Virus record (IMG/VR): IMGVR_UViG_3300009104_001827
Coordinates: 1-64,000 of that record
DNA: 64,000 bases
Reading direction: 5' to 3' (one strand)
Shown here: positions 1-64,000 of the stretch, piece after piece
Numbering within the stretch: the stretch's first letter is position 1
Layout of the letters: each line of letters begins with the position of its first letter
Notes under the pieces: generated by a model
What the model saw: only the letters and a program-made list of their open reading frames with translations
What the model was told of the DNA's origin: nothing
Databases searched by the model: none
Translations under genes and position numbers: made by a program

Positions 1-154
1 CGTCTGCGATGAAATTGGCGCAGACATTAAACAATTGGGGCACGAAATGGAAACCAAGAGAAAAAGCTACCACTCTTACTACGATGCTGCCTCAAGAGAT
101 ATAGTTGAGAGAAGATTTAAGGATGATGTAGAATATTTTAATTATAAATTCTAA
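1..154 (+). CDS. 3' end of a truncated gene, possibly sulfotransferase family
   Basis: Frame ends ...HSYYDAASRDIVERRFKDDVEYFNYKF*, resembling sulfotransferase-family C-termini; stop TAA at 152-154. Confidence 0.45.
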   Translation, partial: VCDEIGADIKQLGHEMETKRKSYHSYYDAASRDIVERRFKDDVEYFNYKF

Positions 155-165
155 TTAGAAACGTC

Positions 166-552
166 CTATTTAATTTTAATAGTTTTTACTTTCTTCTTCT
201 CCTTCTTTGGTAGAGTAAGAGTCAATATGCCGTCCTTAACCTCTGCAGAAGTCTTAAGCTCGTCAATATCCCTGCCTATGCTAAATTCTTTATGTATTGA
301 AGACTCCATGTCCTTAGTCACCTGCCGCGAACCTTCAATAAGAATAGTTCCATCTTCAATTTTAATGGAGATGTCATCCTTACTTAGCCCTGGTACCTGT
401 GCGGTTACCGTATAGGCGTCATCCTGCTCGTCCACGGTAGTCCGAAACTTATAGGAATCTAAACTCGAATCAATAATAGAATTAATACTATCATTAAACA
501 CACTAAACAGACTAGGCTGTTCAAAAAACGTTTTTGTTGGTTGGTATTTCAT
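166..552 (-). CDS. Small heat-shock protein (Hsp20/alpha-crystallin)
   Basis: VPGLSKDDISI and AEVKDGILTLTLPK alpha-crystallin motifs, C-terminal IxI; start placed at ATG 552, just downstream of a -24/-12 promoter. Confidence 0.92.
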   Translation of the reverse strand: MKYQPTKTFFEQPSLFSVFNDSINSIIDSSLDSYKFRTTVDEQDDAYTVTAQVPGLSKDDISIKIEDGTILIEGSRQVTKDMESSIHKEFSIGRDIDELKTSAEVKDGILTLTLPKKEKKKVKTIKIK

Positions 553-565
553 ATGCCAGTATACT

Positions 566-581
566 TGCAGATGCCGTGCCA
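566..581 (-). promoter_or_regulatory. Sigma54-type (-24/-12) promoter of hsp20
   Basis: Minus strand TGGCACGGCATCTGCA vs consensus TGGCACGNNNNTTGCW (1 mismatch); predicted +1 near 555. Confidence 0.65.
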
Positions 582-664
582 AAACCTAAAAGCCCTATTT
601 TAAGCGGATTCATGCGGCGAAATATGCCGCGAAAGTGCCACTTTGTCTCAAAAAATAGTGACAG

Positions 665-994
665 CTACCGAGACAGTATAATTTTCCCCGTATCGCTTAT
701 TGAAAGCTGGACCCAGCATCCCTCCTCAACCAATTCATCAAAGTCATTTCCAAAATGCTCCAGACAAACATGTGTTCGATCTGTCCAAGAATCTGCAAAA
801 CGATTATATTCTTCTATTGAGGAGATTATTATTGTTTTTGCGTGAATCTTTCCCTTGGCGAAAGTATGATAGATGTCTGCAAGCGCTTCGCTCGAATGAT
901 AAACATTATAATATTGGGTAGAATCAGTTACCTCATTCGAATGACTCCAGATAATACGATATTCTTCTGGCCTAGGATGTTTATTCTTTTTCAT
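665..994 (-). CDS. Hypothetical protein
   Basis: 109-aa ORF overlapping the end of the upstream gene. Confidence 0.7.
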   Translation of the reverse strand: MKKNKHPRPEEYRIIWSHSNEVTDSTQYYNVYHSSEALADIYHTFAKGKIHAKTIIISSIEEYNRFADSWTDRTHVCLEHFGNDFDELVEEGCWVQLSISDTGKIILSR

Positions 995-1508
995 TTAATG
1001 TCAATATATACACAGACTTAAGCTTGGTATTATACCCAAAGAAAGTTAATATGTCAAGTTTATTAGATTTCGGATATGCCATCCAGTGCCAATCCCGAAT
1101 GTCATTAGGACCTTTAATTAAGGCTATTGCAGTGTCTTCTTTAGTTAAATTGTCTAAGTTTTTTGTTTTTTTAATTTTAATATTATATTTTTTACAAAAT
1201 TTTATTAATTCTTGTGGACATGTGATTCTACAAAATTTATGATCTATTATAGATAAAATAGCTCTATAATGTGTTCTATCGTCGTCTTGTATTTCTTTTC
1301 CTATCTCAAATGGCGTCTTTTTTATGCCTAAATTATTAAATGCAATGCTTAGCGCTAGAGGGCCGCAACTCTGTAAATGACAAAGCTCGTATCCGGCTTT
1401 ACGAACCGCTCGATGCTGGTCTGTCTCGGAAAGGTAGAAAAACGGCCCGCAACCTCCCCCGAAAACGCTAAGCGTTACCGCGACAAGGAGCCGAATGGCT
1501 ATTTTCAT
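981..1508 (-). CDS. Putative exported papain-fold (C39-like) cysteine peptidase
   Basis: Signal/lipoprotein-like N-terminus, QSCGP and downstream WHW motifs. Confidence 0.55.
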   Translation of the reverse strand: MKIAIRLLVAVTLSVFGGGCGPFFYLSETDQHRAVRKAGYELCHLQSCGPLALSIAFNNLGIKKTPFEIGKEIQDDDRTHYRAILSIIDHKFCRITCPQELIKFCKKYNIKIKKTKNLDNLTKEDTAIALIKGPNDIRDWHWMAYPKSNKLDILTFFGYNTKLKSVYILTLNEKE

Positions 1509-1525
1509 ATACTATATATACACTT

Positions 1526-1780
1526 TTAATTTTTTTCGTCCCCAGGCTTCCAGTTTACGCACCATTTGTAACTATGGTTGTTTACTGCTGCCATTTCATC
1601 TGAATCAAGGTAAGATGTCGCGGCTTTCAGGTTGCATTGAAGTGTGTCTATAACTACATAAAGCTCAGTTATTTGCTTTGTTTTTTTATTAAGTTCTAGT
1701 TGTAATTTGTTTCCGAATATAGAATCCTCTGGCCACGGTTGATTTCCGCTGCCACTCTCGTCGTCTGGCGTTTTTCGCAT
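1526..1780 (-). CDS. Hypothetical protein
   Basis: 84-aa ORF with GTGTAA motif 8 nt upstream of the start. Confidence 0.7.
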   Translation of the reverse strand: MRKTPDDESGSGNQPWPEDSIFGNKLQLELNKKTKQITELYVVIDTLQCNLKAATSYLDSDEMAAVNNHSYKWCVNWKPGDEKN

Positions 1781-1923
1781 ATAGTTATTTACACGTCGGA
1801 TTTTTTTTTGATTGGATCATTTGTTGTCCATTTTCGATCGATTTAGATATTGAAAAATACCACCCCCCCTCGAAAACTCAGATGTCGGTACCATATTCAA
1901 TTCACAAAATGGGTAGGGTTGCT

Positions 1924-1962
1924 CCCCCCCCGGGGGGTAAGTTCTTGAGGCCCAACGACTTA
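1924..1962. repeat. Half element: C8G6 run plus one 25-bp palindromic arm
   Basis: CCCCCCCCGGGGGG then TAAGTTCTTGAGGCCCAACGACTTA. Confidence 0.7.
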
Positions 1963-2176
1963 CAACTTTGTAACGAAAAAAATCTCCCTTAGTAAATGAT
2001 TACCAAGTGTTTACGCATAAAAAAAAGTCGAGAATTGGTTTTTGCCCGTTTTTCCTCCGCACGACATGAAAAAAAACTTCTTTTTTTTCTCGTTGAATAC
2101 CAATGAGTTACGCATATGCTACTGCTTAAAATACGAATAAGCTCGTAAAATGTCAGATTTCTGTCATAATAAGGGT

Positions 2177-2482
2177 ATGAAAATTGAGAAAGACTTCTCC
2201 CACATCGCTGAGGCAATCGCCTTGGCTAACGCCAGCAACAACGCAGTTGCTCCACAGTTCGCTGACTTGCTCGCTGACCTACAAGGTCAAAAGCTTGCCG
2301 AAGATTTCACGGTTGAGCATGGCACGCAACACGCTTCAGATGATGAGGTGAAAGCCGAGTTCGTTTCCCTCGATGCAGTCGAGTCCGACAAGGACGACAT
2401 CGACGAGAACGACGAGAATCTCGTTGATATGGATTGCGTAAGCGGTTCATTCGCTGACCTTTTCGACACTATCGAAAGCTAA
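2177..2482 (+). CDS. Acidic early protein, paralog 1
   Basis: MKIEKDFSHIAEAIALANA..., near-identical to 6216..6515; leaderless start after CTGTCATAAT. Confidence 0.85.
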   Translation: MKIEKDFSHIAEAIALANASNNAVAPQFADLLADLQGQKLAEDFTVEHGTQHASDDEVKAEFVSLDAVESDKDDIDENDENLVDMDCVSGSFADLFDTIES

Positions 2483-2934
2483 GAAAATGGACATCATAGA
2501 CCACTGGCTCGACTTGCTCAACTTTGGTTCAGATACCGAGAAGGCTGAAGCCTTTGACCAACTGCAAGCAATGGGCTACTTTACGCCAGACGATGAGCCA
2601 GAAACTTGGTGGCTCGATTCATCAGCCGAATAACTTTAATTAATAATAAAAACACAAAAAAATTATGTTCAGAATAGAATCAATTCCTTTCGCCTCAAAA
2701 TCTGGTTGGGTTATCGAATCCATCCCAATGCTGAAGAAGCAAGCTGAGAAGCTTTACCGCTCTCGTGTTGCCAATGCCACAGGAGCAAGACGCTTTCGCC
2801 TTGTCAAAGTTAAATGAGTACAACGCAACCAAAAATCCGTCTAAAGGTTTTGTTTACCAAGTCAAGACCTCACAAGGTCAAGCGTAATACTCTACCACGC
2901 AAGGCCAAACACAAGCAACGCATTACTGCATAAG

Positions 2935-3009
2935 ATGATTGAAAGCATACTAATAGCTGGGCTAATACTACTGTTTCCCATTATACTCTGCTCGCTGAGA
3001 CCTCACTAA
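2935..3009 (+). CDS. 24-aa hydrophobic peptide MIESILIAGLILLFPIILCSLRPH
   Basis: Hand-translated; its TAA stop is the first three bases of element R1. Confidence 0.5.
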   Translation: MIESILIAGLILLFPIILCSLRPH

Positions 3010-3083
3010 GCTACTGAGTAGCAAAGACTTACGAGCCGGCCGGCAGCCCCTGTATACGTAACTCGTTGGTACTCATGCCCTTA
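3007..3083 (+). repeat. Bipartite element R1 (arm, GC core, arm)
   Basis: Arm 3007-3031, 27-bp core CGAGCCGGCCGGCAGCCCCTGTATACG, arm 3059-3083. Confidence 0.85.
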
Positions 3084-3123
3084 GCATACGAGTATAGTGC
3101 AAAACATTAGTTGAATCTTAGCC

Positions 3124-3158
3124 TTGACAAATGGCTCTTTCTGTGGTATCTTATAGGT
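3124..3158 (+). promoter_or_regulatory. Sigma70-type leaderless promoter (representative of many)
   Basis: TTGACA-N17-TATCTT with extended TG, then 6 nt to ATG 3159; same 35-nt -35-to-ATG spacing at 4640, 4892, 5441, 5953, 6181, 6954, 7595. Confidence 0.85.
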
Positions 3159-3575
3159 ATGAATAACAATAAGAACATAAACCTAGATGTGTTGAAGATA
3201 GTACTGGATGCAACCACTCCAGCCAACCTTGCGAAGATAAATGTTTCGGGTGACTTCAATCTAGTACCAACGCCATTGACTCGTGACCAAGCCTGTGCAG
3301 CTAAGCGTATGCACGCACGCTGGCAAGCTCACACTACTGGCAACACCTATGTGCTTTATGTTCAGAACAGAACTTGCGACCATGCCTTTAGGGTAGTAGG
3401 TCACGGCAAGAACCCTTGGCAGGCTGTGCTACGCTACTACAAGGGTCTTGATAACAAGGGCAGTTGGATATGGCAATGCACTAAGGTGGTTGCAGTATAC
3501 TCTTGCGTATGTGACAAGTCCACTCAGGCAGGCGATCTGCTCGCTGGTCAAGCTCAAGACAGAGCTCCTTGGTAG
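3159..3575 (+). CDS. Hypothetical early protein
   Basis: Start re-assigned to the promoter-proximal ATG; stop lies inside the R2 arm. Confidence 0.75.
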   Translation: MNNNKNINLDVLKIVLDATTPANLAKINVSGDFNLVPTPLTRDQACAAKRMHARWQAHTTGNTYVLYVQNRTCDHAFRVVGHGKNPWQAVLRYYKGLDNKGSWIWQCTKVVAVYSCVCDKSTQAGDLLAGQAQDRAPW

Positions 3576-3640
3576 TCAAGGACTTACGCCACCGGCCCCC
3601 TCCGGGCGGGCCCCCTATGTCCTTGGTGCTCAGCAGGTTA
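3562..3640 (+). repeat. Bipartite element R2
   Basis: Arm 3562-3586, 29-bp GC core, arm 3616-3640. Confidence 0.8.
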
Positions 3641-3897
3641 CAGTTTTTTAACGAAAAATATCTCCCTAAGTACTTGATGCTCTGTTAGTTACGCATAAAA
3701 AAAAGTCGAGATGAGATTTTTTCCGCAATTACATAAAAAAAAGTTAAAAAAAAATGCATTTTCTTCTCGCTGATAATCAACAACTTAGGACAATAATCTT
3801 CTCTTTTGAAAAAAAAGCTCGTCTTTTCGTCAAATTCTGTCATAATGGGAACCATAGACAATCGAGAAAGACTTTAACCCAAAAACCAAAAAAAATT

Positions 3898-4131
3898 ATG
3901 CACGGCATTACAATACTAATTCACGAATTCAACTCCTTTGTTTCTGTCAAGATTCTAGATGGAGGCTTGTTTCCACGAGTCCGCACAACTGGACGCCTTG
4001 ACGGATTGTACAAGATTCTCAAAAATGAGCTTGCCCACTTCAAGGAAATGGGAATCGAAGTTTCCTTCGCTCGAAAGAACGCAGGAAAGTTTGGCGGTAT
4101 CAAATGGAAAGACATTGCGAAACTTCGCTAA
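3898..4131 (+). CDS. Hypothetical early protein
   Basis: MHGITILIHEF... within ORF 3754..4131. Confidence 0.6.
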   Translation: MHGITILIHEFNSFVSVKILDGGLFPRVRTTGRLDGLYKILKNELAHFKEMGIEVSFARKNAGKFGGIKWKDIAKLR

Positions 4132-4179
4132 AAAAACCCTTGACAAAAACCACTTTTTAGAATAAAATAATAGAATAAA

Positions 4180-4434
4180 ATGATAGAAATTACATACATC
4201 CTCCACAATCTAGATCGAGATGGCAATCGTTTAGACATTAAAAACCAACTCTTGCGAAAAGATATGTTTGAGAACGAGCAAGCTTGCTTTGATGCTTGGG
4301 CTTACTTAAAAGATCGAACAGAAGTTGAGATTCGCTCGACTAGAGAATTGACCCAAGAAGAGGTTGACCTTAAAGTCGCAACCGCTCGCAGAATTGCCTC
4401 CGATTATCGCCCCGGCGTTTATAACGGAGATTAA
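4180..4434 (+). CDS. Hypothetical early protein
   Basis: 84-aa ORF downstream of TTGACA at 4140. Confidence 0.75.
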   Translation: MIEITYILHNLDRDGNRLDIKNQLLRKDMFENEQACFDAWAYLKDRTEVEIRSTRELTQEEVDLKVATARRIASDYRPGVYNGD

Positions 4435-4442
4435 ACAAACTA

Positions 4443-4529
4443 ATGACTGATCTAATCATAATGTTGCTCGCCTTGCTTGTGGTCACCAATCTGTGGTGTT
4501 GCTTGGTTTGGCTGATATCGGGTTCCTAA
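4443..4529 (+). CDS. 28-aa hydrophobic peptide MTDLIIMLLALLVVTNLWCCLVWLISGS
   Basis: Hand-translated; its TAA stop is the first three bases of element R3. Confidence 0.5.
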   Translation: MTDLIIMLLALLVVTNLWCCLVWLISGS

Positions 4530-4603
4530 GCCCCTAATAACCAAAGACTTACGCGCCGGCGGCGTCCCCCCGTCTCCGTAAGTCCTTGAATGGCAATAGG
4601 TTA
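4527..4603 (+). repeat. Bipartite element R3
   Basis: Arm 4527-4551, 27-bp core, arm TAAGTCCTTGAATGGCAATAGGTTA 4579-4603. Confidence 0.85.
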
Positions 4604-4674
4604 CAGAGTAAAAAAAGTGAAAAAAAGTGAAAAAAAAACTTGACTTTCTCTGCTTTCTGTGCTATTGTATAGGT

Positions 4675-4854
4675 ATGATTAAGATTGAAAAAGACGATAT
4701 CGTTCTCGACCGTTTCGGCGGTTTGTTTGTTGTGCTTGGCACAATCCAAAGCGGAGAGCTTGCAGAAGTTCGCCGTTGGGGAAGTTCCCAAATCTTTCAC
4801 CTTGTCGTCGGCGACTTCGGCGACTCTCGTGGGCTTCGTAAAGTCGTGCAATAA
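4675..4854 (+). CDS. Small early protein (MIKIEKDDIVLDRFG...)
   Basis: Leaderless promoter at 4640; N-terminus resembles 5988..6161 (DVVVDRRG). Confidence 0.7.
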   Translation: MIKIEKDDIVLDRFGGLFVVLGTIQSGELAEVRRWGSSQIFHLVVGDFGDSRGLRKVVQ

Positions 4855-4926
4855 GGCACAAACAAAAGTAGAATAATGCAAAAGAAAAAGCTTGCAATTA
4901 TCGCAAAACTGGTTTAGTATATAGGT

Positions 4927-5202
4927 ATGATTAAGATAAAAAAAGACTTCTGGACACAGAAAAATGTCCCCATGATTCACTTTCGCCAAGCGAAAATCCA
5001 AATGACCCTTGCCAATGGCGATAAGCTTGGCACGGTTCAAACTTTGCCGTTCCAAAAGAACGCACCAAGCAAAGGGCAATGGTTCGCCAAGGTTTCTGAT
5101 GTTTGGGATGTCGCAGACATTTCTTTCCGTGATCTTGGCGTACAGTCTTGCGTTGCTCCAAAAGGTCACATCGCTTGGAATCTCGTAGGAAAGGGAGTTT
5201 AA
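4927..5202 (+). CDS. Hypothetical early protein
   Basis: 91-aa ORF, leaderless promoter at 4892. Confidence 0.75.
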   Translation: MIKIKKDFWTQKNVPMIHFRQAKIQMTLANGDKLGTVQTLPFQKNAPSKGQWFAKVSDVWDVADISFRDLGVQSCVAPKGHIAWNLVGKGV

Positions 5203-5648
5203 TGTTAAAAAGATTCTTTTTTCAAACTCTTTTACGAACTCGCTACTTTGTGGGCTTTTCAAAGGTGAAATACTTTTGGAGCTTAAAATCTGCCGAGGAC
5301 TTCGCAAGAAATTGCAAAGATCTTGGAAAAACAACTGTCTGGCGTAAAGATCACAAAAGAATGTTTACTCACAACAATCTTGTCGATTACTCACTCCACG
5401 AGGACGCAAAAAACTTTTCAACCTATCACTAAAAAAACGCTTGACAAAAACGCAAAAATCTGACAAAATAAAAGCATGATTAGAATAATTCAAAACCCAA
5501 ATCTCAAAAACTGGTTTTCTCTCATTAGTGGCGAAACGCTACTTGACCAAATCAAGGGAAAAGCTAACGCATTGAAAATCGCTCGCAAGATTGCAAGAGC
5601 CGAAGGCAAAATGATTTCCGAAGAGTTTAACGCAAACAAAAAATAGAA

Positions 5649-5846
5649 ATGTACATTCCACAAACTCCAGCACTAATTGATGCAAAAATTGCACAAAAGA
5701 AAAAAGCCCTTTCCGAGTGGAAGGAAAAACTGAATAAGTCACGCAAACAGTCGTTTCTTGTAGCTAGAGCCTTGCAGGTCAAAACGCTAGAAGAAGAACT
5801 GCAAACACTGCGAGCGGTTCGAGCGGTACGGCTCACAAGGTGCTAA
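5649..5846 (+). CDS. Basic coiled-coil small protein
   Basis: 65-aa ORF; stop lies inside the R4 arm. Confidence 0.65.
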   Translation: MYIPQTPALIDAKIAQKKKALSEWKEKLNKSRKQSFLVARALQVKTLEEELQTLRAVRAVRLTRC

Positions 5847-5912
5847 TAGTCAACGACTTACGCGCCGGCGGGCCCCCGGCGTTAGCGTAACTCATTGAAG
5901 ACCAAGGAGTTA
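5836..5912 (+). repeat. Bipartite element R4
   Basis: Arm 5836-5860, core CGCGCCGGCGGGCCCCCGGCGTTAGCG, arm 5888-5912. Confidence 0.9.
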
Positions 5913-5987
5913 ACGTGAGAGAATCGTGCAAAACATTAGTTGAAAGTTAGCCTTGACAAACAGGTGTTTCTGTGGTATAGTATAGGT

Positions 5988-6161
5988 ATGATTAAAAACA
6001 AAGATGTAGTAGTAGACCGCAGAGGTCGCATTTTTCAAGTTGTCGATGCAGACTTTAAGACTGACCGACTAGGCAAACAAATCCTTTGCCGTTTGTACCG
6101 TTCGCAAAAGCGTTTCGCTTTCATGCCTTGGCAGGTAAAAAAGCATCCGTTTTTCTCTTGA
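5988..6161 (+). CDS. Small early protein
   Basis: Leaderless ATG 35 nt after TTGACA at 5953. Confidence 0.7.
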   Translation: MIKNKDVVVDRRGRIFQVVDADFKTDRLGKQILCRLYRSQKRFAFMPWQVKKHPFFS

Positions 6162-6215
6162 AAATAATTGAAAAAAAAACTTGACTTTTCCTTAAAAATA
6201 GATTAAATTGTAGAT

Positions 6216-6515
6216 ATGAAAATTGAAAAAGACCTCTCTCACATCGCCGAAGCTGTCGCTTTGGCTAACGCCAACGGAAACAAAGTTTCCGACCAGTTCG
6301 CTGACTTGCTCGCCGACCTACAAGGTCAAAAGCTTGCCGAAGACTTTACGGTTGAGCATGGAACGCAACACGCTTCAGATGATGAAGTGAAAGCCGAGTT
6401 CGTTTCTCTCGATGCAGTTGAAAATGACAACGAAGACGACGATTTCGACAATGATGAAAACCTCGTTGACATGAGTCAAATCTCTGGCTCGATGCGTGAA
6501 ATCTTTGGAGAGTAA
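6216..6515 (+). CDS. Acidic early protein, paralog 2
   Basis: Shares QFADLLADLQGQKLAEDFTVEHGTQHASDDEVKAEFVSLDAVE with 2177..2482. Confidence 0.85.
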   Translation: MKIEKDLSHIAEAVALANANGNKVSDQFADLLADLQGQKLAEDFTVEHGTQHASDDEVKAEFVSLDAVENDNEDDDFDNDENLVDMSQISGSMREIFGE

Positions 6516-6522
6516 AAAAATT

Positions 6523-6858
6523 ATGAGAAAAGTCACAGAACAAATCAAGCAAGCCTTTGAGCAAGGCGAATCTAAAAAAGTCGGAAACACCGAGACGGAT
6601 GGAACAAGCGTTTTCTTGCATGGGAATGAAATTGTTCGCCGTGATGTGAGCGGTTTGGTCTTTGCTACGCTCGCAGGTTGGAACACTCCAACCACGAGAG
6701 AAAGAGTCAACGGAATCACAGGAATGGGCTTTCATCAGGTCAACCATCAGGCTTGCCTAAATGGTGAACCGATTGACTCATCCGACTGGTTCGTCAAGAC
6801 TGCTCAAGGTGATTCGCAAGCGTTGCCACCACCGCCTAAGTCACTGACTGTCAGCTAG
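6523..6858 (+). CDS. Hypothetical phage protein
   Basis: MRKVTEQIK...AGWNTPTTRERVNG; stop lies inside the R5 arm. Confidence 0.75.
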   Translation: MRKVTEQIKQAFEQGESKKVGNTETDGTSVFLHGNEIVRRDVSGLVFATLAGWNTPTTRERVNGITGMGFHQVNHQACLNGEPIDSSDWFVKTAQGDSQALPPPPKSLTVS

Positions 6859-6913
6859 TTACGGGCCGGCGGGCCCCCGGCGTTAGCGTAACTCATTGAA
6901 AACCAAGGAGTTA
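6837..6913 (+). repeat. Bipartite element R5
   Basis: Arm 6837-6861, core differing from R4 at one base, arm 6889-6913. Confidence 0.9.
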
Positions 6914-6988
6914 GCGCGAGAGAATTGTGCAAAACGTTAAGCGAATCTTAGCCTTGACAAAAGGGCTTTTCTGTGGTATTGTATAGGT

Positions 6989-7489
6989 ATGATTAAGAGA
7001 AAAACTAAAGCTTTCGTTTTTGACTTTGACGACACTCTTGCGTTCACCGATGCAAGAGTTCATGTGCTGAGTCGGTTCAAGAGTCAAGTGGTCGCAAGCT
7101 TGACCCCTAAACAGTTCAATGATGTAAAATTAAAGGAAGGCGAAAGCTTCGACTTCTCCGACTTCGACAGAGCGAGCTTCATTCGTGACGGCAAACCTTC
7201 TAAGCTGATTGACTTAGCAAAAGAAGTTTTTTCTGAAGGTCATTCTGTGTTTATCTTAACTGCTCGCAACGATTGCGTTTCTTCTGCGATTGCTGAATGG
7301 CTTACAGACTTTGGAATCGTTGCAAGGGAAGTTCATTGCGTGGGCGAAAAAGGCACGGACATTGCAAAAGCAAAAAGACAAGTCTTGCTTGCAATCATTG
7401 AAAACTTTGACAAGGTTTGGTTTTTCGATGATGATGCTCGAAACATTGAGCTTGCCCAAGAGCTAAACCTTAAAGCTAAAAAAGTGTAA
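6989..7489 (+). CDS. HAD-superfamily phosphatase-like protein
   Basis: FDFDDTL (motif I), ILTAR (II), K (III), FFDD (IV). Confidence 0.8.
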   Translation: MIKRKTKAFVFDFDDTLAFTDARVHVLSRFKSQVVASLTPKQFNDVKLKEGESFDFSDFDRASFIRDGKPSKLIDLAKEVFSEGHSVFILTARNDCVSSAIAEWLTDFGIVAREVHCVGEKGTDIAKAKRQVLLAIIENFDKVWFFDDDARNIELAQELNLKAKKV

Positions 7490-7874
7490 AAATTACCATG
7501 AATAAAACAAAACTTGCAAAGATAATGAAAGCCAAAGGCAAAAAGAATGTTTTCGCTAAACTGATAGAAATGCAAAAAAAGTTACAGAAAAGGCTTGACA
7601 AAAATCAGAAAAAAGACTAGTATAGAGGCATGATTAAACAAGAAATCGAAAGACTCGTTTCCGTTTTGCAGGCATTGACCTTGCAAAAGTTGGAAGCAAT
7701 TAGAAACGGCAAGCAAAGAGAAGCTTTGCAAATCCAATCGGTGCAGGTTGACATCGACAACAAAATCCAAGACCTAGAAAGGCAACTTTCTTAATGGAAA
7801 TTGGAATCATTTTACTCGTTACCTTTTGCCTCGCAGGCTTGAGGGAAGCAATAAGCCCAACACTGAAAAAATAA

Positions 7875-8138
7875 ATGAAACACTTTGAAATCTTAAAAGT
7901 CGGAGTTTCGCCAGAAAGGCGTTTCCTTCAAAAAACCATGAGCGGAGCAAATTGGACAAATCAGTGGCACGCTCACAAGTTTCTCAAGCTAGATGAAGCA
8001 AAGCAAGAGGCTGACAGTCACGAGAATGTTGTCATAATCTGGGTTGATGAATCAATCCACAGCGGAGCAAATTGGGGCGAAGTAAATCCCGATTGCTCGC
8101 CAGACTTCGCTCGCCAGAGAATCGTTTCAACTCAATAA
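7875..8138 (+). CDS. Hypothetical early protein
   Basis: 87-aa ORF with internally repeated SGANW. Confidence 0.7.
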   Translation: MKHFEILKVGVSPERRFLQKTMSGANWTNQWHAHKFLKLDEAKQEADSHENVVIIWVDESIHSGANWGEVNPDCSPDFARQRIVSTQ

Positions 8139-8147
8139 AATAAACTA

Positions 8148-8258
8148 ATGAGAGAATATAGAAATCTAATCATCTGCGGAATCTTATACTGCGCAGTCGC
8201 CACGCTAATGGTCGCAGGGTTTTACCTTGGTTGCCTTCTCAGCGTCGCAACTAACTGA
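8148..8258 (+). CDS. 36-aa hydrophobic peptide MREYRNLIICGILYCAVATLMVAGFYLGCLLSVATN
   Basis: Hand-translated; TGA lies inside the R6 arm. Confidence 0.5.
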   Translation: MREYRNLIICGILYCAVATLMVAGFYLGCLLSVATN

Positions 8259-8324
8259 TTGCCAAAGAGTTACGCTTGGCCGGGCTCCCCCCTAAGTCAT
8301 AAGTCGTTGATACTCATACTGTTA
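8248..8324 (+). repeat. Bipartite element R6
   Basis: Arm 8248-8272, 27-bp core, arm TAAGTCGTTGATACTCATACTGTTA 8300-8324. Confidence 0.85.
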
Positions 8325-8631
8325 TGACCCAGAATGATTCGAGATGAATATTTGACCCTATTTGGCTTCAAAAATCAAGTAATTTCTCTATTTCTATTTA
8401 ATTGATTATCAATAGTTTATAACTATTTTTATTCATTTGTAAAAAAGTGTTTGACTCAAAATGAGATTTAGTCTATTATAGTAGGCATAATGAAAAACGG
8501 AATAAGTCTCACCAAAAAGGAACTTCAAGAAATCATCGACCAAAATGTCGGTGACGCAAACGAGGGTTGTGTTCAGTCTCAACAGATTGTTGTCCACGCC
8601 CAATGGCTATTGGATAGGATTGCCAACCAAT

Positions 8632-8704
8632 GGGGATGATTGGATTCGATTTGCACTGCTTCATCGGGGCAAAGACTGCGGTTCAACTCCGCACATCTCC
8701 ACCA
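8632..8704 (+). ncRNA. Mini-tmRNA: tRNA-like domain only
   Basis: 5' GGGGAUGAUUGGAUUCGA; UUUGC/GCAAA helix; T-arm UGCGG-UUCAACU-CCGCA; acceptor GGGGAUG/CAUCUCC with G3.U70; ACCA end. Confidence 0.75.
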
Positions 8705-8717
8705 ATTTTTAAGAATT

Positions 8718-9038
8718 ATGAGTAAAAATAAAAACAAAAATATTGCACTAATCGACGAGAAATGGGAAGCAATTGGACATTCAATGAACATCTCAAACGA
8801 GGCTTGCTCAAGGTTATTCAATGAGGTTTTGATTCCGCTTTCTGGAATGCAAGGCAAATTGAAGTTTGCCACAGGCAAAAGTGTGGTCGATGAATCCGTT
8901 GACTGCATAGAAAACAAGTCAGTTCGCCGTACAGTTGCCGAAGTCAGAGACGGCATTTCAGGACTCCGTGAGATAGTCAAAGATATATCTCAAAGTCTCA
9001 GAGAGCAATCGGAAAAATACATTCGCGCAAATCCTTAA
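8718..9038 (+). CDS. Hypothetical protein (last + strand early gene)
   Basis: MSKNKNKNIAL...; stop lies inside the R7 arm. Confidence 0.7.
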   Translation: MSKNKNKNIALIDEKWEAIGHSMNISNEACSRLFNEVLIPLSGMQGKLKFATGKSVVDESVDCIENKSVRRTVAEVRDGISGLREIVKDISQSLREQSEKYIRANP

Positions 9039-9105
9039 GCATCAGCGACTTACGCTACAAGGGGGGACCCCGGCCCGTCGTAAGTCATTGACCTACAACG
9101 GGTAA
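9028..9105 (-). repeat. Bipartite element R7 (first inverted copy)
   Basis: Arm 9028-9052, 28-bp core with G-run on the + strand, arm 9081-9105. Confidence 0.85.
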
Positions 9106-9155
9106 CAGGCTAACCAATAATAAAACTATTTAGCTATTTAGTATTTACTATTTAG

Positions 9156-9380
9156 CTATTTAAGTTCCTCAATTAGCTCGTCTAATCGCTCATAGTCAAG
9201 CCCCGAATCATTCCAAGCAACTCTGTCTGGTGTTTCGGTAGACTCAAAGCAGTCTCGCATTTGACAAGCGAAGTCATGATAATTCTCGCACTCTCTTGCG
9301 AAATTGTAAAGACCTTCGTCATTGCCTATCCATAGGGCGACATTCCAAGTTGCGTGATTTTTCCATCCGTTATAACTCAT
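9156..9380 (-). CDS. Conserved-type small phage protein
   Basis: YNGWKNHATWNVALWIGNDEGLY motif. Confidence 0.75.
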   Translation of the reverse strand: MSYNGWKNHATWNVALWIGNDEGLYNFARECENYHDFACQMRDCFESTETPDRVAWNDSGLDYERLDELIEELK

Positions 9381-9694
9381 AATTTTGATATATCGTGTCC
9401 GTGTTGTTCCATGTTTCGCAATGCCTCTTGTCTGGTCATGTTAAAACGACTCATAAGATACATTAGAAGCGTTGCTCCTGTTAATTCTATTTCATTACTC
9501 ATTTACAAGTCCAATCGTATAAGGAGAGTGTTCTGTCGCTCTGTTCAAATCAGATTCCAAATCTCGAATAAGTTCAATAACTACTTGAAGCGTTCCTTCA
9601 AGACCGATTGACTTTCCGTTCTTCAAAACCTCGTAGTTTTTCACAGGATTGTTTGTTGATTGTCTAATCATTCCTTCTATTGTTGAATAGCTCA

Positions 9695-10060
9695 TTAGTC
9701 TGATAAAAGAGATTGGGTGTAATCGTTTCGGAGTTCATTGAGAAGGTCAACCCAAGCAACGCCATTCGTTTGAGCCTCACGCATTAGGCGAGTAATCGCA
9801 ACTTCATCTTGCCAACCGAGAACATCATCGAACTTAGCAAGCGGAAGCATCTTGTCGTTGTGGAACATTGCGACTTCGTAAGTTCCTTGCGATGCGTTGC
9901 CATAAAGCCCACCGAATTGCTTTTCTTTGTTCTTCATAGAGACAACGGAAATCTGAAATCCGTTTCCTAAATCAAGTCTAGCTTGGATTGCATCTGGATG
10001 GTTTGCGTGGTCGTTAAACTCCAAATCGGAGAAGGTTTTCGTCTTTTGTGTTTCAATCAT
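9695..10060 (-). CDS. Hypothetical phage protein
   Basis: 121 aa; TTGACA 35 nt upstream. Confidence 0.75.
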   Translation of the reverse strand: MIETQKTKTFSDLEFNDHANHPDAIQARLDLGNGFQISVVSMKNKEKQFGGLYGNASQGTYEVAMFHNDKMLPLAKFDDVLGWQDEVAITRLMREAQTNGVAWVDLLNELRNDYTQSLLSD

Positions 10061-10104
10061 AAATATATTCTGACAGATAATAGGGTTTTTGTCAAGGCTT
10101 TTTT

Positions 10105-10341
10105 TTATAAATCTTCCGTTAGGGCAAATATTCTTCCGTTGTAATCAACTTGGCTGGAAATGTTTGTAAAGGTTCTCTTTTCTAAATTGGCTCGCAAGCA
10201 ATCTTCGCTGATATAATACTCTCGCAACCAAGGCGTTTTCTTCTTCTTCTGTTCTTCCGCTTTTCTGTCCACCTCTGCAATGACTATCACGCCATCGTTT
10301 GAAAGTGAGAGTAAAAGGCTTTTGTCTCGTTTTAATTTCAT
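10105..10341 (-). CDS. Hypothetical protein
   Basis: 78 aa; TTGACA 35 nt upstream. Confidence 0.7.
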   Translation of the reverse strand: MKLKRDKSLLLSLSNDGVIVIAEVDRKAEEQKKKKTPWLREYYISEDCLRANLEKRTFTNISSQVDYNGRIFALTEDL

Positions 10342-10393
10342 CCCTTTATACTAGATTAATTAAGCCTTGATGTCAAGCTTTTTCTTTCGCTCG

Positions 10394-10470
10394 CAACATA
10401 CTGAAGCTCAACGACTTACGCTGACGCCGGGGGCCGGCCCAGCCCTAAGTCCTTGACTATCTGCCGTTTA
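10394..10470 (-). repeat. Bipartite element R8
   Basis: 27-bp core CGCTGACGCCGGGGGCCGGCCCAGCCC, close to the reverse complement of the R4/R5 core. Confidence 0.9.
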
Positions 10471-10620
10471 GGATTCTCAAGAGATGCTCGTAAGCTGGCA
10501 AGCCTGAGTTTAACCCATGAGCAACCCATTTTCCCTTTTCTTTACGGTAAAGCAAATCCCATTTGCAAGCGTAATCATGCACTCGCATTAGACCATTGGG
10601 CAAGATTTCAGTTCGGTATC

Positions 10621-11343
10621 TCAAGAGTTTATCCCTTCCTGTACGAATCCTGTCTCATCCTTTTTTGCCATACCCTTTTCGATAAGCCCGACAATAACGC
10701 CTTGCTTGTCACGGAAACGCAAATCACTTTCATCGCCATTGATAACTTCGTGACCTTTCCAAGTTTTAGGTAACCTATCACGGAAAACCACGGCGACATT
10801 TCCACCCATTTGCAAAACCATATCGCAAAGCGTATCGTTATGCTCTGAGCGAGAAAAAGTCAAATGATAGTTGCTCGGAAAATCCTTAGCTTGATTGACG
10901 AACTTTGCCATGCGTTGAAACGACTTGGTATAATCATAAAATTGCGTTTCGGGAAACTTTTGCATAAGCGTTTGACCATTTGCATCTTCAATGTTTTCCC
11001 ATTCCAAATCGCTTGTGAGATTAGGGCGAAAAACCGCAGTCATTTCTTTCTTAACTGCTGACTTAATGCCTGAAGCAATTTCCTTTGCGAGCTTTTCCAT
11101 GAACGCAAGCTTTTGTTCAAAGAATAACTTTGTCTTGGCAATGCGAGAGTCTTGGATTTTGTCCATTCGTCCACGACCAGCAGTATTCAAGCAAGCCATC
11201 GTGCAACCTTTGCTTCTCCATTGGCAAGCTTCGTACCCCGAAAGATTTGCTGGAGCAAGATGAATGCCCTTAGTCATGAAGCCAAAAGCTTCGCCTTTTA
11301 CGATTTTGGCATTTCCTGCCGTGAGTAGAGTTGTCTTAATCAT
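10621..11343 (-). CDS. GP88-like phage protein
   Basis: CxxxxxxCxxxCLNTAGRG, FYDYTK, YHLTFS and GDESDLRF motifs. Confidence 0.65.
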   Translation of the reverse strand: MIKTTLLTAGNAKIVKGEAFGFMTKGIHLAPANLSGYEACQWRSKGCTMACLNTAGRGRMDKIQDSRIAKTKLFFEQKLAFMEKLAKEIASGIKSAVKKEMTAVFRPNLTSDLEWENIEDANGQTLMQKFPETQFYDYTKSFQRMAKFVNQAKDFPSNYHLTFSRSEHNDTLCDMVLQMGGNVAVVFRDRLPKTWKGHEVINGDESDLRFRDKQGVIVGLIEKGMAKKDETGFVQEGINS

Positions 11344-11571
11344 GCCTTAATACTATCTTAATTCTGCTTTCTTGTCAACAATTTTCTTTGCTTTTTCAAT
11401 TCCTTTTTCCATGCCGAACTGAGAAACCAAGCGTTTGAAAGTTTCCCAAGCAATCGTATTCTCGGGAAGCTTTTTCCATTCTTTCATTCTTTCTTTACTA
11501 TTCATGCCTTAATTATGGCAGATTCTAGGGGCAAAGTCAAGCCTTTTTTTAAAATAAAATCAAAAGAAATC

Positions 11572-11649
11572 TAAACCCCTCTAGACCAAGGACTTACGGA
11601 CCGGCGGGGAGGCCGCCCGGGCCGTAACTCGTTGATACTCAGCTACCTA
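11572..11649 (-). repeat. Bipartite element R9
   Basis: Arm 11572-11596, 28-bp core, arm 11625-11649. Confidence 0.85.
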
Positions 11650-11728
11650 CAGCGTGCACATAAACGCACAGGCTAGTATAAGTAGCAAAGGCAACTGCTA
11701 TAAATATATATAATAGTCTATTTGTCAT
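11639..11728 (-). CDS. 29-aa hydrophobic peptide MTNRLLYIFIAVAFATYTSLCVYVHAVGS
   Basis: Stop lies inside the R9 arm. Confidence 0.5.
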   Translation of the reverse strand: MTNRLLYIFIAVAFATYTSLCVYVHAVGS

Positions 11729-12023
11729 CACATTGCTTGTTGAGCTTGACAACTTTAAGCACCTTCTTAAAGGCTTCTTGCACTCCGTCAAGAAACTCCT
11801 TGCTTCCCATTTCTGGATAAACATGGTTGATGTCGTTAGGATCGTAGACATTCAAGACATCTAAGATGACCTCGAAATCTTTTTTGTTTAGTGATGTATA
11901 CATAATTCTATAATTCTTCTACCCACCAATAGCCTTCGCACTTAGTGAGAATGGTATCAATTCCGTTTTGTTGCTTCATGTAGACAAATTGCCTCGCATG
12001 GTGTTCGTGAATAAACTTATACA

Positions 12024-12365
12024 TTAAAAGTCTGCTCCATAGGTTTCTTGCTCTCCAAAGCAACCGTAATCTTCGTCAGTCCCGAATCCTGCGGAAGTCA
12101 TGGCAGAATCAAAATCTCCATCCATACTTTCGTCGATATCTCTTTCGTCGTTGATGTGCCATTGCTCAACCTCTTCACAAGAAATCATCTTGCCGTGCCA
12201 ATCGTAAACGGCAAATTGGATTCCAAGATTAAGGTATTCGCCAGTTTGATTAGCCTCATCTATCAGGACTTCTGCTCGCATATAAGCTTGCTCAAGACCT
12301 TCACGATTTTTGTTCCAGAAATAGTCAAGCGTTTCATTTACAATTACTTCATATCTTTTTATCAT
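12024..12365 (-). CDS. Acidic hypothetical protein
   Basis: 113 aa, leaderless promoter, C-terminal SAGFGTDEDYG. Confidence 0.75.
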   Translation of the reverse strand: MIKRYEVIVNETLDYFWNKNREGLEQAYMRAEVLIDEANQTGEYLNLGIQFAVYDWHGKMISCEEVEQWHINDERDIDESMDGDFDSAMTSAGFGTDEDYGCFGEQETYGADF

Positions 12366-12420
12366 ACCTATAATACTATACTAGAATGGATTTCGTGTCA
12401 AGGGTTTTTTTAAAAAAAGT

Positions 12421-12512
12421 GTCCCGTGCTGTGCCACATGACTGCACCCAGATTTATGAAGGTTGCGAGCCTTCTGTCTTGAGGGGTTTATGTCTCAAGT
12501 CTGACACGGGAC
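12421..12512 (-). ncRNA. Candidate small structured RNA
   Basis: Closing stem GTCCCGTG/CACGGGAC with internal hairpins; own promoter at 12565-12570 ends in TATAGGTATA (no ATG); U-tract follows. Confidence 0.5.
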
Positions 12513-12660
12513 TGAAATTGTGTTAAAATAATTATACCTATAAGTATGACAGAATGAGCCGTGAAGTCAAGCTTTTTTTTCATTTTTTATGTCGATGCTT
12601 TGCTGTTTTGTAAACACGTTTCTCAAATGTGTCGATGAGATAAACATAAGTTTGGTGTTG

Positions 12661-12737
12661 CAAGTCCCTAATACCCAACGACTTACGCTGAAGCGGGGAG
12701 CCGGCCCCGTCATAAGTCATTGATAGTCAACGACAAA
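12661..12737 (-). repeat. Bipartite element R10
   Basis: Arm 12661-12685, 27-bp core, arm 12713-12737. Confidence 0.85.
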
Positions 12738-12819
12738 AAAAACTCCCCTCGATCCTTATATTTGACCGAGGGAAGTTTCTTATTTAAGAGCTGTATTTGA
12801 CCCCTTTTCGTTTCAATTT

Positions 12820-13626
12820 CTAGTTGGATTCAACTCCTGCAACAGGGTCAAAAGCATTATGGAAAATCTCAGAACGCTTAGGCAAGTGCATTACATTGCG
12901 TCCTTTGGACACTTCCGTGAACGCATTGTATAGCGAATTAAGATTGCGGTCTTGAAAGACCTTGTGGTCAGAATCTTTCCATTGCTCCCAAGCTTGAGCT
13001 AGGGTGGATTGACCAATTAAGTTGGTCTTGATTCCTGCCTCGTAGACATCGAAGATGAGGTGTTGAGCTTGCCTATCATTCAAAGGAATATCCCTATAAG
13101 CTTCGACTCGCTTATCTTGATGCTCCCACATGGGCAATAAAGCCTTGACAATATCATCCACTCTCTTGAGTAGCTCTTGCTTTACTTCGCCTATGTGCTT
13201 GCGAGTAAAGACGACATCGTTATGAAAAACGAGATTGTCACAAATAAATGGTGCTTCACCTGCACACAATCCTGCTGCGAAAAGCTTATCGTGCGAGTTA
13301 CGCATACCGACAACTGTTCCTCTATCCGAACCAACACGATTTGGATGAACAACTTGAAACATTCCGAAATAATGGTCGGCTTGCTTACCAAGATTGTGGC
13401 ATTCATTTACGATTTCAAAACCCGATTCTTCAAGGTTGTTGCGAGTTACATCGACAACAGTTGCGTGAGGAATTGGTTTCCAACGATTAGTTTCCTTGGG
13501 AGTCGGAACACGACGAACGGTATCCAAATCCACAACGGAACTTTTTGCTCCACAAATGCGGAGGTTCAACTTAGGAGTTTCTGCTATTGTATCTGTCATA
13601 ATTTTTTGAGTTTCTATTTTTATCAA
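12820..13626 (-). CDS. DUF932-like phage protein
   Basis: NSHD, ICDNL, RKH and LYNAFTE motifs typical of the family. Confidence 0.7.
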   Translation of the reverse strand: MIKIETQKIMTDTIAETPKLNLRICGAKSSVVDLDTVRRVPTPKETNRWKPIPHATVVDVTRNNLEESGFEIVNECHNLGKQADHYFGMFQVVHPNRVGSDRGTVVGMRNSHDKLFAAGLCAGEAPFICDNLVFHNDVVFTRKHIGEVKQELLKRVDDIVKALLPMWEHQDKRVEAYRDIPLNDRQAQHLIFDVYEAGIKTNLIGQSTLAQAWEQWKDSDHKVFQDRNLNSLYNAFTEVSKGRNVMHLPKRSEIFHNAFDPVAGVESN

Positions 13627-13671
13627 TTGTTAAGCTATAAGTATAGGTGAAAATATGTTAAAAGTCAAGCA

Positions 13672-13914
13672 TTAATTTTGCTCAAATGGCTTTTTTTCTT
13701 GCCCATTGAATCCAGTCATGTTCTCGTAGCATTGAGCCTTTTGGGCAATTTGCTGAAGGGTAATTCCAACCATGCCAATAGTCTCACTTTCCTCATCACT
13801 TAGCTCACCTTCTACTGGCTTAATGCAAATCTCCCATAGCACATCCATGCACATCTTCATGATGTTCTCTGCGTTCAAGTTTTCGTCCGAGGCTTCGTTA
13901 TTCAATATATTCAT
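13672..13914 (-). CDS. Hypothetical protein
   Basis: 80-aa ORF. Confidence 0.65.
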   Translation of the reverse strand: MNILNNEASDENLNAENIMKMCMDVLWEICIKPVEGELSDEESETIGMVGITLQQIAQKAQCYENMTGFNGQEKKPFEQN

Positions 13915-14016
13915 TTTTTCTTCAATCCTTTCTCAATTATCAATACAAGTATTCTAGAGGAAAACTAGGGTAATTGCAAGCATAAAATCACTAAAACTAA
14001 CATTTTTTTTAATGCT

Positions 14017-14090
14017 TATGTTGCTCTAGGTCAATAACTTACGACGGGCCCGGGGGCCCGCCAGCTAAAGTGAATTGATTGAGAGCCAAG
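14017..14090. repeat. Degenerate bipartite element R11
   Basis: Arm ending TCAATAACTTA, core CGACGGGCCCGGGGGCCCGCC, second arm decayed. Confidence 0.65.
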
Positions 14091-15703
14091 TCGCCACACT
14101 TGGTGAAGCTTTCAAGGGTTAACCTACTAGGCGTAGTACTGCCTCTCAAAATCAATAGATAGATAATTAAGCGAAGATCCGCTTCTCTAGTTTATACAGC
14201 TGCTCAAGTAGATTGTCGTGCTCCTTTTTCTTCAAAGCCCAATCCTGACAATATGCTCCTGACTCCTCAGCCAATGCCAGCTCATAACCGAGCTGGCGAA
14301 TCTTGGCTAAGAGAGTATAGTGCCGTGCCATAATTAGCTTACGACTGTTACCAACCTATCGTAGCGAAACCTACGATAACCTTCACGGTTGTGGCAATAT
14401 GCCGTGAATCCGACAATGTTCTGACCTTCATTGGCATTGCCAAATTGGTCTTCTTGTACTGGCTTATCGACAGTATACAGTTCCGTTCTTCCGTCGGAAG
14501 TCTTGTATACGACTTGCCATCGTGTTGCGTTCTTGTTATTCTTCATTTTCTTTTCCAGTTTCATATTCGTTTATATCTTTTTTAGATTCTTGTTCTTTGG
14601 TTTCGTAAAGTTCTAATGATTGCTTGAGAGTTGCTTGGGCTTCTTCCAAAGTGTCAAATGGAATACAAATCAATTCTTGCTCCAAATTATATGGGCAATA
14701 CTCTTGCTTCTCAGCAAAATATAAATCCCATGTTCCAGTATCGTCATCGTATTCTGGGCGATTAAGTGGTGGAAGTTCACAGTATTCTTGAATATAATTA
14801 AGCATTGCGATTAAACTCTTGAGCCTTTCTGACTTTTTGCGTCACCATTACATTTGGGTCGTACAAGGATTCAACGAGAGGTTTGTTTCCCGTGTGAGAA
14901 TACTTCTTGCACATATCGTGAAGTTGTTTGTGTTTTACTGGGTCTGAAACGCCCTTTTGTTTTGCTTCCTTACTCATTAAAATAATCCTACTACTCCGTA
15001 TTCAACCTCGACTTGCTCAAGAAAATTATCTGCACAAGTTTCAACTGCGTTTTCATAAGCAACGCCATCTATGTCATCGCTTTCGTTAAAATAATCAAAG
15101 AAGGGAAAATCCGCAAGGTCGTGAACGCTTATGCCAAGCTTCATCATAACCTTTGAATCTACATCTTCAACGAACTGTTCTATCGTGTTTTTAATCATGC
15201 TATAATTATCGCACATTTTCGTTTCTTTGTCAAGGGTTAAATTAATCTTTGCTTGCATCCATCCAAGCCCGATTGTAAACCTCTTCGGGATGATGAAAAT
15301 ACCTATCGGAATCATTTGTCTTTTTATCTTCAGCAAAGCAATCAACAACGATTTGGCAAAGGTCATCAATGTTGTCGTTTGTAATTTCGTACTCTCTATC
15401 CAGTAAAGGGTTCATGTACGCAATGATGTTCTCTTGGATTTGTTCTTTTATCTCTTCGTTTGTCATAAAACTTTTGCACCCACTTTGTAAACCGACCAAT
15501 TTCCATTACAATAAGGATAAGAACCTTCTGCCCAACTTACTGCACCATCAATGGAGCGAAAATAAATCGGTGATTCGGAAGGACTATCATCGTCAACGAG
15601 TGCGTATACTCCTTCTGCTATGTCGCAAGGTTCAGTCATCCTTTCTCGCTCAAACTGAGACTTAATTTCCATGTAATCATGTCCGTCTATGCAATAATTC
15701 ATC

Positions 15704-16114
15704 TTACCACCAAGAGTTGTAGTAAACCTTCTTGCCATCTGCGATTGCCTTGCGAGCATCTTGAATGAACTTCAAGTCAGTCAACTTGTAATGGTAGTCA
15801 TTATCACCATAAGGATTTCCATCGGCATCTTCCCAAGCAAATGAATCGTCTCCGAAGAAAAACCCACCTGTTTCTGGCAATGCCTTGTTCGCTACATGAG
15901 CCTCAAGTTGTTCTAGGTCTGACTCGCTGAGTTCAAGCTCAACGCAATTAAAATCGTTGCCAATTCCACTATCGGAATCACTAACGGCATTTCCCTTGTC
16001 TCGAAACAAGTCTTCCATCCATCCGTGAAGACGATTGTGCTTACGCCAGTAAGCGAGTTCTTCTTGCTCTGAATCCTCAGAGGTCTTTGCGTATCCGTAT
16101 TGGTCTAATCCCAT
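15704..16114 (-). CDS. Conserved-type phage protein
   Basis: MGLDQY...YWRKHNRLHGWM...GFFFG...YYNSWW. Confidence 0.75.
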   Translation of the reverse strand: MGLDQYGYAKTSEDSEQEELAYWRKHNRLHGWMEDLFRDKGNAVSDSDSGIGNDFNCVELELSESDLEQLEAHVANKALPETGGFFFGDDSFAWEDADGNPYGDNDYHYKLTDLKFIQDARKAIADGKKVYYNSWW

Positions 16115-16187
16115 TTTTTATCTTTCTCTTTCTCGATTGTTAAGCCTTAATTTTGACAGAAAAATGCCCTAAAGTCAAGCTTTTTTT

Positions 16188-16598
16188 TTAGATTGCAAGA
16201 ACTTCTTTTGTATAAAACTTCACGAACGAAGCGAACCATCTTGGTTTTTGCGTACTCACATCAACAAAAGATGAATGCTTGTAAGGATTGTATGTGATAG
16301 CAGTCATTTCCCACCATCCTATGTCATCCCAGCACGCAAATGAAGGATCAGGATGAGCGATGTATCCGCTGATGCCTGCATGGACATTTTTCCTTTTCTC
16401 CCGAAGAACCCTTTCTCTCCCTTTCGTGTTCACCTTCATCATTGCTGAATATAAATGTATTGGTTTTCCGTCAGAATGAGCCTTAACGAGACCGTCTTGC
16501 TTGATGCTCCAACAATCCTTGTGGAGATTCTTATAGACAAAAACCTTTTTGCTTTCATCCAGTTTATACCTTGGGTCTTCTTGTTTTAATTTAATCAT
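16188..16598 (-). CDS. Conserved-type phage protein
   Basis: VYKNLH...REKRKNVHA...YNPYK; leaderless promoter. Confidence 0.75.
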   Translation of the reverse strand: MIKLKQEDPRYKLDESKKVFVYKNLHKDCWSIKQDGLVKAHSDGKPIHLYSAMMKVNTKGRERVLREKRKNVHAGISGYIAHPDPSFACWDDIGWWEMTAITYNPYKHSSFVDVSTQKPRWFASFVKFYTKEVLAI

Positions 16599-16651
16599 AC
16601 CTTTAATACTAGACTACTTTCATGGGCGTGTCAAGCTTTTTTTTACACCCG

Positions 16652-16729
16652 TAAACCACTGCTCCCCAAAGAGTTACGCATAAAGGGGGAGGCCGGCGCC
16701 GTCGTAAGTCGTTGATGTTAAGTTGCTTG
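16652..16729 (-). repeat. Bipartite element R12
   Basis: Arm 16652-16676, 28-bp core, arm starting TAAGTCGTTGATG 16705-16729. Confidence 0.85.
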
Positions 16730-16887
16730 GGCGATCTCCTTAAGTGAAATTATTTTTATCATTATTTATATTTGAATGATTCACATTTGTATTTGTATAT
16801 TTATTCATACCATTCTTGTATAGCAATTTTTATTCCGAAGCATATTCCAATCAATATAATTATGCCTAATTCCAATTTTATCCTTTC

Positions 16888-17481
16888 TTATTTTGTGTTA
16901 GAGTATTCTTTCCAAATCTCAATGTCTAATTCTCGCACACTTTTGTTACGAAGTCGAGCTAAATCCTTAAAAATGTCTGCCCAATAATCGTATACCTTTT
17001 TGCTGCCAGGAGTGCTTTTAGGGGCGTTCACATATCCTTGATCTCTTAACCAAGACATGATGTGAGTATCCAACATAGGTTCATCAAAGTCCTTTCTGGT
17101 ATTCGAGAGAAAGAATCGTGCGGTTTTCATTCCTATTCCACGAACCTTCATGAGTTCTTCAAGCGTAACATCCCTCAAGCTTTTCCAAGGGAAAGAATGA
17201 CTACTGCTTAATTTAATAACATCAACATAGGAATCATACCGATCTCGATAGGGCGCAATTCTCTTTGCTTGCATAAACGATTTTAGTCCACCGTCTTTCT
17301 GTAGAAGTCGTATCCACTCAAAAGGAGATACATCTAGCTTTCTCGCACCTCTCAGAAACGCTTCTAATTTCGGAGCTTCGACCGCAGACTTCTTACCTGC
17401 TACATTTATACCAAACAATAAAAACTCTTCTAATTCAGATTCAGTTCTATTGTAGTTCTTTACTTTTGCTGGATTAATCAT
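16888..17481 (-). CDS. HhH DNA glycosylase-like protein (Ogg/N-glycosylase-like)
   Basis: VRGIGMKTARFFL helix-hairpin-helix followed by LDTHI. Confidence 0.7.
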   Translation of the reverse strand: MINPAKVKNYNRTESELEEFLLFGINVAGKKSAVEAPKLEAFLRGARKLDVSPFEWIRLLQKDGGLKSFMQAKRIAPYRDRYDSYVDVIKLSSSHSFPWKSLRDVTLEELMKVRGIGMKTARFFLSNTRKDFDEPMLDTHIMSWLRDQGYVNAPKSTPGSKKVYDYWADIFKDLARLRNKSVRELDIEIWKEYSNTK

Positions 17482-18078
17482 GATTAATATTGGTAACCGT
17501 ATTCTCGTTGCAATTCATCAAAATAATTATATGAGTTATGTCTATTACAATTATATATAAATGATTCTAAATCTTTTACTTTCTTCTTAGCCTTTAGTGG
17601 ATATCTTCTCCTCAGTAGAGATTTGATTTCTTCCCTTGTTGTTTTTATTTTATTCAATTGGTGAAAAGGCATCTCGCCTTCAAACTCCCAATCTAGAATG
17701 TCGTTATCGAGGTCAATCAAGAATCCTTCAACCATTTCAGTTTCGTTTTCGTATTTCATTACAACATCGGGTTGCCAGAGTCAAGCTCGACACCCAGTAC
17801 TGATTTTAATTTACGAAATGATTCGGACTTAATGAAGACCTGCCTAACATAGTCTTCTCCGCTATCTTCCACAACCTTAATGCGTCCTGCGACATACATC
17901 GCACGGCAAGCCTCTCTTGGTTTTCCACCCCATTGGATGATGAGTTCTGTTTTAGGGAAGTATTCTGCGAGTTCAGCACATTGCTCCGCAGTAACAAATC
18001 CCCATTGTTCAATGATTTCTTTTAGCAATTTCATACCTTTAATACTGACAGATTACCTTGGTCTTGTCAACAAAAAAA

Positions 18079-18097
18079 CCTCCCCTTTTCGGGGAGG
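18079..18097 (-). terminator. Intrinsic terminator
   Basis: CCTCCCC-TTTTC-GGGGAGG hairpin with A-run on its left (U-tract on the minus strand). Confidence 0.75.
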
Positions 18098-18099
18098 CT

Positions 18100-18685
18100 T
18101 TTAGAAGAGGCTTTTATGTAGTTACCTCAATGGTGATGATAGTGACCAGAGTCAATAAACTCCGCTACATTACCCAGTACGACGAGAAGGGACGCACAAA
18201 AATTGGAGTCGGTCTTACGAACTCCGAAGCCCGAATTATATTCACGATGCAGAGTTATGCCGACATAAAATAGATGGGGGATGGAAAGTTGGTACTCCAC
18301 CAACATTAACTATTTGCTTGGGTTATGCGACCTTCCGAAGAAGAATGAGACACGACTTCTCAGCCTTTACTCACAACTTGGGGCAGACTATTATAATAGT
18401 TTCTGAGTTAATCCCAAGTACCTTTGCCGTCCACCACAGACTTACCTTAAAATCCCTTTTCCCACTTGGGCGTTAGAACTCCATCGGCGTGTAAACCATC
18501 GCTCACGACAAATTGCAATCACGCACATAGCAATGTGCCAGTCATAAGGTCTGGCGACCCAATCCTCCGTCATTTGACTTTGGACTCCCTCGGGAGAGGT
18601 GATGACTATTGCACTTGCAGGGCATCTACATACCCTGTTTACAAGTTTCCCCGTAGGAATCTCCGTCGAGCTTCCTAAAGACTAA
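18100..18685 (-). ncRNA. Candidate large structured ncRNA (~580 nt)
   Basis: No credible ORF; promoter near 18770-18796, hairpin, boxA-like TGTTCTTTAA near 18690-18699, several helices, terminator. Confidence 0.5.
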
Positions 18686-19014
18686 AATATTAAAGAACAA
18701 AAAATACCTGTGGGTTTTTCCTTTCGGTTATCGAGAACCCACTAAACTCGATTTTGATTATGTAATAATAATACTATATATTTGATTAAAAGTCAAGCAA
18801 TATTTGGAACTTTTCTCAATTTTCTTTGAGCTTGTAGTTCTGCCAACCTCTTATCCGCTTCAGCTTGTTGGGCGAAGATACTATCCTCAACTACTGAGCC
18901 ATAATTGGCGAACTTAGATTGTTTAACATAAACCCCTTTAGAGGCTTTCGACATAATGCTTGATGCTCGTGCGTTTGATGCAATACTCATAATTTTATAT
19001 TAATTAATTGTGTT

Positions 19015-19404
19015 TTAGTTACTGTGAAACTCTTCGGAATCAATGATGGGTAGGTATGGGACGGAGTATTCTTGCGGAAAGTCTGCTTCTCTGCTTCGCT
19101 CTTTCGCAAGTTGTTCTTTGGCTTGAGAAGAGAAATCGAATACTGCGTTCAAGGGAACATCATTAAAGACTTCCTTGGCACATCCTGCGACATCCTTCTC
19201 GTCACCCAAGACATCCGTAAAAACGCCCTGTTTGCGTACATCATTTATAGTAAGAAGAAAAGCCTGTTTGACCGCATGGCACATAAAACCATAATGCCCA
19301 ATCAACTCTCCTTCTGCGTTCTGCAACTCAAGATTGTAGTCATCTACTCGCACGATGGAGTAATCACCCAATCTCAATATTTTTTCATCTAATCTGATTT
19401 TCAT
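19015..19404 (-). CDS. Hypothetical protein
   Basis: MKIRLDEK..., start set by the promoter ~35 nt upstream. Confidence 0.7.
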   Translation of the reverse strand: MKIRLDEKILRLGDYSIVRVDDYNLELQNAEGELIGHYGFMCHAVKQAFLLTINDVRKQGVFTDVLGDEKDVAGCAKEVFNDVPLNAVFDFSSQAKEQLAKERSREADFPQEYSVPYLPIIDSEEFHSN

Positions 19405-20591
19405 AACTATAATACTGACAGGTTTTGCCCTCTGTGTCAACCCTTTTTTTCAACTTTCTTCGGATCTCGCTCTGGTAGTGGAGTTCCTTCGTATAGATAA
19501 ATATTTTCACCAGTGATTCGATACCCTTTCGTCTTGCTTCTGCACTTCTCGCACCAAGCTATAACTTTATTTAGGTCGGAATCGTTCATAATTGACCCTG
19601 TCTTGCCTGTTTCCAACACTATCAACTCTCCTTTATATATTTTACTTGGAGGAGCAGGGTATTGGTTATTTGGAACATCGTCTATCTTCATTTGGATCAT
19701 TTAAATAATATTGATTAGTAAACATATCTCTAACAGAAGTAACATTATTCATTAATTTTGTTAGTTCTTCTTTTATATTATTTAGTTCAGACTTATTCTT
19801 ATTTGCTTGTTTCGTGTTATTATATTTATCTAGTAAAGCATTTATATTTCGAGCTTGTTCATTCATATATTTATATAAGTAATTATATATTAATGAAAGC
19901 CGTGACCCATGTGACTTGGGCAGTCTACCTCAGTATAGAATTGTTTATTTCCACCAATAGCGTTCTGATTTTTGAGCCATATTTGGAAGTTGCGTTCTTT
20001 TATTGAAGCATATTTATCAGTATTATTATTTGCAGGGTTGTAATCAATCCCCTCAGTAGTCATACATCCATTATTTGTTAAAATAGTAATAACAATCAAT
20101 ATATTTATAGCAATCTTATTCATAATTCTTTATTTCTTCTTTTTTAATGTATTTATATTTAGTATAGTTCAATCCAAAGGCTAGATTCTTATTAAGAACT
20201 TCAAGCTCACTCAATTTAACTTTATTAATTTGCTTATTATTATTTGTATCAATTAAAATATATGTCGAAATTGGCGTATTGTCAGTTTGCATAGTCGGTT
20301 TCCGATTGTTATTGAATGAGTATGGGCGATATTCCAACAAAAGTCAAGTCAAAAATAATCTAAATTGAAATTAATTTATTAAAATCAATAAAAATATATT
20401 AAAAAGTGCGATAGAATCTTTAATTGGTTGAAATTGAGTGAAATAAAGTCTTATTTGTATGAAGGACATTTATATTTTTACTATTATTTATATAAATAGA
20501 AGACCGAATACCCACTCTGACCCATTTTCCTCCACTATGCTCCACCACTTAACTTCTTTATTTATCAACAACATAGAAAAAAATCAATTAT

Positions 20592-20999
20592 TTAATCAAT
20601 CTTATTAATGCTATCTTCTTCTGTATATTGGTTATTAAGTTTATCTTTATACTCTTGTATGTTATTAATAGAGTCTTGTAATGCTTTGAGCTTATCACCA
20701 TCATATGTTTCGGGATGGGCTTTAAAGAGTCGCTCTTGCCTTTCAAAAGAAAGCGTTGCGACCTCTAGCACGGCATTTAAATCGCTTACGAGAACCTTCT
20801 GATGCTCCATGTCCATTAACAAATCGCCATCTTTAATCGAGCTTCTCTCGCTCTTTGGCATCAGCTTATTCTGTGTTGCGATATACTTTAAATAATCTTG
20901 CTCGTTGTTGAGTGAAATGTTTTCGGATTTCATTTCTGCTTCTTCCTTTAACTTCTTAATTTGTTTGTGGTAGTAATACCTAATCTCATTCATCGTCAT
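20592..20999 (-). CDS. Hypothetical coiled-coil protein
   Basis: 135-aa ORF. Confidence 0.65.
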   Translation of the reverse strand: MTMNEIRYYYHKQIKKLKEEAEMKSENISLNNEQDYLKYIATQNKLMPKSERSSIKDGDLLMDMEHQKVLVSDLNAVLEVATLSFERQERLFKAHPETYDGDKLKALQDSINNIQEYKDKLNNQYTEEDSINKID

Positions 21000-21859
21000 C
21001 TAGGTATGCAGTTGCAATATGTCCGATAAAAATAAGAACGCAAAACATAAGTCCAAAAACGGAAATCAATTTTATTACTTCAAATAATTCTGGCATTAGT
21101 CCTCTCCTCTTTCTTCTTTTAATATATTTAAAATAGTTAAAGCTAAGTCATCAAAATCTTCATTATCCAATTCTTGCATATATTTATTCAAGTCAGATAA
21201 TCTCAGTTTTCTAGTCTTTGCTCCATCTGCGATTAATGTTTTAATATATTCTTCTGAAAGCTTTTCAAGTCTAACCAAATCTTCTGGTTCACTTGGATTG
21301 ATTTCTGCTCTCATTTTTTTAAGTTCATCAAAGAACGGATGCTCAAAGTTTCCTAACATTTAAAAATCGTTTACAGGGAAACATGAACTAAAATGGGCAA
21401 TAGCATTATCAATGTCATATATAATTCTCCGTCCATTATTCGCTTGACTCCAAAAATTACAACTGGCAACTAATGTATCCAAATATCTTACTATATATTC
21501 AGTAGAGGTATGATTTGGATATTGTTCGCCAATTTTTTCGAGCATTTCGGAAAGCGTATTCTGGAGTTCGTTGATTAACTCCTGCTCACCCATTAGGAGA
21601 CTTCCATCAACGCATCATGGATGAGGTGACGAGTTTTATAGTCTAGTAACCTTCCCTCATCATCTTGAGGCATAGCGTTTAAAGCTTCCGTAAAGTCAAG
21701 ATTTAAGACCTCACACATACAAGCAACCTTGCGATAGATTCCGATTTCCTTATACTTTAAAATCGCCCACAATGCGTCTACTTGAGATTCCTGTGCCTCT
21801 AGGATAGAGTCGGTCAAAAGATTTCTTTGTAGTGTTTCCATGATAAAGTTCCCTATTGA

Positions 21860-22960
21860 TTAAGATACTGTCCATGCTGATAACGCAACATCATCGGATT
21901 CATTTAAGGTGAAACCAAGGTCTTGTACGATTACCGCAACATCCTTGCATCTCCATCCTTCATCCCTGCATACCTTGAGTGATGCAATTAAATTAAGCGA
22001 AGGTTGTATTCCTTCATCCAATTTATTTTCAATATAGTTACGAAGTTCAAGTCTTGAAATATCTTCATCAGTTACCTCATCCTCGTAATCAAAATCTTCT
22101 TCGTAATCGCATTCGCAATCATCGCAAGAACCTTCACATTCTCCATCGTCCTCATTTGAGCCATAGATAGGCTTATTCGGTTGATAGACAATCTTGTTCA
22201 ACTCCACTCTGGAATCTGTAAGGTCTGCAACGACTGTGTATTTGCTGACTCGCAACTTCTGGAAGGAGCAATCCGTAGGAACGGAAACCGCATCTTGTGG
22301 GTCAAACTCCACAAGCAACAAGCGACCATTACTACCTGCCCAACCATCTGCATAGTCATAAGACCCAATATGCAGTCCATGAGAGCAATGCCTGTCCTTG
22401 TTATCGTCCACGCATCGGCGTTGAACTTCAACAGTCGCACCCACTTCATTAAGAATCTGATGCCTTTCGTTAGTCTCTCCTTGCAAGACAATGGTATCAG
22501 CATTGCCAGTAGACGACCAAAAATCTTTCTGCACTCCCTTGTACCCCAAAACCTTGCCTTCTGGCGTAATCGGTAATGATTTGTACCCAAGGAAAGTATA
22601 AAGTTCCTCAACAGAGTTTGCGGAAGGGTTCTCCAAAAGCCTACTAATGTAATTGGTCAAAGGAGTTGAATCCTTCAATCCTGCTCGCAACATATCAAGC
22701 AGTTTATCTACCACAACTCCATGCAAACGATGTCCGTTGTAATAAACTACCTCGTCTTTCACTTCTAGTGAACCTTCAACGAAATCTTCTACTGCACTTT
22801 TTATATCCAACAGTTCTCCGACATCATCGTATCGTGCGTCAAGCAATGCTCTCCGCAACCTACTAAAGTTCGCATTATCGTTTCTGACTGTATAAGGCTT
22901 GCCCTCATAAAAGACAGTAATCGAGGTTTCGCTCAAGTTGTACGCTAATTTTTCGCTCAT
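21860..22960 (-). CDS. rIIB: rIIB-like protein
   Basis: LPITPEGKVLGYK and CSHGLHIGS...KLRVSKY motifs; directly downstream of rIIA. Confidence 0.85.
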   Translation of the reverse strand: MSEKLAYNLSETSITVFYEGKPYTVRNDNANFSRLRRALLDARYDDVGELLDIKSAVEDFVEGSLEVKDEVVYYNGHRLHGVVVDKLLDMLRAGLKDSTPLTNYISRLLENPSANSVEELYTFLGYKSLPITPEGKVLGYKGVQKDFWSSTGNADTIVLQGETNERHQILNEVGATVEVQRRCVDDNKDRHCSHGLHIGSYDYADGWAGSNGRLLLVEFDPQDAVSVPTDCSFQKLRVSKYTVVADLTDSRVELNKIVYQPNKPIYGSNEDDGECEGSCDDCECDYEEDFDYEDEVTDEDISRLELRNYIENKLDEGIQPSLNLIASLKVCRDEGWRCKDVAVIVQDLGFTLNESDDVALSAWTVS

Positions 22961-23058
22961 AATTTTTTTCTCTTTTTATTCGTGATTAAGTTATATATAG
23001 TAGACTATCTGGTGTTAGTTGTCAAGCCTTTTTTTTAAAAAGATTCGGGGGCAAGGAA

Positions 23059-25383
23059 TCAAACCTTAACCCCCTCATCACACATAGAAATATATTCACC
23101 AATGTTTTTGCCGAAGTTTCCTTCTTGCATATTCTGCCATTGGTAGATTTCTTTAGATATATTCACCAGTAATGGGTATCTGTCTTGAATATCTTTGCAC
23201 AAGTAATCATATTCTTTCCAGTTGTATGTATCGGGAAAGTTCTTTTTTACCCATTCTGGAGATTTTTCCCTCAAGAATTGCAATAGATTGTAGAGAGTCG
23301 TAACGACTTCATCATTTGCCGTTCCTTCTCTGCAAATAGTTGAAGCAATAATAAAGTCATGGTCTTTGCCTAATGAATCCTTGAGAAGTTTCAAAAGAGT
23401 AACTGACCCTCGATTGTTCAATACGGATTCGATAGCACGATAGTTTTTCATCTCATGCTCATGTTCCTTGAACGCAACCTTCTTCTCTCCTGCTTTAAGC
23501 TTTTTTCTATGCTTTACAAGATGCGTTTGAGCAAAATGAATCCTAAAATCTTCCCAATTCATCCATACGCTTTTATCAAGATTGGCACAATCTTTACGCC
23601 GAATACCATAAACAATCGGAAAGTTCTTTTTGTCGATATTCCTCATCTTAAAATATTGTATCTTGAGGTCTTTCAAGTCCATTATGGACTCTTGGCTTTT
23701 GCCATTTTCATTAACTATTTTATAATTAGCAATGGGAACATATACTAGAGGCACATCGTCTCCTAAAGATTCAAGGTCATCAAGTCCCAAGGCATTTTCC
23801 CAATAGTCTGTATTCCTGTAACGATGGCGTTTTTCATCCGTTATGAACCCAAAGACAGGAACATCTGCCCGACTTTCGCCACTATGCCTAGTCCCTGCTT
23901 TTAACTTGGCTTTTTCAACCTTAGAAAGCAAATTGATGTTGTCTGGAGAGATTAAATCGAACCTCATACCATCGGTATCAGTCCAAAGGTGTTCTTCTCC
24001 ATCCTCTGTTGAGGCATAAACGACATAAACTTCCGTAACATCTTCGTTCTCGTTAAATAGCGTCCTCGCCTTTAATGCGTTTCCGTAGGAACTTCCACCA
24101 TCTTGTACTGCAAGAATACTTTTGTCGTGACATAATACCCTGCGTTGCTTACTGGACTTTACTCTATACCCATCAGTTGCATCTCCATCTGTTAATTTAG
24201 TATATTCAGTAATAAGAATATCGTCAGTAAGCTTATAGTCTCTATCAAAAGATGGGCTAGTGATTTTAATTCCTTCCCATTCAAATGAGTTACGAAACAG
24301 TCCTTGCAAAGTATGTGGTAAAGCATTCATTACTTGAGCATACTTGCATTTGGCATCCCATAGGCAAGTTGCACTATCAAGTTTTTCCTTTGCAATTTCT
24401 TCAATATCAGCTTTAATTTGTCGCAACTTGTCAATAATCGCAAGTTGTGTCTGCTTGTTATATTCTAACGACTCACGACTATGGTGGAGTTTGAGTTCTC
24501 CAATGTCGAATCGTATATATAAATTATCTTGTTGACAAAGTTCACGCAAATATCCTGCATCCGATTGAGTATCATCATCTTCGGATTTGCATAATTCATT
24601 AAAATCAATCGAACCAGTATTAATAGGATAATGCACTCTTCCCATAAAGGCATGAGCCTCATGGTGAGTCCTTGCCCAATAATCTTCATTGTCGGATATA
24701 ATTTGCCAAGTGGAATCCTTTGATTCCATAACAGTTTTCCATTCGGTAAGGAATTGTTCATCCTCACCTATTCCACGAAAAATCGGCATCTCATCATCTG
24801 TAAAGAACTTAAAGAAACTTTTGCAAATATCTTTAAAGTTGTTTATATCTGAATCAGCAATAGCAACTTCAATAGACAATCCAGTTGGTTCGCTAGATGG
24901 TTCTTCATCTAGTTTGACGATTTTAGTATCATCATTTTCATCAACAAATACATTGTAAGAAGTTTTCTTTCCACCATGAAATGAAACACAAGTGAAATTA
25001 TTCCCATAAGACAATGGTGCAAACTTCCCGATTCCAAATGCTCCAATATATGAATTAGAGTTCCGTTTGGTACTTTTTCCGTACTTAGAATATAATCCAA
25101 AGACATCTTCTTGGCTCAAGCCACTTCCAAAGTCCCTAACGCAAAAGTTGGGGCTAAAGCGAGAAGGAATCGAGATTTCGACTTTCCGTTTTGCCTTTGC
25201 TTCAATGTTTGCGTCAAGTGCGTTTGCCGTAATTTCTCGGACAACCGCAAGTTGAGGATTTGAGTAATTGTTCCGCAAGAGTGATGCGACATAACGCATA
25301 TCTTCGGCATCAATGGTACATTCTACTGAATCAAAATCGTGTGAGGATATGACTCTTTTCTTTTTATCTTCTGCAATAATCAT
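23059..25383 (-). CDS. rIIA: rIIA-like protein (N-terminal GHKL ATPase)
   Basis: YSNPQLAVVREITANALDA, VRDFGSGL, STKRNSN, GAFGIGK, SRESLEY. Confidence 0.88.
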   Translation of the reverse strand: MIIAEDKKKRVISSHDFDSVECTIDAEDMRYVASLLRNNYSNPQLAVVREITANALDANIEAKAKRKVEISIPSRFSPNFCVRDFGSGLSQEDVFGLYSKYGKSTKRNSNSYIGAFGIGKFAPLSYGNNFTCVSFHGGKKTSYNVFVDENDDTKIVKLDEEPSSEPTGLSIEVAIADSDINNFKDICKSFFKFFTDDEMPIFRGIGEDEQFLTEWKTVMESKDSTWQIISDNEDYWARTHHEAHAFMGRVHYPINTGSIDFNELCKSEDDDTQSDAGYLRELCQQDNLYIRFDIGELKLHHSRESLEYNKQTQLAIIDKLRQIKADIEEIAKEKLDSATCLWDAKCKYAQVMNALPHTLQGLFRNSFEWEGIKITSPSFDRDYKLTDDILITEYTKLTDGDATDGYRVKSSKQRRVLCHDKSILAVQDGGSSYGNALKARTLFNENEDVTEVYVVYASTEDGEEHLWTDTDGMRFDLISPDNINLLSKVEKAKLKAGTRHSGESRADVPVFGFITDEKRHRYRNTDYWENALGLDDLESLGDDVPLVYVPIANYKIVNENGKSQESIMDLKDLKIQYFKMRNIDKKNFPIVYGIRRKDCANLDKSVWMNWEDFRIHFAQTHLVKHRKKLKAGEKKVAFKEHEHEMKNYRAIESVLNNRGSVTLLKLLKDSLGKDHDFIIASTICREGTANDEVVTTLYNLLQFLREKSPEWVKKNFPDTYNWKEYDYLCKDIQDRYPLLVNISKEIYQWQNMQEGNFGKNIGEYISMCDEGVKV

Positions 25384-25644
25384 TTTTTTACTATGTGTGG
25401 TTCTTGATTGTTATTCTATAAGTTTGACAGGTTAGATTGGTTTTGTCAAGTCTTTTTTTTAGTCTACGAGAAGATTTTCGTCTCCGAATAACAAATACTT
25501 AGAATATATCAAGCATTGGATTTCGTGGATGTATCTCTCCTCGTTTTCTTGTGTGTCGATTGAGTAGTTTTCTATCTCCTCTATCTTTAAATTAATTAAT
25601 TCTTTTAGCTCGTTCATTTCTTAATATAATTACACTTTTTAAAG

Positions 25645-25971
25645 TTATTCTTCCCACATATATATTGGAGTATAATCGCCAACGAAAGCACATTCAATGT
25701 TGAAGGAAAAGTATTCCATTGCTTCCTCGCTTTCCATGCCGTCACGCTCAATTAATGTCTGTATAATACTGTCTGCAAAGTAAATCGCCCGACCATGAGA
25801 ATCGAACCCTGCCAAGGAATCGTCAAACCCATCTGCGAGCATTGCTTCTGGATTCAGTTCTGAAATAGTATTCTTGAGAGATTCTATGCGATTCGCACGA
25901 TTTTGGCGAAGTTCCGCAAGGCAGAGTTCTCCTCTTAAATCATTAATTTCTGTTTCCTTTTCGTTTGTCAT
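25645..25971 (-). CDS. Conserved-type phage protein
   Basis: ADGFDD...EEAMEYFSFNI..AFVG..TP. Confidence 0.7.
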   Translation of the reverse strand: MTNEKETEINDLRGELCLAELRQNRANRIESLKNTISELNPEAMLADGFDDSLAGFDSHGRAIYFADSIIQTLIERDGMESEEAMEYFSFNIECAFVGDYTPIYMWEE

Positions 25972-25989
25972 AAGAATAATACTGACAGA

Positions 25990-26547
25990 TTACGCAACCA
26001 TTGTCAAGGCTTTTTTTCGCTTTAATGGCAAGATTCTTTCGACTAAGAAATCTATTACTGCAAAAGATATATCCATCATTTCTTGGCACTCTCTCCTGTC
26101 TCCACCGAATTGGGATTGGTTCGCACTAAATGCGACTTGATAACCTTCCTCGTCTCCTGCTGAAACTTGATTTTGCTTTATGGCATCCCATCCTCCACCT
26201 GCCTTCTGTTTCCATTGATAGGTGTTGTGATGGGAATGAATGTAGCAAATTGCGTTTGGACTTGTCCAACGAAAATCTCCAGTTGAGAATCTCTTTTCCA
26301 TTTTATATTTTAAGAAGTCAATTTCCGCAAGAGGGAACTCATCCTTGAGATGCGAAAACTTTACGCATACTCCAGTATCCGTTTTCCCTTGTCTTTCAAC
26401 AACCTGTTCGTAGAAATCATGCTTTGTTTTATATGAACAAGTTTGGATTTCGTTTGCAAATTGTCTGGTGACATTATTATTCTTGACGAATATATCCTGT
26501 GGAGTATAATCGTACCAATGGATTCGTTTTGTTTGCCAATAATTCAT
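25990..26547 (-). CDS. Hypothetical protein
   Basis: 185-aa ORF. Confidence 0.7.
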   Translation of the reverse strand: MNYWQTKRIHWYDYTPQDIFVKNNNVTRQFANEIQTCSYKTKHDFYEQVVERQGKTDTGVCVKFSHLKDEFPLAEIDFLKYKMEKRFSTGDFRWTSPNAICYIHSHHNTYQWKQKAGGGWDAIKQNQVSAGDEEGYQVAFSANQSQFGGDRRECQEMMDISFAVIDFLVERILPLKRKKALTMVA

Positions 26548-26906
26548 ACTATGTGCCTTTTGTCGTCTTTTCCTTTTGGGATTGTGTGATTAATATATTC
26601 TATATAGTGAAATATATGTTGGACAATCATTTTTCTTGTCCCTGCATTTGACATATCAATTCTTTTAATATCCTTGAAGTCCTCTAATGCTTCCACTCCT
26701 AATTTTATTTTATCCTGTAAGTTCATGTGCATACTTGTTTGCATTTCTTCTAACTAAAAGTCTTTTTCCTATTTTTCGCTTTTTGTTATGAACGCTAGTT
26801 TTCTTTTCTAATTTTAAAAATACCTTTGGATAACCGCATAGTTTTGCAACTATTGCATTGCCATACGCTAAATCGCTACAAAGTAGTTCTTCTCTTTTTA
26901 TATTCA

Positions 26907-27686
26907 TTAATTCTCAAGGCAATATGACCAGTACCTTGAGTTGCGTCTGCCTTGTACCTTATTCCAATATATTTCTCTTGCTACATTTGGAGCAACTCCG
27001 TACTTGTTGCATCGGTCAAGCCACTCGTTTTCCATTTGCTCGTAAACCTTGAGACTACTGGCATGACCATTTGAGAGGTCATGTCCCATGAAGCGAAGAA
27101 GGTGAACATCCAAGCAACAAAGTTGTGATTCCGTTGGGTCACTCAACGAAAGAGCGTAGGTCGTTTTAGCGTTTCCTAGTCCGTATATAGTTCCAATTAA
27201 ACGATTCCGACATTCTTGCCAAGTCTCATCCTCTTGCCTTTTAAATTGCTCTGGATTCTCCCGAAACTTTTGTGCAAGTTGCCATAAGCCTTTGTTCCTT
27301 CGTTCGTACATTCCGACTCTCGCATCAAAGACCATTTGCTCCAACTTATCCTTGTCGATTGTCCAAGACAAATCTTTCATTGCCAAATTGTACCCTCGTA
27401 CATTGCTTTCCCAAGTTGTGTGAACGCTCATAATGGCGAATACCCAACGATTAAAGCGTTCTGCATCCGAAGTGACAGTAAGGTTGTCCCAATAATCGGT
27501 TTCAGTCTTGACTAGCTTCAAGGTGAGGTTGTCGAAGAAACTGTCAACCTTTTTAAGTTGACTTACCTTCGCAACTGCCTTTGCCTTTTCAAGAGTATTC
27601 TTGAAAGGAATTAGCATTTGGTCAAATGCCGTAGTAAGGTTAATGCCTACTGATTTCTCAGTTAGATTTTCTAGTGTGTTTTCCAT
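26907..27686 (-). CDS. Second HhH-GPD glycosylase-fold protein
   Basis: FAIMSVHTTWE, IYGLGNAKTTYAL and CLDVHLLR motifs. Confidence 0.65.
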   Translation of the reverse strand: MENTLENLTEKSVGINLTTAFDQMLIPFKNTLEKAKAVAKVSQLKKVDSFFDNLTLKLVKTETDYWDNLTVTSDAERFNRWVFAIMSVHTTWESNVRGYNLAMKDLSWTIDKDKLEQMVFDARVGMYERRNKGLWQLAQKFRENPEQFKRQEDETWQECRNRLIGTIYGLGNAKTTYALSLSDPTESQLCCLDVHLLRFMGHDLSNGHASSLKVYEQMENEWLDRCNKYGVAPNVAREIYWNKVQGRRNSRYWSYCLEN

Positions 27687-27784
27687 GATGATAATAAGTC
27701 TTGAGGAAAAAGGCTTGAAAGTCAAGCTTTTTTTTTACAAGACTCGTAAGTTTCTCATTAATAATTAGTTATGACGCAAAAAGT

Positions 27785-28990
27785 TTATTCGTAATCTCTG
27801 AAAGCAATCGCATAAGGGAATCTTGGTATGCCATCTGGCGTAAGCTCAAAGAACTTAATCGTAGCTTCCTTATTAATATATTTTTCTCGATTGTTCAAGA
27901 TTTCGGCAAGATACTCGAAAGTGCCTTTTATATTTGAATTAAAGGTTTGGTCTGTCTCGCTACAATAGCATACAAGATGCTTTGCCGTTCCTGCACGATT
28001 TCCATTACCTTCCTCAATGTCAACAACTTTATACTCAGCGTCCATGAAGTCTTTTCTCTTCAATAGCGTTGCACTCCTCTTTTGCTCGTATGGAGAATCT
28101 ATCCGAATCATTTGCCCCTCGTATCCTTCCTCAATATATTTTGAATAGAGATTTGTCAGTTGTTCTTCATTGAAAACTTCTGAAGTAGAGACAAATTGGC
28201 AATGCGTACTAAGTGGTAGCATCGGTGAATCCGAATCCATTCTATTGAAGAATCTTTCAGAGAAATTACTCGATTCGTTTTTCTTGGTTGTTCTTGGTAT
28301 ATCATATATCCAATACTGAACCAATTTCTTAGATTCCACCAATGCGTCAACGAACTTATCCAGTTTCTTTTGAAAACTTTTATCTGTATCACTTTTTGAG
28401 CGAACTGGTTTTTGCTTTCTCACTAATGAAACTATTTTATTGAAATCATGCTTCAAGTCGTGATTATATAATTCTCCATCAAAAACGAGTTTTTCGTTAT
28501 CAACAAAAGTTGGCTCAAGAGTCTTTAAAATATGTGGGATAGTTGTAATTGTTCTACCCTTGCGAGTCCTTGCTACAACTTCACCATTTTCAAGGCGAAC
28601 GATGCAACGAATCCCATCCAACTTTGGCTGAGAATATACAAATCCATCATCTTTCCATTCTGCGTTTACCCTATCAAGTCTGTCCTCAAACTTTTGGGCG
28701 AGCATCGGTTCGTAATACTTCTTGCTCTCCGCATCTTCTGGAGTGAGTGCGTATCCTTCTTTTAGTTTCTTGTCCCAACGAGCCTTAGCCTCAAGTTCTG
28801 CCTGTTCCTCATCAGAGGTTTCATTGCTTCTGCCAACATTCTTCGCAGTTGCGTGTGTGGGTTTATCTTGAGTCAACTTCTTTCCGACCAATCCCTTGAC
28901 CGCATAAAAAGAGTCTCCTTCTATGTGCATCGTCCATTCCCTAAGTTTCCCTAGAGAGTCAATCTTGTATAACTTTTTTAATTTAAGCAT
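27785..28990 (-). CDS. ATP-dependent DNA ligase
   Basis: QPKLDGIR, FDGELY, EGYEGQMIR, LLKRK, GIPRFP. Confidence 0.93.
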   Translation of the reverse strand: MLKLKKLYKIDSLGKLREWTMHIEGDSFYAVKGLVGKKLTQDKPTHATAKNVGRSNETSDEEQAELEAKARWDKKLKEGYALTPEDAESKKYYEPMLAQKFEDRLDRVNAEWKDDGFVYSQPKLDGIRCIVRLENGEVVARTRKGRTITTIPHILKTLEPTFVDNEKLVFDGELYNHDLKHDFNKIVSLVRKQKPVRSKSDTDKSFQKKLDKFVDALVESKKLVQYWIYDIPRTTKKNESSNFSERFFNRMDSDSPMLPLSTHCQFVSTSEVFNEEQLTNLYSKYIEEGYEGQMIRIDSPYEQKRSATLLKRKDFMDAEYKVVDIEEGNGNRAGTAKHLVCYCSETDQTFNSNIKGTFEYLAEILNNREKYINKEATIKFFELTPDGIPRFPYAIAFRDYE

Positions 28991-29021
28991 GGTTTAATAC
29001 TGACAGGTTTCGCCCCACCTG

Positions 29022-29423
29022 TCAAGCATTTTTTTTGACTTTTTTCAATTTTTCCCTAATGTGTTGAATATAAAGGGCTTTCGCACGGATTTTTCCCCTC
29101 GCTGAAGGGTGGACGATTTGCGTATGGTCAATTTTGAGGTGAGTCAACATTCTTCCTACAATGTTGCCCATTCCTATTTTCTCTCCCTCCCATTTATTTA
29201 TCTTATTTAGAGATTTTTGGTCAATATTTTTGTCGGCATATTTCTTGCCATCCGAATCGTCTGTAAATAGATTAAGAAATGCACAATTATTTGGGTCAAT
29301 CCCATTCGCTCTTAATGCTCTAAATAATTGATTTGCACATTGTGCTTCATCTTCCCAATATACTCCACGCTCTTGAGCAAGCCGACTTCTTTCCTGTCCT
29401 ATAAATAATAGTTTATTTGTCAT
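29022..29423 (-). CDS. Uracil-DNA-glycosylase-fold protein
   Basis: LLFIGQE and IVHPSARG motifs. Confidence 0.55.
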   Translation of the reverse strand: MTNKLLFIGQERSRLAQERGVYWEDEAQCANQLFRALRANGIDPNNCAFLNLFTDDSDGKKYADKNIDQKSLNKINKWEGEKIGMGNIVGRMLTHLKIDHTQIVHPSARGKIRAKALYIQHIREKLKKVKKNA

Positions 29424-32400
29424 GTTTATTTAATGCCTTAACGATTATATTTGCAAGGTGGAGGCTTCTGGTTTGTTCTTCTTTGGTATATCCTTCCCCG
29501 ACAAAAATAGCATCAGTTTCGCAGGTCACATATATTTCTGAACCTTTCTTTCTTGTTTCGATTTTCCAATTCATTATTAAGGCTTTACTTATTTGTCTCA
29601 ATCGTATTCGCAATTCGCTCCATTGTTTTATTTAAAATAACAACTTGCGAGGTTAAAGCTTCAATGAAAGTACAAACATCACCTAGTCCGTTATCAATTC
29701 TTTTTGCACTATTTTCAGAATTGTGATTAAAGTCTGACCGCAAATCATCAATGCACGATGCAATATCGCTTATGTTATTTACTTGTCTCTCTTTTAGTTT
29801 GTAGTCGTAACCATTCATTGATATTTTTGGTGATGCCCACCTCTCATTTGGGATTCTTCTTCGGGTGATAACTTTTTAGAGTCAACAAAATCTTCTTCCT
29901 CTATACCGCAAGCTTCTAAAGTCTCAATAAAATGAGCGTCAGATTTCCAGAAAAGCTCAACAAGGTCGTCATAAACATACCTCATCAAATCATCCAAACT
30001 CATATCATCAACAATGTGTTGTGCGACTTTTTCTATATTTTCTTCGTTATATTCCATCTTACTCCCTGTTTGCCCACTCCTCGCACTCATTTTCATTGTC
30101 TCCATTGAAAATTGGCTTTTCTTTTCTTTTCTTAAGGTCATCGTACTCATCATAGGTTTTATCAATCAACCTCTTGAGCCTGTCTGCACTTTCCCTGTCA
30201 TCGGGTTCATACAGATTGTAATAATCAAGCTCCGCTTCTAGGTCTTTTATTTTGAGAGTCAAGTCTCTTAACTGTTTGTTCATTGTCGTTCGATTTTTAT
30301 CATTTTAATTTCATCCAACGCTTTATACAATGCCTCGCAATCGGAATACCCTTCTTCCATTTCTTCATCAAATATATCAAGGGCTAGAACTGCATCACTT
30401 CTTTTAATTAATCCTTTCTGGACTTCCTTATTAAGTTCAGCTAAGAGTATATCTTTCATGCTTTTTTCGTTCGACATGGTTTAAGATTGACAGATTTCCT
30501 CCAACCTGTCAAGCCTTTTTTTTAAAAAAATTATATCCGCTTGTTGCTCAAGGAGATAGCGATTCTTTGCTTATTTGGTCTTTTCTCGTTCGCAATTCGC
30601 TGATGCTATATTTATTTCATCTTCTGCAAGCATTATGTCCCTTTCCCTTTCCTCTATATGGTCATAAGGGTCATCGTATTTATATTTAATACTTTCAATG
30701 GAAAAATTAGAAGTTCCCATACCTTCGATATGGACTTGATACTCATCCTTCCAGATTGTTATTTGGTCTCCTTTTTCTAATTTATTTGCAATAAAAGAAA
30801 TATATTCAAGGTATTTGTCGTGCGGTAATTCAGCCTTCTCCATAACTGCCTTTTTCTCCAAAAAGAGCATTCCACTCGTCACGAATATCAATATCGGGCA
30901 TATTTTCAAGACCCTCAAATCCATCAATAAGCATATTAATAATATCAGATGTGTTCATATTCATTGCTTCTAGTTCTGCTAGGTCAAAACGCATATCCTC
31001 TGTCGTAGGTTCGGTCTTTCTTATTTCTCTTGATGTCGTTCTCATTATTTACGCAACAGTAAAAAAGTTTTTTCGTTCTGCATCAACGCCGAATAATGCT
31101 CCAGAATCATTACCCTCTGCATCCTTACTTGGATATATTAAACACCCATTATCTAACTCCAAAACAGGCGTATTCTTATGGGGGCATTTATACCATCCCT
31201 CCTTTTGGTATTCCTCATCGGTCATCTGGCGAACCTTGATTATTTTACTTCCCTCAATCATTGCTTATTCTTCTTTATGCAGGTGGATTGTTATTTGAAC
31301 ATTTTCATTTTCATTAGTGGGAAAAACCCATAAAAAGCTTTTATTTTCATGCAACATTTCTTCAAGTTCTTCGTTGCTAAAAGGTATTGAAATACTGTAA
31401 TCTTCGTTCATATTTTTTATGTTATTATTTAATTTTCTTCTTGTCGCATTATATTCTAATTCGTGAATATATTCATGAGTTTCAAGAAACTCTTCTTTGC
31501 TTAATTTATTAAAACTTTTTAATAAGTCTTTATCGTTGCAAAAGTCTTTATTCGTAGTCATTATTTGGTGAAGTACCACAAACAACTGCCTCCATTAAGG
31601 TCATGCAATATTTGTCCACTTCCTTTTCGATTTCACTTGCAAGTCTTCGTCTATTAAATCCCCCACCTCGTTGTCTGATATGTTTATTTAATACTTCTAA
31701 AATTATTTTATTTAGTTCCATCTTGTTTCTCTTTTAAGTCTATTAATGATAGTACCGCCGACTCTAATTCAAATCCTGCCTGTTTATATGTTCCGAAGGC
31801 GTGCCTTCCATCCATTTGTAGCCACATATTATATATCACCCTAATTCTCTCCTTATTTGGCAACATTGATATACTATTTGTGACATTAGACCAAAATTGA
31901 TACGAAAGTCTTCTCCTTATTTTCTTCTTTGGGTAATGTACTGCCAAAGGGCTTTTGACAAAATCGGCTATGTTTTTATGTTGTTGAAAGAGTGGTATAT
32001 TTGGGGTATAGTAGTTGGCATTATAAGTTCCATTACCCTTGCTAGCTTGGTTGCTCGTTAATGCGTTCTGTGGTTTTGCGGTTCCGTATTTCATTGTGAA
32101 ATAATCATGGCAGGTATCGCTTTATTTGTCAACCTTATTTTCCTTTAATTCTCTAAATACATCTTGCTCCTCTTGCTCATGAATATATTCCATCCAGTCA
32201 TCGAACACCGAAAGAGCAACTACATAGTTATCGCTTTCTGCACAATATCCATCATTGTCAAGTTGGTTCATGTGCATTTTACAACCTTCCACCACTAGGT
32301 CGATGGCTTCGCTGATGTGCATGGGCTTATTATTTGAATCACACACGCTAGTATTTTTTACCTAATCTTTGTTATATTTAAATTCCTCGCAGTATGCAAC

Positions 32401-33120
32401 TTCAGCATTTTGTTTCCATGTCTTGCTGATTTCCCAATCTTCATCGACTGCATCAAGGGCTAACTCCTCTGCTTTTTCTTTGGATTCTGCTTTGATGTCA
32501 TAATGGCGATATGTCGTGCTACTTATTTCTACTTGATACCATTTAGTTTTCATTTTTATTCTTCTTAATCATCATTCATACGACTTAAAAGGGGACATCT
32601 TGGCTATCGTGATCCAATTCTCCGACATAGGTTATTTCCCAACCATGCGTCCAATCTGAGCTTCCTCTTCCATGTTCGTCAGACATTTCCATGCACTCCC
32701 ATGCTTTACTCTTTGCTTCTTGTACTGAGGTTGCGTTAATTTCAACTGATTCTCTTTTTAGAACCGAAAACTCAACCTCGTACCTTTTATTTTTAGTCTC
32801 CCCCTTCATTGTCTAGCTTTGCTATTAGTGATTCTAGTTGGCGTATTTTTTCTAGGTTAGATGTTGTAAACTGACCTATGCCCTTGGTTGCGATGGAACG
32901 CTTTAATTCGTCTATTTTACGAATGAGGTAATTGTCTGCGTCCTCCATTGAGCATATTTACACTAATCAATATCGACAGTCTCTCCCAAGAAAACTATAA
33001 AAGACTGTTTGGACGCTTTTGCTAATTTCACGGCGGTTCTTCGTGCCTTTGTTCTTCCTTGAACTTCTTCGACCACATATAGCCCGTCATATATTTCATA
33101 ATAACCATTAAAGCTAGGAT
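29413..33120 (-). other. Dense run of small hypothetical ORFs (60-130 aa)
   Basis: Abutting or overlapping minus-strand ORFs with interspersed TTGAC promoters. Confidence 0.7.
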
Positions 33121-33135
33121 TTTTTACTACTTTAA

Positions 33136-33624
33136 TCATTTCGTTTCCTTTTTATCCTTGTTTCTCTCTGTGCGTATTATATGATGCACTTCGTCCTCAA
33201 ATTCTTGAGTGCAATACCATTCTACATGAGTAACTCCCTTGAGGGTATCGCAGTCATCGTCAAAAAAGGATTTAGTTATTCCAAGTGGCGGACTCCATGC
33301 CGTTCTAAAACAATACTCTACATGAGTGTCGGATTCATTGGCAATTTCTGCGTCCTGAGAGTTCCATTTCGTACCCCAATTATCCAAACTCCATACATAC
33401 CAATTATTAGGCTTGCCTTCTTTGATAACAAGGTCGCCATCGACCATCTCCATGTCGTCACTATTTACTCCACCCTTCGCTTGAAACTTCTTTGAGTTTT
33501 TGGGCATGGGTATGATTTTATTAAAATCAAAGACATTATCCTTGGATTTAAATTTCTTTTTAAGTTCCTTTATTTTTTTCTTAGAAGCTTCGATTCTAAA
33601 TGTATTATGCGTCCAGTTAGGCAT
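33136..33624 (-). CDS. DUF1281/YubB-like phage protein
   Basis: MPNW, FDFNKIIPMP, NWGTKWN, FRTAWSPP. Confidence 0.75.
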   Translation of the reverse strand: MPNWTHNTFRIEASKKKIKELKKKFKSKDNVFDFNKIIPMPKNSKKFQAKGGVNSDDMEMVDGDLVIKEGKPNNWYVWSLDNWGTKWNSQDAEIANESDTHVEYCFRTAWSPPLGITKSFFDDDCDTLKGVTHVEWYCTQEFEDEVHHIIRTERNKDKKETK

Positions 33625-34126
33625 CTTATTCGCTCCTGTATTTGCCGTCAGCCATATATTTGCATAAACTGCTTGCGTCAGTAAAATGGATAGTTTTAAG
33701 ATCGGAATCTTCGTCCCATCGGGAAAGAATCCTGTCCATCATTCCGCTTTGCTTAACCTTCTGCCACCAATCATCTGGGTACATACCCGCTCTTGCCTCT
33801 TTGATTGCGTCACACGCATCCCTCCAATCTTGGGGGGACTGACAGGAGTCTAACCTGTCGAGTTCTTCTTGAGTAATATTTTTCATTATGGTTTAATGTT
33901 AGACTAATTCTTGGGGCTTGTCAAGGTTTTTTTATAAATTAAGTAAGATTATCCCCATTGATAGAATAGATTCCCGTTGCCTTGTATGGTCATTCTGTAA
34001 TTAGATTTGCATTTCGGGTAATCCCATTTTTCCGCAAAAGAAAAAAGAGCGTCATTTATGGAGTGATACTTCTCTGCGTAAACTTTGGTGCCAGTACGCT
34101 TTAGCACAACTTCTAATGTATATTGC

Positions 34127-34651
34127 TCACGGAGTCTCCTCAAAAGACCTCCCCGTTTTAAGATCGTATATTACGAGATCTGAATGAGATGAGCTATACT
34201 CCACAACATATTCGTAAGCTTCGTTATGAGTTCTACAAGTGAACAGTAAATCATTTCCTGCATCGTTTACTTGGCGAACCTCATAACGATAATTAACTTC
34301 ACGCACAATATAGGAATGACCTGTCTTAAGATCATTCATATTATTTCGTTTTGCATATTCTTCTGCTTCTGCTTTCGTCGCAAATACGGGATTGATAAAA
34401 GGGTCATTACCCCATCTCTCATCATATGCTTGATATAAAATAAAGGGTTGTTTTCTTAGGTCTGCGATTTTACCATTTGAGAGTGCATGGAGATAGTCTA
34501 CAAGTCTCATATTTAAATCTGAAGCCTTCGCCCTCAGAACATCTTCGTCATAGTTCTCCATAGGAATAGGAGAGGTTACTACGGGTTTTTCCGTTGCGAC
34601 GCAACCCACCATTAGGATTGCGATTAAAATAATTATGTCTGCTCGTTTCAT
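34127..34651 (-). CDS. Putative lipoprotein
   Basis: Hydrophobic signal ending MVGC. Confidence 0.65.
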   Translation of the reverse strand: MKRADIIILIAILMVGCVATEKPVVTSPIPMENYDEDVLRAKASDLNMRLVDYLHALSNGKIADLRKQPFILYQAYDERWGNDPFINPVFATKAEAEEYAKRNNMNDLKTGHSYIVREVNYRYEVRQVNDAGNDLLFTCRTHNEAYEYVVEYSSSHSDLVIYDLKTGRSFEETP

Positions 34652-36082
34652 TGCTCTTTAAACCCTTCTGATTTTAAATAATCCTCTACCCCTCTGACTT
34701 CTGGAAACCACTCAAAGGCATCTGGCGAAAAACACTCGTCAACACTTTTGGGGTGATACCCCACAGAAACCAATAACCCTTTTATTTGAGGAATTAGTTC
34801 CGCTAAATTTAGATCGTCACCTTCGCTTTCCCAACTGAAGGTGCCTCCATATGATTCAATCGTTATTTTCATCCTCTCCCCAACACTCTAGCTTTTTCTG
34901 ATTCGGGCACAGTGCTATCATGGATAACTCCCGAAATACCACTCGCTTTCTTATCTCCAAGAGGACGAACTAACCAATATACGATCTCGCTCAATGGATG
35001 CGCGAACATATTGTGTACAAACCAATTTTTATATATTTTATTCATTTCTTTGTTATTCTTGCTTTAAGTCTGGCGCGTTCTTTCTTCGCTCCTTTGTTTT
35101 TTCCTAAAAGTTTATCCAAGTGGGCAAGTTGTTGCTTGTCTGAGCGTTTAGCTCTTGCTTCTGCGCATTTCTTTGCACTTTCCTGTCTGCGTTGCCGTTG
35201 GGGATGGGTGCATTTTTTTTGCGTAGAAGTAGTAATCTCTTCGACAACCCTTTTTTGTTCTTGTGGATATTTATTCGCCATGTTTAAATAAATTGAAATA
35301 GTTTAAGTAAAATGATCACTTGCAAGGCTACCGTTGCAAGCCCGAATAGAGTTCGCAGGAACTCCATTTTATGATTATGCCTATCAAACCAACGCTCTAG
35401 CTTGCTTCGGGGGCTCAAATTGTAAGGTTTTTTCCTTCTCCTGTTCTTGTTTCTTTTTTTATTTTGAAAAGGCGGTCGTGTTAAATCTTTTGGTTTATTG
35501 CTCATTGCGTTATACTCTACTACATTTTGATCCTCTTGTCAAGGAAATTATTCAATTCCCCATTGTTTCTTGTAATCTGCTCTTTGCTCGTCAGAAAGCT
35601 TATCCCACCAGTTTTCATCAAAAAGCTCCCCCATGACATTTCTGCCGAAATCTTCAACAGATCTACCCTTCGGCATCATAGACTGAATAGCCTCTAAGAC
35701 CTTTTTCCCTACATTGTCGTGGACGGTATTGAAGTTGTAGGTGGTCATATCTTTATCACTGCCATAACCAAATTCAATAGTAATATAACAATCATCTATT
35801 ACATCTGTTCTGTCCGTTACTGGACACTTCATGTTGTTAGTTATGTTGGATTCGCTGGGATCGGTCATTTTAAATCTCCTTGTTTTATTAATTCTTCCAT
35901 ACATTCAAAAGTCGCATCGCAACGAAGTTCATGAAGTTCCATCATGCCAATAATTATATTCATCTTTTGGTCTTCAGTTAAGCCCTCTTTTGTGTCGAAC
36001 TCTTTATGCATCATGGCACTCAAGTCTTCATTCACTTGATACAAAGATTGTATACATTCTTCTAATTTAAATCTGTCGTATT

Positions 36083-36691
36083 TCATGTTGTCCTTTCAAA
36101 TGCTGACTTCTGCCAATCAGCTGGGGAATCTTTTCCTAGATCATCATACTTAACTATATAGCATTCGATTAAAGAGTCAAGAAAAATATCCTCAATTATT
36201 GCTTTTATTATTTTCCAATTACCTCCTGCAAGCCCACAAGAGATTCCATAAGGCAAACCTAGCACTTGCGGTTCGCCTGTCTCATGTTGAATGAAAAGCA
36301 AGTCTTCTTGCATTGCTTTCAATGCTTTCCAAAAATATTCATAGTTGACTTCTCTTTTCCTCACTGAATATCCCGATTGGGTATAGAGATTATAAATCCT
36401 TCCTTTATTATTTGGTAGAAACATACTCTTAATTTCGGCTTTAGAGTAATCCCCTATTTGACATCTCCAATTCCCGCCATCATTGTATTCATTATCCCAT
36501 CGCTCTCTATCTGCTTCAAAGGCTTGCGGATAGCGATCCTTTATTTGCTTTGCGATACCTGCGCCCATAACATTTTGACAGTTGCAAGAATGCGCAATGA
36601 CATTTATCCCAACATATTTGTCAGGGTCAGTTCCGCAGTGAGTCGGAAAGTCTAAGAGATTTCCGCTAATAACTTTGATTTCTTTTTGCAT
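36083..36691 (-). CDS. Macro-domain (ADP-ribose processing) protein
   Basis: HSCNCQNVMGAGIAKQI, NLYTQ, PYGISCGLAGGNW. Confidence 0.88.
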   Translation of the reverse strand: MQKEIKVISGNLLDFPTHCGTDPDKYVGINVIAHSCNCQNVMGAGIAKQIKDRYPQAFEADRERWDNEYNDGGNWRCQIGDYSKAEIKSMFLPNNKGRIYNLYTQSGYSVRKREVNYEYFWKALKAMQEDLLFIQHETGEPQVLGLPYGISCGLAGGNWKIIKAIIEDIFLDSLIECYIVKYDDLGKDSPADWQKSAFERTT

Positions 36692-36773
36692 CGTTTAAAC
36701 AAAGGTAGACTATAATAAGTATTATGTCAAGAAAAAAAATAGTGGGTTCGCAGGGGCTTGAACCCTAAATTAG

Positions 36774-36856
36774 TGCGGATGGTGGGACTTGAACCCACAC
36801 GCCCTACGGGCAACGGATTTTAAGTCCGTAGCGTCTACCGATTCCGCCACATCCGC
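36774..36856 (-). tRNA. tRNA-Leu(TAA)
   Basis: Cloverleaf with anticodon arm ACGGA-CTTAAAA-TCCGT and long variable arm; no encoded CCA. Confidence 0.92.
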
Positions 36857-36864
36857 AAAAAAAA

Positions 36865-36954
36865 TGGCGGAGAAGGTGGGATTTGAACCCACGGTTGCGT
36901 TTCCGCAACACAACATTTCCAATGTTGCACAATAAGCCTCTCTGTCACCTCTCC
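36865..36954 (-). tRNA. tRNA-Ser(GGA)
   Basis: CAACA-TTGGAAA-TGTTG anticodon arm, long variable arm, GCCA end. Confidence 0.92.
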
Positions 36955-37163
36955 TACTACCTTGACTATTCATCATGTAATTTTCTCTTTTTAACTATTT
37001 TCCAAACTTTGCCGTCTTTATCAAGGTCGCAACTCCAAAACATCACTTTGCTGTATAGAGGGTACAACCAAGCAAAGCAGTTAAGGCGCAAAAACTGAGA
37101 AATAAAATCTCCAATGTAGTAAAGAATCTTACTTAAAAATACTTTCATTTATTTTATTTTTGA

Positions 37164-37239
37164 TGGAGCCACCTGTCGGGATCGAACCGACGACATCCTC
37201 ATTACAAGTGAGGTGCTCTACCAGCTGAGCTAAGGTGGC
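37164..37239 (-). tRNA. tRNA-Thr(TGT)
   Basis: CCTCA-CTTGTAA-TGAGG anticodon arm, CCA end. Confidence 0.95.
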
Positions 37240-37855
37240 TTATTTTTTCTTATCTATTTCTTTTAAAATTTCTATTTTTTCTTGTTTTGTTAAGGCTCTA
37301 TATTTTTTTTCTGCGCAAATCCATGCCGAGCGAATTCTTTGTGCGTAATGTGCTTTAAAAGTTTTATCGCTTATGAACTGGACTGTAAGATAGTCAATTA
37401 TTTTGTTCTTCATGCTTCATGGTACACCCCTCGTCATTCAAAGCAACACACTAATAATAAAGCCAATTGTTTTAAATATTTTTAATTCTGGAAGAGTGAT
37501 GAACTTAAAAAACCTTTTACTACCTTGAGCTTGAAGTACTAACTCTCTAGTATTTATATACTTATGTCTTAAAAAGTTCATCTACCAACTGTTGAAGGTT
37601 ATGTTTTCTCTATTATTTGAGTGCTCTTTCATTTCTTTTAATATTTGCCTTAGAATCTCTTTTTGGGCAAGTATTTTCAGCCTGCCCTCTGACCTTGGGC
37701 ATTTCTCGCATTGCTTATCAAGGGTCTTGATCATATCCTCTATTATTGAGCGATCAAATCTCCCCTTATAAGACCAACCCAGATCAAAGCCTCTATGTAA
37801 GCCTTTTTGGTGAGCGGCCTCAAAGTCATTATGTATTCCATCATTAAACATTTAA

Positions 37856-38272
37856 TTATTTTGAAAAATTTGACTCTCTAATCGCATCTAGTTGTTCTTG
37901 GGTCATTTCGCTTCTCCCTCCCGTGGACTCCGATAACGCTTGTTCGTTGCTCATTTCACCGCCAATAGGTTTTTTTACTTCATTGATTTCTTTTTCTACT
38001 TCGCTTGCCCATTCCTTATCAGCTATATCAATATCTTCAAATCCCTCGGGATAGTCGGGAATGTATGTCCAGTGAGTCGCATCTCCTGTTAGAAAGCCAA
38101 ATTGACCACCAAAAACATGACCAGTTTCGGCGCAATATTCGTCATCTATACCAAAGTAGAATCCAAGGCTAACGCCTGTCATGTCGTGGAAATAAAGCAA
38201 TCTCTTGCCTTTCTCGGGAGCTTCATCTTCTATGTCAATCCATTTCATTTTATATTTTTTTGTTTTACTCAT
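37856..38272 (-). CDS. DUF551-like protein
   Basis: MKWIDIEDEAPE...ATHWTYIPDYP. Confidence 0.65.
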   Translation of the reverse strand: MSKTKKYKMKWIDIEDEAPEKGKRLLYFHDMTGVSLGFYFGIDDEYCAETGHVFGGQFGFLTGDATHWTYIPDYPEGFEDIDIADKEWASEVEKEINEVKKPIGGEMSNEQALSESTGGRSEMTQEQLDAIRESNFSK

Positions 38273-39505
38273 GTTATTTGCTCCTCTATCAAATTCTTTG
38301 TATATTTTATTGCATTTAATTTAGATTGTTTAGCAAAAGTATCGTTAGCGTTTTTAGGCTTTTGGGATTCATACTCCTCCATTACTTCATCCATAAGTTT
38401 AAGCACTTTATTTTGCGCAAGCTTTTTGCCCACACTCAAGCCTTGCTCGTATGCCCTCTCTTGGTTTTTCCAACCCTCTGTCTCTTTAAGACTCATTTAT
38501 AAATTTATTTAAAGTTCCTTTTTCTATATATAATTCATCTTCTATCATAGGGATTAAGGTTTCTCCTATTTCTATTTGATTGTCAACGCAAGATAAAGAC
38601 TCAAGTAGTGAGACTATGCTTTTCCCGATATTGGTTCTACTCTCTGTACCACTAAGAAACAAGTTGTCGGCAGTTACAAGCGTAAGATCATCAAGTTTAA
38701 TGATGATTGCAGATACTTGATCTGAGTTACCTCTTATTCCTAGTTTAATTTTCATGTCGATGTTTTGCTATTTTGTAAACATATATTTCTAATGTGTCGA
38801 TTAGACAACCATATCGTAAACCATGCACATTACCAAAAAAATAGCAATATAGAAAAAGGGGTCATCGGTCATCTTCTCTTAATTCTCTTAATAGTTTTAC
38901 CCACTTATTGGCATCGTCCAGCTCATCGAAAATTTTACCCCAATTATTTTTATTGGGTTTATTTACAGCCTTTAATAGTTCTGCAGCCAATTCGTTTAGC
39001 TCTTCGGCGCATTTTAAGAATATATGCCTTTCTTCTTCATTTAGTTTCATCTCGTTTGGGGAGTGTGGTTAAAAATGCCTTATAGCTCTCTATTGCCCTC
39101 GCAACCTCTAATCCAGCCTCAAGGTCTTGGGTTTTATCTAGATAAGATTCTCCTTGGCGAATAATTTCCTTTACGGTTTGAATGTATGCCTTGTTTAGTC
39201 CTCTTACTTTTTCGGGGTAATATTCTGTTGGATGGTTTTTTAAGTCTTTCCTGATTAATCTCGCCCGAACAATGCCCTCTTGATATGCCTTGAAGTGTTT
39301 GCCTGCACTCTCCATGCAGTATATTACACTTCTCCTAGCGCTTTTTGAACAATCATAAACTGTTGTTCTGTGACGAGAATTTGCTTTTCACAAACCAACA
39401 CAATCTTGTAAACTATATTCGCCTTACCTATTGGGACGCTTTCCTTGAGATACGAAACGTTATGTATCGGAACATGATATATGTCCCCACTATTATCTGG
39501 TATTG

Positions 39506-40453
39506 TTAAGTACATTGTAATTCCATCTCCTTGCACACCGCCATTCCTCCACTTGTTATCTTTCGCTTTCCGTCTATTTCTATAAAGTTTTTATTTAAAA
39601 GGTATAGCTCATGATCTTTCTGAAGCGCAGTTTTGCTTAACCCAATCTTCGCAGCAAGACCAGTAAGGGTGGCTGAGCCATGATTATTGAGAGCGTCCAA
39701 AATTTGCTTTTCAGTATAAGTTATTCCATGCGGTAATATGGAGACATTATCGCATAATTCCTTGAAATTGTCAAGGTTAAACATATAATTTCTTTTTGCC
39801 CCACAATAGAGAGATATTTCCTTAGCCCTCATGACTGCACTTCTTGCGTTGTTTCGTACGGTTTTCGCAACTTCTGGAAGGCACCTTTTGCTGATGACTA
39901 CTTCTGGGGAACACAACTTGAGAATATCACCTAGTTCGTCTTCTGAGTAAGGGGCGAAATCAACATTTGTTAATCTATCTTTAAGCGGGGGAAAGATCTT
40001 ATCGCTCTCAGTCGTAGCGAAAATAAAGGTCTGCTTTTTAAAATCAAAAGTAAAGGTTTGCTCGTTCCATTCCAAGGATTTAGTTGTAGACGTTTCCGTA
40101 TTAAAAACTGTTAGAAACGCCATGGTTAAGTCCTTAGGTAAAGCGTGGCACTCATCAAACAAAATTGTAATCTCATTATCTGCTACTAAGGGTAGGAATA
40201 TTTGCTCAAAAAACTGTTCATTATTTTTAATGGTGGAGCAGTTTAGCTCAAGGAACGCCCGCTTGCTTTCATCTCTATTTTTGAGATTTTTTGCAAACTC
40301 TTTTGCGAATTGAGTTTTGCCTAGCCCCTTTGCTCCAGTAAGAAGTAAAAATGGGCATACTCCAGTTTTATTAAAAGCATCCAAGTAAAACGATAGTTTC
40401 TTCTTTACGGCACCTTGTCCGATAAGGTCTGGGAAATAATTAGTCTTCATCAA
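39506..40453 (-). CDS. RuvB-like AAA+ ATPase
   Basis: LIGQ, GAKGLGKT, LFDECH, FATTE, PLKDR, C-terminal HELYLL...GKRKIT winged-helix-like segment. Confidence 0.8.
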   Translation of the reverse strand: MMKTNYFPDLIGQGAVKKKLSFYLDAFNKTGVCPFLLLTGAKGLGKTQFAKEFAKNLKNRDESKRAFLELNCSTIKNNEQFFEQIFLPLVADNEITILFDECHALPKDLTMAFLTVFNTETSTTKSLEWNEQTFTFDFKKQTFIFATTESDKIFPPLKDRLTNVDFAPYSEDELGDILKLCSPEVVISKRCLPEVAKTVRNNARSAVMRAKEISLYCGAKRNYMFNLDNFKELCDNVSILPHGITYTEKQILDALNNHGSATLTGLAAKIGLSKTALQKDHELYLLNKNFIEIDGKRKITSGGMAVCKEMELQCT

Positions 40454-41776
40454 AATTAGTGAGTTGATATTCTATTTTAGGTTCCTCCTTAGGAGGCTTG
40501 GATTCTTGAACGGCGTTAGAGTAAGTAGTCGTTTGGGATATAAGTGACTCTAGCCACGCTTTCCCAACCTTAACTAGAGACTTGCGCCCAACATAATCCC
40601 CAAGTTCTTCGTACGATATTTCAATATAGGGTGAATACCCCTTTGGTCTTCCTCTGCTCATGGTAAATATACATTACCTGATTAATTATCAGAAGTCAAG
40701 ATAATTTTAATTTCTTCTGAAGATTCCTTGAGTGCATCCCTTAGGTTCGCCGTAACTAACTTTAATTCTTTAAAGCTTGCTGCGGAAACCTCCCTTTCGG
40801 GGGGAATTGAAAAAGCGTTCTCTTCGTAAAATTCTTCAAGCTCCATGATGGTTGTAAGCTGCTTATTATAATAATTATCAAGCCCTTGCTCAACTTCATT
40901 AAACTGAGACAACAAATCATCCTTATTTATGGGCGCCTCAAATGACTCGCCCGCCTCTTGAGCGAAATAGTCATGAACTTGACCAACTAAGAAATGATAC
41001 TCATCTTCAAGCATGGCGACCTTGCTTAAGGCAAAATCGTGAGTATCCCATAAGGTTTCTAGATCGCTCATTAAAATGCTCCGTAAACTACTTGACGATC
41101 TTCTTCAATATAATTCCAATTGTCGGGCATAAGGCAATGATAATCTTGGTAAATTGCCTCCATATTATATCTGAAATCGTTCAAAGTTGTGTCATCCTCT
41201 AATTGATGCTTGAGAACGTAATCTGATATCGCTTCCGCGATCACCTTCATACGGAAGGGATCTGCCTCAACCTTCAGATGGTGTTCCGATACTGCTAGCG
41301 TGTCCATGTTATAGAAACTTATAGAGGACTTCTAGTTGTCCTCCGCCCACATATCTATTAAAGTATAGGCAAAACTCCGCCACTCTAGACCTGCTCCAGC
41401 CTTCGTTATTAATTATGTCCCCTACTTTAGTATAGAGTCCATCATGCCACATTTCTGTTAGTTCTATGAATTCTGTATTTTTCATGATGGTTTAAGTCTG
41501 GCAGAACCTGGCGGGAATGTCAAGGTTTTTTTTGTTTTTTATCAATTGTAAGCATTAAATGGTAGTCGTCATCCTCAAGAGAGACTGTGAACTGCACTGA
41601 ATGATTTCCTTCCTGAAACATAAGGAAGGCAATGACGTCTTGAATTTGGTCGGGATGGAGTCCTCCGAATGTCGTCCCTTTATTGAATTTACCCTTATTT
41701 GCTAAAATCTTAGAAAGAATTTCCTTTAAATCGTCACTCGTAAAAGAGCTTAACTCGTACCCTTTATTAAATGCTA

Positions 41777-50583: not shown

Positions 50584-51261
50584 TTAGAAAGTTACGTTTA
50601 GGCCAATGCCCCAAACCGTCTCATTATTGCGGGATTCTGTATCCGACAAGGCTACGTCAGCAAAAACATTAAACTGATCGTTAATCGTTCGAGAAACCTT
50701 TGCAGTCAAGCCTGTATAGGTTTCATTTTCTGAGACCAACGTGTCAGTAGATCCTAGCGTTCCTCCCAGATCAAGCATTGCAAGATCGAGATCCACGCTA
50801 TAGGTTAATTGCCCTTCAAAAGTCTGAAGACTCTCGTCCGTGTTTTGATAGAATGCAATTGTGGGAGTAAGCGCAGTATTAAGCGAGATGGAAACGAATC
50901 CTTCAAGATCAGAATCTGCTGCCGTGCTATGATCTGTATTGTATACTCCAAGATAAGTATTCAGAAGATTATCCATAAAGGACGTACCCACCCCTAGGGT
51001 AAGCTCATCTGTATCTCCTCCGAGAGAAGCCGTGCTTTGATTCGTTTGGAAGTTTCCAAACACGTCAACTCCCGAGAACTCACTAGAGAATCCAACCCGT
51101 GCCTGGACTGCTTCCTCTGAAAGTAGAGCTCCCCTTCGTGCATAATCCGAAGTGTATTTTGTGCTAACGTTTCCATTAAAGGATTCGTTGGCGGCGTTTA
51201 AACTTACTGCCCCTAAAAGCAAGGCAGTAAAGGATATTGTTAGTTTGGTTTTATTTTTCAT
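50584..51261 (-). CDS. Outer-membrane beta-barrel (porin-like) protein
   Basis: Signal peptide, YTSDYARRG, alternating beta strands, terminal WGIGLNVTF. Confidence 0.75.
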   Translation of the reverse strand: MKNKTKLTISFTALLLGAVSLNAANESFNGNVSTKYTSDYARRGALLSEEAVQARVGFSSEFSGVDVFGNFQTNQSTASLGGDTDELTLGVGTSFMDNLLNTYLGVYNTDHSTAADSDLEGFVSISLNTALTPTIAFYQNTDESLQTFEGQLTYSVDLDLAMLDLGGTLGSTDTLVSENETYTGLTAKVSRTINDQFNVFADVALSDTESRNNETVWGIGLNVTF

Positions 51262-51305
51262 AAAGTTATAATAATAGTCTATATTTCTATATTTGTCAAG
51301 TAAAA

Positions 51306-51905
51306 TTACGCTATTCTAATGGTTTTCCATGATACGCAGTTATTTTCTATTAACTTTTTAATGTGGCGCTGCTTTGGGCTCAGCTGGGCCTTTCCGCTTT
51401 TTATTTCTGTGAAAACCACCTCATCATCCTCAAATACAACATAATCTATAGGCTGCCCTAGGAATATTGCGTTCTCTGGATTGTAGGTAAAGTCTTCAAG
51501 GAAGGGCGCCAACTTCTCGGCTATATGCCCAAGCCTAACCTCTCCGCTTTTCTTTTGGGATAGTATCTTCTTTCTGGCCTCGGTTTCCTCTGTCAATTTT
51601 TTAGATAGCGCCACCGCGCTTTCTTCAAGCTTATTTTTTTCCTTATTAAAATCAGATCTCTCTATCTTGAGGTTATCGTTGGCTGTTGCGAGGGTCTCTC
51701 TTAGGCCTAGAATCGTGGAACAAAGTGTTTCTTGAGATTTCGCACAAGACTTTAACTCGTCCTTGTATTGCTCTAATTGATCGTCAGTAAGCTTAAGCTT
51801 CGCATCCGCCCGGGATATCTTGCCGCTTTCCCTTAGCAATTTTACATTCAGCAAAATAACTACCGCGACAAGCGCGGAGATAACCAATGATAGTCCAAGT
51901 ATCAT
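51306..51905 (-). CDS. Membrane-anchored Holliday-junction-resolvase-like endonuclease
   Basis: TM, coiled coil, then GHIAEKLAPF, FLGQPIDYVVF, EIKSG. Confidence 0.75.
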   Translation of the reverse strand: MILGLSLVISALVAVVILLNVKLLRESGKISRADAKLKLTDDQLEQYKDELKSCAKSQETLCSTILGLRETLATANDNLKIERSDFNKEKNKLEESAVALSKKLTEETEARKKILSQKKSGEVRLGHIAEKLAPFLEDFTYNPENAIFLGQPIDYVVFEDDEVVFTEIKSGKAQLSPKQRHIKKLIENNCVSWKTIRIA

Positions 51906-52291
51906 TCAGTGGATATATTATTCTTCTCGCAATAAGCGACACTATACCCCACCTTAAAGCTGAAACGCTCAACAAATAAAACCATGCCCATAATGACCCA
52001 TGGCTCCCACGTATCAATCTTAAAATTGGAGAATATTAAAAACCCAATAATAATTAATGGGCAGAATTTATTTAACGAATAATCAAGAATCGCCTGCATC
52101 TTTTTTCTTTTTTGAGGGTTTTTTATGCGCCCAAGTCACTGCGGGCTCTATAATAAATTTCCTATTAAGTTCATCTGTAATGTCTGAAGCTATAGTATCC
52201 ACTGTACTCTCTTCCCCAAGAGAAAGTTTATACTTTTTATAACTCCCAATAGTTCTCTTTATTGTCTCTTTTAGATTAATTTTGTTCATGT

Positions 52292-52717
52292 TTAAATGTC
52301 TGTGCTCCCAAAGCCTCCATCTCCTCTGTCGGAGTCAGAGAGGTTACTGTCTTCTGTTATTTTCATAAATGGAATTTCAAATACAAGTAACTGTCCAATT
52401 TTATCTTGTATATCATACTCTTTATTTGTATCATTGTCAATACTAAACCTTAATTTTATTTCTCCCCTGTACCCTGCGTCGATAACGCCAACGCAATTTC
52501 TTAGCATTAAATTTGTTTTTGATACGCTTGACCTCGAAAAAAGAAGGCCGACACAGAAAGCCGGGATCTCCATTGCAAGCCCCGTACCATACTCGATAAA
52601 GCTGTATTTTTTATTTACCTCTTTAGAAATTGCCACAAGATCAATTCCTGCATCAGTGGGATGCGCTCTGCTTGGGATCTGCGCTTTAGGGTCTAATTTT
52701 TTGAATTTAATATACAT
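52292..52717 (-). CDS. dut: Trimeric dUTPase
   Basis: AGIDL, RSS, GVIDAGYRGEI, RGDGGFGST. Confidence 0.95.
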   Translation of the reverse strand: MYIKFKKLDPKAQIPSRAHPTDAGIDLVAISKEVNKKYSFIEYGTGLAMEIPAFCVGLLFSRSSVSKTNLMLRNCVGVIDAGYRGEIKLRFSIDNDTNKEYDIQDKIGQLLVFEIPFMKITEDSNLSDSDRGDGGFGSTDI

Positions 52718-53181
52718 TGCTGTTCCACTGTTATATTTGCCTTTTTTAAAAAATTGATCGCCTCCTGAGATTTATAAAATTCCCTAAACACGACTCTTTT
52801 TATTCCTGATTGAATTATTAGTTTTGAGCATTCTACGCATGGGGATATTGTTATGTACATTGTTGCTCCATCACTCGACTGAGTGGATTTCGCTAGTTTA
52901 GTAATTGCGTTACTCTCCGCATGAAGAACTTCCGGCTTTGTTTTAAGTTTGTAGGTGCCCTCAACTAACTGACCCTCATCATCTACGACCAACTTAGGAG
53001 AAGGAACCTTGATTTCGCACTCATTATTAAATCCCGAAGGGGTTCCGTTGTATCCATCTGAAATAATTGCTCCATCCTTAACAATTAGACAACCCACTTT
53101 TCTTCTTAAGGCTTTAGAAAGTTGTCCCCAAGTATTCGCCATGTCTAAATAGGCCCTATCAAAATCTGCCTGCGACGGCAT
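52693..53181 (-). CDS. dCMP deaminase
   Basis: GYNGTPSG, HAESNA, SPCVEC. Confidence 0.93.
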   Translation of the reverse strand: MPSQADFDRAYLDMANTWGQLSKALRRKVGCLIVKDGAIISDGYNGTPSGFNNECEIKVPSPKLVVDDEGQLVEGTYKLKTKPEVLHAESNAITKLAKSTQSSDGATMYITISPCVECSKLIIQSGIKRVVFREFYKSQEAINFLKKANITVEQQCILNSKN

Positions 53182-53337
53182 ATTAATTAATTTCCCATGT
53201 CTGGCGATTCATTTTAAATTGCTTTACTTTATACCACCAAAAAAAGGGAAGTGCAAGGGCGTGTCCTATAACATATATAATTACTAATGTCCCAAGCCAC
53301 ACCCAGAAGCTACTGAAAATAAATTGAAAAAAATCTG

Positions 53338-53835
53338 TCACTTCTCCCAAACCTGTGCGCCTTCAAGTTGAATAATATCCTTGGAAAGGATCTGCGTAAT
53401 TTGACATCGAGTTTTAGGGTTTTGGTAAATTCTGTATTTCGCTTCTCGCGGCGTAGCTACAAAAGGTAGATCCCACCTGATTTTGCCCTTGGAAGAATTA
53501 ACGTAATCAAGTAAGGCTTTCCTGCTCACCACAATGTAGTCATGGCTTCGTTCAAAAGCAATAAAGTGTGCAATTCCATAAATCCAGCCATCTACCCCTC
53601 CGCTACCTTTAAATTCAATCCAGATCCATCTGTCCAAATACTTTGAGGGTTTCGGGGACTTCCTTCGCTTGACCGCGACAAGCATATGCACCTCTTTATT
53701 TCTTGCCTTATAGACTCCCTTCATGTTGAAGTCTATTCCCTTTCTTGACATCTCTCTGGAGCACTTTTCTATTTTGTACCCCCTATCTAGGGCCAAATCG
53801 AGGAAACTTTTTGCTTCCGGCTCTATGACTTCCAT
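53338..53835 (-). CDS. PD-(D/E)xK-like nuclease
   Basis: IDF...VKRR...WIEFK...GWIYG.A..IAFE. Confidence 0.5.
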   Translation of the reverse strand: MEVIEPEAKSFLDLALDRGYKIEKCSREMSRKGIDFNMKGVYKARNKEVHMLVAVKRRKSPKPSKYLDRWIWIEFKGSGGVDGWIYGIAHFIAFERSHDYIVVSRKALLDYVNSSKGKIRWDLPFVATPREAKYRIYQNPKTRCQITQILSKDIIQLEGAQVWEK

Positions 53836-54059
53836 TTTAGGTTACCAAATTTTATTAGGTTTTTCGACTTCCTTGACGATTATTTCGCTATCTTCCTTTG
53901 ACAGACCAAGGGTTTTGTGAGATAAAGCTAGTGCGCTCCGTAATTTTGCCGCTCTTTCCTGGGCGGATTTACGAGAAGAATAATTTATGTCCTCGACCCT
54001 TCTGCCGTTTCGAGTAACAACAAAGACGCTAGAAATTTTAGGCATTTTTGCCAACGTAA

Positions 54060-54383
54060 CTATGCCGTTGTCGTTGTGGTTTCTTCTGACGTTTCGTCAG
54101 TGGTTTCTTCTGACGTTTCGTCAGTGGTTTCTTCTGACGTTTCACCAGTGGTTTCCTCCTCGCCAGGACCATCTCCGGATTCCCTCAACTCTTGGGCAAT
54201 TTCTTGCGCGCGAATATTTGTCAAGACCTCCTCAATTTGGGCGTCCTCCATGCCTTCTACCTCTTCCTTTGCTCTCTCGAGCGCCTTCTCTTGTACAATT
54301 TGAAGGGTTTGCTGCAAGGTGGCTTGCTGTAGGAAGGAGTTGGCGAGGGCCAATGTGACTTTATTTTTATCTGTATCGTTCAT
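54060..54383 (-). CDS. Acidic protein with EETT(D/G)ETS repeats
   Basis: 24-bp tandem repeat in the 3' part of the gene. Confidence 0.75.
   Translation of the reverse strand: MNDTDKNKVTLALANSFLQQATLQQTLQIVQEKALERAKEEVEGMEDAQIEEVLTNIRAQEIAQELRESGDGPGEEETTGETSEETTDETSEETTDETSEETTTTTA
54076..54158. repeat. 24-bp coding tandem repeat (about 3.5 copies)
   Basis: GTGGTTTCTTCTGACGTTTCGTCA repeated. Confidence 0.85.
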
Positions 54384-54639
54384 ATGTAGTTAAGTTATTG
54401 GGTTAATGTTCAATTTAATTATAGAATCTAAGATGCACTTTATAAAATTTATTTTTCATTTTTTTTGTTTTTTTCTTGAGCAGTATTTATCTCTAAAACT
54501 TTCGCGATGCATCCCGTCAGGGACCCGCTCCTGCAGGTCTCATTAAACATTGCTCTTGCTGTTTGCTTATCCAGTGCGTGATAATATCTTTTGTGAGGGG
54601 ACTTGTCCCCATCTAGCTCGTATTTAACTAAAAAAAGAC

Positions 54640-55011
54640 TCATTGCTTATTACTCTTGAGTACACGCTTAATTCGTATCTTTTCCCCGTGCATTAGTAAT
54701 AAGTTTAGAAATTTAGAAATTTTATTTCTCTGAAGCGTTTTTCGTGACTCCTTCATGGGAACACCATAGGTTCTCGTCGCTCCTAAGAAATCTTTATAAG
54801 CCCTATTGAAAGATTTGAAATCTTCCCGAGACAACTCTTGCTCGAGCGACAAAATATCCGCATGATTGCAAACTAAGGTTCCTATTTGAGCTACAATGGT
54901 TGTGTTGTCTTTTTTGGAAACAATCCTTTTTCCTTCCACAGTCGCGCCAATATTAGGCGCATCTCCTGGGGAATCTTTTGACTTGAAGAAGGACTTTAGT
55001 TTCTCGAACAT
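54640..55011 (-). CDS. Hypothetical protein
   Basis: 123 aa, starts 5 nt after the tmRNA 3' end. Confidence 0.65.
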   Translation of the reverse strand: MFEKLKSFFKSKDSPGDAPNIGATVEGKRIVSKKDNTTIVAQIGTLVCNHADILSLEQELSREDFKSFNRAYKDFLGATRTYGVPMKESRKTLQRNKISKFLNLLLMHGEKIRIKRVLKSNKQ

Positions 55012-55015
55012 AAAT

Positions 55016-55391
<376 letters not shown>

Positions 55392-55414
55392 AAAGGATTT
55401 TCCCTAGATTAATA

Positions 55415-55723
55415 TTACACCAAAGCAGCGGGAAGTTCTTCGGAAGCTTTCTCCGTGCTTTCTGTGGACGCCTGGTCCGAGGTTGTTGATGCCGCAGCCT
55501 CAGGAGATACCGAACGATACATCACGTAATCGGGCGCACGCTCGTTTTCTGTCTTGCCCTTATTGGAAAAGACTACTACCTTCACCTTTTCTGTTACCCC
55601 AGGCATGGTTTCGATTTCGACATGACCAGTGAGGTACTTCTGGCCTTTGCCCTGGCGTACCCACAAAGCTCCGAGCTCTCGTTCACGCCATTCTGAATTA
55701 GTGTTTTCTTTTGTTTCACTCAT
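55415..55723 (-). CDS. DUF736-like putative ssDNA-binding protein
   Basis: LGALW...YLTG...N..K.....PDY with an acidic tail. Confidence 0.55.
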   Translation of the reverse strand: MSETKENTNSEWRERELGALWVRQGKGQKYLTGHVEIETMPGVTEKVKVVVFSNKGKTENERAPDYVMYRSVSPEAAASTTSDQASTESTEKASEELPAALV

Positions 55724-55799
55724 AGTTTTTAATTGTTAAGGATATAGTATAGGTTATTTTGAATAGAATGTCAAGAACTTTTTTTGTGTAAATTGGGAT

Positions 55800-56105
55800 G
55801 TGTTGCTTTTAATTGATTCTGAACTCACTGAACCGCCTTCATCGGTGACGCTGTTTAGGGATATAACGCTTTATGCTGCCACCTTTAAAAAGATGGACAT
55901 AATTCTGGAGGCAAAACCCGTAATGCAGGACTACTATTATAAATGGCTCAAGGAGCGCGGCGCATTTGACTTTATAAAGGACATATTGGACTACGAAAAG
56001 GAGTACGGCAAAACAATTCGATATAGGTTCGGCGGTCACGCAGGAAACGTTAGTGTGAGAAGTATAGGTTACCATAACTTTCAAAGGATTATAGGCTCAA
56101 TTTAA
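55800..56105 (+). CDS. Hypothetical protein (isolated + strand gene)
   Basis: 101 aa with GTGTAA 8 nt upstream. Confidence 0.65.
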   Translation: MLLLIDSELTEPPSSVTLFRDITLYAATFKKMDIILEAKPVMQDYYYKWLKERGAFDFIKDILDYEKEYGKTIRYRFGGHAGNVSVRSIGYHNFQRIIGSI

Positions 56106-56887
56106 TACTTAAAGTAGTCAAAAGACGAATGATTATAGGAAAACCTTCCCAAATATATCTTTCTAGAGTCTCCGCCTGACTCATACCCCTTCGTAATCGG
56201 AGACCAATTTGGAAACTCACCTGAGATAACCCTTAAGAGGTTGTGTTCTATTTTCCATGGATCAACACTGTGAAGACTGTTGAAAAGAGTGAGATACTTA
56301 ATTGCAATCTTCTCTCTTGTCTTTGACGGAAAAATAGGATAGACCGTAGCAAACGTTCCTGCCTTCCGCCTGGAAAACTCAATCCCGTGAGGGTTTTTGG
56401 GTATGTGAAGTTGGAAAAATTTATTTAAGAAAAATATTAATGGCCTGCTGAAGATATATGAGTATCTATCTTCGCTCACCTGATCGCCAGCGAAGCTTAT
56501 TACGTTCACTTTCTTTGGGCAAGTCTTAATATATGCTGACTTTGTAATTACTTGGGATTCAATATTAAATTTGAGCCCGAGATTGACGCCCGCAAGGCCA
56601 GTGTCCCTGTTCCCCAGGCAAGCGGAGCTATTTGAGCAAAGATTTAATAGGGCTGATTTATATCTCGAGCTACTTGTGAAGCCCCTCAAAAAGCGATCTG
56701 AAAATTTTGGAAATTCGTCTAGTATTTTGCAGTATCCCTTGATGGAGATGATCTTGTCGCGCGTATAATTAATTCCTACTCCATCCAGGCACCTGTGGAC
56801 AATTTTGAATTGCCTGCAATAATCCCCAAACTCCTTGAACTCCTCGCGCGAGAAAGTTTTATGGAGGTGATTAAGTATGTCGTCCAC
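56102..56887 (-). CDS. Hypothetical protein
   Basis: 261-aa ORF at the end of the enzyme cluster. Confidence 0.65.
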   Translation of the reverse strand: MDDILNHLHKTFSREEFKEFGDYCRQFKIVHRCLDGVGINYTRDKIISIKGYCKILDEFPKFSDRFLRGFTSSSRYKSALLNLCSNSSACLGNRDTGLAGVNLGLKFNIESQVITKSAYIKTCPKKVNVISFAGDQVSEDRYSYIFSRPLIFFLNKFFQLHIPKNPHGIEFSRRKAGTFATVYPIFPSKTREKIAIKYLTLFNSLHSVDPWKIEHNLLRVISGEFPNWSPITKGYESGGDSRKIYLGRFSYNHSSFDYFKY

Positions 56888-56923
56888 TGTCTTTGTTTTT
56901 TTGTCGAAAAATTTTTTTCAATC

Positions 56924-57580
56924 TTACGTTATATTAAAATGAGTCGAGTATGCTGATTTGCAGATTTCATAGAAAAAATAATTCTCTTTAGGGGTATACT
57001 CAGGGGAAAGACAAACAAAAAGATAGTCAAAATCTATGCTAAGTATTTCTTTGTTTAATCTAGTCTCAACAAATATTGAGGGCTTCTGCTTGATGCAAAA
57101 ATCCTCGCTATCGTGCGTAAAGGCAAGCTTGCTAGTAAAAAGAACATTTCTCGCATCAATAATGTCATAGCTTCTGTCCTTGTAATACGCTTCACAGAAC
57201 AATTCCACCATCTCTTCTGAGAATTCCTCTGAATAGGGCTGCTTGATCCAGGTATAAGAATTAAGATTTAAGTTTAGCGCAGACCATAATACCCAATCTG
57301 ATGAGCCTGCTATGCCCGCTCGAACTTCGGCAATTGATGCTTCCTTCTCATAAAAAATATCATGATGGAGATCTACGTTATAGATGTCGAGCTCTCCGTC
57401 GATGCCGTTAAGCATATCTAGTATATCTGCATGATACTGTGCCAATGCCACCCTAGACTTATCTTTTATCCCATGCAGCGCTTTAATAAATAAATCGAAA
57501 ACCTCGACCATATCATGTGTGTCCAGGCAATAATCTATATCTATGGATAATATTTTTTTATTCATTGAAGCAAAAAACAT
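56924..57580 (-). CDS. UPF0489/arginase-fold-like metallohydrolase
   Basis: SIDIDY, QYH, NVDLHHD, CLSPEYTP. Confidence 0.6.
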   Translation of the reverse strand: MFFASMNKKILSIDIDYCLDTHDMVEVFDLFIKALHGIKDKSRVALAQYHADILDMLNGIDGELDIYNVDLHHDIFYEKEASIAEVRAGIAGSSDWVLWSALNLNLNSYTWIKQPYSEEFSEEMVELFCEAYYKDRSYDIIDARNVLFTSKLAFTHDSEDFCIKQKPSIFVETRLNKEILSIDFDYLFVCLSPEYTPKENYFFYEICKSAYSTHFNIT

Positions 57581-58079
57581 TTACCTGAATCATCGGGGCG
57601 TCACATTCGAGGAGTATGTCGAAAAACCTATCTGCCTTGGGCGGCGCGCTCACTAACCTATTATGTTTGGGGTGACACCTATGATACTTTGCTTCTTGTC
57701 GTAATTGCAGAGGTAGGATCTCATTAGGGGAATAAAAAAGAGAGCCCCCCGTAAAGTTGGCGCCCTCGGACAAAAAATATATGACGTGTTTATTAATATC
57801 TCTGCCGTCATACTGCTGGTAATCATGAGGGCCCAGGGGTATGCTCTTGGCGGAAAAGGAATTTACGAGACACCCGTGGTCAGGCAAGGGGTCTTCGTAT
57901 CCAAGGTCCTCAAGAATACGAGCAGAAAGCCTGTTGAAAAATTTATTATTTATATTTTTAACGCTGTCGTGTAGAATTTTCGATTTGAATTTTCTAAGTT
58001 TATAGCGACGAGTAATATCGCTTGCACAAAAGTCAGCGAGGCGCGTCGGCAGAAAATCATCTTGGACTTCAATTTTCAC
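57558..58079 (-). CDS. 2OG-Fe(II) oxygenase-like protein (possibly degenerate)
   Basis: PHD, FTGGSLF, PKHNRLV; canonical HxD spacing and distal His not evident. Confidence 0.5.
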   Translation of the reverse strand: MKIEVQDDFLPTRLADFCASDITRRYKLRKFKSKILHDSVKNINNKFFNRLSARILEDLGYEDPLPDHGCLVNSFSAKSIPLGPHDYQQYDGRDINKHVIYFLSEGANFTGGSLFYSPNEILPLQLRQEAKYHRCHPKHNRLVSAPPKADRFFDILLECDAPMIQVNVFCFNE

Positions 58080-58707
58080 TTTTCGAAAAAGACTTAAGTA
58101 ATACCTGAGACGGTACTACCTTGTTGAAATTATTTTTTGTAGTATTAAATATTTTAAGCCACCCAAACAATCTTCCCACCATCGGAAAGTATGATATATA
58201 GTCTCTGGGAACTTCCGCATCTAAAAGTAAAGCGGACATAGCGCAACCAACATTCATATGTACCGGCAACATCTCTTCCAGGGTAAGACAAAACCTCATT
58301 CGCTCCCTAATAAGATCCGGGAATGAGCGTATTAAGAATTTTACGCGGGGATCTCCGCCCCTAATTGAAGGATGCCCAAAGCCCGGAACCCTTTGGTCGG
58401 CGCAATGATATTCTCCGTAGACAACATCGGGGGAGCGTTGGTAATTTTCCTCGATAAAATATGCTATCTCATTGATTAATAAATGCTTGTCGCTTACGCA
58501 ATTTAGCCCTGCTGCTGCAGCGCTAGGAAATGAGGCCCCGCAATTCGCCGCAAGCGCAACCACGCAAGAACTCGGCGGCTCTGCAGGTTCCGGAAACTCA
58601 ATAAAGCTTGAGCAAATCGTGCTGCATAGCTCGTAAACTCTTTCGTCTTCCGTCTCTATGTTTAAATGAGAAAATATTGTTTTAAAAAAATTATATTCTA
58701 CATTCAT
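58069..58707 (-). CDS. Citrate-synthase/citryl-CoA-lyase-fold protein
   Basis: PPSS..VALAANCG, VPGFGHP...DPR, MNV, R..GW. Confidence 0.65.
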   Translation of the reverse strand: MNVEYNFFKTIFSHLNIETEDERVYELCSTICSSFIEFPEPAEPPSSCVVALAANCGASFPSAAAAGLNCVSDKHLLINEIAYFIEENYQRSPDVVYGEYHCADQRVPGFGHPSIRGGDPRVKFLIRSFPDLIRERMRFCLTLEEMLPVHMNVGCAMSALLLDAEVPRDYISYFPMVGRLFGWLKIFNTTKNNFNKVVPSQVLLKSFSKSEN

Positions 58708-59281
58708 ATTTATTCGCTACAATCTCGTAATCTAGTTTGGATTTCTTTGCAATATTTAAACAGCTATTAAATGAGGGTTTATTGTTTGTGGATATTTCCG
58801 TTAATACAAATTCAATACCTTTAATCCTGAGGGCTTCAAGAACCTTCGCGTGTAATTTCGTCGCAAGGCCTTGATTCCTATAAGCCTTTGCAATGACCGT
58901 AATAACTCCCACTGCGATTTTTTTATCGAGATCATATACTTGATTGAGGCATGTAGATGCGCAGCTAAAGGCAATTGGAACACTGGGCTCCTCAAAGGGG
59001 CCTGCGGAGACAAGGTATGCCGGATCTTGATTGATTAGCGTAGGTCTGACCTCTAGTGAGAAAAAATTATCTACATTCTTTCTTGTTGCCTTGAGTGGAA
59101 GATGGAGGCCCTCGTTTTCATTGAACGCCGCAAGGAGTAAATCCTTTATTTCTACCTCATCCGCCAGAGTGGCCTCCCTCATTAATCTATCATTAGGTAA
59201 TAACTTCACAATCCACCTCCAATAGCGATGATAGATCTCCACCTCCAGCATAACTAATTGCGCTCTGGAGGTCTTGTTCAA
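58691..59281 (-). CDS. GNAT acetyltransferase
   Basis: AYRNQGLATKL motif A and N.PS; true start may be downstream of the guaC overlap. Confidence 0.75.
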   Translation of the reverse strand: MNKTSRAQLVMLEVEIYHRYWRWIVKLLPNDRLMREATLADEVEIKDLLLAAFNENEGLHLPLKATRKNVDNFFSLEVRPTLINQDPAYLVSAGPFEEPSVPIAFSCASTCLNQVYDLDKKIAVGVITVIAKAYRNQGLATKLHAKVLEALRIKGIEFVLTEISTNNKPSFNSCLNIAKKSKLDYEIVANKYECRI

Positions 59282-60179
59282 TCTCTAAAAGTTTTTCAGA
59301 ATACGAGAACCCGCTTGCAGTAATCTCTCTCTGAACTCCCTCGACGTGATTTCTGTGACCTTTATTCTCTGCGCTGGCAGAACCAAAATAAGCTTTTCGT
59401 TTTAAGCCATCGGCACAAAGAATCGTCTTCGCCGGACTGTCGTTGCAACCCGCAAATAAAGCGCCAGCCATAACCATAAAGGCGCCCGCATGAATTGCCT
59501 TAGCAATATCCCCGGAGGAAGTTATGCCCCCATCGGCAATAATTGGAACTTTGTCGTCGCCCGTTCCGGCATATACTCCAGCACATTTTTGCACACAAGA
59601 AAACATTGGCATTGTGAATCCTGTCTTATCTTTTGTAGTACAAGGACTTCCTTGTCCGATGCCCACCTTAACTATAGACGCTCCCCATTTATATAAGTCC
59701 CTTACCGCCAACTCTGTCGTTACATTGCCCGCAATGATTTTGCACCCATCCATAAAACAGGCGGGCGCCTGCTGGAGTAGGAACTTAATCATTTTTTCCA
59801 TTTTCCTGCAATGGCCATGTGCAATATCGATTGTAATATAATCTACTCTAAGATTTTCGTTTGAAATTTGTTTAATTATATGCTCATCTTCTGTTTGTAC
59901 TCCAATGCTAATTGAAATTGTCTTCCAATTTTCTTTATTTGCTTTACGCACAAAGTCTACAATATCTATATTAAATCTATGCATGATGTAGAAATAATGA
60001 TTCTCTGATAGCCACCGCGCCAAACCCTCATCTATGACCGACTTCATGTTTGCGGGAATGATGGGCAGCTTGAACGAATCTCCATTGAAAAGGGAGACTG
60101 AGGTGTCGCATTCTGAGCGAGAACTGCAATCACTATACCTAGGGACTAGGCAAACATCTGAGTATTTAAACAGTTTCAT
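59193..60179 (-). CDS. guaC: GMP reductase
   Basis: YSDVCLVP, PANM, TIDIAHGH, KVGIGQGSPCTT, IIADGGI, YFGSAS, DLQSAISYAG. Confidence 0.92.
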   Translation of the reverse strand: MKLFKYSDVCLVPRYSDCSSRSECDTSVSLFNGDSFKLPIIPANMKSVIDEGLARWLSENHYFYIMHRFNIDIVDFVRKANKENWKTISISIGVQTEDEHIIKQISNENLRVDYITIDIAHGHCRKMEKMIKFLLQQAPACFMDGCKIIAGNVTTELAVRDLYKWGASIVKVGIGQGSPCTTKDKTGFTMPMFSCVQKCAGVYAGTGDDKVPIIADGGITSSGDIAKAIHAGAFMVMAGALFAGCNDSPAKTILCADGLKRKAYFGSASAENKGHRNHVEGVQREITASGFSYSEKLLEIEQDLQSAISYAGGGDLSSLLEVDCEVIT

Positions 60180-61200
60180 ATTGTCGATTGATAAGGGAGT
60201 TAATGGTTCCGAAATGTGCCAGATGAACTGCCCGACTGAAAAGATCACTCTTGAACAATCCAGAAAATAAATAAGCATCTATATTTCTATCATCTATAAA
60301 GTCCCTACTCACGCTAATTGAATTCGTAAGGCTTTCTGCGTAATGCCCCGTCATTGATGGAACATATATAACGTCTCCGGCCTGGATATCATTAACATAA
60401 ACATCGATCGAGCTCATAACTTCTAAAAGTTTACCTGCTTCGGTGGAATTCAATTGAGAAACAATTCTAATGCTGTCCCCCTCTAAAGAAAACCTTAACG
60501 ATTCCAGTAAGGGATTATCAAACTTACCCTCAAGAAATATCTGTTGATCTGGAGGAATAATAAAAAACCTTTTAATGCCACAGCACTGCTGAATCGTCGT
60601 GTGAATATCGTCATGGTCGCTGTGTAATTCGCTAAGTGTTCCTTTGGGGCCTATAAAAAACCAAGTGTGCATATGCCCGTATACTACCGCATCCCTGAAG
60701 GTAGGTAAATATCTGTCGAACCAATCTCCAAAAAATGACGGGCAAGAGACGTGCTTTATGAAATCTTCTAGGTGCTCGCAATTTAACGCAAGGCAATATA
60801 GTTTATCTTCTATAGTGAAATCGCTAAAAGTCGTATCTCCTGACGAAGGGTGGTAAACCATTGCATTCTTGAGCGGACTGCCCTCAATAATATAGTCTAT
60901 ATATTGATGTAGGGTTGCTGTGATCTGCTCCTCATTTTGACAGAGCGAGCGCTTTAGCTTAATCTCCTTGTCTGGCAATCTTTGTTTAAAATTATCAAAA
61001 TTTAACGTTCTTGCTAGCTCGTTATCTATAGCGTCTTTAAAGACGCAGGGTTTATCTCTGTCCAGCTGAAAATCTACCGCAGAGGGGCGCGGTTTGTACT
61101 GTAAGCTAAGCTTAGGTTTAACACAAGCCTTATTCACTTGTGAAAAACCCAATACCATCCCTGATGCACCAAGATATACAAAGTCCGGCGGCGCCCACAA
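60166..61200 (-). CDS. JmjC/cupin 2OG-Fe(II) oxygenase
   Basis: FIGPKGTLSELHSD, G.KRF, GDVIYVPS..GH; start uncertain. Confidence 0.8.
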   Translation of the reverse strand: MWAPPDFVYLGASGMVLGFSQVNKACVKPKLSLQYKPRPSAVDFQLDRDKPCVFKDAIDNELARTLNFDNFKQRLPDKEIKLKRSLCQNEEQITATLHQYIDYIIEGSPLKNAMVYHPSSGDTTFSDFTIEDKLYCLALNCEHLEDFIKHVSCPSFFGDWFDRYLPTFRDAVVYGHMHTWFFIGPKGTLSELHSDHDDIHTTIQQCCGIKRFFIIPPDQQIFLEGKFDNPLLESLRFSLEGDSIRIVSQLNSTEAGKLLEVMSSIDVYVNDIQAGDVIYVPSMTGHYAESLTNSISVSRDFIDDRNIDAYLFSGLFKSDLFSRAVHLAHFGTINSLINRQYETV

Positions 61201-61257
61201 TCCAGTCTCCCGGAAAAAATTCTGGGTAAGTTGAATTTGCTGCTGCTAATAGTTCGA

Positions 61258-64000: not shown

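What the first reader, a model, noticed from the sequence alone, without database searches (positions are those of the whole stretch)
3007..16729. Twelve bipartite IHF-like palindrome / GC-core elements partition the early region into cassettes
Seen: elements start at 3007, 3562, 4527, 5836, 6837, 8248, 9028, 10394, 11572, 12661, 14017 (degenerate) and 16652. Each is a 25-bp imperfect palindrome (consensus TAAGTCRTTGAT-N-NTCAACGACTTA), a 27-29 bp very GC-rich core (GCCGG...CCCCC), and a second 25-bp palindrome. Arm centres are 52-54 bp apart, about 5 helical turns, and the half-sites facing the core are best conserved. No complete copy was seen beyond 16.7 kb. Established: each half matches the IHF consensus WATCAANNNNTTR, and repeated promoter/stem-loop (PeSL) elements mediate module shuffling in some T4-type phages. 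Inference: these are phased nucleoprotein sites used for cassette recombination, for organising or pulling in first-injected DNA, or for insulating very strong promoters.
Basis: partly seen in the sequence, partly recalled or inferred. Interest (0 to 1): 0.8.

Follow-up and report, generated by a model that had tools for sequence, protein, structure and literature searches.

The report
Paired IHF-like palindromes upstream of promoters
The twelve repeats are real and belong to a widespread, apparently undescribed family of about 85-bp DNA elements in uncultured phages: two symmetric sites that look like binding sites for a DNA-bending protein, separated by a usually GC-rich spacer and placed just upstream of strong early promoters at the borders of small gene cassettes.

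Summary
A profile search finds 11 full elements, one half element at the listed starts, four further partial copies at 1.9-3.8 kb, and nothing beyond 16.7 kb. Each element is four 13-nt half-sites (CGTAAGTCnTTGA, arranged -> <- spacer -> <-). The same architecture occurs in at least 50 IMG/VR viral contigs and 58 MAG contigs (marine, lake, groundwater), but in no isolate genome scanned.

It is not an RNA hairpin or a terminator. Variable positions are not compensated, and the cores fold no better than shuffled cores. Canonical terminators sit immediately upstream of several copies.

The information peaks of the half-sites (CAA-N4-TTA) coincide with the IHF consensus. The two halves put AA/TT steps 9 bp apart, the IHF kink spacing. 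So each palindrome reads as one symmetric IHF/HU-type site.

Elements flank an outward sigma70-type promoter on one side only, at distances that step by about 11 bp. Half elements keep the promoter-proximal palindrome.

My best reading is a protein-bound architectural or boundary module of early promoters that also serves as a recombination substrate. The binder is unproven. No recombinase, transposase or HU/IHF gene was found nearby. Cassette shuffling occurs, but its breakpoints fall at promoters as often as at elements.

The parts
3007..3093 (+). full element; promoter 3124-3152 follows
   Evidence: 46 bits
3562..3646 (+). full element; the stop codon of the 3159-3575 ORF lies in its first half-site
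   Evidence: 41 bits
4527..4610 (+). full element; promoter 4640-4668 follows
   Evidence: 55 bits
5836..5920 (+). full element; promoter 5953-5981 and a leaderless ATG at 5988 follow; core, right arm and promoter are duplicated at 6850-7003
6837..6921 (+). full element; promoter 6954-6982 and ATG at 6989 follow
8248..8332 (+). full element; the nearest strong promoter is 119 bp away (8451-8479); an RNA-library contig spans it whole
9028..9112 (-). full element at the point where the + block (2.2-9.0 kb) and the - block (9.2 kb onward) converge
10394..10478 (-). full element; promoter 10376-10348 and ATG at 10341 follow on the - strand
11572..11656 (-). full element; promoter 11540-11512 and ATG at 11505 follow on the - strand
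12661..12744 (-). full element, directly preceded in the sense direction by a hairpin plus T8 terminator at 12775-12735
14017..14062 (-). half element: the promoter-proximal palindrome and core are kept, the distal palindrome is degenerate; the orthologous junction in L065 (3530-3611) is also a half element
16652..16736 (-). full element, the last copy; promoter 16634-16606 and ATG at 16598 follow
1924..1965 (+). half element (C/G-run core plus one palindrome) in the divergent region 1.8-2.15 kb
   Evidence: E 1e-5
2090..2114 (+). lone palindrome about 75 bp upstream of the inferred leaderless start at 2177
   Evidence: E 0.008
3663..3693 (.). weak lone palindrome just after element 3562
   Evidence: E 0.18
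3767..3791 (.). lone palindrome
   Evidence: E 0.03

Best explanation
Each element is a double-stranded DNA site for a protein, not an RNA structure. Each 29-bp palindrome (13-3-13) is one dyad-symmetric site of the IHF/HU kind. It carries the IHF consensus core (CAA-N4-TTA) on both halves, so a dimer would kink the DNA at the two AA/TT steps 9 bp apart and fold it into a U-turn. Two such sites, 48-55 bp apart, are held apart by a usually GC-rich spacer that resists melting and gives such proteins little to bind.

The module sits between the end of one early transcription unit (stop codon, sometimes a real terminator) and the A-tract and -35 of the next strong sigma70-type promoter, on a fixed face of the helix. 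I infer that it builds a bent nucleoprotein structure. That structure would set up or boost the early promoter and shield it from read-through and supercoiling coming from the unit upstream. The shielding matters here because the genes are leaderless and can only be translated from their own promoter's transcript.

Because the module is repeated, it is also, like the repeated promoters, a substrate for homologous exchange that reshuffles cassettes.

Shown: anatomy, distribution, absence of RNA-type constraint, linkage and polarity relative to promoters.
Inferred: that a protein binds, that it is IHF/HU-like and host-encoded, and the effect on transcription.
For: (1) No structural covariation. 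75.2% of cells pair, against 72.2-73.5% after column shuffling. At the variable N position 66-77 of 120 copies are unpaired. This holds both for the two-hairpin reading and for the long-hairpin reading.
(2) Core hairpin energy equals that of shuffled cores (mean z -0.16; 6.7% of cores reach p<=0.05).
(3) In the outer half-sites, which were not used for ascertainment, information peaks at CAA (1.0-1.8 bits) and TTA (1.2-1.8 bits) with N4 between. Across all four half-site classes, inner ones included, 93 of 466 half-sites match WATCAANNNNTTR exactly and 227 match within 1 mismatch.
(4) IHF kinks DNA at two sites 9 bp apart, with WATCAR between the kinks and TTR in the flank (10.1101/382655). 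In TTGA-NNN-TCAA the TT and AA steps are 9 bp apart, so the dyad of the palindrome coincides with that of the protein. This follows directly from the sequence.
(5) Promoter linkage. 41 of 117 copies have a >=10/12 sigma70-type promoter within 70 bp pointing outward on one side, and none has one on both sides. Outward promoters number 51 against 12 inward.
(6) The distance from the proximal palindrome centre to the -35 clusters at 19-22, 30-33, 42-45, 53-55, 60-66 and 74-78. The best period is 11 bp (vector strength 0.53, p 5e-4 for all 42 values; 0.49, p 0.06 for distinct values only).
(7) Polarity. Half elements keep the core and the promoter-proximal palindrome (window 14017; L065 3530-3611; L113 ~3296-3378). 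The distal outer half-site is often a CTAA variant.
(8) Real terminators lie just upstream of elements, so termination is provided separately.
(9) Half-site sequence is conserved between genomes (arm identity 0.65). Core identity between genomes is 0.62, against 0.72 within a genome; no random baseline was computed for it.
(10) The family is in many phage contigs and in a cellular MAG, but no HU/IHF gene is encoded in about 1.2 Mb of loci. This points to a host factor.
(11) The literature states that IHF pins plectonemes and can divide DNA into topological domains (PMC9519438, listed).
Against: - No binding data exist.
- Positions outside the IHF consensus are also conserved (G-A-C inside the N4, and CG after TTA). 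The binder may therefore be something with longer specificity.
- Only 4 of the 48 window half-sites match the full consensus.
- Known IHF sites are asymmetric.
- The host is unknown. That it is a proteobacterium is inferred only from the promoters and from a one-piece tmRNA.
- Spacing between the two palindromes differs by up to 0.7 helical turn between phages, so no single three-dimensional geometry is conserved.
- The 11-bp phasing is only borderline once related copies are collapsed (p 0.06).
- Strong promoters beyond 17 kb have no element, so the element is not needed for promoter function as such.
Confidence: 0.45

Rival explanations
1. The palindromes are operators for a phage-encoded dimeric or tetrameric regulator. 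One example would be an early-to-middle switch protein that shuts down or activates all early promoters at once. The resemblance to IHF sites would then be coincidental.
For: Conservation extends beyond the IHF consensus positions. Four half-sites would suit a dimer of dimers. The elements are restricted to the early region. Cores carry a shared k-mer, CGCCCCGC, in 17 of 51 loci against 3.1 in shuffles, which could be a second recognition element. The window holds an AbrB/MazE-like ORF that I did not localise, and neighbouring loci encode sigma-factor-like proteins.
Against: No protein family is shared by all element-bearing loci; the best are GP88-like in about 23 and DUF932 in about 17 of 50, and neither is a known DNA binder. 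The palindrome centres lie 55-110 bp upstream of the start site, which is not where repressors act. A member of the family occurs in a cellular MAG that carries EF-Tu and archease.
Confidence: 0.17
2. The elements are selfish, MITE-, REPIN- or BIME-like repeats that spread by a transposase (for example a HUH/Y1 enzyme acting on hairpins). They survive in intergenic DNA because they do little harm there.
For: The architecture (two palindromic units in inverted orientation around a spacer) resembles REP doublets. Cores are more alike within a genome (0.72) than between genomes (0.62). In MAG DeMMO4_10 a ~150-bp version with outer inverted repeats ends at least 14 contigs, which means many near-identical copies. 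The half-site contains TCAA and TTAC, the two cleavage tetranucleotides of IS608 (recalled from memory; a lead, not a test).
Against: There are no target-site duplications at any offset. There is no compensatory change of the kind hairpin recognition would impose. No transposase or recombinase appears among 117 window ORFs and 122 recurrent neighbour families. Position, and even the half-element state, is conserved at an orthologous junction between phages that share only 40-75% protein identity. Side, polarity and helical phase relative to promoters are fixed.
Confidence: 0.15
3. The elements act as RNA. The transcript folds into a long hairpin that terminates transcription, is cut by RNase III (as between T7 early genes), or protects the upstream mRNA from 3' exonucleases.
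For: Single copies fold to -15 to -34 kcal/mol as RNA. Canonical terminators are not enriched in 1-20 kb (21 found against 16.6 expected). The elements follow stop codons. Two contigs from an RNA library end at element edges (5809 and 6840).
Against: Pairing is explained by half-site conservation alone, with no covariation. The core folds no better than shuffled sequence. No U-tract follows the hairpin. Canonical terminators lie directly upstream of several elements. One RNA-library contig spans element 8248 whole. Contig ends at repeats are expected from assembly alone. Sequence-level conservation of stems across distant phages is not what a purely structural RNA signal shows.
Confidence: 0.1
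4. The elements are sites of a site-specific recombination system (att-like: a core crossover region flanked by bending sites) that moves or inverts cassettes.
For: A population variant joins the left arm of element 5836 to the right arm of element 3007 across a different core (depth 18.8). The 5849-6002 / 6850-7003 duplication starts at the edge of the core and leaves the left arm out. Cores are more alike within genomes. Bending sites on either side of a core recall lambda attP (from memory). One gene (9156-9380) keeps its element at its 3' end while lying on the other strand in L021.
Against: No integrase, invertase or resolvase was found. Cores within this genome are similar but not identical, so no common crossover sequence exists. 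Other joints lie in promoters and gene starts (4647->5966 and 4691->6215). About half of the order differences against L065 have no element at the breakpoint. All of this fits ordinary homologous exchange between short repeats.
Confidence: 0.1

Closest known systems
PeSLs (promoter-early stem-loops) of T4-type phages (PMC2839356, PMC4122927)
   Same: Both are repeated composite regulatory sequences in intergenic DNA of variable early regions. Both sit next to near-consensus sigma70 promoters, flank small ORFs of unknown function, and are associated with insertions, deletions and swaps between relatives.
   Different: A PeSL is a promoter plus a terminator-like G(n)-loop-C(n) stem-loop. Here the repeated part is four conserved 13-nt half-sites around a spacer that shows no excess hairpin potential, and true terminators are separate. 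The phage has rIIA/rIIB but no close cultured relative.
IHF-stimulated phage early promoters (lambda pL, Mu Pe; from my own knowledge)
   Same: A DNA-bending site lies several turns upstream of a strong early sigma70 promoter, and its helical face matters.
   Different: Those promoters have one asymmetric IHF site. Here there are two dyad-symmetric sites with the consensus on both halves, repeated at a dozen promoters, and binding is untested.
BIME / RIP (RIB) elements of E. coli: REP palindromes with an IHF site (from my own knowledge)
   Same: Both are interspersed extragenic mosaics of palindromic units plus an IHF-type site at the ends of transcription units. Roles proposed for BIMEs are topological insulation and mRNA stabilisation.
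   Different: The arrangement is inverted. In RIPs, GC-rich REP palindromes flank a central IHF site. Here IHF-like palindromes flank a central GC-rich spacer. There is no sequence similarity, no REP-type hairpin constraint and no RAYT gene.
Stoperators of mycobacteriophage L5 (from my own knowledge)
   Same: Both are many copies of one protein-binding site in short intergenic gaps, with a fixed orientation relative to transcription.
   Different: Stoperators are single asymmetric 13-bp sites for the phage repressor and act in lysogeny. No repressor is known here, and the sites are palindromic pairs.
MITEs such as Correia elements of Neisseria (from my own knowledge)
   Same: Similar size (about 85-150 bp), inverted-repeat ends and an IHF-type site. 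Both are intergenic and can carry or adjoin promoters. A high-copy ~150-bp version exists in one MAG.
   Different: There is no target-site duplication. Positions are conserved between distant relatives.

Membership tests
PeSL (T4-type promoter-early stem-loop) | an adjacent near-consensus sigma70 early promoter | tested here: met
   A promoter lies 18-38 bp from the element end at 9 of the 12 window copies. Across the family, 41 of 117 copies have an outward promoter on one side only.
PeSL (T4-type promoter-early stem-loop) | a terminator-like stem-loop (G-run, loop, C-run) as the repeated partner of the promoter | tested here: not met
   Core folding energy equals that of shuffled cores. There is no T-run. 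Separate canonical terminators lie upstream.
PeSL (T4-type promoter-early stem-loop) | located in hyperplastic regions and associated with indels or swaps between relatives | tested here: inconclusive
   Cassette order differs from L065/L021, and population joints exist. Only about half of the breakpoints carry an element.
IHF binding site | match to WATCAR-N4-TTR | tested here: inconclusive
   Window: 4 of 48 exact, 22 of 48 within 1 mismatch. Family: 93 of 466 exact, 227 within 1 mismatch, and the information peaks fall on CAA and TTA.
IHF binding site | geometry: consensus between and beside two kinks 9 bp apart | tested here: met
   The TT and AA steps of TTGA-NNN-TCAA are 9 bp apart and TTA follows after N4 on both sides. 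The kink spacing is taken from 10.1101/382655. This tests sequence geometry only.
IHF binding site | binding and bending by IHF | not testable with these tools
   Needs EMSA or footprinting.
Intrinsic (Rho-independent) terminator | a GC-rich hairpin followed directly by a T-run | tested here: not met
   The scan lists no element core. The core is followed by CGTAAGTC.
Structured RNA / RNase III site | base pairs kept by compensatory changes | tested here: not met
   75.2% paired against 72-73.5% in shuffles, and the N position is unpaired in 66-77 of 120 copies. No Rfam family matches.
REP / REPIN / BIME | palindromic units recognised as hairpins, with a cognate RAYT (Y1 transposase) | tested here: not met
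   There is no hairpin constraint. No Y1 transposase family appears among the window ORFs or the neighbour families. The rest of the genomes was not seen.
MITE | terminal inverted repeats plus a target-site duplication | tested here: not met
   The outer half-sites are inverted repeats, but no duplication of 2-9 bp is found at any offset in 117 copies.
Integron attC / att site | an adjacent integrase, promoterless cassettes in one orientation, and conserved core sites | tested here: not met
   No integrase was found. Cassettes have their own promoters and lie on both strands.

The most novel reading that the evidence does not exclude
The elements are the sites of a dedicated cassette-exchange system of phages, a phage counterpart of the integron. 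Host IHF/HU folds the two palindromes around the core, and a so far unrecognised phage enzyme crosses over in the core. This would let anti-defence and host-takeover genes, each with its own leaderless promoter, be swapped between co-infecting phages. That would explain genome-specific cores, mosaic joints at the core edges, and the spread of one half-site across marine, lake and groundwater phages.
Probability: 0.1. Interest if true: 0.85.

Novelty: new variant of a known kind. Interest (0 to 1): 0.62.

Why it matters
If a host bending protein does bind here, this is a conserved and easily recognised 'address label' of the early, anti-defence-rich region in a large clade of phages that has no cultured member. 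The neighbours include DUF932, GP88-like, ArdC-like and sigma-like genes. The element can be used to find such regions and their promoters in metagenomes. It offers a compact natural promoter-insulator module. It also gives a concrete, testable case of how phages keep a dozen very strong, closely packed, leaderless transcription units from interfering with each other while still allowing them to be reshuffled.

Tried and rejected
- Near and distant BLAST of the region, and of one element, against GenBank phages found no relative and no copy. BLAST cannot see two 13-nt arms split by a variable core, so cultured phages are not excluded.
- tblastn with rIIA, the clamp loader and the GP88-like protein gave only distant hits or none.
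- Rfam has no family for the elements.
- Core G/C skew against flanking purine skew, or against promoter side, shows no general polarity. In the window all 12 cores read GCCGGC..CCCCC on the sense strand, but this can be common descent of element-plus-promoter units.
- RNA evidence is weak. Only assembled contigs of one marine metatranscriptome were available. Contig ends at repeats are uninformative, and one contig spans element 8248.
- A phmmer search with E. coli IhfA against all ORFs of the window and of 178 loci found nothing.
- Clustering of neighbouring ORFs found no universal family.
- The target-site duplication test was negative.
- I compared the palindrome with the Fis, CRP and Fur consensus sequences from memory. 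None fits; a Fur-box-like centre appears only when the variable 3-nt centre happens to be TAA or ATA.

Full report
WHAT IS THERE

The window is part of a phage genome with 39.6% G+C. It carries rIIA (23059-25383), rIIB, an ATP-dependent ligase, a clamp-loader-like gene, four tRNAs and a tmRNA, all on the - strand. It has no near relative among GenBank phages. It comes from IMG/VR contig IMGVR_UViG_3300007515_000003 (98.8 kb). Marine sequencing runs hold it.

Genes run leftward at 0.2-1.8 kb, rightward at 2.2-9.0 kb, and leftward from 9.2 kb to the end of the window.

All twelve listed positions carry the element. A sequence profile built from 120 copies, 108 of them from other contigs, gives the following in the window:
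- 11 full matches, E 1e-9 to 3e-16
- a half match at 14017-14062
- a second half element at 1924-1965
- lone palindromes at 2090-2114, 3663-3693 and 3767-3791
- nothing convincing beyond 16.73 kb

ANATOMY

The unit is a 13-nt half-site, consensus CGTAAGTCnTTGA. Two half-sites face each other across 3 nt to give a 29-bp palindrome. Two such palindromes flank a spacer of 17-26 nt (23-26 in the window). Palindrome centres are 52-55 bp apart in the window. Elsewhere they cluster at 48, 50, 52-53 and 55 bp.

The spacer is at least 80% G+C in the window and in most relatives. In the close relative L065 and in several MAG copies it is AT-rich or mixed. G+C richness is therefore frequent but not defining.

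Spacers are not random. The 8-mer CGCCCCGC, or its complement, occurs in 17 of 51 loci against 3.1 in shuffles. Spacers are also more alike within a genome (0.72) than between genomes (0.62). The arms are conserved between genomes (0.65 ungapped).

A FAMILY, NOT A PECULIARITY OF THIS PHAGE

At least 50 of these carry the full four-half-site architecture with a GC-rich spacer: 108 copies, up to 7 per 10 kb.

A stricter pattern, with about 6 chance hits expected, found 58 stretches in the species-representative genome collection. All 58 are MAG contigs with wildly different taxonomic labels, from seawater, lakes and groundwater. None is in an isolate genome.

In one MAG (DeMMO4_10; its contigs carry EF-Tu and archease) a ~150-bp version with an AT-rich spacer and extra outer inverted repeats ends at least 14 contigs.

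I found no description of the motif in the searchable literature and no Rfam family.

DNA OR RNA?

I counted pairs on the 120-copy alignment for two readings: two separate hairpins, and one long hairpin. In both, 75.2% of cells pair, but 72.2-73.5% still pair after shuffling columns. At the freely varying N position, 66-77 of 120 copies are unpaired. At the C/G position of GASTTAC, changes are mostly uncompensated.

The spacers fold no better than their own shuffles (mean z -0.16).

The elements are not followed by a T-run, and the terminator scan does not pick them up.

In the relatives L065, L021 and L113, a textbook hairpin-plus-T8 terminator lies directly upstream of the element that precedes the gp82-like gene. 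The order there is gene, terminator, element, promoter, ATG. The window has the same arrangement at 12775-12735 before element 12661. L057, L070, L086 and L098 have it as well: 7 of 42 promoter-oriented copies in the sense direction, against 1 in the antisense direction.

The palindromy therefore reflects a repeated recognition sequence in duplex DNA. The element is not the terminator.

WHAT THE HALF-SITE LOOKS LIKE

In the outer half-sites, which were not used to find copies, information is highest at CAA and at TTA four bases further on. It is moderate at the A of GAC and low elsewhere. These peaks are the core positions of the IHF consensus WATCAR-N4-TTR.

Across all four half-site classes in the family, 20% of 466 half-sites match the full consensus and 49% match within one mismatch. 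In the window the figures are 4 and 22 of 48.

IHF kinks DNA at two steps 9 bp apart, with WATCAR between the kinks and TTR in the flank (10.1101/382655). In TTGA-NNN-TCAA the TT and AA steps are exactly 9 bp apart. Each 29-bp palindrome is thus what an IHF site would look like if both halves carried the consensus, which is the expected site of a symmetric IHF/HU-type dimer.

Three facts argue for caution. G-A-C and the terminal CG are also conserved. No HU/IHF gene occurs in the window or in about 1.2 Mb of fetched loci. The host is unknown.

RELATION TO PROMOTERS

The first 17 kb hold many near-consensus sigma70-type promoters (79 found against 41.6 expected in 1-20 kb). In the window the element end lies 18-38 bp from a -35 at nine copies, always on the downstream side in the direction of transcription.

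Across the family:
- 41 of 117 copies have a >=10/12 promoter within 70 bp pointing outward on one side.
- None has one on both sides.
- Outward promoters outnumber inward ones 51 to 12.

The distance from the proximal palindrome centre to the -35 falls in clusters about 11 bp apart. The vector strength is 0.53 (p 5e-4) for all 42 values. It is 0.49 (p 0.06) when each distance is counted once, so the phasing is suggestive rather than proven.

Half elements always keep the spacer and the promoter-proximal palindrome. The distal outer half-site is often a CTAA variant.

Promoters beyond 17 kb lack elements.

CASSETTES AND RECOMBINATION

The elements do separate units of one to six small genes. 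Compared with L065 (40-75% protein identity):
- The blocks 14798-14167 and 13672-12820 are collinear, with an element, in both genomes a half element, at the same junction.
- The gp82-like gene (16188-16598), the 9695-10060 gene and the rightward block are placed differently.
- Three of about five or six breakpoints carry an element. The others carry only a promoter.

Contigs of a second run show a variant in which the left arm of element 5836 is joined to the right arm of element 3007 across a different spacer. They also show joints from promoter to promoter (4647->5966) and from gene start to gene start (4691->6215).

The 154-nt duplication 5849-6002 / 6850-7003 comprises spacer, right arm, promoter and start codon, but not the left arm.

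No recombinase or transposase family was found among 117 window ORFs or 122 recurrent neighbour families. There are no target-site duplications.

Shuffling is therefore real. It looks like ordinary exchange between any of the repeated regulatory sequences, as proposed for PeSLs, and not like a dedicated system.

VERDICT

The elements are IHF-like, phased, DNA-level nucleoprotein sites at cassette borders, and they are not terminators. The recombination role is secondary at best, and the injection role is untested.

My best explanation (confidence 0.45) is a bent, protein-bound architectural or boundary module of early promoters.

The rivals are:
- an operator for a phage regulator (0.17)
- a selfish MITE/REPIN-like repeat (0.15)
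- an RNA hairpin signal (0.10)
- an att-like recombination site (0.10)

It is closest in context to PeSLs and in composition to BIME/RIP elements, but it fails defining features of both. I file it as a new variant of a known kind.

Noticed in passing
window 3124-16598, e.g. 5953-5990, 6954-6991, 10376-10339, 16634-16596: Twelve strong sigma70-type promoters have their -10 hexamer ending exactly 6 nt (10 cases) or 7 nt (2 cases) before an ATG that opens a 50-240 aa ORF, mostly ATGATTAAR. These early genes should therefore be transcribed as leaderless mRNAs. Five more promoters at 32-51 kb have 8-9 nt. Relatives (L065, L067, L114) share the design.
   Followed up: partly
window 8632-8704 (+): A 73-nt 'mini-tmRNA': acceptor stem, T arm and CCA end of tmRNA, with 10 nt in place of the ~310-nt middle part (Rfam RF00023, 47.9-56.5 bits, gathering score 47). 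It lies inside or at the start of the 8640-9038 ORF. A full-length tmRNA is at 55016-55391 (-). It could be a decoy for SmpB or alanyl-tRNA synthetase, or a remnant.
   Followed up: partly
loci L126, L132, L135-L172 (MAG 'bacterium DeMMO4_10'): A ~150-bp repeat with outer inverted repeats and the same four half-sites around an AT-rich 27-nt spacer ends at least 14 contigs of a groundwater MAG that also carries EF-Tu and archease genes. The family therefore also exists as a high-copy repeat in what looks like a cellular genome.
   Followed up: partly
window 2176-2403 and 6215-6442; 5849-6002 and 6850-7003: Paralogous cassettes: two acidic small proteins at 85% DNA identity, and a duplicated spacer + right arm + promoter + start codon at 86%.
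   Followed up: no
window 10621-11343, 12820-13626, 16188-16598; loci L024, L065, L101 and others: GP88-like (PF17338), DUF932 and L5-gp82-like genes recur next to the elements in several subgroups (about 23, 17 and 11 of 50 loci). ArdC-like, HNH, ERCC4, PhoH and sigma70-region-2 proteins also occur. This looks like an early anti-defence or host-takeover island.
   Followed up: partly
window 166-549, 16888-17481, 26907-27725 and unlocalised ORFs: An Hsp20, two Ogg/HhH-glycosylase-like ORFs, dCMP and dCTP deaminase-like, dUTPase and nucleoside deoxyribosyltransferase-like ORFs. Together these hint at altered nucleotide metabolism or DNA modification. An AbrB/MazE-like ORF (E 6e-5) was not localised.
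   Followed up: no
element half-sites throughout, e.g. window 3573-3575, 5844-5846: Each half-site holds TAA and TGA in different frames. With the usual spacing of 50 or 53 bp, an element would carry stop codons in all three frames on both strands. This frame coverage is reasoned by hand from the half-site consensus and was not computed. The last ORFs before elements 3562, 5836, 6837, 9028 and 11572 run 10-21 nt into the element, so they end in its first half-site.
   Followed up: no

What the first reader, a model, noticed from the sequence alone, without database searches (positions are those of the whole stretch)
8632..8704. 73-nt mini-tmRNA with no mRNA-like domain in the early region
Seen: tmRNA-type 5' end (GGGGAUGAUUGGAUUCGA, no D-stem), G3.U70 alanine determinant, T-arm and ACCA end. 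The helix that normally leads to the tag region is closed by a 14-nt insert. A complete and different tmRNA is at 55016-55391, and the stems here are intact despite divergence from it, so this is not a simple att duplication. Established: the tRNA-like domain binds SmpB, EF-Tu and AlaRS, and TLD-only tmRNAs are known from some protist mitochondria. Inference: an SmpB decoy that blocks host trans-translation, or a tag-less ribosome-rescue RNA.
Basis: partly seen in the sequence, partly recalled or inferred. Interest (0 to 1): 0.75.

Follow-up and report, generated by a model that had tools for sequence, protein, structure and literature searches.

The report
Phage mini-tmRNA lacking the tag
A 73-base gene in a 211-kb marine phage encodes only the tRNA-like half of tmRNA; it belongs to a widespread, almost undescribed family of phage RNAs that probably capture the host's ribosome-rescue protein SmpB.

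Summary
Window 8632-8704 (+) is a complete tmRNA tRNA-like domain (TLD) and nothing more. It has a 7-bp acceptor stem with G3:U70, GGAUUCGA, a closed helix-2 stub, GAC, a T arm and ACCA. It scores above the Rfam tmRNA threshold. The window is part of a complete 211-kb marine phage that also carries a full, diverged tmRNA but no SmpB.

It is not an isolated oddity. Pattern scans found 56 distinct TLD-only RNAs of 63-85 nt in viral contigs, metagenomes and a few phage-like regions of bacterial assemblies. All 17 modelled pairs are always paired, and 13 show compensatory changes. Many copies sit in phage tRNA arrays. In syntenic relatives the helix-2 hairpin is swapped while the TLD core is kept.

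The kind is already known. Mycobacteriophage DS6A has a "TLD only" tmRNA, and a similar RNA is reported to inhibit E. coli tmRNA. I also found unannotated copies in cultured Streptomyces phages.

Most likely it is processed like a tRNA, alanylated, and competes with full tmRNA for host SmpB and stalled ribosomes, so tagging is suppressed. Tag-less rescue is the main rival. Expression, SmpB binding and charging are untested: the RNA-seq data were uninformative. Verdict: new member of a known kind, moderately interesting.

The parts
8451..8479 (+). Sigma-70-like promoter TTGACT-17-TATTAT that would drive ORF49, the mini-tmRNA and ORF106
   Evidence: 10 of 12 matches. Conserved in relatives L188, L158 and L197. 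Consensus match only; not shown to be active.
8490..8639 (+). ORF49, a 49-aa protein gene of unknown function. Its stop codon UGA (8637-8639) lies inside the 5' acceptor strand of the mini-tmRNA.
   Evidence: Conserved in four syntenic relatives; against L158 there are 15 synonymous and 4 non-synonymous codon differences. No Pfam, PHROG or Atlas lead.
8632..8704 (+). 73-nt TLD-only tmRNA (mini-tmRNA). Acceptor 8632-8638/8694-8700 with G3:U70; GGAUUCGA 8642-8649; helix-2 stub 8650-8673; GAC 8674-8676; T arm 8677-8693; ACCA 8701-8704.
   Evidence: Rfam RF00023 56.5 bits, above the gathering score of 47. Own covariance model 72.4 bits. Covariation in the family. Anatomy.
8705..8708 (+). AUUU directly after CCA, possibly part of a 3' processing signal
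   Evidence: AUU is invariant in all 10 family members aligned and the fourth base is U in 9 of them, although their further flanks are unrelated. AUUU also follows the CCA of the full tmRNA. The processing role is inference.
8718..9038 (+). ORF106, the downstream cistron of the same putative transcript; function unknown
   Evidence: Found only in the same phage.
55016..55391 (-). Complete one-piece phage tmRNA (tag ANNIVRFEDFTACGEELALAA). It lies in a similar promoter-ORF-RNA-ORF layout, with the promoter at 55774-55746.
   Evidence: Listed because it shares the cofactor SmpB with the mini and bears on the mechanism.

Best explanation
It is a real phage gene for a tmRNA reduced to its tRNA-like domain.

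Proposed pathway:
- It is transcribed by host RNA polymerase from the promoter at 8451-8479, together with two small ORFs.
- It is cut out like a tRNA: RNase P at 8631/8632, and 3' trimming to the encoded CCA.
- It is charged with alanine by host AlaRS.
- It is bound by host SmpB and EF-Tu. The phage has no SmpB of its own.

It then competes with full-length tmRNA for SmpB and for ribosomes stalled on non-stop mRNAs. It has no resume codon, tag frame or stop codon. A ribosome that takes it can therefore add at most one alanine and cannot add the degradation tag. The net effect is suppression of the tagging arm of trans-translation during infection.

Shown here: the anatomy, the conservation and covariation, and phage-borne spread of the family. 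Taken from the literature: TLD-only RNAs bind SmpB, accept the nascent peptide in vitro, and inhibit tmRNA in E. coli. Inferred: expression, processing, charging, and the benefit to the phage.
For: 1. It has complete TLD anatomy and an Rfam score above threshold, and there is no room for a tag frame.

2. The family holds 56 distinct members. All 962 pair cells form standard pairs, and 13 of 17 pairs show compensatory change. There are 256 double-change cells against 77 +/- 6 in shuffles, and slid controls are only 50-65% paired. RNAalifold finds the same fold de novo.

3. In relatives whose flanks are about 95% identical, the helix-2 hairpin is replaced by a different, shorter hairpin while the TLD core is kept. 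In other relatives the flanks are unrelated but the RNA is about 90% conserved.

4. Members lie on the same strand inside phage tRNA arrays and never opposite to them. 19 of 75 loci with enough flank have a same-strand tRNA within 300 nt. This fits tRNA-like expression and processing.

5. Alanine identity elements (G1-G3, U70-C72, A73) are invariant while acceptor pairs 4-7 covary. This also holds in sets where the search did not force them: 10 of 10 families, and DS6A, BRock and LuckySocke.

6. The unforced junction GAC is conserved: A in 57/57, G in 49/57, C in 50/57.

7. Literature. The crystallised SmpB-TLD complex used 25 + 34 nt joined by a tetraloop, the architecture of the 64-nt natural members (PMC3985003). 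Peptidyl transfer to a TLD-only RNA has been reported (PMC3895274, citing Shimizu and Ueda 2006). A DS6A-like TLD RNA inhibits tmRNA in E. coli (PMC4131195, PMC11915505).

8. The phage encodes no SmpB, so host SmpB would be the partner.
Against: - The same phage carries a complete tmRNA behind a near-consensus sigma-70-type promoter. A general SmpB competitor would also inhibit that RNA, which sits uneasily with pure inhibition.
- There is no transcript evidence. One marine metatranscriptome has contigs on neighbouring sequence but none over 8632-8704.
- SmpB binding, charging and ribosome entry were not tested; the complex prediction was not run by the tool.
- The host is unknown.
- According to the literature summary, inhibition in E. 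coli did not need a chargeable RNA. The conserved alanine identity is therefore not explained by titration alone.
- Most family members were found with a pattern that forced part of the TLD.
Confidence: 0.45

Rival explanations
1. Tag-less ribosome rescue is the selected function. Ala-mini-tmRNA with SmpB frees ribosomes stalled on broken mRNAs, for example after host or phage RNase action. It does so without spending time on a tag frame and without marking phage proteins for proteolysis. Release of the peptidyl-RNA would depend on host factors (drop-off with Pth, or ArfA/ArfB-type release). The mini and the phage's full tmRNA would together raise rescue capacity.
For: - Alanine identity elements and the encoded CCA are invariant.
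- It coexists with a full phage tmRNA instead of replacing it.
- MLD-less tmRNAs are retained together with SmpB in some mitochondria and plastids (PMC11915505).
- Peptidyl transfer to TLD-only RNA occurs in vitro (PMC3895274).
Against: - No mechanism is known that terminates and releases after transfer to a TLD-only RNA.
- The phage encodes no Pth or RF-1/ArfB-like protein.
- The only in vivo test reported (E. coli, per PMC4131195 and PMC11915505) showed inhibition of tmRNA, not help.
- Three complete cultured phage genomes have the mini without a full tmRNA.
Confidence: 0.25
2. It is a cis-acting tRNA-like processing signal. RNase P and 3' processing at the element cut the ORF49-ORF106 transcript. 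Because the ORF49 stop codon lies inside the acceptor stem, processing leaves a non-stop ORF49 message. The element would then mainly regulate its neighbours.
For: - The ORF49 stop UGA occupies positions 6-8 of the RNA, and this overlap is conserved in four relatives.
- 22 of 56 distinct members have an ORF of at least 40 aa ending within -12 to +5 nt of their 5' end.
Against: - The same RNA is conserved in unrelated flanks and inside tRNA arrays with no ORF to regulate.
- tmRNA-specific features (GGAUUCGA, GAC, G3:U70, A73) are not needed for an RNase P site, yet they are invariant.
Confidence: 0.08
3. It is a decoy for a host factor other than SmpB. Candidates are a defence nuclease or sensor that recognises tmRNA or tRNA-like RNAs, or AlaRS/EF-Tu themselves.
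For: - Phage tRNA genes are known counter-measures to tRNA-cleaving defences (background cited in PMC10542128).
- Defence systems with SmpB-like domains have been predicted (PMC11090510).
- The element is often part of phage tRNA arrays.
Against: There is no direct evidence. The conserved positions are those of the SmpB/AlaRS-binding TLD, so the simplest partner is SmpB.
Confidence: 0.07
4. It is a non-functional remnant: an internally deleted tmRNA pseudogene or an attachment-site fragment.
For: It could formally arise by deleting 310 central positions of a tmRNA gene.
Against: - Att fragments contain only the 3' part, whereas this has both acceptor strands.
- It is about 25% diverged from the phage's own tmRNA TLD, with compensatory changes.
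- The family shows 100% pairing with extensive covariation, and the RNA is conserved amid unrelated flanks.
Confidence: 0.03

Closest known systems
Mycobacteriophage DS6A 'TLD only' tmRNA (JN698994 28478-28560)
   Same: It is phage-encoded and consists of a TLD with a closed helix-2 stub and G3:U70. It has no tag frame and sits just after an ORF stop. It is listed in PMC4131195 and PMC11915505. My model built from marine members detects it (39 bits).
   Different: DS6A has GGUGGUCGA instead of GGAUUCGA, no encoded CCA, and falls below the Rfam threshold (43.2 bits). It is in a temperate 60-kb actinophage with no full tmRNA. The window's RNA is in a 211-kb marine phage that also has a full tmRNA. 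Beyond the common TLD, sequence similarity is seen only for L015, BRock and LuckySocke, not for the window's RNA.
MLD-less organellar tmRNAs (jakobid and oomycete mitochondria; about 65-bp plastid forms in Mallomonadaceae)
   Same: They are reduced to the TLD, have no tag reading frame, and are kept together with SmpB (PMC11915505, PMC4131195).
   Different: These are the organelle's only tmRNA, inherited vertically. Here the RNA is an extra gene of a virus whose host presumably has its own tmRNA.
Laboratory TLD constructs used for SmpB co-crystals and in vitro trans-translation
   Same: They have nearly the same design: 5' 25 nt and 3' 34 nt joined by a tetraloop (PMC3985003). They bind SmpB and accept the peptide (PMC3895274).
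   Different: They are man-made, whereas the phage versions are natural and covary. The window's copy has a longer stub: 9 pairs including an A.G mismatch, with a hexaloop.
Full-length phage tmRNAs (Bxz1-type mycobacteriophages, Bacillus phage G; window 55016-55391)
   Same: They are phage-borne members of the tmRNA family and depend on host SmpB.
   Different: They keep the tag frame and pseudoknots, and the mini has neither.
tRNA-Ala
   Same: It shares the acceptor stem with G3:U70, A73, CCA and the T arm.
   Different: The mini has no D stem and no anticodon arm. ARAGORN does not call it, and the tmRNA-specific GGAUUCGA and GAC are present.

Membership tests
tmRNA (Rfam RF00023) | Score at or above the curated gathering threshold | tested here: met
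   56.5 bits against 47; 47.9 bits in the local scan.
tmRNA (Rfam RF00023) | tRNA-like domain: 7-bp acceptor with G3:U70, A73-CCA, T arm, and a D-loop analogue GGAUUCGA without a D stem | tested here: met
   all pairs are standard.
tmRNA (Rfam RF00023) | mRNA-like domain with resume codon, tag reading frame and stop codon | tested here: not met
   Only 14 nt close helix 2. ARAGORN finds no tag, and 310 model positions are deleted. The permuted model gives only 16.9 bits, E 0.16.
tmRNA (Rfam RF00023) | Pseudoknot-rich body | tested here: not met
   Absent; the RNA is 73 nt in total.
tmRNA (Rfam RF00023) | Binds SmpB, is alanylated, and enters stalled ribosomes | not testable with these tools
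Only the sequence determinants are present.
Phage TLD-only tmRNA (DS6A type) | Encoded by a phage | tested here: met
   The 211-kb IMG/VR record has a CheckV completeness of 100%. It encodes terminase, DnaB, RNR and RIIA.
Phage TLD-only tmRNA (DS6A type) | TLD with helix 2 closed after a short stub, 60-85 nt, no tag frame | tested here: met
Phage TLD-only tmRNA (DS6A type) | Inhibits endogenous tmRNA when expressed | not testable with these tools
   Known only from the literature for a DS6A-like RNA (PMC4131195, PMC11915505).
Phage TLD-only tmRNA (DS6A type) | Conserved as a structured RNA across phages | tested here: met
   57 sequences, 100% of cells paired, 13 of 17 pairs compensatory; RNAalifold agrees.
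tRNA | Anticodon arm and D arm | tested here: not met
   There is no ARAGORN call, and the anatomy has neither arm.
Prophage att-site copy of the tmRNA 3' end | Only the 3' part of the gene, near-identical to the resident tmRNA, same strand at the island border | tested here: not met
   Both halves are present, on the opposite strand, 46 kb away from the full tmRNA and about 25% diverged from its TLD.

The most novel reading that the evidence does not exclude
Mini-tmRNAs are a widespread, so far unrecognised class of phage RNAs that take over the host's SmpB-dependent rescue pathway. They might serve as tag-less rescue or as a counter-measure to defences that cut mRNAs or stall ribosomes.

In this phage the mini would work as a pair with a phage-made full tmRNA. 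Its own excision from the ORF49 message would remove that ORF's stop codon, so the locus would make a non-stop substrate for the pathway it manipulates.
Probability: 0.15. Interest if true: 0.8.

Novelty: new member of a known kind. Interest (0 to 1): 0.55.

Why it matters
Trans-translation is the main bacterial ribosome-rescue and protein quality-control pathway, and it is an antibiotic target. In the papers I could read, one phage (DS6A) is the only recorded phage with a tmRNA cut down to the SmpB-binding domain.

This window and its relatives show that such RNAs are common in uncultivated phages from sea water, sludge and the rumen. They are under strong structural selection and keep the alanine identity. 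They also exist, unannotated, in cultured Streptomyces phages that can be tested directly.

This turns a curiosity into a testable general question: do phages switch off, or re-route, host ribosome rescue with a 64-85-nt RNA? The phage here is the only one seen with both the mini and a full tmRNA, and no current model explains that combination.

Tried and rejected
- **Mis-specified scan.** The viral-contig scan used 13 N where 11 were needed, so its three hits are irrelevant.
- **Relaxed scan.** Most of its 120 rows are 3' halves of tRNA-Ser(CGA) at prophage ends or ordinary tRNAs. I removed them by requiring acceptor pairing.
- **Minimum-free-energy folding.** It is uninformative. The MFE (-23.2 kcal/mol, z -1.96) keeps the acceptor stem but not the T arm. 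The TLD fold is 1.8 kcal/mol higher. Folding in transcript context gives z -0.26.
- **RNA evidence.** Two run searches and one read laying found DNA holders, plus one metatranscriptome with contigs on neighbouring sequence only. This is evidence in neither direction.
- **Complex prediction with E. coli SmpB.** The tool does not score RNA-protein pairs, so nothing was folded and it is no evidence.
- **Neighbouring proteins.** They give no functional lead.
- **Host.** Not identified. There is no psbA, and the nearest cultured terminase is 27% identical. From memory only, the tag start ANNIVRF resembles cyanobacterial tags; this was not tested.
- **BLAST of the mini against cultured phages.** It found only the 3' pieces of permuted tmRNAs or of tRNA-Ala.
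- **Phabba.** The extra hit is not a mini.
- **Relatives of the full tmRNA.** A scan for its tag found only the same phage.
- **Co-occurrence.** Mini plus full tmRNA could not be assessed in most relatives, because their contigs are fragments or are not held.
- **Mao et al. 2009.** The paper is not held. Its result is cited second-hand.

Full report
**1. What is at 8632-8704**

The sequence reads, 5' to 3':

| Element | Coordinates |
|---|---|
| Acceptor strand GGGGAUG | 8632-8638 |
| Linker AUU | 8639-8641 |
| GGAUUCGA | 8642-8649 |
| Stem strand UUUGC | 8650-8654 |
| 14 nt ACUGCUUCAUCGGG | 8655-8668 |
| GCAAA | 8669-8673 |
| GAC | 8674-8676 |
| T arm UGCGG-UUCAACU-CCGCA | 8677-8693 |
| Acceptor strand CAUCUCC | 8694-8700 |
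| ACCA | 8701-8704 |

All acceptor and T-stem positions pair, and the third acceptor pair is G:U. The 14 nt add three more pairs after an A.G mismatch and end in a hexaloop, so helix 2 is simply capped.

- Rfam's tmRNA model aligns it end to end with the 310 central positions deleted. It scores 56.5 bits (gathering score 47, E 1.7e-19).
- ARAGORN calls nothing there.
- The permuted-tmRNA model does not fit (16.9 bits, E 0.16).
- A TLD pattern occurs once in the window and never in 100 shuffles.

**2. Where it sits**

The window is the first 64 kb of a 211,117-bp IMG/VR virus record rated 100% complete. The record encodes a large terminase, DnaB-like helicase, ribonucleotide reductase and RIIA. 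Its nearest cultured terminase is only 27% identical, so it is an uncultivated jumbo phage. Sequencing runs that hold it are marine.

The phage also has four tRNAs and a complete one-piece tmRNA at 55016-55391 (-), with tag ANNIVRFEDFTACGEELALAA. It has no SmpB, Pth or RF-1/ArfB-type gene. A 99.6%-identical contig from another sample carries both RNAs too.

The two TLDs differ in the acceptor stem (A5:U against G5:C) and in three T-stem pairs. The mini is on the other strand, 46 kb away. It is neither an att copy nor a fresh duplicate.

**3. Local layout**

- A sigma-70-like promoter (TTGACT-17-TATTAT, 8451-8479) precedes a 49-codon ORF (8490-8639).
- The ORF's stop codon UGA is positions 6-8 of the RNA.
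- The next ORF starts 14 nt after the CCA (8718-9038).
- ORF49 is a real gene. Four relatives keep it, and against L158 there are 15 synonymous and 4 non-synonymous codon differences.
- The full tmRNA has the same layout: promoter 55774-55746, a 102-codon ORF, the RNA, then a 123-codon ORF.
- By inference, RNase P cleavage at the 5' end of the mini would leave the ORF49 message without its stop codon.

**4. It is one of a family**

An exact pattern for a closed TLD found 12 loci in viral contigs. A pattern that left the acceptor stem and discriminator free found three further families, L054, L075 and L104. A third pattern found 108 metagenome loci and 12 loci in bacterial assemblies.

After requiring acceptor pairing there are 64 distinct sequences, 56 of them with 7/7 pairs, ranging from 63 to 85 nt. 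All those tested exceed the Rfam tmRNA threshold.

I built a covariance model from eight 64-nt members and aligned 57 sequences. The result:

| Measure | Value |
|---|---|
| Pair cells forming standard pairs | 962 of 962 |
| Pairs with compensatory changes | 13 of 17 |
| Double-change cells | 256 |
| Double-change cells in shuffles | 77 +/- 6 (0 of 500 shuffles reach the observed value) |
| Paired when partners are slid | 50-65% |

The five helix-2 pairs, which no search pattern constrained, all covary. RNAalifold on 16 close relatives predicts the same three helices by itself, with 7 covarying pairs. The unpaired GAC junction, also unconstrained, is nearly invariant.

Caveats:
- The patterns fixed GGAUUCGA, two T-stem pairs and, in the largest scan, U70-C72, A73 and CCA.
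- I filtered on acceptor pairing.
- The alignment was fitted to the model.

**5. Evidence from close relatives**

Contigs L188, L158, L197 and L194 are syntenic with window 6.3-20.8 kb at 80-97% identity. They have the RNA in the same place, after ORF49. In L188, L158 and L197 the long hairpin is replaced by a shorter, different one (CUUGCU.../...AGYAAG) while every TLD element is kept.

In L204, L213, L155, L256 and L179 the flanks are unrelated but the RNA is about 90% identical. In L204 and L213 it is followed directly by tRNA genes. The three bases after CCA (AUU) are invariant in all ten, and a fourth U follows in nine.

Across all loci with enough flank, 19 of 75 have a same-strand tRNA within 300 nt and none has only an opposite-strand one. 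One copy lies inside a 20-tRNA array.

Only 3-5 hits occur in 185,579 species genomes, and the one I examined lies beside terminase, portal and protease genes. These are phage genes for a stable, tRNA-like RNA.

**6. Alanine identity**

In every member, G1-G3 with U70-C72 and A73 are invariant, while acceptor pairs 4-7 change with compensation. This also holds where the search did not impose it:
- ten of ten families in the relaxed scan;
- the three cultured-phage copies found by model or BLAST: DS6A, BRock and LuckySocke.

These positions are the AlaRS identity set (established knowledge; G3:U70 is noted in PMC3985003). SmpB binding does not need them. Their conservation suggests the RNA is charged.

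**7. What is already known**

- The tmRNA database papers list mycobacteriophage DS6A as 'TLD only'. They state that a similar molecule, chargeable or not, strongly inhibits tmRNA in E. coli, perhaps by titrating SmpB (PMC4131195, PMC11915505, citing Mao et al. 2009, which I could not read).
- I located the DS6A RNA at JN698994 28478-28560, 10 nt after the gp33 stop. It is unannotated in the record.
- L015 shares DS6A's central motif.
- BLAST with L015 found unannotated copies in Streptomyces phages BRock (KX925554 97140-97220, 64.5 bits) and LuckySocke (OR725497 17977-18057, 57.1 bits), both in tRNA arrays.
- These three complete genomes have no full tmRNA.
- MLD-less tmRNAs also exist in some mitochondria and plastids (PMC11915505).
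- The SmpB co-crystal used a 25 + 34-nt TLD joined by a tetraloop (PMC3985003), and peptidyl transfer to a TLD-only RNA has been reported (PMC3895274).
- Full-text searches found no description of the marine family.

**8. Mechanism**

The best-supported account is as follows.
- The RNA is made early by host polymerase, trimmed like a tRNA, and alanylated.
- It is bound by host SmpB and EF-Tu.
- It competes with full tmRNA for SmpB and for stalled ribosomes.
- Because it has no tag frame, tagging is suppressed.

I put this at 0.45. The main rival (0.25) is that tag-less rescue itself is the benefit. That reading fits the coexistence with a full phage tmRNA better, but it lacks a known release step, and the phage supplies none. 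Minor rivals are a cis processing signal (0.08), a decoy for another host factor (0.07) and a remnant (0.03).

Expression, processing, charging and SmpB binding are all inferred.

**9. Verdict**

The functional idea is plausible and has a published precedent. It is a new member of a known but barely documented kind.

What goes beyond the papers I could read:
- the size and covariation of the family;
- its presence in cultured Streptomyces phages;
- the ORF-stop overlap;
- a phage that carries both forms.

Interest is 0.55.

Noticed in passing
window 54640-55774 (-): The complete phage tmRNA sits in a promoter-ORF-RNA-ORF layout like that of the mini. It has a near-consensus promoter TTGACA-17-TATACT at 55774-55746, a 102-codon ORF ending 24 nt before the RNA, and a 123-codon ORF starting 5 nt after its CCA. 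The 21-residue tag ends in the usual LALAA. From memory only, its start ANNIVRF resembles cyanobacterial tags.
   Followed up: partly
window 8631-8639: The ORF49 stop codon UGA lies inside the acceptor stem of the mini-tmRNA, and this is conserved in four relatives. Maturation of the RNA would leave a non-stop ORF49 message. L013 and L164 show similar overlaps, and 22 of 56 family members abut an ORF end.
   Followed up: partly
window 12052-12140: An element of about 89 nt recurs at 82-89% identity in many short contigs that also carry a mini-tmRNA (L155, L244, L206, L252, L242, L213, L204, L198, L208, L008). Their other sequence is diverged. In the window it lies within the ORF listed at 12024-12365 (-), near its 3' end.
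   Followed up: no
window 2176-2431, 3022-3172, 5849-5995, 6215-6473, 6850-6996: There are repeated segments within the plus-strand block of small ORFs. 5849-5995 resembles 6850-6996 (87%) and 3022-3172 (75%). 2176-2431 resembles 6215-6473 (83%). They may be paralogous small genes or repeated regulatory modules.
   Followed up: no
L132 1457-1678 (HQ615693 88334-88555), L133 1426-1746 (OR529408 98570-98890), L265 919-1310 (KU245542 54019-54410): Three cultured phages carry two-piece (permuted) tmRNA genes that are not annotated in their records: Synechococcus phage S-CRM01, Stenotrophomonas phage BUCTxx99 and Pseudomonas phage SM1. All score above the gathering score of Rfam's permuted-tmRNA model (RF04321: 82.5, 100.1 and 118.6 bits against 47).
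   Followed up: partly
L263 1491-1571 (KX925554 97140-97220), L264 1501-1581 (OR725497 17977-18057): There are unannotated TLD-only tmRNAs in the tRNA arrays of cultured Streptomyces phages BRock and LuckySocke. Their complete genomes have no full tmRNA. They are tractable systems for testing function.
   Followed up: yes
L008 5513-5638 (-): A 126-nt match to the tRNA model (47 bits) lies 27 nt upstream of the mini-tmRNA of a related phage. ARAGORN does not call it. It may be an intron-containing or otherwise unusual tRNA.
   Followed up: no
outside the window: G000:C1 185390-205156 (-): The phage has a single open reading frame of 6,589 codons, and others of 3,810 and 3,032 codons.
   Followed up: no
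window 6989-7489 (+): About 1.1 kb upstream of the mini-tmRNA is a HAD-family phosphatase ORF. It has weak similarity to the phosphatase domain of polynucleotide kinase-phosphatase (PHROG 415, E 1e-14; Pfam hits below threshold). This is a possible RNA-repair link, but it is unproven.
   Followed up: no
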